Of a DNA stretch of 64,000 nucleotides, positions 1-64,000 are shown in pieces (position 1 is the first letter of the stretch; each line of letters starts with the position of its first letter). Origin of the DNA: Macrostomum lignano (lineage: Eukaryota); the NCBI GenBank assembly GCA_002269645.1, contig NIVC01001265.1, positions 248,001-312,000 on the forward strand, written 5' to 3'. Position numbers and translations under genes: made by a program. Under the pieces are notes generated by a model that was given only the letters and a program-made list of their open reading frames with translations, was not told the origin of the DNA and made no database searches.

Positions 1-836
1 CAAGAAATTGACTAAGCAACTCAATATGTTTTTAAGCTTTATGAAAGCTTTTTTGAGGCTTTTTTTCACTGTGGGGCCATGGCAGCCGCTGGAACACTAT
101 GGGGAATGCGGGAAGAAAGAGAAGGGAGAAACCGCACCCCTCCTCGCATACAAAGGCGAGCGGGTTGCTCCATTGTCGCAAAATTTGAGAGGAACTACCG
201 GGCGCAGTTCAAAGCCCCTCCCCCAACCCCAGCTGAGAGACAATGCCCTACCTGGCTGCAACAGCGCAGTTGGAAAGTTTCAGCACCAACATGGCAGCAT
301 GAGAGAAGGTAGAGAAACACACCGTCTTCCTTAAATGAATGTCTCAAAGGTAAAGAGAGAGAGAGAGAGTCGGAGAATCTGGTCACGCAAACTGCCGGAT
401 GAAGCAAACAATTGGATGAAGAGCGAGCGGATGGGAAGCTGGACAAGAGCAGACTGTCCGGCACCTTTGATGACGGCCTTTGAGAAGTTGAGACTCTGGA
501 GTGTGTACTTAATGGATGACAGGTGAATTGCTTGTTTTTTGTTTGTCCTGCTGCTAAGCTTGAGCTGGGATGATCGACTCACATCGCCAGCTTTGGCTAA
601 AGCTTGGTTAAACTCTTTGTTTATAGTTATTTAAAATCTTATGCTATGCTATCTTAGCAATTAGAATGCACTTTTAGACGATGTTAGAGCCATAGAAAAT
701 AATAATAGACAGTTATTCCTTAGTGATTAAGTTGTCCTTGTACCGAGCATATGTTGGAATGCTAATTTCGCAACAGCAATTGTAGCCAAAATACTTTTAA
801 CCATAGACAGTACAGACCGTAGAAACTTAAAATGGT

Positions 837-1027
837 CAAGGAGTTCCATAATTAGCAACCTGGAGTGGAAACGAGTTTTTCAGTTTTACCTCATGAGGCC
901 AGACTAGCATAGACAGAGTCAGACAGTGCCATAGACATTCAGTGCTGGCTCCTAATCTTTACAATTGGCGTGGCCTCATGATGTAAAACTCGTTTCCGCT
1001 CCAGATTGCTAATTATAGAACTCCTTG
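837..1027. mobile_element. MITE (191 bp) with ~57-bp terminal inverted repeats and 8-bp TSD; P-element-like or hAT-like
   Basis: The left end CAAGGAGTTCCATAATTAGCAACCTGGAGTGGAAACGAG...TTTTACCTCATGAGGCCA is the near-perfect reverse complement of the right end TGGCCTCATGATGTAAAACTCGTTTCCGCTCCAGATTGCTAATTATAGAACTCCTTG. AAAATGGT flanks both sides (829-836 and 1028-1035). Confidence 0.85.
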
Positions 1028-1074
1028 AAAATGGTGCATAAGCATAAGTTAAAGATATTGTACTAACGAACGGT

Positions 1075-1225
1075 CGCGGTCGGCAAAGAGGAGAGAAGAG
1101 AAGAAAGGGACAGAGAAAATAGAGAAGAGAAAAGATAGATAGGAGAAAGGAGATACTAGGGAAGATATGAGATAGGAGAGCAGCGATGAGAGGAGAGAAG
1201 GAAGAGAGCTGAGAAGAGACACAAA
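1075..1225. repeat. GA-rich low-complexity tract
   Basis: Degenerate GAGAAGAGA purine run. Confidence 0.7.
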
Positions 1226-1821
1226 CCTTGAGCGATTGCTATTGTGAAGTTTCAAAGGACCCGAGGTCCGGATAGAGAGGCTTCGCGGGCCGGAGTTTTG
1301 GCTTCAGCGTCAGCTGCAAAATTGGCATTCTAACTTATGCTTGGTATTCTTCGCAGTTGATATTGATAGAATAAACAGAAAAAAGCATTTTAGGCATTAG
1401 GCATTTCAACATTAAGTATGGACTAGCAACCAAATATTGTTGAGAGCGGGAAAAATTTGAAAATGTTATTCGTTTATACGTATGTACTAAATTGCGTAAA
1501 AGTATATTGCACACATTAAAATATTTTAATACCGACTTGCTGATTGCGAGAGACTGAAAGAGTTTGGAATTGCAGCTGCAAGGCGCCCGCTTCCCACCGC
1601 TCATGGAACTGGCAGGCAAATTACATTAAAATAGCGTGCATTATAAAAGTACTTTTTGCACTCCAGACTGTGAACTACTGCTGTAAGCACGCTGTGTCTG
1701 GCGTTCTTAACTGCATGACTGCATGACTGCATGATTCAAAGTCTCACACACTCATTTAAAATCTTATTCTCCTTGATTTAAAACTATACAAATAGTCAAT
1801 CAAAATTGCAAACTCATTTAT

Positions 1822-1995
1822 TCAATACCTCACACCTGGTCATTCAAGTTCCCTCACACACAGGGATTCAATACCTCACACCTGGTCATTCAAGTTCCCT
1901 CACACACAGGGATTCAAAACCTCACACCTGGTCATTCAAGTTCCCTCACACACAGGGATTCAATACCTCACACCTGGTCATTCACAAGTCTCACA
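1822..1995. repeat. ~46-bp minisatellite, about 3.5 copies
   Basis: Unit AATACCTCACACCTGGTCATTCAAGTTCCCTCACACACAGGGATTC. Confidence 0.85.
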
Positions 1996-2131
1996 CAGCT
2001 CAGCCAGTGAGCAGAGACAGGGACTGATCAACATGATCATGATCAACAGGATGCTCAACTTGCAAATCATCCGCGTTCCCAACAGAACTCTCTCTAGCGG
2101 CTTTCGCAGCGAGTTGGTCCAGCTTTTCAAT

Positions 2132-4110
2132 TTAGTTGACTATATATGAGCTACTATATGTACACCAGCTCAGATCAAGTGTACAGCACCGAGGCAGCGG
2201 CGGTAGCGGCGGCAGCGGCGGCAGCGGCGGCAGCGGCAGCGACACCAACGGCGGCCAATCCAGCGGCGCCTTTCGCTGCGCCACGCCTCCCCTCCGCGGC
2301 CCGTCAGAGTCGGTCAGCCGCAGGCCTGGCCGCGGCCACGGCCCCGGCAGGTAGCAGAGCCTGTCGCCAAGGCCCGCGGCCGGCGGCAGCTGGCAGTGCA
2401 GCTGCCAATCGCCCAAGTCGTTGCCGCCGGCGCAGACGTATCGACCTGGCGCCAGCGAGCGACACCCCGTCACCAAGTCGACATACGGCCGGTCCTGAAG
2501 GTGCTCGGCGAACTGCGGCCCGGTGCAGCCGGCAGCAGGCGGCGCCCAAAAGTGCAGCCGCTCCAGGCGCGGCTGGCCCCAGAATCTGCAGGTCAGATTC
2601 TCAACCGGCAGGCTGACGTCAGCGTCGCTTGATCGACGGAGCGACCGGCCGTCGGCCAGTAGGAGGGCTCGAACTCGAGACTGCACGCCAACGTATTTGA
2701 CAACGTCTACGTAGCGGCGAGTGGCGTTGTCGCCGTCATCGACCAATTGCACGCGGAGCTTGTAGAGGCCCTGGGAGGGGGATCGGGCAGGTAAAGCACC
2801 TGTTGCACACTTGAAGTTCTTAATCCTTTGCCTTGAGCTATAATAAACTCTATTGCGTACTCCCTCATTTCCTGTCTACTCCTTCACTTCCTGTCTACTC
2901 CTTCACTTCCTGTCTACTCCTTCACTTCCTGTCTACTCCTTCACTTCCTGTCTACTCCCTCACTTCCTGTCTACTCCTTCACTTCCTGTCTACTCCTTCA
3001 CTTCCTGTCTACTCCCTCACTTCCTGTCTACTCCTTCACTTCCTGTCTACTCCTTCACTTCCTTTCTACTCCTTCACTTCCTGTCTACTCCCTCACTTCC
3101 TGTCTACTTCCTCACTTCCTGTCTACTCCTTCACTTCCTGTCTACTCCCTCACTTCCTGTCTACTTCCTCACTTCCTGTCTACTCCTTCACTTCCTGTCT
3201 ACTCCTTCACTTCCTGTCTACTCCCTCAGTCTCCATCTCCCTCAGTCTCCATCTCCCTCAGTCTCCATCTCCCTCAGTCTCCATCTCCCTCAGTCTCCAT
3301 CTCCCTCAGTCTCCATCTCCCTCAGTCTCCATCTCCCTCAGTCTCCATCTCCCTCAGTCTCCATCTCCCTCAGTCTCCATCTCCCTCAGTCTCCATCTCC
3401 CTCAGTCTCCATCTCCCTCAGTCTCCATCTCCCTCAGTCTCCATCTCCCTCAGTCTCCATCTCCCTCAGTCTCCATCTCCCTCAGTCTCCATCTCCCTCA
3501 GTCTCCATCTCCCTCAGTCTCCATCTCCCTCAGTCTCCATCTCCCTCAGTCTCCATCTCCCTCAGTCTCCATCTCCCTCAGTCTCCATCTCCCTCAGTCT
3601 CCATCTCCCTCAGTCTCCATCTCCCTCAGTCTCCATCTCCCTCAGTCTCCATCTCCCTCAGTCTCCATCTCCCTCAGTCTCCATCTCCCTCAGTCTCCAT
3701 CTCCCTCAGTCTCCATCTCCCTCAGTCTCCATCTCCCTCAGTCTCCATCTCCCTCAGTCTCCATCTCCCTCAGTCTCCATCTCCCTCAGTCTCCATCTCC
3801 CTGCGCCAGCCACACGCACCTGAAAATAGTCTGAGCTCGCACTGGCCTGGTACCTCGGGCCGACCTTCAGCAGCCGGAAGCCGGTCCTGGGCAGCAGTTT
3901 GTACCAGCGAAACCGCTGATCTGGCAGCCAGAGGTCGCCAACATAGTGAGGCTGATGCGCAAGGAAGCGCACCGTGTCGTTGGCTCTGGGACTGCGGGGC
4001 ACCCAGCTGAAGTCGAAGTCGAACAGGTTCAGGCCTGTAGAGGAGGCCGCTGCCACGGTCAGAGGTGCCCCAACCAGACAGCCCAGAGCTGCCAGCACCG
4101 CTGCAGTCAT
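2132..4110 (-). CDS. Secreted Ig-like domain protein, 2 exons (4110-3820, 2770-2132), ~309 aa
   Basis: Starts with the hydrophobic N-terminus MTAAVLAALGCLVGAPLTVAAA. Donor TTTCAG|GTGCGT and acceptor CTCCCAG|GGCCTC join in phase 0 (DYFQ|GLYKL). The motif LTCRFWG...HFW...GRYVCAGGNDLG resembles an Ig I-set domain (C...W...GxYxCxxxNxxG). Confidence 0.7.
2860..3801. repeat. Two abutting intronic minisatellites: 19-bp (CTTCACTTCCTGTCTACTC, ~2860-3225) and 16-bp (CTCCATCTCCCTCAGT, ~3226-3801)
   Basis: Directly visible tandem units filling the intron of the Ig-like gene. Confidence 0.95.
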
Positions 4111-4631
4111 AACTGAAGAGAGCCAGTTGTCTTTCTAAATTTGTCTAACAAATCATTCATTGGACTTCCTATTTTATTCCCTCATCGTCAGTGGAGGCTG
4201 GGAAGACCGCCTCAGCGCCATTGGCTCTCGGCTGACGGTGAGGCTAAGAGAGTGGAAGAGAGAGATGAAGCGACTCAACCAAGGAGACTTTGAGCAGGAG
4301 TCTGGAAAGGATCAGCAGGTAGTGAGGGGGGGGGGCGTTTTACAGCCTTCGCATCATCCAAAATTCTTCCTAGTCAATCTCTCGAGGAAGTTTTTCCATT
4401 GATTAGCACTAAATTCCCAGCATCTCACCTCCTGGACTTACGAATTACAATCAGAGCAAAGTGTGTTGCTTTTCTGAGGTTTGACTCGCACATTTCTATA
4501 GACAGAAAATAGAACCAGGTTACAGTTAATCCCATGGAAGAAGTCGATGAGTTTTTAAGTCTCTGCGCTGTGTGTCTTGAAATTTGATGATTTGGGAAGG
4601 AAGGAAAGGCAGGCCAGGTGACCAGACTTAT

Positions 4632-4826
4632 AGGGCCGTATGCAGAAAGCTCTGTCTAGGGTAGTTCGGTCTTGAAAAGCTAGTCTGGACTTGGATTTGG
4701 TATGCAGAAACACAAAGTTAGACCAGTCTACTATAGCAGAACTAGGGTAGCTGGACCATAGACTATAGACTGAACTACCCAAGTCCGGACTAGCTAGTCT
4801 GGACTAGGCTTTCTGCATACGGCCCT
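4632..4826. mobile_element. MITE-like element with 19-bp perfect terminal inverted repeats
   Basis: AGGGCCGTATGCAGAAAGC (4632-4650) and GCTTTCTGCATACGGCCCT (4808-4826). No clean TSD is visible. Confidence 0.6.
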
Positions 4827-5990
4827 CTGTTTTAGGCCTCCTTGACTCAAGCCATGCAGCTCACTTTAGAACGCTATAGCCTTGAAGTTGGGATAAAAAA
4901 GCCAGGGAGCTGTTTCTCCATCCAGCTTCCCATCGGATATTTTAAAGCTTGCTTCCTTCACTGGGATTTACTGGGCTGACAGCGCAAAGCTCTCTAATTG
5001 ATTATACAAGCAGCGGATCCGGCCGACTCGAGAGCTGTGGGAGAATTTGAACCGAATCCTGTTCGATTGTCTTCAAAAGTTATTCTCGAGGCGAAGGAAT
5101 CAGAGGAAAAAACTGAAAAATGTTGCATTCGTGAAGCTGCTGGATGGATTGATGATGGATTTATCTTCAGTCTCAAATTACTCGAGTACGCTCCATGAGA
5201 GCTGAGCAGCTGAAGGTGTTTGCCAAGTAGAGTTCTCTCGCGCACTGCCACTTGATTGATTGATCCGGCAGCTCCGGAATCGGGAATGAAAGTTGAAAGG
5301 TTGGCCAACTTTCATCGCCCATCCCAATGGCACTTGAGGCTGCGCTGGCTTGGCCTCTCGCTTTACGAATTCGCATCAGATTTCACCCCGGAGACCAAAT
5401 TGTCAAATTGGTTCAAATTTTGCGATGCCAATCGATTTGCGTCTCAAATGTCTCAACTCGGCTTTAGCAGTAGCAGTTCCGCAGAAGATTAGCATGTAAA
5501 ATATTAATAAACAGCCCTCGATATGCTCGCGCCGGCATCTTTGGCGGCTATCAACCGATCCTATGGGAGATTGGGGATAAATTAATGAGACAGCGAGTTC
5601 ATCGTTTCGTAAAACTATTCGGAAATTTCACCTCTTAGCCGGGACTTCCTATGGTGGAGCAGTCACGCTTTTGAGGTTGGCATCTCTGGCCCTGCAGGTG
5701 TGCCCGTCTCCACTTGCCGTTCTATTATCCCACTTAATTTGTGTCATGCAAGTTACGTAACACCTGGCTGACTCCAAGCTGCGTCACTTCCTCTTGAAAA
5801 TGGGAGATAGCTGGAGCTGGTCTGGGTGCCAGGTGGAGAGCTGGGGAAGTCTGCAACATCATTAATCTGTCCTGTTCCCAGTGCTCTGCTCCCACTTTTC
5901 TCTCGCTTTGCTGATCAAATTGCCGCACCTGATTTTGCTTCTAGTGCCCACTTTCCTCGTCTCGCCACTCTGGGGCTGTCTGTCTTTCTG

Positions 5991-10163
<4,173 letters not shown>

Positions 10164-10574
10164 TAGCGAGCAGCCTCAATACTATGGTTAGAGAGTGGCA
10201 CTTGTTGAGACCATGGCTGGCTTTTCTTCCCTCCCCTGACTGACTATATATATACACAGAGGCTGAACTGTGGTGCAATAAAATTTGCATAAGAGAAGGA
10301 AGCGACTGCCCACGAGGATCACAGCCGGCTCAGCTCACTGAGGTGGGTGGCAAGAGCCGGCAGCGATAAACTGATTCAATAATTTGCTAAATTAAATTGC
10401 CGCAAAAAGCTAAGGGAATTTTAGATGAGAAGGCTGCGACGGATGGACAGACAACCTTGAGCAAATCTTGGACTGGAGTCTTGCCGACTTGAATAAGAAT
10501 GATTAAAACTGTAATGCCATTTTCCCTTAGGCTAATTTACATTAGACTAGGCTGTCCCAGTCTCACACCGCCAC

Positions 10575-11135
10575 CCTCCCAGATCCTCAGTTGTTGGGCC
10601 AGCCTCCCAGATCCTCAGTTTCTAGGCAAGCCTCCCAGATCCTCAGTTGCTGGGCAAGCCTCACAGATCCCCAGTTGCTGGGCCAGCCTCCCAGATCCTC
10701 AGTTGTTGGGCCAGCCTCCCAGATCCTCAGTTGTTGGGCCAGCCTCCCAGATCCTCAGTTGTTGGGCCAGCCTCCCAGATCCTCAGTTGTTGGGCCAGCC
10801 TCCCAGATCCTCAGTTTCTAGGCAAGCCTCCCAGATCCTCAGTTGCTGGGCAAGCCTCACAGATCCCCAGTTGCTGGGCCAGCCTCCCAGATCCTCAGTT
10901 GTTGGGCCAGCCTCCCAGATCCTCAGTTGCTGGGCAAGCCTCCCAGATCCTCAGTTGCTGGGCCAGCCTCCCAGATCCTCAGTTGTTGGGCCAGCCTCCC
11001 AGATACTCAGTTGCTGGGCCAGCCTCCCAGATACTCAGTTGCTGGGCCAGACTCCCAGATACTCAGTTGCTGGGCCAGACTCCCAGATACTCAGTTGCTG
11101 GGCCAGACTCCCAGATACTCAGTTGCTGGGCCAAG
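10575..11135. repeat. 28-bp minisatellite family, locus 1 (CCTCCCAGATCCTCAGTTGCTGGGCCAG)
   Basis: Tandem units; the same family recurs at three other loci. Confidence 0.95.
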
Positions 11136-11159
11136 CCTCTAAGATCCTTATCCTTATTT

Positions 11160-11470
11160 GCTGTCCTAGTGTCAGACTGGGCTGTCCTAGTGTCAGACTG
11201 GGCTGTCCTAGTGTCAGACTGGGCTGTCCTAGTGTCAGACTGGGCTGTCCTAGTGTCAGACTGGGCTGTCCTAGTGTCAGACTGGGCTGTCCTAGTGTCA
11301 GACTGGGCTGTCCTAGTGTCAGACTGGGCTGTCCTAGTGTCAGACTGGGCTGTCCTAGTATCGGACTGGGCTGTCCTAGTGTCAGACTGGGCTGTCCTAG
11401 TGTCAGACTGGGCTGTCCTAGTGTCAGACTGGACTGTCCTAGTGTCAGACTGGACTGTCCTAGTGTCAGA
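11160..11470. repeat. 21-bp minisatellite (CTGTCCTAGTGTCAGACTGGG)
   Basis: About 14 near-identical units. Confidence 0.95.
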
Positions 11471-11739
11471 CATGGCTGTTGTCCGCAGGATAAAAGCGGG
11501 GGTCCCAGACATTTAGCGAATAAATAAATCGATAAAAAGTTGCGCTGATAAATGAGGCCCGGGAAAGCAAACTGGCCAGATTGGGAGCAAGGCACTCTTG
11601 AGGAGAGGGGAGTTTACTAAACCCCAACTCTTCTGTAACGATGTTCCCAAAGAAAAGTGCAATCGTGTATAGGCCTGATAGAAATTCCAATGCACTATTG
11701 AATCCAAACACACTGAATTCACTGTTGCAATAATATCAT

Positions 11740-12392
11740 CAGTTGTTGGGCAGCCTCCCAAATCCTCAGTTGTTGGGCCAGACTCCTGGATCCTCAGTTG
11801 TTGGGCCAGACTCCCAGATACTCAGTTGCTGGGCCAGACTACCAGATACTCAGTTGCTGGGCAAGCCTCCCAGATCCTCAGTTACTGGGCCAGCCTCCCA
11901 GATCCTCATTTTCTGGGCTAGCCTCCCAGATCCTCAGTTGCTGGGCCAGCCTCCCAGATCCTCAGTTGCTGGGCCAGCCTCCCAGATCCTCAGTTGCTGG
12001 GCCAGCCTCCCAGATCCTCAGTTGCTGAGCCAGCCTCCCAGATCCTCAGTTGCTGGGCCAGCCTCCCAGATCCTCAGTTGCTGGGCCAGCCTCCCAGATC
12101 CTCAGTTGCTGGGCCAGCCTCCCAGATCCTCAGTTGCTGGGCCAGCCTCCCAGATCCTCAGTTGCTGGGCCAGCCTCCCAGATCCTCAGTTGCTGGGCCA
12201 GCCTCCCAGATCCTCAGTTGCTGGGCAGCCACCCAGATCCTCAGTCGCTGGGCAGCCACCCAGATCCTCAGTTGCTGGGCCAGCCTCCCAGATCCTCAGT
12301 TGCTGGGCCAGCCTCCCAGATCCTCAGTCACTGGGCCAGCCTCCCAGATCCTCAGTTGCTGGGCCAGCCTCCCAGATCCTCAGTTGCTGGGC
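11740..12392. repeat. 28-bp minisatellite family, locus 2
   Basis: Same unit as 10575-11135. Confidence 0.95.
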
Positions 12393-12516
12393 CACAGCAA
12401 AGCTCGCCAATAATAAAATTGCTTTGGCAGTCAAATATGTAAATAGAAACAGCATTTCAGCCAAAACTTTCATGGATAGATTTAGACACAGAGAGAGAGA
12501 GATAGAGGGAGGGAGG

Positions 12517-12559
<43 letters not shown>

Positions 12560-13086
12560 GCAGAGAATTATTGCTCGCGATGCGCTCCACAAATAACGCC
12601 ACAGAAACGTCAGTACAGATTAGTAGCTGAGCCCGCACGCCCCGAGGAGATCTCCAAGGAAGCCACGCGGCGCCTCGTTGCGTCATTCAGGAAGCCTTGC
12701 TCACCAGCAGCTACGCTCGCCCGAACTCCACAGCGAATTCCATAATCAAAATGGACGGCCACGGCCGTCTGTCTCATTTTTGAGTCCGCGTGCCGCGCTG
12801 AAATTGCGGCAAATTGATTGCGTAACAATGAAGAGGCAATTATTTTTGAGTGAATTATGGAGTTCTGCCGATTGGTGATTGCTTTTCTCAGTCAGAAACA
12901 GAGGGAACTGAGTTTTTGACTTTCTGCAGAATGTAAAATATCGAAACAAAATGTCTTGAAAAAGAGGCTTATTTTCTTTATCAGTAGTAATATTCGTGTT
13001 TTTTAATTTTAACTGAAAGGAAAATTAGCAGTTATTCTATTGTGCAAAAACCGCTGTGGTGTTTTATTAGGAGCAACTGTATGGGT

Positions 13087-13523
<437 letters not shown>

Positions 13524-16500
13524 TTAGTCCAGCTGAAGTTGTATTCCTCGCGTCAGTCCGACAGCGCCAGGCGCCAGCAGTTGGCGCCAGACCGAGGCGC
13601 AGTCGGGCCGATCGGCTCTCCAGGTGAGCAGCAGGGAGCCGGCGGGCTGCCACGGCAGTCGCGGCAGACTTTCCGGACTGCCGAGTTCCACGGCGATCTC
13701 CAGTCGCGCTTCGGTCAGCGACGCGGCCGGCAGGGGAAACCTGACGGCTTTGTGCGACCACCGGAAATTCCCGATTGACGCCGCCGCCGGACACTGCGGC
13801 GGAACGGGCGGCCACTTGCGCAGCTTGACGCAGCGGCCTCCAGGCGTCAGGCGCAGGCGGATGGCGACCCTGCAGCTGTAGAGGCGTCCGGACTCCTGCG
13901 GCAGCGGTAGGGCGGTGCACTCCAGAAGGCGCACGAAGAGGTCCAGCCGTTCACCCTCTGCCGCGGCCGTCGGCGTCGTCTCCAGCAGGATTCGGCCGCG
14001 GCTTTCGGGCGGACAGCTGACTGGCCGCTCCAGGCGCTTCCACATGCATAGGCGGTGAGCTCCTTGAAGGTCGGGCTGGACCAGGCCGGTGCCCAGGACG
14101 ATGACGCTGCTGCCCTTCCTGCTGCTGCTGTTGCTGTCAGCTGCGGAATCGAGCTTGCGACCTCTGTCTTTGGCTAAAACATCAGTTTGGTATGTTATTT
14201 TGGCATGTCCGTAATGGCTAATGAATCTGAGCTAATTGTTGCTAATGAATCTGAGCTAATTGTTGCTAATGAATCTGGGCTAATTGTTGCTAATGAATCT
14301 GAGCTAATTGTTGCTAATGAATCTGAGCTAATTGTTGCTAATGAATCTGGGCTAATTGTTGCTAATGAATCTGAGCTAATTTTTGCTAATGAATCTGGGC
14401 TAACTGTTGCTAATGAATCTGAGCTAACTGTTGCTAATGAATCTGAGCTAATTGTTGCTAATGAATCTGAGCTAATTGTTGCTAATGAATCTGAGCTAAT
14501 TGTTGCTAATGAATCTGAACTAATTGTTGCTAATGAATCTGGGCTAATTGTTGCTAATGAATCTGGGCTAATTGTTGCTAATGAATCTGGGCTAATTGTT
14601 GCTAATGAATCTGGGCTAATTGTTGCTAATGAATCTGGGCTAATTGTTGCTAATGAATCTGGGCTAATTGTTGCTAATGAATCTGAGCTAATTGTTGCTA
14701 ATGAATCGGAGCTAATTGTTGCTAATGAATCTGAGCTAACTGTTGCTAATGAATCTGGGCTAATTGTTGCTAATGAATCTGGGCTAATTGTTGCTAATGA
14801 ATCGGAGCTAATTGTTGCTAATGAATCTGAGCTAACTGTTGCTAATGAATCTGAGCTAACTCTTGCTATTACAAGCGCGTACTATAAGCTAATTTTAGTT
14901 AATGTGCTGAGCTAATTTTAGTTAATGTGCTGAGCTAATTTCTGTTAATTTCAGTAAAATGCTTTGATCGCACCGTAACCTCGCTCGCAGCTTCCAGTCC
15001 CAGAATTCCGATTGTCAACCGACTCATCGGTTGCCATAGCAACAATTCGCAGCAGCTCCAGCTGGATTTTGGGTTTCACAACTCCAACGAGGCGGTCGGA
15101 AATTCGGAACACCGTGGGGGCGCCCGAAGCGGTGCACCAGTTGTGAGCTGGCGATGCCGCCGTGCTGAGCTCCTCGCTCTTGAGGCGGCACGGACCGTCA
15201 AAGGTGACCACCAGGCGGCACTGGTAGCTGCTGTGCTGCTGCTCGCCAGCCTCCTCGGGCTCCCCGACCTGCTCCTGGCTGAGGCACGGCCGTGCCTTCA
15301 CGATGCCGATGCTGTACATCCGCTCCGCCGGGTTGCTCTGTACAAACAGCAGCAGCAGCCAGTCTGCTGGCCCGCACGGACCTGCAAAGGTGTGGGATGG
15401 CAGCCAGTATGGTCTGGTTGGGGAATGGGTGTGGGATGGCAGCCAGTCTGGTCTGACTGGGGAATGGGTGTGGGATGGCAGCCAGTATGGTCTGGTTGGG
15501 GAATGGGTGTGGGATGGCAGCCAGTCTAATCTGATTGGGGAATGGGTGTGGGATGGCAGCCAGTCTGGTCTGACTGGGGAATGGGTGTGGGATGGCAGCC
15601 AGTCTGGTCTGGTTGGGGAATGGGTGTGGGATGGCAGCCAGTCTGGTCTGACTGGGGAATGGGTGTGGGATGGCAGCCAGTATGGTCTGGTTGGGGAATG
15701 GGTGTGGGATGGCAGCCAGTCTGGTCTGACTGGGGAATGGGTGTGGGATGGCAGCCAGTATGGTCTGGTTGGGGAATGGGTGTGGGATGGCAGCCAGTCT
15801 GGTCTGATTGGGGAATGGGTGTGGGATGGCAGCCAGCCTGGTCTGATGGGGGATTTAACTTATGAAATTCAGAACATCTTGCTTTGTAACTTCAGTTACG
15901 AATTATCTAATGCTTAAAAAACTGTACTCACTACTATCTAAGCAGCCATTTTCAGTAGTAGCACCGCATTCACTAAGCCAGATAATAAGTTGACTGATAG
16001 CCCCCTGATTAAGGACCCAACAATACGGGGTCTTAACAAGCTCTGAGTGGCTCATGCGTGTCAAGGCAGGGGCTTAGCTTACAGGTACGCGGACGGGCCC
16101 TCATTCCAACGCGGTTAATTGGCTGTTTCGAAAGAGTTCCGCCTACTTAATTTGGCAAAATAGCTCGGCCTAGGGGAAGCCGCTAGTTCGAACTTTGAAA
16201 GCAGGAAAGAAAAAATTTGGCAGAAAAATACACAAAGGCGCTATAGGGGTCGGAAAAAGTGAAGCGTTCATGCTCAGTTGACTAAAACAGGCCGTTAGAA
16301 GGCACCGATGAAGTGCTAGCAGACTCTAAGGAACTTTAAGGTGTATTAGAAGGAACAGGGTGTGCTAGAAGGGCAAGGTGTGCTAGAAGGGACAGGTGTG
16401 CTAGAAGGGACAGGTGTGCTAGAAGGGCAAGGTGTGCTAGAAGGGACAGGTGTGCTAGAAGGGACAGGTGTGCTAGAAGGGACAGGTGTGCTAGAAGGGA

Positions 16501-18557
16501 CAGGGTGTGCTAGAAGGAACAGGTGTGCTAGAAGGAACAGGTGTGCTAGAATGAACAGGTGTGCTAGAAGGGCAAGGTGTGCTAGAAGGAACAGGTGTGC
16601 TAAAATGAACAGGTGTGCTAGAAGGGCAAGGTGTGCTAGAAGGAACAGGTGTGCTAGAAGGGCAAGATGTGCTAGAAGGGACAGGTGTGCTAGAAGGGAC
16701 AGGTGTGCTAGAAGGAACAGGTGTGCTAGAAGGGACAGGTGTGCTAGAAGGGACAGGTGTGCTAGAAGGGACAGGTGTGCTAGAAGGGACAGGTGTGCTA
16801 GAAGGGACAGGTGTGCTAGAAGGGACAGGGTGTGCTAGAAGGAACAGGTGTGCTAGAAGGAACAGGTGTGCTAGAATGAACAGGTGTGCTAGAAGGGCAA
16901 GGTGTGCTAGAAGGAACAGGTGTGCTAGAAGGGCAAGATGTGCTAGAAGGGACAGGTGTGCTAGAAGGGCAAGATGTGCTAGAAGGGACAGGTGTGCTAG
17001 AAGGGCAAGATGTGCTAGAAGGGACAGGTGTGCTAGAAGGGACAGGTGTGCTAGAAGGAACAGGTGTGCTAGAAGGGACAGGTGTGCTAGAAGGGCAAGG
17101 TGTGCTAGAGGGGACAGGTGTGCTAGAAGGGACAGGTGTGCTAGAAGGAACAGGTGTGCTAGAAGGGACAGGTGTGCTAGAAGGAACAGGTGTGCTAGAA
17201 GGGACAGGTGTGCTAGAAGGGACAAGGTGTGCTAGAAGGGACAGGGTGTGCTAGAAGGAACAGGTGTGCTAGAAGGGACAGGTGTGCTAGAAGGGACAGG
17301 TGTGCTAGAAGGGCAAGGTGTGCTAGAAGGGACAGGTGTGCTAGAAGGGCAAGATGTGCTAGAAGGAACAGGGTGTGCTAGAAGGGCAAGGTGTGCTAGA
17401 ACGGACAGGTGTGCTAGAAGGGACAGGTGTGCTAGAAGGAACAGGTGCGCTAGAAGGGACATGGTGCGCTAGAACGGACAGGGTGCGCTAGAAGGGACAG
17501 GGTGTGCTAGAAGGGACAGGTGTGCTAGAGGGGACAGGTGTGCTAGAAGGGACAGGTGTGCTAGAAGGGACAGGTGTGCTAGAAGGGCAAGGTGTGCTAG
17601 AGGGGACAGGTGTGCTAGAAGGGACAGGTGTGCTAGAAGGAACAGGTGTGCTAGAAGGGACAGGTGTGCTAGAAGGAACAGGTGTGCTAGAAGGGACAGG
17701 TGTGCTAGAAGGGACAGGTGTGCTAGAAGGGACAAGGTGTGCTAGAAGGGACAGGGTGTGCTAGAAGGAACAGGTGTGCTAGAAGGGACAGGTGTGCTAG
17801 AAGGGACAGGTGTGCTAGAAGGGCAAGGTGTGCTAGAAGGGACAGGTGTGCTAGAAGGGACAGGTGTGCTAGAAGGGACAGGTGTGCTAGAAGGGACAGG
17901 TGTGCTAGAAGGGACAGGTGTGCTAGAAGGGACAGGTGTGCTAGAAGGGACAGGTGTGCTAGAAGGGACAGGTGTGCTAGAAGGGACAGGTGTGCTAGAA
18001 GGAACAGGTGTGCTAGAAGGGACAGGTGTGCTAGAAGGGACAGGCTGTGCTAGAAGGGACAGGTGTGCTAGAAGGGACAGGTGTGCTAGAAGGGACAGGT
18101 GTGCTAGAAGGGACAGGTGTGCTAGAAGGGACAGGTGTGCTAGAAGGGACAGGTGTGCTAGAAGGGACAGGTGTGCTAGAAGGGACAGGTGTGCTAGAAG
18201 GCACAGGTGCTGCTCACCATCCGCAGGCTGCACAAGCTGCAGCCTCTCCATGACATTCAAATGAAACTGGTTGCCAAGCTGTAGCTGGTCGAAGTCGAAG
18301 TCAAATTGAAACGGACCGACAGCAGCGAGCGACTCCGGCTGCACCTCGGCGATGCTGGTCTCAACGCAGGGCGTCGGCTGCGGCTTCACCAGCTGGCCGG
18401 CGACTTCGGTCGTCACTGCTGACGCCTCCCCGATGTGGACTGTCGGCTTTCGTTGTCGGCGAAGCCTGAGAAGCCACAGAGCGGCGGCCGCGGCGGCCAG
18501 CAGGACCGCAGCAGCGAAGGCGCAGGCGGCGGCGAGGCCGGCGTCTTCTGCTCGCAT
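13524..18557 (-). CDS. Divergent synaptotagmin-like protein (N-terminal TM anchor + two C2-like domains), 3 exons (18557-18218, 15381-~14980, 14173-13524), ~463 aa
   Basis: The N-terminal [25 protein letters not shown] is followed by basic RLRRQRK. Both introns are GT-AG phase 1 and give one open frame of 1392 nt. C2-like strands: [24 protein letters not shown]; GRILLETT...[11 protein letters not shown]; RLEIAVE...GSLLLTW...WRQLLAPG. The exon 2 donor could be 7 nt further on in the same phase. Confidence 0.65.
14215..14865. repeat. 24-bp intronic minisatellite (GCTAATGAATCTGAGCTAATTGTT)
   Basis: Directly visible; fills intron 2 of the synaptotagmin-like gene. Confidence 0.95.
15390..15850. 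repeat. 39-bp intronic minisatellite (GGGTGTGGGATGGCAGCCAGTCTGGTCTGACTGGGGAAT)
   Basis: Directly visible; ends ~8 nt from the acceptor at 15382. Confidence 0.95.
16355..18210. repeat. 18-bp intronic minisatellite (GTGCTAGAAGGGACAGGT), ~1.85 kb
   Basis: Directly visible; starts ~10 nt after the donor at 18217. Confidence 0.97.
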
Positions 18558-18851
18558 TTTTCTTCTTCAATTGGCCACGATTTGCTATCTCTGCTTTGCC
18601 AAGTGGCCTCTTTAAGCTTCATATCTTAGCTAGTTGCGCCTTCTTTACTTTGAAGAAGCAGAAATCACAGATACGGATGGCCGTGCTCAAATCCTGGATT
18701 GGCGCGGCGGGTCAGCTGGGGCCGACTGGGGCTGTCTGAGTCACTATTGTGTGCCCCATTGTGCGTTTGAGTAGCGCTAGCGGGGGACAGTGGGACAGGC
18801 TTGGGTGAGGTCTAAAAATAGAACAGTTGAGAGAGATATTCGTGTGTACTA

Positions 18852-19436
<585 letters not shown>

Positions 19437-19617
19437 AGCTAACCAGCAGACATCATGCCGCTCTAGACCAATCACAGCTGAGCTGACAGGGGAAGCACAA
19501 GCTACATTCCCGCCTCATTTAAATGCCTCAGTTCGAGCTCAGGTCCTCACTGACGATAAGGAGTCTAGGTTTCTATATTCTACAGTTACCTAATACTAGA
19601 TAAACCGCTGGCGGCTA

Positions 19618-19968
19618 ATGATGAGGCATCAGCCAGCCGCCCTGTTGCTATCCGCGCTGCTCTGTGTTGCTGGAGCCGCTATGGCCGGCCCGCTACGATG
19701 GCCCCAGGAATTCGGTGAGTACTTTTTAGAGCACCTTTAGATATTCAAAAGATCTGCAATAAGATCTCTAACCCAACTGGCAGGCGTTGAAGATGACGAA
19801 CTAGTGCAGCCTCCGCCTCCGCTGCCTGACTGGCCAGAAGAGCCGCTGCTTGGTACCGACTTTGGCTTCGAGGAGGTGCAGCCGCAGCCGCCGCAACAGC
19901 CGCTGATTCTGCCGCGGTTCAGCAAGAGGTGCCGACTGAATGACTACAGAGCCTGCCCGATTGGATGA
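19618..19968 (+). CDS. Neuropeptide precursor, 2 exons (19618-19714, 19784-19968), 93 aa; predicted mature peptide CRLNDYRACPI-amide
   Basis: Translation: MMRHQPAALLLSALLCVAGAAMAGPLRWPQEFG|VEDDELVQPPPPLPDWPEEPLLGTDFGFEEVQPQPPQQPLILPRFSKR-CRLNDYRACPIG*. This is a signal peptide, acidic spacer, KR site, two Cys and a terminal Gly. The 69-nt intron has GTGAGT, a CTAAC branch motif and GGCAG, in phase 1. Confidence 0.85.
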
Positions 19969-20604
19969 ACATGGCGCTGCTTTCTCTTCTTGAAGAAAAA
20001 GTACTTTTAACAATGCGATGTTGAAGCTCCAGCAAGCTTTATATACAGTTGGCGATTAAAACAAGAAAATCACTGGCGGATTGCAGTTTTGCCTGTTTTT
20101 TGCCGACTTGGGCGGTCATATTTTCTGTCTTGTTTTCTCAATGGATGGCTATAATTGCTATATTATTAGAACGGAGATCAATTACAACGCAATAACATTG
20201 TATCCATGGCAGACTCAATGGATACACCAAAGAAAGCAAAGGAATTGTTGACGAATTTTGATGTCAGCTGGAATTAGCTCTAGACGATTGTACGAGTAAT
20301 TCTGCTTATTTTCAGAGATAAGCATCTGAAGGATAAAATGGGTGAACAAAGCAAAATTTTCCAGATAGCAATTTCAGTTTTTTTGGCACTGAATTCCAAA
20401 TAAAGCAAGAAAGTGTTTCGTTAGACCGGTGCACTCAACATTTTATGAAGAAAACGCTTGAAAAAATATTTGAAAATATGAAAAATATGAGCGACAAACC
20501 AATGTTGTGTTTTTTAAACAGATTTAGCAAAGATTTGCTTTTTGTACTTCATGTAAAACTAGCCTGATTTATCTGTGAGTACATCTCACACTAAACACAC
20601 AGCT

Positions 20605-20790
20605 TCCCCTGACACCGGACTCAGCCTCCCCTGACACCGGATTCAGCCTCCCCTGACCCCGGACTCAGCCTCCCCTGACACCGGACTCAGCCTCTCCTGA
20701 CACCGGATTCAGCCTCCCCTGACAGCGGACTCAGCCTCCCCTGACACCGGATTCAGCCTCCCCTGACACCGGACTCAGCCTCCCCTGACA
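20605..20790. repeat. 22-bp minisatellite (CCCCTGACACCGGACTCAGCCT)
   Basis: About 8 units. Confidence 0.9.
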
Positions 20791-21289
20791 CCCAATTTGG
20801 CACCTTACAAGGAAGGGCAGCTGACAGTACCAAAGTTTTGAAGCTGGTGCTCAGCCTACAGTGCATGCACGGATTTCAATCTCAATTGCAGAGACTCTAA
20901 TTAAACAATTATTTATTAACGATGCAATGGTATCTGTCTCCTGCTCTGCCTCAGCTCAAGTAGCCAGTCGGGACTGAAGCAAAACATTGATTTGCTTTTC
21001 TCAAGCTCCCAGTCCCAGACTAAAATGTCCCACAAATCCAAAGCACTTCAGGGAGCGCTCGTGAAACTTTAATGAACCTTGATGGATTCGACAAGTCAAC
21101 TTTGCGATTCGTTTAATTGGATGCATTGTGCGGGATTCGCAAATCTCATGGTCTATTTTTATTCAACGCACTTTTGCTTTTTGGAAGTCTGCATGGCTTC
21201 TTACTTTGAAACAATTGCTGTTGAAATTGCTTCTGGTTGCTTTGCTGTTGATTGCTATGATGATCACTGCTAGGCATTCGGTTGTTTTC

Positions 21290-21590
21290 AGTTGCTATGC
21301 TGTTGCTTGCTATATATGCCGTTGGATGCTATGCTGTTGGTTGCTAAGCCGTTGGTTGCTATGCTGCTGGTTGCTATGCTGCTGGTTGCTATGCTGTTGG
21401 TTGCTGTGTCGCTGGTTGCTATGCTGTTTGTTGCTATATATTCCATCGGTTGCTATGCTGTTGGTTGCTAAGCTGCTGGTTGCTATGCTGTTTGTTGCTA
21501 TATATGCCGTTGGTTGCTATGCTATTGGTTGCTAAGTTGTTGGTTGCTATGCTGTGGGTTTCTACGCAGTGGGTTGCTATGCAGCCGGAG
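21290..21590. repeat. Degenerate ~15-bp repeat (TGCTATGCTGTTGGT)
   Basis: Directly visible. Confidence 0.75.
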
Positions 21591-23275
21591 TACAGTAGGC
21601 ACTGAATCGAACTTCATTCAGTGCATTGCGCTCATCCTAACTAATACGAAATTCTGTCTAAACAAGATAAGAGCTCTTTTACCTAAATGCTGATTGACCG
21701 GGTCCTGGAAGGATAGATGGGGAAGGTACTGAGCGGTCATATCGATCCCCAGCCTGCGCTCTGGTCAGTCAGGCATTCACGCAGCTGTCATATGGAGAGC
21801 AGCTTCATTAGCCCCAGCTTGGGAGAGCTGCATAACTGGGAGAAATTTCCATATTTTATTGAAATTTTATTTATAACAGTTGCCTTAATTATGCAGCTTG
21901 CACTTTGCTTGTGAATGATGCAATCCATTCAAACACTTGACTTCAGTGCCTGTTGGGAGTTTGAACGTAACTCAAAGCCTAATAATTTGAGTTCATTTCT
22001 CCTTTCAGCGAAATTTCCCACTGGAGCTTCTCTCGCCGGACGGATTGCGTGAGTCAAAACATTTTTGTTATAGTTTGGGATTAGTGATTAAAATATCTCG
22101 CATATTTCTATTTGACTTGCATACATTCAATCCAATTCAATTCAATTGATTTTTAGACTAATAAAGTATATTTAGATTTCAGAGCAACCACTCCGTTGTG
22201 CAGTTCGTGCTTGAAATCCCTGTCGGGAGATCCATGTGGGGAAATCCCTGTGGGGAAATCCCTTTAGGAAAATCCCCATCAAGGAAATCTCCTGCGGGGA
22301 TTTTTTATCGAAGCCCTTAATAAAAGAACCTTTTTAAGAACCGAAACAGTCAGTTTTGGGTTGTAGTTGTACAAGTGCCGGCAAAAAGGAATATGAAAAA
22401 GAATGCTGTATTTTTATTATCCGACTGAATGTATTTTATTTCTGCACTGTTCTACTAATAGTAGCTTGATGGCTTGAAGCTAGTTTGTTATCTACAATAT
22501 TTTATGTACGTATTATCAGTATGCGTACACTGAGCTGCCACAGTTAATCAACTCCTGCCCCTACTGTTCGACTTGCCTACGCTATTAATGACTCTGCCCG
22601 CGGGCTGCACTACTTTGCTTGGTTCAGTTCAAGCAAGTTCAATAAATTAATGAATGACTAATTATCTTTCACCATATAGCGTAGCCATTTACACAATTTC
22701 ACCCGTGTTACCCGTCATAAAGTTATAGAGTAGTAAATACGCACGCAATTGGTCAAGTTCAAGATAACGTCTAAGTCTTACAGTCTTATTAATCTTACAG
22801 TCTAAGTCTAAGATAACGCACTGCGAGCCCTCTGCCCGCTCAAGTAGACAAAAATAGGTCCATCTCTCGTCGTGTCCTTTAAACCCTCTCCTTTCCTTCC
22901 CTTCTCTTCCCCAACCGACCGCCCCTCGTCGAAGCCTATGTACATTCACCAGTGTACATTGTCTTGATAAGGATGGATGGCCGCGCAAGCCTGTTTATGC
23001 AAAGAACACAACTAGACTGCACTGACTCAGTGGGCAGGAGAAGGGCAATCCCTATTTTGCATTGTCTGCCGAGTGTGAAAAAAAGCATTGCACAATATTG
23101 TCGCAACCAACGTTCTTTAGCTTGACGCAAGCAAATTAATTTATTCCTCTGACACCAACCCCAGAATACACCCTATTTTTTATAAAAAGAACTGCCAAGG
23201 TCAAACGGAGAATATAAAAGGGCATAGAGACTAAATAGAAATTCACTTGTTAATCTGCCGCTATTACGATTAAAA

Positions 23276-26200
23276 ATGACGCAAGAAACCTTGCAGCAGC
23301 AGCAACAGCAACAAGTTCTCACTGTGCGCGGAGTCAATCTGACTGTGGAGGGTGGACGGCAGATTCTGCACAATGTACACCTGACGGCCAAGTCTGGATC
23401 TATGCTGGCCGTTATGGGACCCAGTGGTTAGTGAGACTGAATTGTTATTATCTTTAAAATCCAATGCTAATTTACAGAATTAACATAAGCAAGCTTAGAA
23501 ACTGATCACACCTGCGAATATCAGTCCAGAGATAATCACACCTGAGAATATCAGTGCAGAGATTATCACACCTGTGAATATCAGTCCAGAGATTATCACA
23601 CCTGTGAATATAACTCCAGAGAAGATCACGCGTGAGAATACCAGTCTAGAGAAGATCAGATGTGAGAATACCAGTCTAGAGATCACACCTGAGTAATATC
23701 AATCCAGATATTATCACATGTGAGAATACCAGTCTAGAGAAGATCACATGTGAGAATACCAGTCTAGAGAAGATCACATGTGAGAATACCAGTCTAGAGA
23801 AGATCACATGTGAGAATACCAGTCTAGAGAAGATCACATGTGAGAATACCAGTCTAGAGAAGATCACACGTGAGAATACCAGTCTAGTGAAGATCACACG
23901 TGAAAATACCAGTCTAGAAAAGATCACATGTGAGAATACCAGTCTAGAGAAGATCACATGTGAGAATACCAGTCTAGAGAAGATCACATGTGAGAATACC
24001 AGTCTAGAGAAGATCACACGTGAGAATACCAGTCTAGAGAAGATCACATGTGAGAATACCAGTCTAGAGAAGATCACATGTGAGAATACCAGTCTAGAGA
24101 AGATCACATGTGAGAATACCAGTCTAGAGAAGATCACACGTGAGAATACCAGTCTAGAGAAGATCACATGTGAGAATACCAGTCTAGAGAAGATCACACG
24201 TGAGAATACCAGTCTAGAAAAGATCACATGTGAGAATACCAGTCTAGAGAAGATCACATGTGAGAATGCCAGTCTAGAGAAGATCACATGTGAGAATACC
24301 ATGCAGTCTAGAGAAGATCACACGTGAGAATACCAGTCTAGAAAAGATCACATGTGAGAATACCAGTCTAGAAAAGATCACATGTGAGAATACCAGTCTA
24401 GAGAAGATCACATGTGAGAATACCAGTCTAGAGAAGATCACACGTGAGAATACCAGTCTAGAGATCACACGTGAGAATACCAGTCTAGAGAAGATCACAT
24501 GTGAGAATACCAGTCTAGAGAAGATCACATGTGAGAATACCAGTCTAGAGAAGATCACATGTGAGAATGCCAGTCTAGAGAAGATCACATGTGAGAATAC
24601 CAGTCTAGAGAAGATCACATGTGAGAATGCCAGTCTAGAGAAGATCACATGTGAGAATACCAGTCTAGAGAAGATCACACGTGAGAATACCAGTCTAGAG
24701 ATCACACGTGAGAATACCAGTCTAGAGATCACACGTGAGAATATCGCGTATCAACCGACGGACCACGGGGGGACCACGTCCAAGACCAGGATCAATAAAA
24801 TATACGCTAAGTAACTAAGTAGCATGGCAAAAACTTAAACAGTAACTAAATTAATTTCTCAATAAAAAACGAATCCCCATGCAGGCTCCGGCAAGACCAG
24901 CCTCATGAACCTCATCTGCGGCAGGAGGCCGCCCTCCTCAACCATGGACGGTGAAATTCTGCTCAATAATCGAAAAGTCACTTCCCGGATGAGGAAAAGC
25001 TTTGGCTACGTTACTCAGGAGGACGTCTTTTTTAGTCAGCTCACGCTCAAGCAGACTCTCTGGGTTTGTTCAACTGTCGATATTATGGGATCTCTAATTC
25101 GGGATCAATACCTGGATGATGGGATCTCTAATTAGGTATTAATACCTGGATGATGGGATCTCTAATTAGGTATTAATACCTTGATGATGGGGATCTCTAA
25201 TTAGGTATTAGGTCTAATTACTCGTAGTGATTTATACCTGGCTAATGGGATCTCTAATTGGGGATTAATGATTAAATGATGAGATCTCTGTTTAGAGATA
25301 AACACCTGAAAAATTGGAACAGTCTTATTATTGATTTGTGATTGCCTAAATCACTCTTCCTTACCCTTGTCTGATTTCAGTTTTTCTCCCAGGTGAAGCT
25401 GCCCAGCTCAATGACCGCCAAAGACAAGGAGAAACGAGTTAACGAAGTCGTTGAACTACTGCAGTTGACCAAGTGCCTCGATACAAGTGAGACTGTCTGC
25501 GATGTCTAACTAGCAGAGTTTATTGGGAGAACGATTAATTTCTGGGTGACCAAGTCAAGTTTCGGGGAAAGTGAAGTCTCGCTAAGTGTCACGTTAGCCG
25601 ATAACTTAAAGAGTCAAATTGAGCTAAAAATAGAAATGCAAAGGAATCTCCAAGGGCACTGACCTTGGTAGTCTTAGTGACGCCCTTTCCCATATCCCCC
25701 GCAGAGATCGGCGGCATGTCAGATCAGGGCCTCTCAGGCGGTGAGAAAAAGCGAGCAAACATCGCCTGCGAGTTGCTGCGCAATCCCAAGGTGCTACTGC
25801 TGGACGAGCCGACCTCCGGCTTGGACTCCAGCCTAGCGCTCAAACTGATGGAGATCCTTGGCCGCTGGGTGGTTGAGCAGAGCAGCATCGTGGTCACCAG
25901 TATTCACCAGCCGTCGTCGCAGACGTTTCACGAGTTTCACGAACTGCTCCTGCTGGCAGACGGGCAGATCGCCTACTCGGGTAGGCGGGAGCTGATGGTG
26001 GAGTACTTTGAGGGCATCGGGGTGCCGTTCCACAAGCACTGGAATGCGGCCGACTTCATGCGTGAGTTTGTGCGCGATCTCTAATTAGCATTGCATAATT
26101 AATTAGCTGTCACCAGGTTGTCTGCTTTTTGGGAGCAGAGGGCGAGAAACTGTCACGTGTACTTAGATTTACCTAACCGGATGTCAGGGGTTGTCAGATA

Positions 26201-29200
26201 TTCTATGTCATTGTTTGTCGAGCATCTTGAACCCGCAGTGGAGGTGGTGAAGGAGAGCTCCCAGCACAAGGCGCACATCCTTGAGAACGGCAGGCAGTTC
26301 GCGGAGCGGGCCAAGCAGGAACAGCAGCAGCTGGCATCGGCCAGCGCCTCCCAGGTGCACCTGAACCTGTCCTACCAGGCCGATGCCGGTTCCAGGCAGA
26401 ACGGATTGGCAGGTCTGGACGAGGGCTCGGTGCGCATCCGGTTCACCAGTCCGGATTTCTCTCCGCAGGCGGCGGCGGCGGCAAAACTGCAGGACGACTC
26501 TGAAGGCGTTCACCTGGTGCCTGAGGTCAGCTGGTGGACTCAATTCCTAGCGCTGAGCTATCGCGGCTTCCTGGTTTCCCGGGAAGCCATCCTGTCTGTG
26601 CAGGTGCTGGTACAGACCGCCTTTGTGGCCTTCATTGTTAGCGTGCTGTGGTTCCAGGTGGCCAAGACTGAGAATAACATTGCCGATTTTATTTCTGCGG
26701 TGAGCCGTTAACAGGATTTGACTTCTAGTGGGGGATTTGAGATCTGACTTCTAGTGGGGGATCTGGGATCTGACTTCTAGTGGGAGATCTGGGATCTGGG
26801 ATCTGACTTCTAGTGGAGGATTTGGGATCTGACTTCTAGTGAGGATTTGGGATTTGGGATCTGACTTCTAGTGGGGGATCTGGGATCCGACTTCTAGTGG
26901 GGGATTTGGGATCTGGGATCTGACTTCTAGTGGGGGATCTGGGATTTGACTTCTTTTGTAGGATTTGGGTTCAGGGATTTGGGATCTAACTTCTGTTGGG
27001 GAATTTGGGATCTGGGATCTGAATTTTAATGGGGGATCAGGGATTTCAGATTTGGGATCTGACTTTTAGTGGGAGATCTGGGATCTGGGATCCGAAATCG
27101 GACTTTTCATAGGATTTGGGATCTGGGATTTGAATCTGGAGTCTGGGATTGGAGCTTCAACGTTGGAATTTAAGCCGGGATCGCTATTTAATAATAATCA
27201 TGTACATCTGCTGAAATTTTACTTAAACTCCAGATTTTCTTCCTAACAAGCTACGTAACTTTTGCACCGTTCTTCGAAGCCATAATGACGTGTAAGTCAG
27301 TTCTATAAAAATAGCATTCTTCTCTATTCCCAAGATATCCCGCGCGACCTCGTGTGACCTTTTCCTCCATTATCGCTCCCCGTTCGCATTCCTGGCAGTC
27401 TACGCCGACTTGGCCATAGTGAGGCACGAGCGCAAGTCCGGCATGTACCGCATTGGCGCTTACTACCTGGCCAAGATGGTGGTGGAGATCCCGCTGCTGC
27501 TGGTGGTGCCCATCTTCATCATCGCGCCAGCTTATTGGTGCGTTGGCTTTGCCGACTTTGGCGCTTTCGCGGCCTTCCTAGTGGTCATCACCTTGAATAG
27601 CCTGGCCTCGCAGGTGAGCTCCGGCTGGCGGGGTAGCTCAGCAGCCAGCGTGTCAAAGTCTCTGGGTTCGAATAGGTCGAGGCTCTTGTCGTGCGATTCG
27701 TGTCCGAGAGGGCCAACCCCTCAAGGCACAGAGAGTTGTACATGTCTGGCGATTAGAAAGTCAGGGCATCGACTGATTTGCCTTCTCGCTGGGTCCGCGC
27801 TGACAGTGGCCTTGATCTGCGGCAGCGCCCACACCCCTCCCCTTGCGAACTAACTGAATATACCGAGGCACGGGTACACAAACACAGACACCGAGACAAT
27901 GAGACACAAAGACACAAACACAAAGATACCGAGACACTGAAACACAAAGACACATAGACACAAAAACACAGCCACCGCGAAACAAAGACACCGAAAGACA
28001 CCGAGACACAAAGACACCGAGACACAAAGACACCGAGACACAAAGACACCGAGACACAAAGACACCGAGACACAAAGACACCGAGACACAAAGACACCGA
28101 GACACAAAGACACCGAGACACAAAGACACCGAGACACAAAGACACCGAGACACAAAGACACCGAGACACAAAGACACCGAGACACAAAGACACCGAGACA
28201 CAAAGACACCGAGACACAAAGACACCGAGACACAAAGACACCGAGACACAAAGACACCGAGACACAAAGACACCGAGACACAAAGACACCGAGACACAAA
28301 GACACCGAGACACAAAGACACCGAGACACAAAGACACCGAGACACAAAGACACCGAGACACAAAGACACCGAGACACAAAGACACCGAGACCCAAAGACA
28401 CCGAGACACAAAGACACCGAGACCCAAAGACACCGAGACACAAAGACACCGAGACACAAAGACACCGAGACACAAAGACACCGAGACACAAAGACACCGA
28501 GACACAAAGACACCGAGACACAAGGACAAAGACACTGACACTGAGACACAAAGACACCGAGACAATGAGACACAAAGGCACAGACAAAGACACAAACACA
28601 AAGACACCGAGATAATGAGACACAAAGACAAACACAAAGACACCGAGACAATGAGACACAAAGACAGACACAAAGACGGACACTTCAAAGCTGAGAAATT
28701 CACTTACAGTCTACTCCTCAGTAGTGAAAAAGGTTTTCCTGTCGCCAAATTCACTGTAGGGCATCGGAATCGTCTTCAGCCTCCTGTCCACCAATCCGAG
28801 AACGAACATGACCTTTGCCTTCATCTACATGATTTTCTGCTTTCTGACTGGTGAGTAGGTTTCTCAAAATTGTGCCAGTTAGCGCACTCCAGTTGGCAAT
28901 GACCCGCAGCCTCCCAGATTAGAAGCAAAACCCGCAACCAACATTGCATAGGCGGATTCTTCACTAAAAGCATCCCGTTCTGGTTCGACTGGGCCAAATA
29001 CCTGTCCTATATTCGCTACTGCTATCACTTCGGTCTCATAATCATACTGGAGAGGACGGACGATTTTCGGTGAGCTGTAGGAGTCAGCGGAATGAGTAGA
29101 ACTGCTTTCAGAGCTGGTTATGGGGCGATGTCGCCTGAAGGCGTTGCTCCAGGTTGCCCGCAACCCTAGCTTCTGCAAATAATTTTATACCAATCTCGCC

Positions 29201-29432
29201 ATCATCAAATTTATTAAACAGATGCGGCGAGCCCAGCCTCTATGCGGTGTGCAATAGCAACAGCACCGCAGGAAACAGCACAGCACCGCTCACCATTCCG
29301 GGCTCAGTGATTCTCGAACTGCAGCCCGACACCATCTTGCCTGTGTGGGCCAACATTATCGTCACTGTCTGTATGTTCTTCGCCTTTCGCCTGCTGGGCT
29401 ACGTGATCCTGCGCTTCTGTCGGAAAGTTTAG
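23276..29432 (+). CDS. ABCG-family (White-like) half transporter, 10 exons, ~648 aa
   Basis: Exons 23276-23426, 24885-25063, 25381-25486, 25705-26061, 26239-26699, 27234-27291, 27399-27613, 28760-28850, 28952-29069, 29222-29432, all GT-AG and phase-consistent (1947 nt). Walker A GPSG|SGKTS is split by intron 1. Also present: signature LSGGEKKR, Walker [19 protein letters not shown], and an ABC2 membrane region ([39 protein letters not shown]). An additional upstream exon cannot be excluded. Confidence 0.93.
23500..24745. repeat. 30-bp intronic minisatellite (GAGAATACCAGTCTAGAGAAGATCACATGT)
   Basis: In ABCG intron 1; degenerate at the 5' end and homogeneous further in. Confidence 0.95.
25100..25260. 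repeat. ~34-bp intronic repeat (AATACCTGGATGATGGGATCTCTAATTAGGTATT), 3-4 copies
   Basis: ABCG intron 2. Confidence 0.75.
26715..27150. repeat. Degenerate intronic repeat (GGGATCTGACTTCTAGTGGG)
   Basis: ABCG intron 5; starts ~15 nt after the donor. Confidence 0.85.
27875..28680. repeat. 16-bp intronic minisatellite (GACACAAAGACACCGA)
   Basis: ABCG intron 7. Confidence 0.95.
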
Positions 29433-29454
29433 CGGAGCTTCGAAATAAAAAAAC

Positions 29455-29765
29455 TCCTACCCCTCACTCTGCGCTGATTGGCTGTTGCAAAATGGCCAAT
29501 ATGTAACACTCATTGGACTGCCCGTCCTGATAAATAAACTGCTACCCTCACTCTGTTCTGATTGGCTGTTGCAAACTGGCATATTTCTAACCCTGATAAG
29601 TCTGTCCTGATAAATCAACTGCTACCCCTCACTCTTCCCTGATTGGGTGTTGCAAAATAGCCCATTTCTAACCCTCATTAGTCTGTCTGTCCTGATAATC
29701 CACTTCTACCCCTCACTCGGCGCAGATTAGCTGTTAAAAAGGGGCCCATTTCTAACCTCCATCGA
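29455..29765. repeat. Degenerate ~85-bp tandem repeat downstream of the ABCG stop
   Basis: TACCCCTCACTCT...GATTGGCTGTTGCAAA...GTCCTGATAA recurs about 4 times. Confidence 0.7.
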
Positions 29766-30243
29766 ACTGTCTATTCCGGGTGCATTTTTATTTGTACGTT
29801 CTTATTGTCAGCTATTGTTTTTGTATTAAAGCAGGATTTCAGCTCGCTTAAAAATCAGCCATGCACCGTATTCTACATGCATGAACACATGGTTCACTCC
29901 AACAAGTTTTCAAGAAGACTCCTAGAAATCGTTCGTTATACACGATACTGCACTATGACACGATACTGACATACATGTATAACATCAGCTGATGAGGCAG
30001 CATGTTCTTTAGTAGATTTTAATGCAAATGCTCATAAGTACTCATAATCATCTCTGAATGGAAAACAAGAAGTAAAGACAATCAATGTTTTTCCATCTGC
30101 ACTGCCAGTGTTCTTCGTTGCGTTAACTTGAATACATTTATAACGATAAAAATAATAAATCATATGGCTGAGCTCTGATACTCCTCTTTCTTCAATCTGT
30201 GCAACGAATAATATTTGTTATTCATTCCCCTCTTCCACCATCC

Positions 30244-33200
30244 TGTAGCATGCGCAGGCAGGCAGTTCGGCACCTAGTTTGCACTCCGTGACCCCCACCC
30301 AGCCTATCCAATTCCCTCTGCTCGAGCACATCCCAACGCGCACTCAATGAACCGAAAATCTGTGTTCTACCAGACAATAAATATACAGGCACAGCCAATT
30401 CTATTTCTTCACCTTTTTGAGTGGCTAACTAACACTCGCAACAACCAGCCAGAGTTGCTCGCTACATTGGCGTCACAAGCTAGAACCCAATGGCGCTACT
30501 ACAGCTACAGCCGCCATCCGCATTCAGCATTAGCGCGGACCCCCACACCGTCAGCAAGCGCTGGACAGAGTGGGCCACCACACTAAAGCGATTCTTGGCA
30601 GCATCAGGAATTTCGGACGACGCCCAGAAGCAGGAAATCCTCCTGTATACCGCGGGAAAAGAGGTTGCAGACATCTTTAAAGAGATCTCACAGACGCGTC
30701 CCGCCACTGACCAGCCGGAGCAGCAAACGCTTGACTCACTCATAGCTGCGCTAACTCAGCACTTTCAAGGACGCGACAATGTGGTGTTCACCCGGTACCG
30801 ATTCCGCCAGTGCACGCAGCTAGACGGCGAAGGCATCGACAGCTGGTACAACCGACTGTGCAACGCGGCTGAGGCCTGCCAGTTCGGAGAGCTGCGCCAC
30901 TCCCTCATCCGCGACCAGATCGTCGCCTGCTGCCGCAGTGAATCCCTCCGAAAGCGGCTGCTCAACGTGCCCAACATCAGCCTCCCCGAGGCCCTCCAGC
31001 TGGCGAGAACAAACGAAGCAGCCAGCCAGCAAGCGGCAATCATGGAGCGCTCGGCAGCCGGACCAGCTGAAGAAGTGCATGCGGCACGCGACAAGCGCCC
31101 CACCAGGCGCCCGCCAGCCAGCCCGGCCGACAAATGCCTGCGGTGCGGAGAGCCCGGCCAGCGCACTTGCAACCGGGCCCAAGGCAAGCGCTGCAGCAAC
31201 TGCGGCAAGCTGCACCACCTGGCGAAGGCCTGCCTAAGCGGCCGCGCACGCATCAACATGGCAGAGCCTGAGCCAGAGGAACCAGCAGTGGCGCACCTGG
31301 CGGAGGCGGTATTCTCCAGCCTCGACCCCAGCCGCACAAGCGCCACCTTCAAAGCGGTCATCAACGGCGCGAACGTACCCGTCCTGATCGACAGCTTGCG
31401 AGCTGCAACGTGCTCAGCCAGCGGACCCTTCATCTCACGGGAGCACCCGAGCGGGCGCTTCAGCCCACGCACACGAGGGTCTATCCTCTCGGAGCAGCGA
31501 GGCCCCTGACACCCGCTGGCCAGATCACTCTGCACACGAAGATCAACGGCAACTCGGAGAGAGTGCGCTTCATCGTCATCAGAGAGGACTGCATCACCAT
31601 CCTAGGCCGCGAGACAAGCACGCAGATGGGGATGCTGAGGGTCGGACCGCAGGCCGAGACAGCTCTCACCGCCGGACTGACACCAACGGTTAACGACCTG
31701 CACCTTCCGCAAGACTTGCGACTGTCATCGATCATGAAGGAGTTCAGCGACAGGTTTCAAGGAATCGGCTGCATCAAGGGCGTCTCAGTCAGAATCCAGC
31801 TGAAGGAAGAAGCGGTGCCAGTCTGCCACCCTCCGTCTCGAGTTCCAGTGCATCTTCGAACCGCCGTGGAAAAGGAGCTGAAGGGCCAGCTAGCAGCCGG
31901 CATCCTGGAGCGAGTGACGGGGCCCAGCGCTTGGAGTTCACGCATGGTGGTCGTTCCAAAGGCCTCGCCAGGCGAAATCCGCATCACGCAGGACCTGAGG
32001 GACGTCAATAAGTACGTCATTCCAGAAAAGCAGCCAATACCGACATTCGAAGAAGTCACCGACGAGATGGCCGGCTCCACCTATTTCTCCGAACTAGACG
32101 TTGCCAAGGCCTTCCACCAGATCGAGGTCAGTGAGGAGTCCCGGCAGCTGCTCACTTTCTCAACGCCTCTGGGCCTGCTCCGCCTCAAGCGCCTTTGCAT
32201 GGGATTTACCTCAGCATCTGAAATCCTACAGCGCGTCATGACATCTATTCTGAGCGGTTTGAGAGGCGTGCGGTGGGTCCATGACGATATCATTATCTTC
32301 GCCAGCACCATAAATGAGCACAACGAGAGGCTGCGCAACTGTCTTGACAGGCTGCGTCAACACAACGTGACTCTGAACCCCCGCAAATGCCGCATTGCAA
32401 CCCAGCAGGCCGACTTCCTGGCCATGCGCCTCTCGGCGGCCGGAATCCAACCGACCGAGGAAAAGCTGGAAGCTGTGGCCAACTTCAAGCGACCAGAAAA
32501 TGCAACGGACGTGCGGTCCTTTCTCGGACTCGTCACATTCGTAGCCCGCTTCATCCCAAACCTCGCCGACAAAGCGAGGCCACTTCGAGAGCTGACCAAG
32601 AAGAACGTGAAATGGTTGTGGGGTCCACAGCAAGCCTCAGCCTTTCAGACAATCAAGCAGTCGATCGCTCACAGCACCACGCTTGCCTTCTTCAACAAGA
32701 ACTGCGAGACCAGGCTGATCGTCGACGCCAGCCCGACCGGCCTCGGGGCGATCCTCGCCCAGGTGCAACCTGGCGGCCTCACCAGGCCAATCGCCTACGC
32801 CAGCCGCAGCCTCAGTGACACCGAGCAGCGCTACTCGCAGACAGAGAGAGAGGCGCTGGCCGTCAAATTCGGCTGCCTCAAGTTTCACCACTACCTTAGC
32901 GGCTGCCCAAAGTTCAAGGTCATCACCGACCACAAGCCGCTGGTCAGCCTGCTCAGCCCCGGCTCACGGCTCCCGCCGCGGATCGAGCGCATGGCACTTC
33001 GGCTGCAGGATCTCCACTTCGAAGTCATCTACCAGCCGGGGGCAGATAACCCGGCAGATGTCCTAAGCCGCCAGCCACGTCCAACACCACCGAAGAACGA
33101 GGGCGAGGATCTCGACACGGCCTACATCGCAATGACAGCACAGGCAGCAGCGCCGAACAGCATCAGCCTCGAAACGATCAAGGTGGCCGCCGCAGGCGAC

Positions 33201-34862
33201 AAGGCGATCCAAGCCGCCGTATCCGGGCTCCGGTCCCATCGGTGGCAACTCGATAGCCACGACACGCGCAGCCTGCACGGCCTGCGGCACGAGCTCTCAC
33301 AACACGACGGACTCCTGCTCAAAGGGCACCAAATCGTCGTTCCTGCTACTCTGCGCTACCGCTGCCTGCAGCTGGCGCACCAAGGCCACCTGGGTGTCCA
33401 GAAAACATTGGCACGCCTCCAGACAAAGGTCTGGTGGCCCTCAATGCGGGCCTCCGTCGAGAACTTCGTAAACTCCTGCCTCAGCTGCAAGGCCTGCACG
33501 AACACAGCCGAATTGAAGGCAGCCCCACTTTAGCCGACTGAGCTGCCGCAGGGGCCGTGGCTAGAGCTGGGCCTGGACTTCCTGGGACCGATCAGAGGCC
33601 ACATGCTGCTGGTGTGCACCGACTATTTTTCACGTTTCCCACTGGTACAGACAATGTCGGGGTCGACAGCGGCAGCTCCGGTCATCCGAACCCTCCGCCA
33701 GTGGTTCAGCATGTTCGGCCAGCCAGTCAAGATCACCACCGACAACGGCCCGCCATTCTCGTCCGCAGAATTCAACGCCTTCCTGCGCAGCCAGGGCGTC
33801 CACCACCATCGGACTACGCCGCTGCATCCCCAAGCCAACGGACTCGTAGAGCGATGCAACCGAGGCCTCAATAAGGCAATCAGAGCGGCGATTCTGGAAG
33901 GCAGCGACTGGCAGGCGGCACTGGACGACTACCTGGCCGCATACCGGCGAACACCGCACGCAGCAATTGGCATGGCCCCAGCCGACCTGCTATTCGGCCG
34001 ACAGCTCAACGACACGATCCCCAGCTTGCGCCACTCCCGGCCGGTTGACGCCAGGCGACAGACCGTCCGCGGCCACGACTCCAGGGCGAAGGAGCGGATG
34101 AAGGCCTTCGCCGACAGCAAGAGGGGCGCCACCGACCACCAGATCACCGTAGGCGACCTCGTACTCCGCCGACTCACCAACCGCAGCAAGACGGACCCCT
34201 TCTTCGAGGCCTCGCCATGGACCGTGACAGAAGTCGGCGGCAACACCCTGCAGCTCCAACGTGCCTGCCAGAGGTGCTCCAGGCACACCACCCACGTCAA
34301 GCGAGTCTCCCAGGCAGCCGACGAGTGGCCGGGTGACCCCGGAGAACGCGACAGCGGACAGGACAGCCGGCCGGATGAACCAACCGGCCCGCCCGAGCCA
34401 ACCGGCAACCAGGACGTCCCTCTCGCCAACAGGCCGCACCCCCCGACAGGCCAAGGAGATGCCGAAACGCTACGAAGAGGGCGACCGGCGAAAGGCTCTG
34501 GACATCTGACAGCTGGCGGAACAGCAGCAAGGACTGATCATTTACTCTAATGACTGATACTGATTGCTCGATCGCGCGTAACATGAACCCAACGTTGTAC
34601 CCAACCCCACCCCGGGTTCCAATCCACCAGACGAGGGATGTAGCATGCGCAGGCAGGCAGTTCGGGCACCTAGTTTGCACTCCGTGACCCCCACCCAGCC
34701 TATCCAATTCCCTCTGCTCGAGCACATCCCAACGCGCACTCAATGAACCGAAAATCTGTGTTCTACCAGACAATAAATATACAGGCACAGCCAATTCTAT
34801 TTCTTCACCTTTTTGAGTGGCTAACTAACACTCGCAACAACCAGCCAGAGTTGCTCGCTACA
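30244..34862 (+). mobile_element. Full-length Ty3/Gypsy LTR retrotransposon (Mag-like architecture)
   Basis: LTRs at 30244-30466 (223 bp) and 34639-34862 (224 bp) have TGTAGC...GCTACA ends and differ by one G. The 5-bp TSD is CATCC (30239-30243, 34863-34867). A PBS-like TGGCGTCAC lies at 30468 and the purine tract GACGAGGGA precedes the 3' LTR. Domain order is gag-PR-RT-RH-IN. Confidence 0.97.
30490..34550 (+). pseudogene. Gypsy gag-pol polyprotein, interrupted by a frameshift (~31396) and an in-frame TAG (33531-33533)
   Basis: Gag zinc knuckle CSNCGKLHHLAKAC; protease VLIDS/ASCNVL split between frames; RT WVHDDIIIF; RNase H IVDASPTGLGA...EREALAV...TDHKPL; integrase HQGHLG...CLSC, LDFLGP, TDNGPPF, PQANGLVERCN. 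Confidence 0.9.
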
Positions 34863-35125
34863 CATCCCAGATACTCAGTTGCTGGGCCAGCCTCCCAGAC
34901 CCTCAGTTGCTGGGCCAGCCTCCCAGATCCTCAGTTGCTGGGCCAGCCTCCCAGACCCTCAGTTGCTGGGCCAGCCTCCCAGATCCTCAGTTACTGGGCC
35001 ACCGCCAGCCTCCCAGATCCTCAGTTACTGGGCCAGCCTCCAAGATCCTCAGTTGCTGGGCCAGCCTCCCAGACCCTCAGTTGCTAGGCCAGCCTCCCAG
35101 ATCCTCAGTTGCTGGGCAGCCCAGC
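34863..35125. repeat. 28-bp minisatellite family, locus 3, abutting the 3' LTR
   Basis: Same unit as 10575-11135. Confidence 0.95.
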
Positions 35126-36281
35126 ACACAAAGAACTCAGCAGTGCGGACCCGATCTCATCATGAAGCAGTTCAGTATAAAAATGTTTAAGGTTAGCCGC
35201 CCTATCTATGACAGGCCAAGCGCAGACAGACTCAGTCCTGTCAGTAATAATCAATCTATTTATGATAATATATTAAATATTTAGCAAAGTCTAAAAAAGT
35301 GCTTGACACCGCCAGATAGAGGAGACCCAGTCACATCAAAGAGTAAATGTGAGAAAAAGAGAGTAAAAAACAGAATTCAATAAAGCACAGGAGTTGCACT
35401 GTCAGCTTGGTTGTATTGCAGTAATCGAAAGCGATATTGTTAAAATAAAATATCAGTTATCAGGCGAAACCACAGAGAGAAAGCTGAAAGAGTCAGCGAA
35501 ATATGCAGAGAGAAGTGTTTATTTACAGCAGGACAAGCTCAAACAGAAGCCTCGGGCAGCGGCTGTGAGAGCTGGCAAGGCTAAGCCGAAAGCGGGGTTG
35601 GAAATGAAGCTCAAAATAACAATAAATAAACACTATTTGGTAACTTTACGTTACCGACACTAATGACTAAATAGATCACTTGCATATGCGCTATTCAACT
35701 ACTTTTCAAATCAGTAGTATCATTCAAAACAGTTATTATATTATAATTCGCTATTGTTGTCGTCTTTTACTACTGAAATGATTTTGAAAGTAAGTAGTAA
35801 CAGCGAAAGTGACCGATAAATTTATTATAGAAACTTTGGAGAGTTGAAATTTTAAACAGAAAAAGCTCAACGCCAGGTGGCAGGGGCGGATGGAGGAAGC
35901 TGCGGCAATTCGAAAGAAAGCCAATTCGTGGAAGCAGAAGCATAGGCCAAGACCGAAGGCAACATTAATTTCAAATAGCTAAGAATTTCAATATATAATA
36001 GCACAACCAGTAGTACACAACAATGCCATTCCACGCCACCTAATACTTGTACACAATCTTAGGAAATCGAGTTTAATTTGAATTCCCGCCAAAAATAGGC
36101 ATCGCAAAAAACAAATACTAAACGGTATCGGTAGAATAGAATACTGGCCCTGTTTAACAAGATGGTTTGATATTGAACTCTATTTTTTGGGCCTTCAAAA
36201 CAGCTACCTAAATCGAACAACTCAATGGGTAAAAGGCGGGAGTAAAAAGACTGCCTCGTCACCTAATTAGTGTTCCAATTA

Positions 36282-38661
36282 CTACTGGCTAATTAGATGG
36301 TTGATCTTCTCTACCCATTCGCTGGCCAGCCTGGTCTCCTCGGCGTAGAAGCGGAACATTCTCTGAGCTGTCTCCAGCTCCAGGAAGGCGGCCTCGGGCA
36401 CCCGCTTTGGCGCGCCCATGGGCACCCGCCCGGCCAGCCGGACGGATCGGACGTCGGCCAGGTCGATCTCGCCTCGGACAACTCCGACAACGGCGCCAGT
36501 TGGCGACAGAAGCTCCGGCTGTTGTTTGTTGTCATAGTAACGCATTCTGTGATTGGCCGAGTCTAGCACAAAGTAGCGCCGTTTCCATTGGCGGAACACC
36601 TGGCCCTGCTTGTACAGGTAGCCTTCGTGCAGCTGCTGCTGGCGCTGCTGACGCTGCTGATGTTGAGTCGAATGCGACCGCATCGTTGACAGGGTGGACG
36701 ACTGCGACTGGTGGTGATGATGCGACGGCTGAGGCTGCGGCAGTGTCTTGGACGAGGAGGCTGTAGAGGAAGCAGACGCGGCAGATGGCTGTTGCTCCTT
36801 TTCTTGCTGCTGTTGTTGTTGTCGCTGCTGCTGCTGCTGCTGCTGCTGTTGCTGTTGCTGTTGCTGCCGGCTGCCGGGCGGTGTGCAATCGGCTCGGACG
36901 TGAGCGGCGCACTTCTCGTGGCAGGCGAAGCCGCAGGCAACGCAGCGAAGGCCGCCTGTGGCAACCCGTCTGCCGGCGCCAGATTTCCCACCGTCCTGAT
37001 GATTGGTGTGGAGTGAGGCGTGTGTACATTTGGAGGGGTAAATGAGATGGGGCAGGTGAGTGTACATTGAGAGGGGTAAATGAGATGGGGCAGGTGAGTG
37101 TACATTGAGAGGGGTAAATGAGATGGGGCAGGTGAGTGTACATTGGGAGGGGTAAATGAGATGGGGCAGGTGAGTGTACATTGAGAGGGGTAAATGAGAT
37201 GGGGCAGGTGAGTGTACATTGGGGGGGGGGGTAAGAGAGATGGGGCAGGCGAGTGTACATTGGGAGGGGTAAGAGAAATGGGGCAGGCGAGTGTACATTG
37301 GGAGGGGTAAGAGAGATGGGGCAGGTGAGTGTACATTGGGAGGGGTAAATGAGATGGGGCAGGTGAGTGTACATTGGGAGGGGTAAGAGAGATGGAGCAG
37401 GCGAGTGTACATTGGGAGGGGTAAGAGAGATGGGGCAGGCGAGTGTACATTGGGAGGGGTAAGAGAGATGGGGCAGGCGAGTGTACATTGGGAGGGGTAA
37501 GAGAGATGGGGCAGGCGAGTGTACATTGGGAGGGGTAAGAGAGATGGGGCAGGCGAGTGTACATTGGGAGGGGTAAGAGAGATGGGGCAGGCGAGTGTAC
37601 ATTGGGAGGGGTAAGAGAGATGGGGCAGGTGAGTGTACATTGGGAGGGGTAAGAGAGATGGGGCAGGCGAGTGTACATTGGGAGGGGTAAGAGAGATGGA
37701 GCAGGCGAGTGTACATTGGGAGGGGTAAGAGAGATGGGGCAGGCGAGTGTACATTGGGAGGGGTAAGAGAGATGGGGCAGGCGAGTGTACATTGGGAGGG
37801 GTAAGAGAGATGGGGCAGGCGAGTGTACATTGGGAGGGGTAAGAGAGATGGGGCAGGCGAGTGTACACTGGGAGGGGTAAGAGAGATGGGGCAGGCGAGT
37901 GTACATTGGGAGGGGTAAGAGAGATGGGGCAGGCGAGTGTACATTGGGAGGGGTAAGAGAGATGGGGCAGGCGAGTGTACATTGGGAGGGGTAAGAGAGA
38001 TGGGGCAGGTGAGTGTACATTGGGAGGGGTAAGAGAGATGGGGCAGGCGAGTGTACATTGGGAGGGGTAAGAGAGATGGAGCAGGCGAGTGTACATTGGG
38101 AGGGGTAAGAGAGATGGGGCAGGCGAGTGTACATTGGGAGGGGTAAGAGAGATGGGGCAGGCGAGTGTACATTGGGAGGGGTAAGAGATGGGGCAGCGAG
38201 TGTACATTGGGAGGGGTAAGAGCGATGGGCAGGTGAGCGCATGTACGGTTCAACTTCAATGATGCGGAGGCGTGCTTCCTGGGGTTACCTTGACGCCGCC
38301 GCCCGAGATCATCCACACCAGGTGATCGCAATACTGGCAGTGCACGGGACTGGGGAACAGGTGACTGACGAATTTGTGCTGCCTTGTAAACAGGCCGTCC
38401 TGCTGTTGCGGCTGCTGCACAGACTGCTGCTCCTGCTCCTGCTGATCTTGCTGCTGCTGCTGCTGCTGGCACAGGAGATCTCGCGTAGCGCCGATGTGCA
38501 GCTGCTTGACCGCCTCGCGTTGCCATAGCAACGACGGCTCGACGCTGATTGTTGAGCCGTTAAAGTAAGTGTCGCGGAGCAGACCATGCCACAGCTCCTG
38601 ACAGGAGGCACCCTGTAAGGATTTGAAAAGAATGACTAATGCAGACAGAAACAGACAGACT

Positions 38662-38693
<32 letters not shown>

Positions 38694-38696
38694 GGC

Positions 38697-38733
<37 letters not shown>

Positions 38734-38788
38734 CCCATGACAGACAGACAGACAGACACCCATGACAGACAGACAGACAGACACCCAT

Positions 38789-38836
<48 letters not shown>

Positions 38837-41800
38837 CCCATGACAGACCTGAGCAGCGGCCAGCTCCTCGAGCCCCCTAGCCAGGGGACAGGCGGCCCCC
38901 ACAGCCCAGCTGTAGTTGTAGCCCAGCTCAGCCTCCGCAAATTCTGGAGCATCGGCGGCGTCGGCCCCGCTGCCTGAGGCGGTCGCCGCAACCTCCGCCT
39001 GCTGCCTGCGCTCGGCGGCGCACAAGTCGGCGTCGTAGGGCGGCCCGTAGGCGGCGTCCTCGGAGGTGAGGAAGCGCCAGGGCTGCAGCAGCGCCGCGGC
39101 GGTGGCCGGTCGAAGGACGCGAAACTCGCGCCTGGCGCCGAGAGTCGGACTAAACGTCAGGTTGAAGAAGTGCGCCGCCTGGCTGTTCTGCTCGCCAACA
39201 AACTGCCAGAAGTCGTCGTCGTCGTCCTCGGCGTCGGCAGCGGCAGCGGTGCCCGAGGCCCAGGCCAGTCGGTCGGCCTCGCAGTTGCCGAGGAAGTTGC
39301 GGAAGCGGCAGGACACGGAGTGGTAGGCCACGGTGGCCAGGAAGTACTGGTTGAACTCGAACGACAGCGGGAACTGCTGCAGCAGCTGGTGCACGCAGTC
39401 GGCGAACAACAGGAAGTGAGGCGCGAATTGCTGATTGTCGGCGCCCTTCAGCCGGCCGTAGCTAAGAGCGGGGGCGGGAGCCATTATGGCGGATTCTTAG
39501 AAATCGCGTGTAAAGAAAATTTCGATTCGATTTCGCTCATCATATTACTCGGAGAAATCGCTAACAACAATCACTCTAGTTAATAAGATAATCCAACGAC
39601 CCTAACAGCCAATCAGAAACAGCTTAGGCCCCAACTAACCAATCAGAGATAGTCCAGGCCCCAACCAGCCAATCAGAGACAGTCCATGCTCCAACCAGCC
39701 AATCAGAGACAGTCCAGGCCCCAACCAGCCAATCAGAGACAGTCCATGCTCCAAACAGTCAATCAGAGACAGTCCAGGCCCCAACCAGCCAATCAGAGAC
39801 AGTCCACGCTCCAAACAGTCAATCAGAGACAGTCCAGGCCCCAACCAGCCAATCAGAGACAGTCAACGCTCCAAACAGTCAATCAGAGACAGTCCAGGCC
39901 CCAACCAGCCAATCAGAGACAGTCCAGGCCCCAACCAGCCAATCAGAGACAATCCACGCTCCAAACAGTAAATTAGAGACAGTCCAGGCCACAACCAGCC
40001 AATCAGAGACAGTCCATGCTCCAAACAGTCAATCAGAGACAGTCCAGGCGCCAACCAGCCAATCAGAGACAGTCCAGGCCCCAACCAGCCAATCAGAGAC
40101 AGTCCACGCTCCAAAGAGTCTATCAGAGACAGTCCAGGCCCCAAACAGCCAATCAGAAAGCCTCACCGACTATCAAACTGGTGGCCGAACAGCAGCCACT
40201 CCTTCTCTACCAGAGCCCGGAAGCCGGACATGGAGCGATAGTGCGGGTCCAGCATCAGCTGCGCCAGTGCCAGCACGCATGTCGTGGCGTCCCAGCCGTC
40301 TTCCAGCGCCATAAGCACCGAGCAGGCGCCACAGTCGACCAGGTCGGCGACAGCGCCGGCTAGTCGGAGCGAGCGCCGGACCAGTGCCGGCCAGCCGGAT
40401 TCGTCGAATTTGCGCAGAAATCTGTGCCGCTTCTCTTCGCCAGCCAGCAGCAGCTTGCTGGGCAGGCAGACTCGCATGAGCTTCTTGAAGGCGTCCCGGA
40501 CTGACTGGCGGGTTGGATAATCGTCCACTGCCAGCAGCTCTACGCCTTCGGTGCGGTGCGCCTTGATCTGCGGACAGGACAGTAATAACTTCTTTATTTC
40601 CATTCCGATTAATACAGGACAATATGTACTTTTATAATAACTACATGGCCAAAAGTAATTTACCAAAAAGTTAAACGGTTAAGATGCACTTTAATCACAA
40701 TTAGCACGGACTAGATGTACTTTTATCCCACTTTACTGAGGTAAAATGTACTTTTATCTAAACACGGGTATAGATGTAAATACAACCTACGAATGTACGA
40801 GTATCATTACTTAATACATCAACTCCCAAATGACTTGGCATAGAAACTGTCTCGCAAACCTTATTAAGAAACGCCCTATCCGTAAAAATGTACAGCGCAG
40901 TTTGAGTCGCAGTGTCGGTGCCGCCGGCGGCTTGATCGGTATTTGTCAGGTCGGCCATGGACGCCGGCGAGTTGTCGCCTGGAATAGCGGCAGGGCAGGG
41001 GGGGGGGAATGCATCAGTGTTAAACGGGCTGGTTTGACTATCGAGATGCTTACAGTGAAGAAGACAACTGAGTGCGGTGGAGCGTGACATGAACTTTCTG
41101 TGGCAATCTATTTAGCGTTTTTAGGTAGGGTATGGGATTCAGTGTGGGTAGAGTATGGGATTCAGTGTGGGGTAGAGTATGGGATTCACTGTGGGGTACA
41201 GTATGGGATTCAGTGTGGGGTAGAGTATGGGATTCAGTGTGGGGTAGAGTATGGGATTCAGTGTGGGGTACAGTATGGGATTCAGTGTGGGTAGAGTATG
41301 GGATTCAGTGTGGGGTACAGTATGGGATTCAGTGTGGGGTAGAGTATGCGATTCAGTGTGGGGTAGAGTATGGGATTCAGTGTGGGGTAGAGTATGGGAT
41401 TCAGTGTGGGTACAGTATGGGATTCAGTGTGGGGTACAGTATGGTATTCAGTGTGGGTAGAGTATGGGATTCAGTGTGGGGTACAGTATGGGATTCAGTG
41501 TGGGGTAGAGTATGCGATTCAGTGTGGGGTAGAGTATGGGATTCAGTGTGGGTACAGTATGGGATTCAGTGTGGGTACAGTATGGGATTCAGTGTGGGGT
41601 ACAGTATGGTATTCAGTGTGGGGTACAGTATGGGATTCAGTGTGGGGTAGGGTATGGGATTCAGTGTGGGGTACAGTATGGGATTCAGTGTGGGTAGAGT
41701 ATGGGATTCAGTGTGGGGTACAGTATGGGATTCAGTGTGGGGTAGGGTATGGGATTCAGTGTGGGGTAGGGTATGGGATTCAGTGTGGGGTACAGTATGG

Positions 41801-44800
41801 TATTCAGTGTGGGTACAGTATGGGATTCAGTGTGGGTACAGTATGGGATTCAGTGTGGGGTACAGTATGGTATTCAGTGTGGGGTACAGTATGGTATTCA
41901 GTGTGGGTACAGTATGGGATTCAGTGTGGGGTACAGTATGGGATTCAGTGTGGGGTAGGGTATGGGATTCAGTGTGGGGTAGGGTATGGGATTCAGTGTG
42001 GGGTACAGTATGGGATTCAGTGTGGGGTACAGTATGGGATATCAGTATGTGACAGGCGCATCTTAGTGGTACATAATGAATTGCAATATAATGCTACAAT
42101 AGCAGTTATTAATTTATAATTATAACAAGCCGGTTGCTAACGCAAAGATAGCATTTGAAATTAGTAGGCAGCCAATATTGCGCGGCTTGCAATTGAATAA
42201 TAAGTTTGCAAGAAAAATATTTAAGTCAACTTAGGGCCACTAAAAAGAAGTGTTGAAACATTTTCATATAATTTTATTCACTAAATTAGGGTTATTTAGC
42301 ACGCACTGTAATGATTTAGAATGAAAAGTCTTCATTCGCTACTACTAATGAGTAGGCGATCTCTTATTGATATGTGCGGCCAGGGCTTGGAGCTATTTTG
42401 TCGATTTACTAGCATCAACAACAGTGTATTCAGAAACCCAATTACTGGTACACTACTTGATAGTAGTACACATGAACTATACTAATATGCTGGACAAGTT
42501 CGAAATTTACTTTGATAAGCGCAAGTAAAGCAAAGCTCTGTATCTCAGTCTTGAACTTGATAAGCGATTCATACAGTTTAAATTAGCGCTAAAACTGTGC
42601 GTACAACAGTAATCCATGGTCTGATAGTGGCGCCTGGCGCCCGCGCTACCTGACTGGCGCCAGGCGCCTGATAATGACAGGCGATTGGCGCCAACTGACT
42701 GGGCGGCGACTGAGGCAGCTGCGATTGGGTGATGCCGAAAGAAAATTAATTAATTAAGAGAAAACCTGCTGGGTGCGCTGACATTGTGCAACAAATGATG
42801 GATGCTTATAACACCGACAGCCGCGACACCAGATAGGGTAAAGCTTGCCACTAAAGTGCACCGGGACAGTTATATCAAGGACTCTGGCTCTGAGAAAGTC
42901 AGGTCCGCTGTACACCCTGTGTGTGTATGAGTGCGTGCTTGCGTACAGTACTGGCACGCTTGTATGTGTAGGAGCGAATTGAGAAACGCGCCGTCATCCC
43001 TTATTGGACAGGAAGTGGGGTGGGTGCCGGAGCGAGTTAGAGTGAGAGCGATGCAAGACTGGGACCATCAGGGAGTGAGGTGGGTGTCTGGCGGGAGTGT
43101 GTGAGGGCAATACTCGTAAAAGACGCCAAACGGTGCCCCAATTAATCTGAGGCCACTATCAGAAAGTGGTTGGGTGTCTAGCGGGAGTGCTTGAGGGTAA
43201 TAAAAGACGTCAAACAATGCCCCAATTAATCTGAGGCCACTATCAGGGAGCGGGGTGGGTGTTTAGCGGGATAGAGCAGAGATAAAAAAGGCGCTATCGA
43301 GCCCCATAAAATCTGACTTAAATAGTAAACATGCATAGTTCTACTGACGGGCCAGAAACGCTTAATGAAATTGTATAATGAATTTCACAAACGGGGTGAC
43401 AACAATAAATATTGAAATTACCGTGAAACAAATTAGGCAGCAGTATATAGCGAGGAGATTAGTGTTGCTTGCACTAGAATTACTAGGTGTATTATTACTA
43501 ATACTATTATTATGCTGCTTAGCTCAAAAAATATTGCTTGCTTTTACTTCAGTATCGTACACGAAGAGTCAACTAAGGCTCTCACTGATAATTTGTAGCT
43601 TTTTTATATCTTAAACTCGTTGGCACAATGCAAATCGATAATACAATCGTTATTGGTTACTAACAGTAGCTAGTTAGGAAAAACACTATATTAGGTAGTA
43701 ACAATAATAGAAGGCAGACGCGAGCGGTGCACAGACAAATAATAATGGTAGGCAACTACAGACCAGCCAGTCTGGAGCGATATGACTGAATAGTTTTAAC
43801 ACGATTGGCCGGCGATGCAGCCTGGCTGCGTCTGATGCTGCTGCGCATCAGGCTGAGGCCTCTGGACAGGGGCGTTGGGGCTGCAAAAACCGGTCGAGCC
43901 TTCGCTACTGTAGCAGCACAGGGCGCTTTTTACACGTTAATTATTTGAGATAAATAAATAAATATGGCACAACAGGGACAAGATTCTGTGATTGTAATTT
44001 TTCAGTTGACTTTAAGTAGCTAAATATAACAAAAATATTTTTATGACGAGAGAGTATTTAAAAAAACAAACGTTTTAATATTTGCGGTAATTATTAACAG
44101 AAAGATATTAATTCTGGATTGTATACAGCCCCTCGGATACACAAAATTGTAAAATAATAATGCCAATTTTTGTTAAAAATAACAAAAATTATCTACGGGA
44201 GAAGACAAAACAGCTCCGCAACTGCGCTAGACGACAACAAAAAAATAGTTTAAATTGTAGGTGAAAGAGATGGGTTCTAAACAAGGAGGCACACGGGCAG
44301 ATGATGCATGGATTTTTACGACGAGTTGAACTAATGCGCGCTCAAGGTCGTAATTTTAGTAGGGTATAAAGCTGATAATGTAAATATTTTATCTGTTGAC
44401 GCTCATTAGCAGCATGGCCAGGATTCCTACAGTCTTCCTACGTTTAACTAACTCGACGCTCATTGGCGTTTCTACCGCACTCATTTCTACCCCTAACTCG
44501 ACGCTCATTGGCTAGTTTCTAGCACCCTCATTCCTACCCCTAACACGACGCTCATTGGCTAGTTCCTACCACACTCATTCCTACCCCTTACTTGACGCTT
44601 ATTGGCTAGTTCCAACGAAACTCATTCTTACCTCTAACCCAATGTTCACTGGCTAGTTTCTAGTCCCTAGACACCACCTCACACCCATTCGACCCCATAA
44701 TCTAAGCACTATCGACTAGTTAAAGCTGAGACAGTACTAGTGGGTGTATCTAGTGGGATATAGAACTGTTTTACATACCAAAAGATCCTAAACTAAATAG

Positions 44801-46105
44801 CATTAATAGAAACACTATAATGAGCAAAGCTTGCGCGACGTGAAGTAACTAAACAAAAGAAAAAGGATGTGTATTAAGGAAAACTAACTAAATCACGCGA
44901 CACAGAAAAATAGAAAGACAAATAAAAGAAGTGATGATTAATGCTTGGCCAAAGATTATCACAAAACTACGCCAGCCAACTGACAATGCAGATTTTTTAG
45001 AAACATAAAAGCGCGCAAACAAACACACACGCAGCCAACTCAGACATACACGTGCGCCGCTGCAATTTACTGCCCAATATTGGCGAGTAGACTCGTCTGA
45101 GCACTAAAAATTGAGATAGATGAAGAGAATGCCAAAATGGAACAGATAGTCACGATTCCCTATCAATTTATTACGAGCGTATTTATAAAAAGCAGCTCAA
45201 AGAAAAACAAAATGATTTTGGCATTTAGAAAAACAACTGCTGTTTTATTTGACCTGCGCCGGGCAGGCAAGCCAATGCGAAGCAAATTGGTACACGTTGC
45301 GTGCCTATTATACTACTACTCTTATGTAATAAGTTGTGCAAAAGGGTATAAAAAAAAAAACACAAAAACTCTATTTGACATCAACTAATATAAAATGATT
45401 TTATGCACTCGTAGAATCCACGCTGAAAATCCCTAAACTTGAAACAACTATTTTCATAAATAGTAATACGACGAACTACTTTGTCAATTCAATGCAATAC
45501 ACTACTACTGCAGTAGGATAAGTAAAAATTAATTCACAAAAAGCAACTGCACTCACTTTTGCTCCTGCTAATGCCGACGCCAGAGCGGATATTCGGCGCC
45601 CCGGCGCTAGATGAGGCGCGCATCGAGCTCAAGAATTTGTTGAATCCGCTGGCAGACGAATTTGTTGTTGGCGAGCGCCGTCTGGACTGCACTGGGGTGG
45701 CCAGCGGGCAGCTGAGACCGCCGCCAGATGATGAAGCTGCTGGGTAGCCGGGCGCTCCGGCGCCAATCGACCCGGAGTCGTCATCCGCAGCGCCTGAGGC
45801 AGCCTGAGCAACTGATGCGGAGCTCAGGGCAGCCGAAACAAGGGCCTGGAACAGGCGCTGCTGCTCCTCGGATAGGCTGGAGTCGGTGGCCGCTGAAGTG
45901 GACGATGAAGCCGACGGGTCCAGACTCTGCTGCTGCTGTTGCTGATGATGATGGCTGCTGGCGATGGCGAAGTTCACCGCTTTGGCCTGGGAAAGCCAAG
46001 TTTGAGGCAAGAAGCTTGCGAATCGGATTGGTTGGTTAGACTGATGATGACGGTGACGGGGAGGCGGGGAAGAAGCTCAGCGGCTGCAACCATCAATCAA
46101 TCAAC

Positions 46106-46174
<69 letters not shown>

Positions 46175-49100
46175 TACTAATTTCTATCTCTATTTCCAGG
46201 TTTGCAGGCTTCTTTAACTTCAGCCTAATGAGGCAAAAAGTGACTAGGAGCTAATTAGGGGGCATTCATACAAAGTTTTAAAATTTATTTTATTCAAAAA
46301 ACGAGAGACTGTTTCATGCCATGCAGACCGGCTAAAAACCCACCTGGAAGCCACCGGAGCGGAGCAGCAGTGCCCCGGTTGCCTGACAGCGCCAGGTGAG
46401 CACCGGGAACCGGCCTTGCCGGTGCGCCCGGGCCAGCCGCTTCAATGCGTCGTCGGACACGCCAGCCGGCACAGTCAGCAGGGCCGGGTAGCTGGGCACC
46501 AGATCGTGCGAGAAGTTCAAGTAGGTGACCCGGACATCCTGTTGCTGGCTGCCGTGGCCAACTGGATGGTGCGGGCTCTGCTGGTGCTGCTGCAGCGGCA
46601 GCAGGTCGAGCCGGCGAAGATCTTCGTAGGCAGGGGAGCGGAGCAGGCTGCGCAGCAGCTCCGAGGACTGCTGGTGCTGCTGGCTTAGAGGCCGGATTGG
46701 GGCGGCGTCTGGGCGGTGGCAGAGAGTGGGGGGCGGCGCTGAGTCATCGAGCTTCTCGGCTGGCCTTTTGCTTTTCCATCCATCCTATTCGGTGTTCTAA
46801 CCGGCTCATCACACCCTCCCAGATCTTCAGTTGCTGGGCCAGCCTCCCAGATCCTCAGTTGCTGGGCCAGCCTCCCAGATCCTCAGTTGCTGGGCCAGCC
46901 TCCCAGATCCTCAGTTGCTGATCCAGCCTCCCAGATCCTCAGTTGCTGGGCCAGCCTCCCAGATCCTCAGTTGCTGGGCCAGCCTCCCAGATCCTCAGTT
47001 GCTGGGCCACCGCCAGCCTCCCAGATCCTCAGTTACTGGGCCAGCCTCCCAGATTCTCAGTTGCTGGGCCAGCCTCCCAGATCCTCAGTTGCTGGGCCAG
47101 CCTCCCAGATCCTCAGTCGCTGGGCAACCTTCTCAGATTCTCAGTGGCTGGGCCAGCCTCCCAGGACCCTGTCAATCACGCGGCCCGGACAGCTCACCAC
47201 AGTCAGTCATCAGACTGGACCGGTTGCTTGAGGCGTCCGACTCCGAAGGCCGGGTTGTTCCAACCGGCTGCAGCAGGGTGCGCCGCTTCAGGCCCACCCG
47301 CTGGGCCGCGCTGGCTGTGCCCTTCATGATACGCCTGGGGAAGGGAGCGAAGGACACGAGTAAAGATAATTTGTTGAAGAAAGACCAATGCTAAAACGAT
47401 GAACCAATACAGTCTACCCCAAGGTGACATTTTTTAGTCTTAAAGAAAGACAAAGATTACTATTACAACTAAACTTCACATTCAGTAAAAAAGATACACC
47501 ATAGTAACAAAGGCACACCATTGTAGCAAAGACACACCATAGTAACAAAGACACATCATAGTAACAAAGACACTATAGTAACAAAGACACACCATAGTAA
47601 CAAAGACACACGATTGTAACAAAGGCACACGATTTTAAAAGGCACATCATTGTAACAAAGGCACACGATTGTAACAAAGACACCATTGTAACTAAGGCAG
47701 ACGATTGTAACAAAGACACCATTGTAACAAAGGCAGACGATTGTAACAAAGACACACGATTGTAACACAGACACACGATTGTAACAAAGGCACACGATTG
47801 TAACAAAGACACACCATTGTAACAAAGACATCCTAATCTTAGACGCAAACACTTGACTTGCATAGACACTATACTCGTACATGTATTTCCACACAAAGAC
47901 CCGATGAAAAACCCAGACCAGATCAATACCACACTCACGTAAGCGTGGACTGCTTCAATTTTCGCTTCCTATCGGCCAGAGTGGCGTCCTGACCGGCCGC
48001 GGTTTCGGCCGAGCAGCGAATCGCCCCGGGGAAAAAGTAGGCCCTGGGCCCCGGCCCGACCGGCCCGCCGCTGCCGCCGCCGCTGCCGCCGCCTCCAGCA
48101 GCGGCCGGATACCGGATGGCCTTGATGCTGTCCAACAGTTCGGTGATCTCTTCCTCAGCGGCATCGAATCCGATTTTCAATGCCTCAAATGTGACAGACT
48201 TGAACAGCACCTGTTCGCGCACCGAATGCCGGTTTTGCACGGTCGGCAACAGCATGGGATCGCGCTCCGCCTTGCCCAGCCGCTTGATCTTGTACAGAGC
48301 GGCCAGCGGGAAGTAGCGGACTATCATCTTCTCCGACTGGAGCACGTTGGACGGCACGCCTTTGAATATGATGCTGGGGGGTTGGGGTGTGTGTGATTAT
48401 CCTCTGATACTACTGACAATACTCACTGCTGATACTACTGACAATGCTCACTACTGATACTACTGACAATTGACAACCAATGCCGACCAATGCATGTAAT
48501 GTATGCAAGAAAAATGCTGAAACATCCGGAACCCCCATGCAGCCCCTAGCTACCGGTAGTTCGTGAGCAGGAAGATGCCTTCGGCGGGCAGCCAAGCAAT
48601 GTCCAGCGTCAACTCGTCGTCCGTCAGCGCCGAGCCGCCCCCGTGCCCAGCCGTGGCAGCGGCGACAGCGGCGGCGGCCGTATCGGTAGCCAGCTCAGCG
48701 CTGGAGTCCAACTCCAACCTGATTGGTTCGCGCCGGCCATCAGCGTACAGGTAGGCTCGCAGCGGCTTAGGGACCAGATGCCGTTCCCCTGGCAACAGAG
48801 CTGGCGGCAGAATCTTGGCCTTCTGCGATTTCGGAATCTTACGATACTCAGCCCAGATACTGTCAACATTCTCCAGGTGCACATAGTTAATAAAGTCGTG
48901 CAGCTTAGTCTTCAACCTGTCGGCTCGTTCAACGGACAGGCGATTCTCTGAGCACACCCTGTCAAGGAATCTCTCCTTCACCCAGGTCTCCAGTTCCTGC
49001 ACGAATGCCTCGTTAGAGTCCACGCAGATCCCGGACTCTTTGTCGATGGAGTCGGCCTCCCCGGCGCCCGAGGTGTGCTGCGAGCTGGAGTTATTATCGC

Positions 49101-51035
49101 ATCCGGTGTCCATCATCAGGCGCGAGGAACCCGGCCCGCCGCTCCGGGATTCGAGCCGGCGACGACCCCGGTCAAGGGGGACGCGGAGCATGACCAGGCG
49201 GAAGATGAAATCGTTGGCGATGTTCTCAAGTGAGTCCTCTTCGCAGCGTTGCAACGCCTGGCGCTCCTCTTCGCCCAGGTCCTGGTAGCGGGACATCACC
49301 TTGGCAGCCACGTCCAGCGCGGACTGCTCGGCGCTGTGCTCCTCGGACTCCTGCGGACGGCGGGTGGTAGGGTCTGGTGGTGTTAGGGTCTGGTAGGGTT
49401 GGGTCTGGTGGTGTTAGGGTCTGGTAGGGTTGGGTCTGGTGGTGTTAGGGTCTGGTAGGGTTGGGTCTGGTGGTGTTAGGGTCTGGTAGGGTTGGGTCTG
49501 GTGGTGTTAGGGTCTGGTAGGGCTGGGTCTGGTGGTGTTAGGGTCTGGTAGGGTTGGGTCTGGTGGTGTTAGGGTCTGGTAGGGTTGGGTCTGGTGGTGT
49601 TAGGGTCTGGTAGGGTTGGGTCTGGTGGTGTTAGGGTCTGGTAGGGTTGGGTCTGGTGGTGTTAGGGTCTGGTAGGGTTGGGTCTGGTGGTGTTAGGGTC
49701 TGGTAGGGCTGGGTCTGGTAGGGCTGGGTCTGGTAGGCTGTAGTGGGTTGGGATCTAGTAGACTTAAGGGTTCAGTCAGACATGGTGCAGGGTTCACTCA
49801 GACAGGGTGCAGGGTTCAGTCAGACAGGGTGCAGGGTTCAGTCAGACAGGGTGCAGGGTTCAGTCAGACAGGGTGCAGGGTTCAGTCAGATAGGGTGCAG
49901 GGTTCACTCAGACAGGGTGCAGGGTTCAGTCAGACAGGGTGCAGGGTTCAGTCAGACAGGGTGCAGGGTTCAGTCAGACAGGGTGCAGGGTTCAGTCAGA
50001 TAGGGTGCAGGACTCAGTCTAGGTACGCACCTCCGACAGTCCCATCCGCTTGTGCCACTCGTCCAGGTACAGCCGGCGCAAGTCGTCCTGCACAAAGCGG
50101 TTGAATGCCCAGTGCCAGAAGGCGTCAGATGTCCAGGCCGGGCAGGACTGAACCTCCTCGGTCATGCAGGCCAGCAGTTCAAGCTGAGAGTCAGAGCCCT
50201 CGGCGGACGGCAGCACGCAGTGTAAGGTGATCAGCAGCGGCAGGGTGAGTAGGGCGCATTCGCACTCGTCCTGCTGGGTGTCCAGCTTGAGCGCGTGCAC
50301 CAACAGCTCACACACCTGACCGAGAGGTGATTAAAGCTGAATAGGACTGTGCATTGGAATCCCAAATATCAAGTTTCAAGGGGATCTCACTGAATCTCAG
50401 TGACCCTCCACCCCATCTTCAGTGCTCGGATGGGATCTCACTGAATCCCAGTGACCCTCCACCCCATCTTCAGTGCTCGGATGGGATCTCACTGAATCCC
50501 AGTGACCCTCCACCCCATCTCTAGTGCTCGGATGGGATCTCACTGAATCCCAGTGACCCACCACCCCATCTCTAGTGCTCGGATGGGATCTCACTGAATC
50601 CCAGTAACCCTCCACTGAATCCCCAGTGCTCGGATGGGATGGTCAGCCGCAGGTTGCAGGCAAAGCTAGCCTCACCAGTTCAAAGGGCTGCTGGTCCAGT
50701 GTGCGATAGCCGCGCAGGCAGACGAACTCGTTCAGCAGCGACACCATACGGAGCCGGCACCAGCGGCTGACCAAGTCCCGCTTGACCGCCTTCACAACCT
50801 TCTTGGCCTCGGATATTCGACCTTCAAAGATGCTGCGCACGCAGGCCTCCATGATGTCGAGCTTCTGTCGGTCGCTCATCTGATGATGGGCCGAGCGCGG
50901 CTTCGGTCGGAGCTCTTCGAGCCGCTGGCCGGGCCGAACTATGCGGCACTGCTGCTGCACCCGGGTGGCCAGCCTGCGGGGCGGGCGGGGGTGCGTGGCG
51001 TGCTCTGATGGCAGCGGCGGACTGACAGAAAGACT

Positions 51036-51079
<44 letters not shown>

Positions 51080-51106
51080 GGCAGACAGACAGACAGACAG
51101 ACAGAA

Positions 51107-51142
<36 letters not shown>

Positions 51143-51168
51143 TGACAGACAAACAGACAGACACACAC

Positions 51169-51227
<59 letters not shown>

Positions 51228-51278
51228 CACACACAGACAGACAGACAGACAGACAGACTGACAGACAGATAGATAGCC

Positions 51279-51369
<91 letters not shown>

Positions 51370-51370
51370 C

Positions 51371-51417
<47 letters not shown>

Positions 51418-51418
51418 C

Positions 51419-51472
<54 letters not shown>

Positions 51473-51492
51473 TGACAGACAGATAGATAGCC

Positions 51493-51571
<79 letters not shown>

Positions 51572-52868
51572 TACACAGACAGACAGACACAGACAGGCAC
51601 TAAGGCAAGCACTAAGATAGACACTGAGCCACACTAATACAGGCAGACAGCAGAAGTCAGAACTCACTTCTGCATGACGGGCTGCTTGGTGAGCGCGCTG
51701 TTGATGACCTGGCCAACCAGCTCGGCGTTGAGCTGAGGGAACGGCAGCTGGTACAGCCGCTGGTCGGCGCCCTCGGCCGGCTGAGGAACGATCTTCTGGA
51801 AGCGGGCCGCGCCTGGCGGGTTCTCGTTCTCGTACAGGCGCAGCGCCAGCCGATCGATTCGCTCCCGCCGGACAGACGGGTCGGCGGCTTCAGCGGCCAG
51901 CCGCTCGGCCAAGCCGGCGTACTCGTCGTCGAAGGTGTCGGTGACGCGGAACGGCGGACCGCGCGTCTGGCAGAATTGATAGAACATGACCGTCTCCGAG
52001 GTGAACTTCTGCATGAATTTGTCGTCGGCGAAGCCGCGGGCGCCAAGAAAGCTAGCCTGGGTGATTGGAGAGAAATGAGGCACTTCTAATGTGGCGAGTC
52101 AATTATTAATAAAAATACAGTAACGGTTGCTCCCGCCGTTTACCCAAAGCAATTTTGGAAAGACCCACTTAGCACTCATTAGATGACGAGGCAACTTGTG
52201 TAAAAACACAGTAATAGTTACTCTCGCCGCTTACCTACAAAGGTTGATTTTTAGGTTGATCCTTATCGTTTTGAATTGATTATATCCAATATAATCGCAT
52301 TTATACACAGACAGAACTGTCTGTAGACACATGATAAATTATATTACTTAATAATAACTATCATCATAAGCCTTAGCTAAGAGTATACTTATAACATCTA
52401 TCCTGCTGCGCAGAAAATTCCTTAACGGAAAGTATAGGAAGACGACAAATATAAGGGTGTCTCCTCGGCCACAGCATTTTCCCCTTAAGCCAGCTGCAGT
52501 GAAGACTTCCTTAAATTATATTCGCCAGCAGATCCCATTTTCCTCCTCTCTGTCTCTCTCTCCCTTTCTCCCCCCTTACTTAACCGCTTCATCGATCCCA
52601 CTAATTTTTATCCCAAAGACAGCTGCATATGCAGGAACAACCCCAGTTGGTTCAGTGCGTTGAGTTATTTCAGACTCGCTCAGCATTATGAAGCAATACG
52701 CAATGGCTTGCACTACTTCAAAGCGGTTGAGCATCTATAAGATGGGTCAGAAAACTTCGGCCCGCGAAGCCTCTCTATCCGAATTTCGGGTCTTTGGAAA
52801 CTGCACCATACCAACCTGGCCCGCTCAGGGCTTGTCTCTTCTCAGCTCTCTCTCTCTCTCCTCTCTCC

Positions 52869-52936
<68 letters not shown>

Positions 52937-55900
52937 CCCTCTTCTCTCTCTCCCTCATCTCTCACCTTTCTCCCTCTTCTCTCCACCATCCCCTCTCCTC
53001 TCTTTCCTCTCTCTTATCTTTTCTGTCATCCCATCTCGCCTCTCCTCTTTTCTTTTTATCTTTCGTCTTTTATTTTCGCTTTTTCCACTCTCATCTCGCT
53101 CGTAGCCATGAATGATTTTGATTATTTATTTGGCCCTTGAGGTAAAAGAGTTTGCCAAACCCTGAATTCTATCAGATCACTTCGAGCATCCTCGTTCATG
53201 CGCAGGCCCATAATATGTTTTCTCATCAAGTCAGAATGATCACTTTTTCACAGCATCCGACAACCCCTGACAGATTACTCGTCAGTACTGACGGAAACTT
53301 CCAAGTGGGTTAATCATTGTACATGTAGCTAGGCAGTTAGATTTCGGGGGGGGGGGCACAGAGAGTGTACATGCCTGAGAGTGTACATGCCTGAGAGTGT
53401 ACATGCCTGAGAGTGTACATGCCTGAGAGTGTACATGCCTGAGAGTGTACATGCCTGAGAGTGTACATGCCTGAGAGTGTACATGCCTGAGAGTGTACAT
53501 GCCTGAGAGTGTACATGCCTGAGAGTGTACATGCCTGAGAGTGTACATGCCTGAGAGTGTACATGCCTGAGAGTGTACATGCCTGAGAGTGTACATGCCT
53601 GAGAGTGTACATGCCTGAGAGTGTACATGCCTGAGAGTGTACATGCCTGAGAGTGTACATGCCTGAGAGTGTACATGCCTGAGAGTGTACATGCCTGAGA
53701 GTGTACATGCCTGAGAGTGTACATGCCTGAGTGTACATGCCTGACGATTAGAAAGTCAGGGCCGCTGTACAACCCTGCGTGAGCGTTTGTGTGAGTGCGT
53801 GACTGCGTACAGTATTGGCGCGCTTGTACGTGCTCAGCAGTCAGCTAGCTGGATGGGCAGAATTGCCGTCAGAGATGGTGTAGGACGATTTCGCCGAAGG
53901 CGTGTCCATTATTCTTCCGCAATTATTATTTAGTATTGCTACTACGAGGTAGTATTATTATTACTATTACTTAAATTCCATAAGCTTCTGCCAGCTAGCG
54001 CTGCTTACATAATGAAACACTGTGCTAACAAGGTGAACTGACTCGCCCCTCTGACCCTTCCACTTTCACCCGACCCCACCCTACCAAAAACCCGGCCATC
54101 TTCGTTCCCAATAATATGCCGATCCCCTTCTGCCCTCCCTCCCTCTCTCTAGGCTCTCCCGATTTTTGCACAGGGCAGCCCCAGCCTTCCGTGACCTCAT
54201 AGCGTTCGCCGCTAGGCAGCTGAGGGGAAATTGCAAGGCTGCATCTAGGCGGCTAGGTATCTGGGCAGAGGAATCGGACAGACGGCTATCAGAATAGATT
54301 AACGCTATGGCCAGCCGTGAATGAAAGAATGTGGAGATGCAGACTGAAAGAAATTCGGAGGCCGGAGATGAGATGGGAAGATGGAAGATGATGATGACAT
54401 GGAGGCTGAGTGATGACATAGATGGTAGATAGAGACTGATATGAAAGCTGAGAGATGAGGAGAGATGGAGGCTGAGAGATGAAATTAAGAGATGGATGCT
54501 TAGAGATGAGATGGGGTAGATTGAGGCTGAGAAACGAGATGGGGAGATCGAGGCTGAGAGATGAGATGCAGAGATGAAGGCTGAGAGATGAGATGAAGAG
54601 ATGGGGCTGAGAGATGAGATGAAGAGATTGGGGCTGAGAGATGAGGAGAGAGATAAAGGTTGAGATGAGATGGAGAGAGGGGGGCTGAGATGAGAAGAGA
54701 GATGAAGGTTGAGATGAGATGGAGAGAGGGGGGCTGAGATGAGGAGAGAGATGAAGGTTGAGATCAGATGGATAGATACTCGCATACACATGTATACAAA
54801 TTCCAATTCTAGTTGGTTAGCATAACATAATTAATTAGTAACTAGCTATGCTAATGCACAAACCCTGTCTATTCTGAAGCAACTACACGCGAAATGCAGA
54901 TGCGCAATATGCCAATAATAACAATCAATGGCATTCGAAAGATCCATTGCGCAAAAAAATTAGCCGCAAGAAAATATTCAGTCTGTTATTCTGCTTTAAA
55001 TAAGAAGATAAACTCGAGGGTGGCAGAGTTATCTGTTGCGCAAAATTCAAAGATTCCTTTGAGAAAGTACGCAACACCAGAAATATACCGGTACTTGTCA
55101 AAAAATTCTTTTCTCAAATCAAGAAAATATCAGACTTTCATGCCGTCAAAAGCTCAAAACTTCTCACAAGCTCGAAACTTCTCAAGCTCGAAACTTCACA
55201 ATAATAAGCTCGAATATTCACAAGCTCGAATATTCACAAGCTCGAATATTCACAAGCTCAAATATTCACAAGCTCGAATATTCACAAGCTCGAATATTCA
55301 CAAGCTCGAATATTCACAAGCTCGAATATTCACAAGCTCGAATATTCACAAACTCGAAACTTCCCAAGCTCAAAACTTCTCACAAGCTCGAAACTTCACA
55401 ACAATAAGATTGATTCTTCACAAGCTCGAAACTTCACACCAATAAGCTCGAATCTTCACAAGCTCGAAACTTCACAGCTCGAAGCTTCACAAGCTCAAAA
55501 CTTCACAAGCTCGAAACTTCACAAGCTCGAAACTTCACAAGCTCGAAACTTCACAAGCTCGAAACTTCACAAGCTCGAATCTTCACAAGCTCGAATCTTC
55601 ACAAGCTCGAAACTTCACATTATCAAAATGTTAATTTTACTAGCTTGAAATTTCATCAAAATTTAAACGATTTGAGATATATCGAGATTGTGAAAACTTT
55701 CAGATTTAGGCTTATGAAATCTTTAATTGAACTCGTGTCAGTCAAATCAGCCAGTTGGTGGGTGGCACACAGGCTGCTACACAGCAGGGGTTATATCTGG
55801 CACAGTTTACAGTCACGCCAGCAGCAGAAACTGGATTGGCAGGTAGCACAAAAAACTAAAAAAGCCAAAAAACTGGAGTGGAGGTCGCGTGAGGTGACAG

Positions 55901-58900
55901 GCCAGTCAGGGGACAGGACACGGGGGGATGCCGTGACTCACTCACCCCCAGATCAATTTATTAAGCATTAATCAAGAGAGCTGGACAGATTAATGGCATC
56001 GAGTGGTAGCACAATAAGAGATATATAGAGGGGGTAGAGACGACAAACCAAATCCAATTCCATCAAGGATGTCTGGTCAGGCCTAGAAATCCAGTCACTG
56101 ATTCTCCAAGCCACGTACGAAGTCTCCGCTCCTCTTTAAGAAATCGTTTTTTAAACGATTACGTAATCAAACACGCTCTGTAAACTCTGCGCTGTCCTGG
56201 GACAAGCCTAGTCATAGTTAGGCCAAACAGTTCAGTCAGGAGCTGTCACTGCAGAACTGAAACTCTTAGGGTGAGACTCTCGGAGTGAAATTCTCAGGGT
56301 GAGACTCTCAGAGTGAAATTATCAGGCTGAGACTCTCGGAGCGAAATTCTCAGGGTGAGACTCTCTGAGTGAAACTCTTAGGGTGAGACTCTCGGAGTGA
56401 AATTCTCAGGGTGAGACTCTCAGAGTGAAATTATCAGGCTGAGACTCTCGGAGCGAAATTCTCAGGGTGAGACTCTCGGAGTGAAATTCCCAGGGTGAGA
56501 CTCTGAGTGAAACTCTTAGGGTGAGACTCTCGGAGTGAAATTCTCAGGGTGAGACTCTCGGAGTGAAATTCTCAGGGTGAGACTCTCGGAGTGAAATTCT
56601 CAGGGTGAGACTCTGAGTGAAACTCTTAGGGTGAGACTCTCGGAGTGAAATTCTCAGGGTGAGACTCTCGGAGTGAAATTCTCAGGGTGAGACTCTCGGA
56701 GTGAAATTCTCAGGGTGAGACTCTGAGTGAAACTCTTAGGGTGAGACTCTCGGAGTGAAATTCTCAGGGTGAGACTCTCGGAGTGAAATTCTCAGGGTGA
56801 GACTCTGAGTGAAACTCTTAGGGTGAGACTCTCGGAGTGAAATTCTCAGGGTGAGACTCTCGGAGTGAAATTCTCAGGGTGAGACTCTGAGTGAAACTCT
56901 TAGGGTGAGACTCTCGGAGTGAAATTCTCAGGGTGAGACTCTCGGAGTGAAATTCTCAGGGTGAGACTCTGAGTGAAACTCTTAGGGTGAGACTCTCGGA
57001 GTGAAATTCTCAGGGTGAGACTCTCGGAGTGAAACTCTTAGGGTGAGACTCTCGGAGTGAAATTATCAGGGTGAGACTCTCAGAGTGAAATTCTCAGGGT
57101 GAGACTCTGAGTGAAACTCTTAGGGTGAGACTCTCGGAGTGAAATTATCAGGGTGAGACTCTCGGAGTGAAACTCTGAGGGTGAGACTCTCGGAGTGAAA
57201 TTATCAGGGTGAGACTCTCGGAGTGAAATTATCAGGGTGAGACTCTCGGAGTGAAATTATCAGGGTGAGACTCTCAGAGTGAAATTATCAGGCTGAGACT
57301 CTCGGAGTGAAATTATCAGGGTGAGACTCTCAGAGTGAAATTATCAGGCTGAGACTCTCGGAGCGAAATTCTCAGAGTGAGACTCTCTGAGTGAAACTCT
57401 TAGGGTGAGACTCTCGGAGTGAAATTCTCAGGGTGAGACTCTCAGAGTGAAATTATCAGGGTGAGACTCTCGGAGTGAAATTCTCAGGGTGAGACTCTCG
57501 GAGTGAAACTCTTAGGGTGAGATTCTCGGAGTGAAGCTTTTGGGATGTGAATTTCGGAGTGAAACTCTCAGAGTGTGAATCTCGGAGTGAAACTCTGAGT
57601 GTGAATCTCGGAGTGAAACACCCAGAGCGTGAATCTCGAAGTGAGATTCTAAGAAGAGCCTCTTAAGGTGACTTTAGAAACTTTGAGACTTTCGGGGTGA
57701 GACTCTTAGAGTGAGATCTTTGGGATGAGACTTTTGTAGTGAAACCTCTGAGGTTTAACTGCCATGGTGACACTTCAAGGGTGAGACCCTTAGAGTGACA
57801 CTTAGGACGAGACTCCAGTGGAAATTAGACACCTGGAATGAGACGCATTCAAGGGGAGCTGCTTAGGATGAGACAGACAGAACTCTGGGCTGCGGGGCAA
57901 ACCTTGTGAAACGAGATGACATTCTCTGGCAGCACCCGGCTAATGGACAGGCAGGACCTGTAGCCGTTGAGCAACTCGCTGTACATGCGAATAAAGACCG
58001 CCCGGATCTGCTTGTCGATCCAGTCCTCTCGGCCGGCCAGGCGGCGGGTCAGCAGCTCGGCCGCCTCGCCGCCGACAGTCGACGGCCCCGACGCTGTTGC
58101 TGCAGCCGATGAGGACACGCCAGTGGCCGCGGCGGCGGAGTCTCCGACGCCAGGATGGTCGACCGCGGAACTAGAAGCGCTTGACGACGGCGGAAAGGCG
58201 TAGTCGGCAGTCAGAAGGCTCGGGTTCAGCACCTGTGTGGAGTGCAAATATCAGTACGTTAAGTGTGTTGTCAGCCAGTGTCTCAGTGACCCAGCAAGCC
58301 AGTGACCCAGCAAGCCAGTGACCCAGCAAGCCAGTGACCCAGCAAGCCAGTGACCCAGCAAGCCAGTGACCCAGCAAGCCAGTGACCCAGCAAGCCAGTG
58401 ACCCAGCAAGCCAGTGACCCAGCAAGCCAGTGACCCAGCAAGTCAGTGACTCGGCAGGCCAGCGACCCAGCAAGCCAGTGACCCAGCAAGCCAGTGACCC
58501 AGCAAGTCAGTGACTCGGCAGGCCAGCGACCCAGCAAGTCAGTGACCCAGCAAGCCAGTGACCCAGCAAGTCAGTGACCCGGCAGGCCAGTGACCCAGCA
58601 AGCCAGTGACCCTGCAAGCCAGTGACCCCAGTATGTTCACCCAACAATAACCAACTGAAATGCATGTTAATTCAACGCTATTTAAATATTGTAACACTTT
58701 CAATACCATGGCAAGCGGCCAGCCAAGGGTATAGGATCAGGATAAGCTTCAGTATGCAGCTATAAAAAACGAACAGGCTTACAGCACGCAAGTCTACAGG
58801 GCCGGAGAGGAGGCGGGGCGGCGGTAAGAGGCGGTCGTTTTCGGGTAGCTAGCAGGAATAGGCGGACAGTCGTCAGCGCAGATGGCAATCGCTTCACCAA

Positions 58901-61900
58901 CAACTGGCTGCACACAGTCAGTCAGTCAATTGGCACAAGCCAGTAGCGGTGCTGTAAGCTCCATACTTATATACAGATTATGGCTTGACGGAGGGAACAG
59001 ACCCAGCTGGAATTCATGCTGTTCTATCTACACTATAATTATTGTCCTGGCACCAGTCATTTAGCTAGCTTAGAATATTTTAAAAGTCCGCCTACGAAGT
59101 TGTAAATCATTCCAATTTTTAACAAGCAGATGTTTTAAGCTATTAAAATTGTTAACCCAGAAACATATAGTAATGCATTTTAGTTGTTCAAATAATTCAC
59201 TAACAGAAATAGTGACAGAGACAGAGCCTCACTCATCTAAGAGTGACAGAATCAAAACCTCACTCATCTAAGAGTGACAGAAACAGAGCCTCACTCATCT
59301 AAGAGTGACAGAAACAGAGCCTCACTCATCTAAGAGTGACAGAATCAAAACCTCACTCATCTAAGAGTGACAGAATCAGAGCCTCACTCATCTAAGAGTG
59401 ACAGAAACAGAGCCTCACTCATCTAAGAGTGACAGAATCAAAACCTCACTCATCTAAGAGTGACAGAAACAGAGCCTCACTCATCCAAGAGTGACAGAGA
59501 ACAGAAGGAATTGAAAACAGTCAGGCAAACTCACCGCAGTGATATCGCCGATCACAGGCCTAAGAGTGCATTCTGATATTTGAGTAACGGAGGACTGGCC
59601 GCCGGACCATTTCTCGTGGACGCAGCCAAGGTCGAGGTCAGCGCAGATCAGATCAAACACGGCCTCCATAGCGTCAACGTGACTTTTCAAAGAGCCGTGA
59701 ATGCCGTACAGAAACGGCACGGTGGCGTTAACGTATTCAAGCAGAGGTTTGGGCAGAATGGGCACCAAAGTGTGCTCGCTGGAGGAGGATGGGGTGGTGA
59801 CGCAATAAATATAGCAAATTCTGAATGATAAATAATTTTAATAATTACCAGAGTAGGAAAATAACCTATATGTATTGGGATGATAAGGTCCCACTGAAGG
59901 TAGCAGAGAAGAGGGAGGCGAAGGACAAATCAAGGGGCAGCAGGGACACACTGAGGGACACATCAAGGGGGCAGCAAGGACACACTAAAGGACACATCAA
60001 GGGGGCAGCAGGGACACACTGAGGGACACATCAAGGGGGCAGCAGGGACACACTGAGGGACACATCAAGGGGGCAGCAGGGACACACTAAAGGACACATC
60101 AAGGGGGCAGCAGGGACACACTAAAGGACACATCAAGGGAGCAGCAGGGACACACTGAGGGACACATCAAGGGGGCAGCAGGGACACACTAAAGAACACA
60201 TCAAGGGGGCAGCAGGGACACACTAAAGGACACATCAAGGGGGCAGCAGGGACACACTAAAGGACACATCAAGGGAGCAGCAGGGACACACTGAGGGACA
60301 CATCAAGGGGGCAGCAGGGACACACTAAAGAACACATCAAGGGGGCAGCAGGGACACACTAAAGGACACATCAAGGGGGCAGCAGGGACACACTAAAGGA
60401 CACATCAAGGGGGCAGCAGGGACACACTAAAGGACACATCAAGGGGGCAGCAGGGACACACTAAAGGACACATCAAGGGGGCAGCAGGGACACACTGAGG
60501 GACACATCAAGGGGGCAGCAGGGACACACAGAGGGACACATCAAGGGGGCAGCAGGGACACACTAAAGGACACATCAAGGGGGCAGCAGGGACACACTAA
60601 AGGACACATCAAGGGGGCAGCAGGGACACACTAAAGGACACATCAAGGGGGCAGCAGGGACGCACTGAGGGACACATCAAGGGGGCAGCAGAGACACACT
60701 GAGGGACACATCAAGGGGGCAGCAGGGACACACTAAAGGACACATCAAGGGGGCAGCAGGGACACACTGAGATACAAAGCCCCGCCACAGCCCAGAAATT
60801 TCCCAGCAAGAATAACCGAGTTCACTCACTAATTAAACGGATAGAGCAGCGCAGTGAGGGCCCTGCAGGCGGAGGTCAGCCTGGCATAGCTATAAGAAAA
60901 CAGCGCCACTCTGCAGCCAGTGAGCAGGGCGGTGACAAGCAGGATGCAGTTGTGAATGCCCAGCTGACGGAACAGAAGAGTTACAGAGGAGCCCGTTACT
61001 GGAACTTCTGAGCACATTGGCGGCCGTACAATCTGCGGGATGTTCGAGTTTTAATTAGAACAGCGTTTAAGAATTATTAATGCCAACACCAATTCTACCT
61101 ATTCTATTGCAATAGAACTAGAAAATAGGTCCACCTCTGTCTAGGGATATCTGCCTATTCTAGAACTATTCCATGTCCTATTCTATCCCTAATATATTCC
61201 TTATTATATTCCCTAGGAACTATTCCTTATTCTAGAAAATAGGTTTACTTCTGTCTGTCTGGGGAAATCTCCCTATTATAGAACTAGAAAATAGGTTTAC
61301 TTCTGTCTGTCTGGGGAAATCTCCCTATTCTAGAACTAGAAAATAGGTTTACTTCTGTCTGTCTGGGGAAATCTCCCTATTCTAGAACTAGAAAATAGGT
61401 TTACTTCTGTCTGAGTAAATCTCCCTATTCTACACCTAGAACTAGAAAATAGGTTTACTGCTGTCTGGGACCCTATTCAAGAAATAGAAGATAGGTTCTC
61501 CTCTGTCGGGGAAGAATCCCATTGACGCATCACAGAAATACATCGCCACACCTCAACCCACCTGGTGGTCGTGCGCGGATATGCTAAACCTAGTCGGCAC
61601 GTGACTGCTAACAATAACTCCGCCAAGCAGATTGCCAACAATTCTTTCTAACTGGCCCTCCTCTTTGCGGGCCGAGCCGTCTACGTAGGCGGTGTAGATC
61701 ACGGCTAGACAGTCGTGCAGCACCTCGGGACAGTCGTGCCTGGACAGCAGCACCAGACTCTTGGGCGCGTACAGGTCAGCTGGCCGAACCAGATGGGGGT
61801 CGGCCGCCGCTGCCTGCTGCAACTCCCCGTTGGAGCCATGGAACTGCTGCTGCTCCAGCTGGTCGTCTGGCAGAGATTCAGATGACAGGCCAAGAGACGG

Positions 61901-62154
61901 CCGACGGCCCATGCAGAGCAGCTTCTGCTGAGAACTGACTGGCTCATAAAAATTGAACATGGCCGCGTAGCACTGGGAGCCGCTCTCGGACGTGAAGGTG
62001 TGCACAAAAAATGTGGGCGCCTGAGGCCGGCTGGTCAGGTGCCAACCGCAAGGCTGACAGAACAGCTCCTGGTGCTCCACGAATGCGAAATCTTCCCAAT
62101 TGGTGATTGGGAAGCGTTGGACAAGCTTGCCACCGCATGACTCCTCCGCGCGAC
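36282..62154 (-). CDS. Sbf: Sbf / myotubularin-related pseudophosphatase (MTMR5/MTMR13 orthologue): uDENN-cDENN-dDENN, SBF2 region, GRAM, inactive PTP, C1, PH; 5'-partial, ~2300 aa found
   Basis: Exons (minus): 62154-61562, 61032-60830, 59778-59535, 58232-57903, 52056-51668, 51021-50676, 50315-50031, 49350-48554, 48373-47939, 47334-47198, ~46750-46344, 45986-45557, 43880-43803, 42718-42650, 40978-40860, 40567-40167, 39461-38849, 38612-38289, 36995-36282. Motifs recalled from SBF1/2: QRFP...[96 protein letters not shown]...WKRRYFVLD. The acceptor near 46750 and the two small exons near 43.8 and 42.7 kb are less certain. Confidence 0.93.
37020..38245. repeat. 38-bp intronic minisatellite (GGGCAGGCGAGTGTACATTGGGAGGGGTAAGAGAGATG)
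   Basis: Fills the intron that splits the Sbf C1 domain. Confidence 0.97.
38645..38848. repeat. (GACA)n microsatellite with CACCCAT interruptions
   Basis: Fills most of the Sbf intron 38848-38613. Confidence 0.95.
39600..40160. repeat. 30-bp intronic minisatellite (CCAACCAGCCAATCAGAGACAGTCCAGGCC), partly a 60-bp dimer
   Basis: Two alternating variants; starts ~8 nt after the donor at 40166. Confidence 0.95.
41125..42045. repeat. 23/24-bp intronic minisatellite (GTATGGGATTCAGTGTGGGGTAGA)
   Basis: Directly visible. Confidence 0.95.
43060..43270. repeat. Diverged ~95-bp tandem repeat, about 2.5 copies
   Basis: GGCCACTATCAG...GGGTGTCT.GCGGGAGTG...AAAAGACG.CAAAC..TGCCCCAATTAATCTGA recurs. Confidence 0.7.
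44450..44660. repeat. Diverged ~47-bp tandem repeat (CGACGCTCATTGGCTAGTT...CTCATTCCTACCCCTAA)
   Basis: 4-5 copies. Confidence 0.7.
46815..47165. repeat. 28-bp minisatellite family, locus 4 (Sbf intron)
   Basis: Same unit as 10575-11135. Confidence 0.95.
47490..47830. repeat. Degenerate ~19-bp intronic repeat (ATTGTAACAAAGACACACG)
   Basis: Directly visible. Confidence 0.85.
49365..50020. repeat. Two intronic arrays: 31-bp GGGTCTGGTGGTGTTAGGGTCTGGTAGGGTT (~49365-49740) and 22-bp AGACAGGGTGCAGGGTTCAGTC (~49770-50020)
   Basis: Together they fill the intron 50030-49351 almost end to end. Confidence 0.95.
50380..50640. repeat. 51-bp intronic minisatellite, about 4.5 copies
   Basis: GGGATCTCACTGAATCCCAGTGACCCTCCACCCCATCTTCAGTGCTCGGAT. 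Confidence 0.9.
51022..51600. repeat. (GACA)n microsatellite
   Basis: Runs right up to the Sbf acceptor at 51022. Confidence 0.97.
52845..53000. repeat. (CT)n microsatellite and CT-rich tract
   Basis: Directly visible. Confidence 0.9.
53361..53742. repeat. 16-bp minisatellite (GAGAGTGTACATGCCT), about 24 near-perfect units
   Basis: Directly visible. Confidence 0.97.
54340..54775. repeat. GA-rich degenerate repeat (GAGATGAGATG/GGCTGAGA)
   Basis: Directly visible. Confidence 0.75.
55150..55620. repeat. 16-bp minisatellite (TCACAAGCTCGAA[TAT/ACT])
   Basis: Directly visible. Confidence 0.9.
56262..57650. repeat. 28/26-bp minisatellite (AGGGTGAGACTCTCGGAGTGAAATTCTC) with higher-order structure
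   Basis: Directly visible; decays towards 57800. Confidence 0.95.
58283..58630. repeat. 16-bp intronic minisatellite (CAGTGACCCAGCAAGC)
   Basis: Directly visible. Confidence 0.95.
59210..59500. repeat. 31-bp intronic minisatellite (CCTCACTCATCTAAGAGTGACAGAAACAGAG)
   Basis: About 9 units. Confidence 0.93.
59935..60770. repeat. 34-bp intronic minisatellite (GGACACATCAAGGGGGCAGCAGGGACACACTAAA)
   Basis: Directly visible. Confidence 0.95.
61140..61500. repeat. ~52-bp intronic repeat (CTATTCTAGAACTAGAAAATAGGTTTACTTCTGTCTGTCTGGGGAAATCTCC)
   Basis: About 6 variably diverged copies. Confidence 0.85.
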
Positions 62155-64000
62155 CTTTGGGTTTTGGGAGTATTGATGCAATTAAAATCTCTTCAAATGT
62201 AGATTTTAGTTAAGTTCATTCATCCCATGCTTATCCAATATAATAATTCTTGCTTTATAATACACATGTATAGTTTAGTGTACCTTTTACTGACAAATAT
62301 GAAGTAACATTGGCCAAACTCATAGCACTAAGCCTTTAATAGCCTACAATCCAAACAACCTGACTTGATATCATAACACATGCTAAAAATATTTAACTCA
62401 GATTTACCTTGTAGTCAAGTGAATTTTAAACTATGAACAAGTTTGTTATATTTCAAGGAACCAAAGAAATAAAACCAAATAAGAAACCAATTCAATAGAA
62501 AACTCCTTTAGTATTATGATTTAGATGCATATGCAAATAGATATAATATTTAATTAGCTCTATTGATGATATAGGTATATATATATACAACTTTAAAAGT
62601 AGTTTTATTGTCAAAAGTTCCACTTCTCTTTTATAATTTAACATAAGAATTGAAATAAAAATATACCCAACAGCATTAAAAAATTGCCACCTTTGAGAGT
62701 GCACAGTAAATTCTAGCTCAGTATTGACTTTTGAGTGATATAACTTATGCCACGCAATGTAGAGTTGGGCTAAGTGAGGAGGGATTTTGAAGAGTGGAGG
62801 GCAAAGATTAGATGGATTGAAGCTTCCACCTGGTTTTAATTGGTTTTTCAAGCATTTCTTGTTGGTTGGCCAGGTGATAGACATTGGTCAAAAGACACTA
62901 TTCATTTGGGTAAAAAGACAATACTTACTGGGGAAAAAAGGTAGCAACTTTCCAACATAGCTGAGTATCCCTTGGCTATAAAAGAGACATACTCTATGGT
63001 ATATGTTATAGATATAAATAAATTTATATAAATACCATGCCACTAGACTCTAGAGATAGTATGCCAACTCTACAAAAATTTTATATACAATAAGCTTATA
63101 TGGGGTACAAGTAATTTTGTTAATAAGCTACTCTAATGACAATGTACATTTTGAAATACCAGTTAAAAATTTGTAGAGCTTTTATTATATTTCTATTAGA
63201 TCACTTTTATATTATTCATACATGCACAACCTCCCAAATTCCATTAACCATGTGACTTAGTTTTTAACAAAAATGCGACATAGTTTTTGGCCAAAAAATG
63301 TGACTTACCTGATGCATGAAACAACGAAACATTCAACAAATCAACAAAACATTCGCAACATGAAAGCTGAGGAAAGAACAGTTAAAAGTTAATCAACATT
63401 GTCCTGAGGCTTCTCCACATTGTCACCACTGCGCTGGCAGTAACATTGTCACCAACCCTCATACAATCCATATGTATTGTATGAGGGTTCTATTTCAGTT
63501 TTTGCAGCCCTATGGGATATAATATAGTTCATTTACAGTTGACAAAGTGATAAAAGTTAGGGAATTTCTAATTTGCCAATTGACAGAGTTACCAAGGTTT
63601 GAAACCACTTTGTTGGCTTGTTGACAAAAAAAACAATGCAAAAAGGGACCCAAACTAGTCACAAAGATGGTAGATTTCATGCAAAATTATGGCATATACA
63701 AAGGAATTTTCTGGCACACATGGCATACATAGCACATGGCACGCCACTCTTGGTACATAGTCTATATAGTAAAATCTTCTTAGTTCAAACATAAAGTATG
63801 GCATGTGTTAATATATACTTGTTGGGTTGTTCCTTTTTCAAATAAATATTCAATTCACTTCAATCTTCAAAAAAGCACAAAAAAGTTTTTTAATATATAA
63901 ATATATATTGTATTGAAAAATTTAAATATCATGACAATTTTTATTTTATTAATATTGAGGAAAAATTCTAAAATATGCAAAATTCAAAATTCAAAATAAG

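What the first reader, a model, noticed from the sequence alone, without database searches (positions are those of the whole stretch)
19618..19968. Small two-exon gene encoding a cyclic, probably amidated neuropeptide CRLNDYRACPI-NH2 (missed by the ORF track)
Seen: the spliced 93-aa precursor has a signal peptide, an acidic Pro-rich spacer, a KR site, and a single C-terminal peptide C-X7-C-P-I-G followed by a stop. Established: KR is a prohormone-convertase site and a terminal Gly is the amide donor for PAM. Inference: the product is an 11-mer with a Cys1-Cys9 ring. The C-P-x-G tail recalls oxytocin/vasopressin (CYIQNC-PLG), but the ring is larger, the peptide sits at the C-terminus, and there is no neurophysin. 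A vasopressin/oxytocin-type flatworm peptide ('platytocin') has been reported, but I cannot verify from memory whether this is its orthologue. It could instead be a new family.
Basis: partly seen in the sequence, partly recalled or inferred. Interest (0 to 1): 0.85.

Follow-up and report, generated by a model that had tools for sequence, protein, structure and literature searches.

The report
Flatworm orphan cyclic-peptide prohormone gene
A small gene of the flatworm Macrostomum lignano, already annotated but never characterised, encodes a secreted 93-residue precursor that would most likely be cut and amidated into an 11-residue disulfide-ring peptide; it is a plausible new signalling peptide, but it is not the flatworm vasopressin/oxytocin ('platytocin') gene and has no detectable relatives.

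Summary
CDS 19618-19714 + 19784-19968 (+), split by a 69-nt GTGAGT...CAG intron, gives the 93-aa protein as described. It has a signal peptide (A-M-A|G), an acidic Pro-rich spacer, a single dibasic site (K80-R81), and then CRLNDYRACPIG-stop.

The window is Macrostomum lignano. The exact protein is already in GenBank as PAA70106.1, 'hypothetical protein BOX15_Mlig011818g1'. That annotation is built only from transcripts, so a spliced mRNA exists. Two further copies (g2, g3) are about 97% identical across the 861-nt aligned block, flanks and intron included, so they say nothing about selection.

The vasopressin/oxytocin link is not supported:
- The peptide is C-terminal rather than next to the signal peptide.
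- The ring is C-x7-C rather than C-x4-C.
- There is no neurophysin.
- The published M. lignano VP-type precursors are four other proteins.

No relative was found outside M. lignano. Residue-level similarity to 27 reference cyclic neuropeptides is at chance level. A profile comparison with allatostatin-C precursors is negative.

Best reading: an orphan prohormone processed to a cyclic amidated 11-mer (1319.62 Da). Processing, neural expression and conservation remain untested. Interest is moderate to low.

The parts
19468..19472 (+). CCAAT motif, possible promoter element (low confidence)
   Evidence: Read directly from the sequence. It lies 50 nt upstream of the TATA-like motif. It is identical in all three gene copies, but so is nearly everything else. 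Function not tested.
19518..19524 (+). TATA-like TTTAAAT, 100 nt upstream of the ATG (low confidence)
   Evidence: Read directly from the sequence. It would place a transcription start near 19550. No transcription-start data were available here.
19618..19714 (+). Exon 1 coding part: Met1 to the first base of Gly33. Codons 1-23 (19618-19686) encode the predicted signal peptide MMRHQPAALLLSALLCVAGAAMA.
   Evidence: Translation. Hydropathy peaks at 2.0-3.0 over residues 6-15, and A-x-A sits at positions -3/-1. In-frame stops lie upstream. Identical to the annotated CDS of PAA70106.1. SignalP was not available.
19715..19783 (+). 69-nt phase-1 intron, GTGAGT...CAG
   Evidence: Canonical splice sites. 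38% G+C against 62-64% in the exons. The intron contains in-frame stops. The same junction is used in the transcript-derived GenBank models of all three copies.
19784..19923 (+). Exon 2, acidic Pro-rich spacer (rest of Gly33 through Ser79)
   Evidence: Translation and composition: 14 Pro, 11 acidic and 2 basic residues in the 56-residue spacer (residues 24-79), with no internal dibasic site. No Pfam domain.
19924..19929 (+). AAG AGG = Lys80-Arg81, the only dibasic (prohormone-convertase type) site
   Evidence: Cleavage is inferred, not shown.
19930..19962 (+). Predicted mature peptide CRLNDYRACPI (Cys82-Ile92), with a Cys1-Cys9 ring
   Evidence: Invariant in the three copies. Calculated monoisotopic mass of the amidated disulfide form is 1319.6227 Da. 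The disulfide and the processing are inferred.
19963..19968 (+). GGA TGA = C-terminal Gly93 (putative amide donor) and stop codon
   Evidence: Amidation is inferred from the established rule that a C-terminal Gly is the substrate of peptidylglycine alpha-amidating enzymes.
20055..20060 (+). ATTAAA, candidate polyadenylation signal 87 nt after the stop
   Evidence: Pattern search. Conserved in the three copies. The poly(A) site itself was not seen here.

Best explanation
This is a real, transcribed two-exon gene of Macrostomum lignano (Mlig011818.g1, GenBank PAA70106.1). It encodes a classical prepro-peptide.

Proposed mechanism:
1. The N-terminal 23 residues direct the protein into the ER and are removed after A-M-A.
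2. Cys82 and Cys90 are oxidised to a disulfide.
3. In the regulated secretory pathway a prohormone convertase (PC2-type) cuts after Lys80-Arg81. This releases the C-terminal 12-mer CRLNDYRACPIG from an acidic, Pro-rich spacer that has no other processing site.
4. Because Gly is already the last residue, no carboxypeptidase step is needed.
5. The amidating enzymes convert it to the cyclic 11-mer c[CRLNDYRAC]PI-NH2 (1319.62 Da).
6. The peptide then acts as a neuropeptide or peptide hormone, most probably on a G-protein-coupled receptor.

Shown here: gene structure, transcript-based annotation, and the sequence features. Inferred: signal-peptide cleavage site, KR cleavage, disulfide, amidation, neural or endocrine expression, and a receptor.

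By sequence it is an orphan. It cannot be assigned to any known peptide family, and in particular it is not the VP/OT-type (platytocin) gene.
For: Gene and protein:
- Exact gene structure and protein.
- The identical protein is in GenBank, with two further copies.
- That annotation derives purely from RNA-seq, StringTie/TACO and a de novo transcriptome, followed by TransDecoder (PMC5730564). A spliced transcript with this junction therefore exists.
- Exon/intron G+C contrast, hydrophobic h-region with AxA, a single KR, and a Gly-stop ending.
- The C-terminal motif is unique in the window and expected 0.13 times by chance.

Processing machinery:
- M. lignano has a PC2 homologue expressed in the nervous system. 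Its knock-down is lethal to juveniles (PMC4490696).

Precedent for the layout:
- The layout is signal peptide, spacer, dibasic site, then one C-terminal two-Cys peptide. Accepted neuropeptide precursors of similar size share it.
- Spiralian allatostatin-C precursors of 87-141 aa end in ...KR-x(n)-C-x6-C-[YF]-G-(basic). The amidated form was confirmed by mass spectrometry in Lineus.
- The 88-aa starfish MCH-type precursor has the same layout (PMC4772807).

Copies:
- The three copies differ at 7 codons: 3 non-synonymous (P6T, S12T, L46P) and 4 synonymous. None falls in the last 37 codons.
Against: - No evidence on tissue of expression, on the processed peptide, or on a receptor.
- No homologue in any other species. 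The word-indexed search of 5.8 billion proteins, the exhaustive phmmer search of 1.84 billion representatives and the metagenome scan all returned only M. lignano or nothing.
- The cross-species conservation that normally validates a predicted neuropeptide is therefore missing. These collections probably lack other Macrostomum transcriptomes, so absence is weak evidence either way.
- The three copies are about 97% identical across the aligned block, with 2-3% variable sites in CDS and flanks alike and none in the intron. The invariance of the peptide therefore carries no statistical weight.
- SignalP and NeuroPred-type predictors were not available.
- The gene and peptide are not mentioned in any searchable paper, nor in the supplements checked.
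Confidence: 0.55

Rival explanations
1. It is a strongly derived member of the somatostatin / allatostatin-C / MCH group of C-terminal cyclic peptides. These ligands act on rhodopsin-gamma-type GPCRs. On this reading it would be the flatworm representative of an old bilaterian family rather than an orphan.
For: - Same precursor architecture and size as spiralian AstC precursors and the starfish MCH-type precursor.
- Several spiralian AstC peptides are also Gly-amidated (CY-G-[KR]n). The amidated DYVRDCFFHAVSCY was seen by mass spectrometry.
- By-eye matches with Lineus AstC (C-L-V-N-L-V-A-C): Asn at ring position 4 and Ala before Cys2.
- By-eye matches with MCH: Leu3 and Y-R-x-C. A basic residue two before Cys2 is a stated conserved MCH feature.
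Against: - All 9 spiralian AstC and AstC2 precursors aligned here have C-x6-C followed by Tyr or Phe, and 3-10 residues before Cys1. This peptide has C-x7-C followed by Pro-Ile and nothing before Cys1.
- Profile-profile comparison of the precursor with those 9 AstC precursors gives probability 3%, and only the signal peptides align.
- In a Cys-fixed shuffle test the best similarity to any of 27 reference cyclic peptides (score 24, MCH) was reached by 201 of 500 shuffles.
- MCH has Met or Ile after Cys1; here it is Arg. MCH-type peptides are so far described only from deuterostomes.
Confidence: 0.12
2. It is a vasopressin/oxytocin-type (platytocin-like) paralogue that lost its neurophysin and enlarged its ring.
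For: The tail Cys-Pro-x-Gly is shared with VP/OT peptides such as Capitella CFIRNCPIG. Local alignment finds R-x-C-P-I. Divergent VP-related paralogues that even lost their cysteines exist in nemerteans (PMC8557429).
Against: - VP/OT precursors have the peptide immediately after the signal peptide, followed by G-K-R and a neurophysin domain (PMC7181382; PMC4772807). Here the peptide is the last 12 residues, preceded by KR.
- No Pfam neurophysin or hormone domain is detected, and the whole proprotein has only 2 Cys.
- The ring is C-x7-C, not C-x4-C.
- The Gly here would be consumed as amide donor, giving ...CPI-NH2 rather than ...CPxG-NH2.
- Even the divergent nemertean paralogues keep the neurophysin domain.
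- The M. lignano VP-type precursors are four other accessions.
- No clear VP/OT-type receptor was found in M. lignano.
- Similarity to VP/OT peptides is not above shuffles (p 0.04-0.2 uncorrected; family-wise 0.4).
Confidence: 0.03
3. It is a secreted product of non-neural cells, such as gland, epidermal, gut or reproductive secretions. Alternatively it is a small secreted Pro-rich protein that is not processed at KR, in which case the two cysteines form a structural or intermolecular disulfide.
For: Nothing here shows neural expression. A signal peptide plus a Pro-rich acidic low-complexity region is also typical of secretory-gland products. The apparent restriction to M. lignano fits fast-evolving secretory or reproductive proteins.
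Against: The combination of a single dibasic site placed exactly before a short two-Cys peptide that ends in Gly-stop is the specific signature of amidated bioactive peptides. It is rare by chance. The net charge is only about +2, so an antimicrobial role is unlikely (inference).
Confidence: 0.2
4. It is a young, lineage-specific transcribed ORF without a selected function. The prohormone-like features would then be fortuitous.
For: There is no detectable homologue anywhere. The three copies are too similar to show constraint. The gene sits in a region that is 39% tandem repeats, directly downstream of an (ACTA)n array.
Against: Several independent features coincide: a signal peptide with AxA, a phase-1 intron shortly after it, a clean exon/intron G+C contrast, a unique KR, paired Cys, and Gly-stop. 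The ORF is intact in all three copies, with more synonymous than non-synonymous change per site (3 non-synonymous against 4 synonymous), although the numbers are too small for a test.
Confidence: 0.1

Closest known systems
Allatostatin-C / somatostatin-type precursors (spiralian AstC and nemertean AstC2)
   Same: Small precursor (87-141 aa) with a signal peptide, a spacer, a dibasic site and a single disulfide-ring peptide at the extreme C-terminus. It is often Gly-amidated. This is the closest match in how the precursor is built and presumably processed.
   Different: The AstC ring is invariably C-x6-C in the 9 sequences compared, followed by Tyr or Phe and preceded by an N-terminal extension. 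Here the ring is C-x7-C, followed by Pro-Ile, with no extension. No profile similarity, and peptide similarity is at chance level.
Melanin-concentrating hormone-type precursors (vertebrates; starfish ArMCHP)
   Same: ArMCHP is 88 aa with a 24-aa signal peptide and one C-terminal two-Cys peptide after a dibasic site. A basic residue two before Cys2 is conserved. The peptide here has Y-R-A-C, against human MCH Y-R-P-C (human sequence from memory).
   Different: MCH rings are larger: x8 in human (from memory), and two residues more in the invertebrate forms. Met or Ile follows Cys1 (here Arg). MCH peptides are longer (19-28 aa) and not amidated (from memory). They are known only from deuterostomes. 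Similarity is not significant.
Vasopressin/oxytocin family, including flatworm platytocin
   Same: A disulfide ring followed by Pro-x-Gly, and C-terminal amidation.
   Different: Position in the precursor (C-terminal against directly after the signal peptide), ring size (x7 against x4), no neurophysin, and no GKR. Gly is the amide donor rather than the retained residue. The M. lignano VP-type genes are other loci.
   Same: Amidated or non-amidated peptides with one disulfide ring of similar size. Examples are EP KCRGRWAIHACAAGN-NH2 (x8), L11 DCRKYVFAPKCRGV (x8) and CCAP PFCNGYYGC (x5). EP and L11 also start C-R.
   Different: EP/CCHa and L11 sit directly after the signal peptide and are followed by a long C-terminal propeptide. 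CCAP occurs in several internal copies. Alignment scores do not exceed shuffles.
Ring of lophotrochozoan calcitonin-type peptides
   Same: Lineus calcitonin-type NCLVNLGGHC... has the same C-x7-C spacing and Asn at ring position 4.
   Different: Calcitonin-type peptides continue for about 20 more residues and end in Pro-amide. Here only Pro-Ile-amide follows the ring. Score equals the shuffle mean.

Membership tests
Vasopressin/oxytocin (platytocin) precursors | Nonapeptide located immediately after the signal peptide, followed by a G-K-R processing site | tested here: not met
   The peptide is the last 12 residues (82-93), 58 residues after the predicted signal-peptide cleavage. It is preceded, not followed, by KR. 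Feature definition from PMC7181382 and PMC4772807.
Vasopressin/oxytocin (platytocin) precursors | C-terminal cysteine-rich neurophysin domain | tested here: not met
   The Pfam scan at E<=10 finds no neurophysin or hormone domain. Only 3 Cys occur in the whole precursor, one of them in the signal peptide.
Vasopressin/oxytocin (platytocin) precursors | Cys1-Cys6 ring (C-x4-C) with a retained C-terminal Gly-amide | tested here: not met
   The ring is C-x7-C. The single Gly precedes the stop and would be consumed, giving Ile-amide.
Vasopressin/oxytocin (platytocin) precursors | Identity with the M. lignano genes reported as VP/vasotocin orthologues | tested here: not met
   Reported: PAA85176.1, PAA50340.1, PAA46766.1, PAA87831.1. 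This gene family: PAA70106.1, PAA59721.1, PAA74047.1.
Vasopressin/oxytocin (platytocin) precursors | Activation of a VP/OT-type GPCR | not testable with these tools
   Needs a receptor assay. The platytocin paper found no clear VP/OT-type receptor in M. lignano.
Allatostatin-C / somatostatin-type precursors | Single cyclic peptide at the C-terminus of a small precursor, preceded by a dibasic site | tested here: met
   compared with the 9 spiralian AstC/AstC2 precursors read.
Allatostatin-C / somatostatin-type precursors | C-x6-C ring followed by an aromatic residue (protostome AstC consensus in the sequences compared) | tested here: not met
   Here the ring is C-x7-C followed by Pro-Ile. All 9 aligned reference sequences have invariant Cys spacing x6, then Y or F.
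Allatostatin-C / somatostatin-type precursors | Detectable sequence or profile similarity of the precursor or peptide | tested here: not met
   hhalign probability is 3%, covering the signal peptide only. Peptide alignment z-scores are 0.1-1.2, with p 0.14-0.44.
Allatostatin-C / somatostatin-type precursors | Ligand of an AstC/somatostatin-clade (rhodopsin-gamma) GPCR | not testable with these tools
   Requires receptor deorphanisation.
Melanin-concentrating hormone-type precursors | Met or Ile after Cys1, and a basic residue two before Cys2 (PMC4772807) | tested here: inconclusive
   Arg follows Cys1 (not met). Arg88 is two before Cys90 (met). The alignment score of 24 is reached by 40% of shuffles family-wise.
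EP/CCHamide, elevenin, CCAP | Position of the cyclic peptide directly after the signal peptide (EP, L11), or several internal copies with a C-x5-C ring (CCAP) | tested here: not met
   Reference precursors read. Here there is a single C-terminal copy with a C-x7-C ring.
Generic amidated prohormone / neuropeptide precursor | Signal peptide, dibasic cleavage site flanking a short peptide, and C-terminal Gly as amide donor | tested here: met
   The signal peptide is judged by hydropathy and the -3/-1 rule only; no SignalP.
Generic amidated prohormone / neuropeptide precursor | Expression in neurons or endocrine cells, and detection of the processed peptide | not testable with these tools
   No expression or peptidomic data were reachable. 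The gene ID and peptide are absent from the searchable literature and the supplements checked.
Generic amidated prohormone / neuropeptide precursor | Conservation of the mature peptide in related species | tested here: inconclusive
   No hit outside M. lignano. No similar C-terminal peptide turned up in word searches of the spiralian, polyclad and planarian precursor lists. Transcriptomes of other Macrostomum species could not be searched.

The most novel reading that the evidence does not exclude
The gene founds a previously undescribed, lineage-restricted (macrostomid or flatworm) family of cyclic amidated neuropeptides, c[CRLNDYRAC]PI-NH2, with its own receptor and no orthologue among the known bilaterian peptide families. 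A rarer variant of this reading is that it turns out to be the long-missing flatworm ligand of a somatostatin/AstC/MCH-clade receptor.
Probability: 0.3. Interest if true: 0.5.

Novelty: new member of a known kind. Interest (0 to 1): 0.33.

Why it matters
Neuropeptide repertoires of free-living marine flatworms are poorly sampled. No paper reachable here describes an M. lignano neuropeptidome. M. lignano is a transgenic, RNAi-amenable model.

A validated cyclic amidated peptide would add a tractable ligand for receptor deorphanisation in a basal flatworm lineage. Because the peptide is so short, it is cheap to synthesise and to look for by mass spectrometry.

The practical value of this re-examination is mostly corrective. 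The peptide should not be counted as a vasopressin/oxytocin-type molecule, and its resemblance to any named family is no better than chance. If it is real, it is one more lineage-specific neuropeptide. That is useful, but not surprising to a specialist.

Tried and rejected
1. Homologue searches.
- The word-indexed search of 5.8 billion proteins gave only the M. lignano cluster.
- The exhaustive phmmer search of 1.84 billion representatives gave four hits.
- P0004 is a 4034-aa Polarella glacialis protein matching the Pro/Gln-rich spacer in 8 stretches. I judged this compositional and rejected it.
- P0005 and P0006 are UniRef M. lignano models A0A1I8FR66 and A0A1I8FLP7. They looked at first like diverged paralogues. 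tblastn maps them onto this same locus, fused to upstream repeat ORFs or to the downstream ABC transporter. I take them to be models from a less accurate assembly, most likely ML2, which has 31.9% error-free bases. The source assembly is my inference. I rejected them as independent evidence. Their DNA could not be fetched.

I did not repeat it, because a 12-mer cannot reach E<=10 in that database unless it is nearly identical, and such a hit would already have appeared.

3. The metagenome scan matched 440 pattern stretches, and none was confirmed.

4. Word searches for ACPI, CPIG, RACP, YRAC, CRLN, KRCRL and similar strings found only unrelated proteins or canonical vasotocins. The lists searched were the Thiel 2021 precursor and reference lists (2.76 M characters), the Piovani 2023 list and the Collins 2010 planarian prohormone supplements.

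5. The gene ID, accessions and peptide string are absent from the paper library and from the supplements of Wudarski 2017 and the 2026 DEG paper. McVeigh 2009 and Koziol 2016 are not held. The platytocin supplements are not held.

6. Comparison of the three copies as a test of selection is uninformative. They are about 97% identical across the aligned block, with variable sites in CDS and flanks alike and none in the intron.

7. The bacterial promoter/terminator scan is irrelevant to a eukaryotic gene and was ignored.

8. I considered a CaaX prenylation box, since the last four residues are C-P-I-G. I rejected it because the protein has a signal peptide and would be luminal, and because Pro at a1 and Gly at X are poor CaaX residues (established knowledge, from memory).

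9. A GPI anchor is rejected because there is no C-terminal hydrophobic tail.

10. An antimicrobial cyclic peptide of the bactenecin kind (also C-x7-C, from memory) is unlikely, given a net charge of only about +2 and an Asp in the ring.
Full report
**What is in the sequence.**
- There is an ATG at 19618 and a second at 19621. The second has the better -3 A context.
- 97 coding bases run up to a GTGAGT donor at 19715.
- A 69-nt intron ends in CAG at 19783.
- 185 more bases end in TGA at 19966-19968.
- Without splicing, the frame stops 8 codons into the intron.
- The spliced product is 93 aa: MMRHQPAALLLSALLCVAGAAMA | GPLRWPQEFGVEDDELVQPPPPLPDWPEEPLLGTDFGFEEVQPQPPQQPLILPRFS | KR | CRLNDYRACPI | G.
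- Residues 6-22 form a hydrophobic core (mean Kyte-Doolittle up to 3.0), followed by A-M-A|G.
- The 56-residue spacer has 14 Pro, 11 Asp/Glu and 2 Arg.
- K80-R81 is the only dibasic site.
- Exons are 64% and 62% G+C. The intron is 38% and the flanks are 38-46%.
- A loose version of the C-terminal motif ([KR][KR]-C-x4-10-C-x0-3-G-stop) occurs only here in the six-frame translation of the window. It occurs 0.13 times per window in 200 shuffles.

**Whose gene it is.**
- The exact 93-aa sequence is GenBank PAA70106.1, 'hypothetical protein BOX15_Mlig011818g1'.
- Two more copies exist: g2 (PAA59721.1) and g3 (PAA74047.1).
- These belong to the Mlig_3_7 assembly. Its deposited annotation was produced solely from RNA-seq (StringTie/TACO), a de novo transcriptome and TransDecoder (PMC5730564).
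- The annotated CDS with this very junction is therefore indirect but real evidence for a spliced transcript.
- The gene is not unannotated. It is uncharacterised.
- Neither the gene ID nor the peptide string occurs in the searchable literature or in the supplements I could check.

**The three copies.**
- The two other loci (L001, L002) have the same 351-bp gene span and the same downstream neighbour, a 647-aa ABCG-type transporter.
- The three loci are collinear over many kilobases, including the tandem arrays.
- They are about 97% identical across the 861-nt aligned block. Variable sites run at about 2-3% in the promoter region, the CDS and the 3' flank, and there are none in the intron.
- This fits the known redundancy of this assembly.
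- Seven codons vary: three non-synonymous (P6T, S12T, L46P; signal peptide and spacer) and four synonymous. None is in the last 37 codons.
- That pattern is in the direction expected under constraint, but it is far too little to test.

**Search for relatives.**
- The word-indexed search of 5.8 billion proteins returned only this cluster.
- An exhaustive phmmer pass over 1.84 billion cluster representatives returned four hits.
- One is the cluster itself.
- One is a Pro-rich dinoflagellate protein, a compositional match.
- Two are UniRef M. lignano models. tblastn shows them to be mis-fused predictions over this same locus, probably from the older, error-rich ML2 assembly (my inference).
- A scan of JGI metagenome contigs confirmed nothing.
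- Pfam finds no domain.
- Within what these tools can see, the gene is therefore restricted to M. lignano.
- This is weak evidence. A precursor whose only conserved part may be 11 residues is nearly invisible to such searches, and transcriptomes of other Macrostomum species do not appear to be in the collections.

**Vasopressin/oxytocin (platytocin).**
- VP/OT precursors are defined by a nonapeptide directly after the signal peptide, a GKR site and a neurophysin domain. This organisation is conserved across Bilateria (PMC7181382; PMC4772807).
- Even the aberrant nemertean paralogues that lost their cysteines keep the neurophysin (PMC8557429).
- Here the peptide is at the opposite end of the precursor.
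- The ring has seven rather than four internal residues.
- There is no neurophysin.
- The lone Gly would be consumed as amide donor, so the tail would be -Cys-Pro-Ile-NH2, not -Cys-Pro-x-Gly-NH2.
- The platytocin paper names the M. lignano VP/vasotocin-type precursors as PAA85176.1, PAA50340.1, PAA46766.1 and PAA87831.1. It also reports no clear VP/OT-type receptor in M. lignano.
- None of those accessions is this gene.
- The shared C-P-I-G is four residues of coincidence. Against Capitella CFIRNCPIG, 8% of Cys-fixed shuffles of the peptide score as well.

**Other named families.** I took reference precursors from the supplement of Thiel et al. 2021.
- EP/CCHamide (KCRGRWAIHACAAGN-G-KR) and elevenin (DCRKYVFAPKCRGV...) lie directly behind the signal peptide.
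- CCAP (PFCNGYYGC...) occurs as several internal copies with a five-residue ring.
- Calcitonin-type peptides share the C-x7-C spacing but continue for about 20 residues to a Pro-amide.
- The only families built like this precursor are allatostatin-C/somatostatin-type and MCH-type: signal peptide, spacer, dibasic site, and one two-Cys peptide as the very last element.
- The AstC-type precursors are 87-141 aa and often end C-[YF]-G-basic. The amidated form was confirmed by mass spectrometry.
- The starfish MCH-type precursor is 88 aa.
- However, all nine spiralian AstC/AstC2 sequences have a six-residue ring followed by Tyr or Phe, and an N-terminal extension.
- hhalign of the M. lignano alignment against them gives 3% probability, covering the signal peptides only.
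- In a test in which the non-Cys residues of the 11-mer were shuffled 1000 times, no comparison with any of 27 reference cyclic peptides stood out.
- The best raw score (24, human MCH, whose sequence I supplied from memory) was reached by 201 of 500 shuffles when the whole panel is considered.
- The peptide therefore works like an AstC/somatostatin/MCH-type precursor in its architecture. It cannot be filed as a member of any of them.

**Most likely mechanism.** These steps are inferred.
1. Co-translational entry into the ER, and signal-peptide removal after Ala23.
2. Oxidation of Cys82-Cys90.
3. Sorting to dense-core vesicles.
4. Cleavage after Lys80-Arg81 by a PC2-type convertase. M. lignano has a PC2 homologue expressed in the nervous system and essential for juvenile development (PMC4490696).
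5. No carboxypeptidase step is needed, because Gly93 is already terminal.
6. Conversion of Gly93 to a C-terminal amide.

The product would be c[CRLNDYRAC]PI-NH2, monoisotopic 1319.6227 Da, presumably acting on a GPCR.

The acidic Pro-rich spacer has no further processing sites and is probably only a linker. The phase-1 intron ten codons after the signal-peptide cleavage site is typical of secreted-protein genes (from memory).

Putative CCAAT (19468), TATA-like (19518) and ATTAAA (20055) elements are visible but untested.

**Rivals.** Confidences are given in the Rival explanations section.
- A derived somatostatin/AstC/MCH-type ligand.
- A VP/OT paralogue.
- A non-neural secretory product or an unprocessed small secreted protein.
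- A young ORF without function.

**Verdict.**
- The processing prediction is reasonable but unverified.
- The vasopressin/oxytocin reading is not supported.
- The gene is an already annotated hypothetical protein that is a good candidate for an orphan, possibly lineage-specific, cyclic amidated neuropeptide. In kind, this is a new member of the well-known class of small prohormones.
- It is worth a peptidomics and in situ check in a model where both are easy. It is not a high-surprise finding.

Noticed in passing
window 1-64000 (largest arrays: 5980-9412, 16339-18214, 56258-57650, 23504-24743, 37016-38237): 39% of the window (24.9 kb in 55 merged arrays) is tandem repeats with periods of 4-119 bp. 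One example is a 22-bp unit repeated about 156 times at 5980-9406. Most long 'ORFs' in the six-frame list lie in these arrays and are spurious. The arrays are shared, with length differences, by the homeologous loci.
   Followed up: partly
window 18848-19436: An (ACTA)n microsatellite of about 146 units ends about 180 nt upstream of the peptide gene's ATG, just before the putative CCAAT/TATA region. All three copies carry it, with different lengths. Whether it affects the promoter is unknown.
   Followed up: partly
window ~22000-28500 (+); coding matches at 23315-23428 and 24881-25063: The downstream neighbour is an ABCG-type half transporter: 647 aa in the homeologous loci, with Pfam ABC_tran and ABC2_membrane. 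One of its introns holds a 30-bp tandem array (23504-24743). The UniRef M. lignano model A0A1I8FLP7 wrongly fuses exon 2 of the peptide gene to this transporter.
   Followed up: partly
window 31410-34550 (+): Ty3/gypsy-type LTR-retrotransposon pol. One ORF has reverse transcriptase, RNase H and integrase zinc-binding domains (31410-33533). A following ORF has the integrase core (33603-34550). LTRs and gag were not looked for.
   Followed up: partly
window 61553-62080 (-): An ORF with a uDENN domain (E 2.7e-8). It is probably an exon of a DENN-domain (Rab GEF) gene on the minus strand.
   Followed up: no
window 18249-18690: UniRef entry A0A1I8FR66, named 'YbaB/EbfC family DNA-binding protein' for M. 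lignano, is a gene model that joins repeat-derived ORFs upstream with exon 2 of the peptide gene. The name looks like an annotation artefact.
   Followed up: partly
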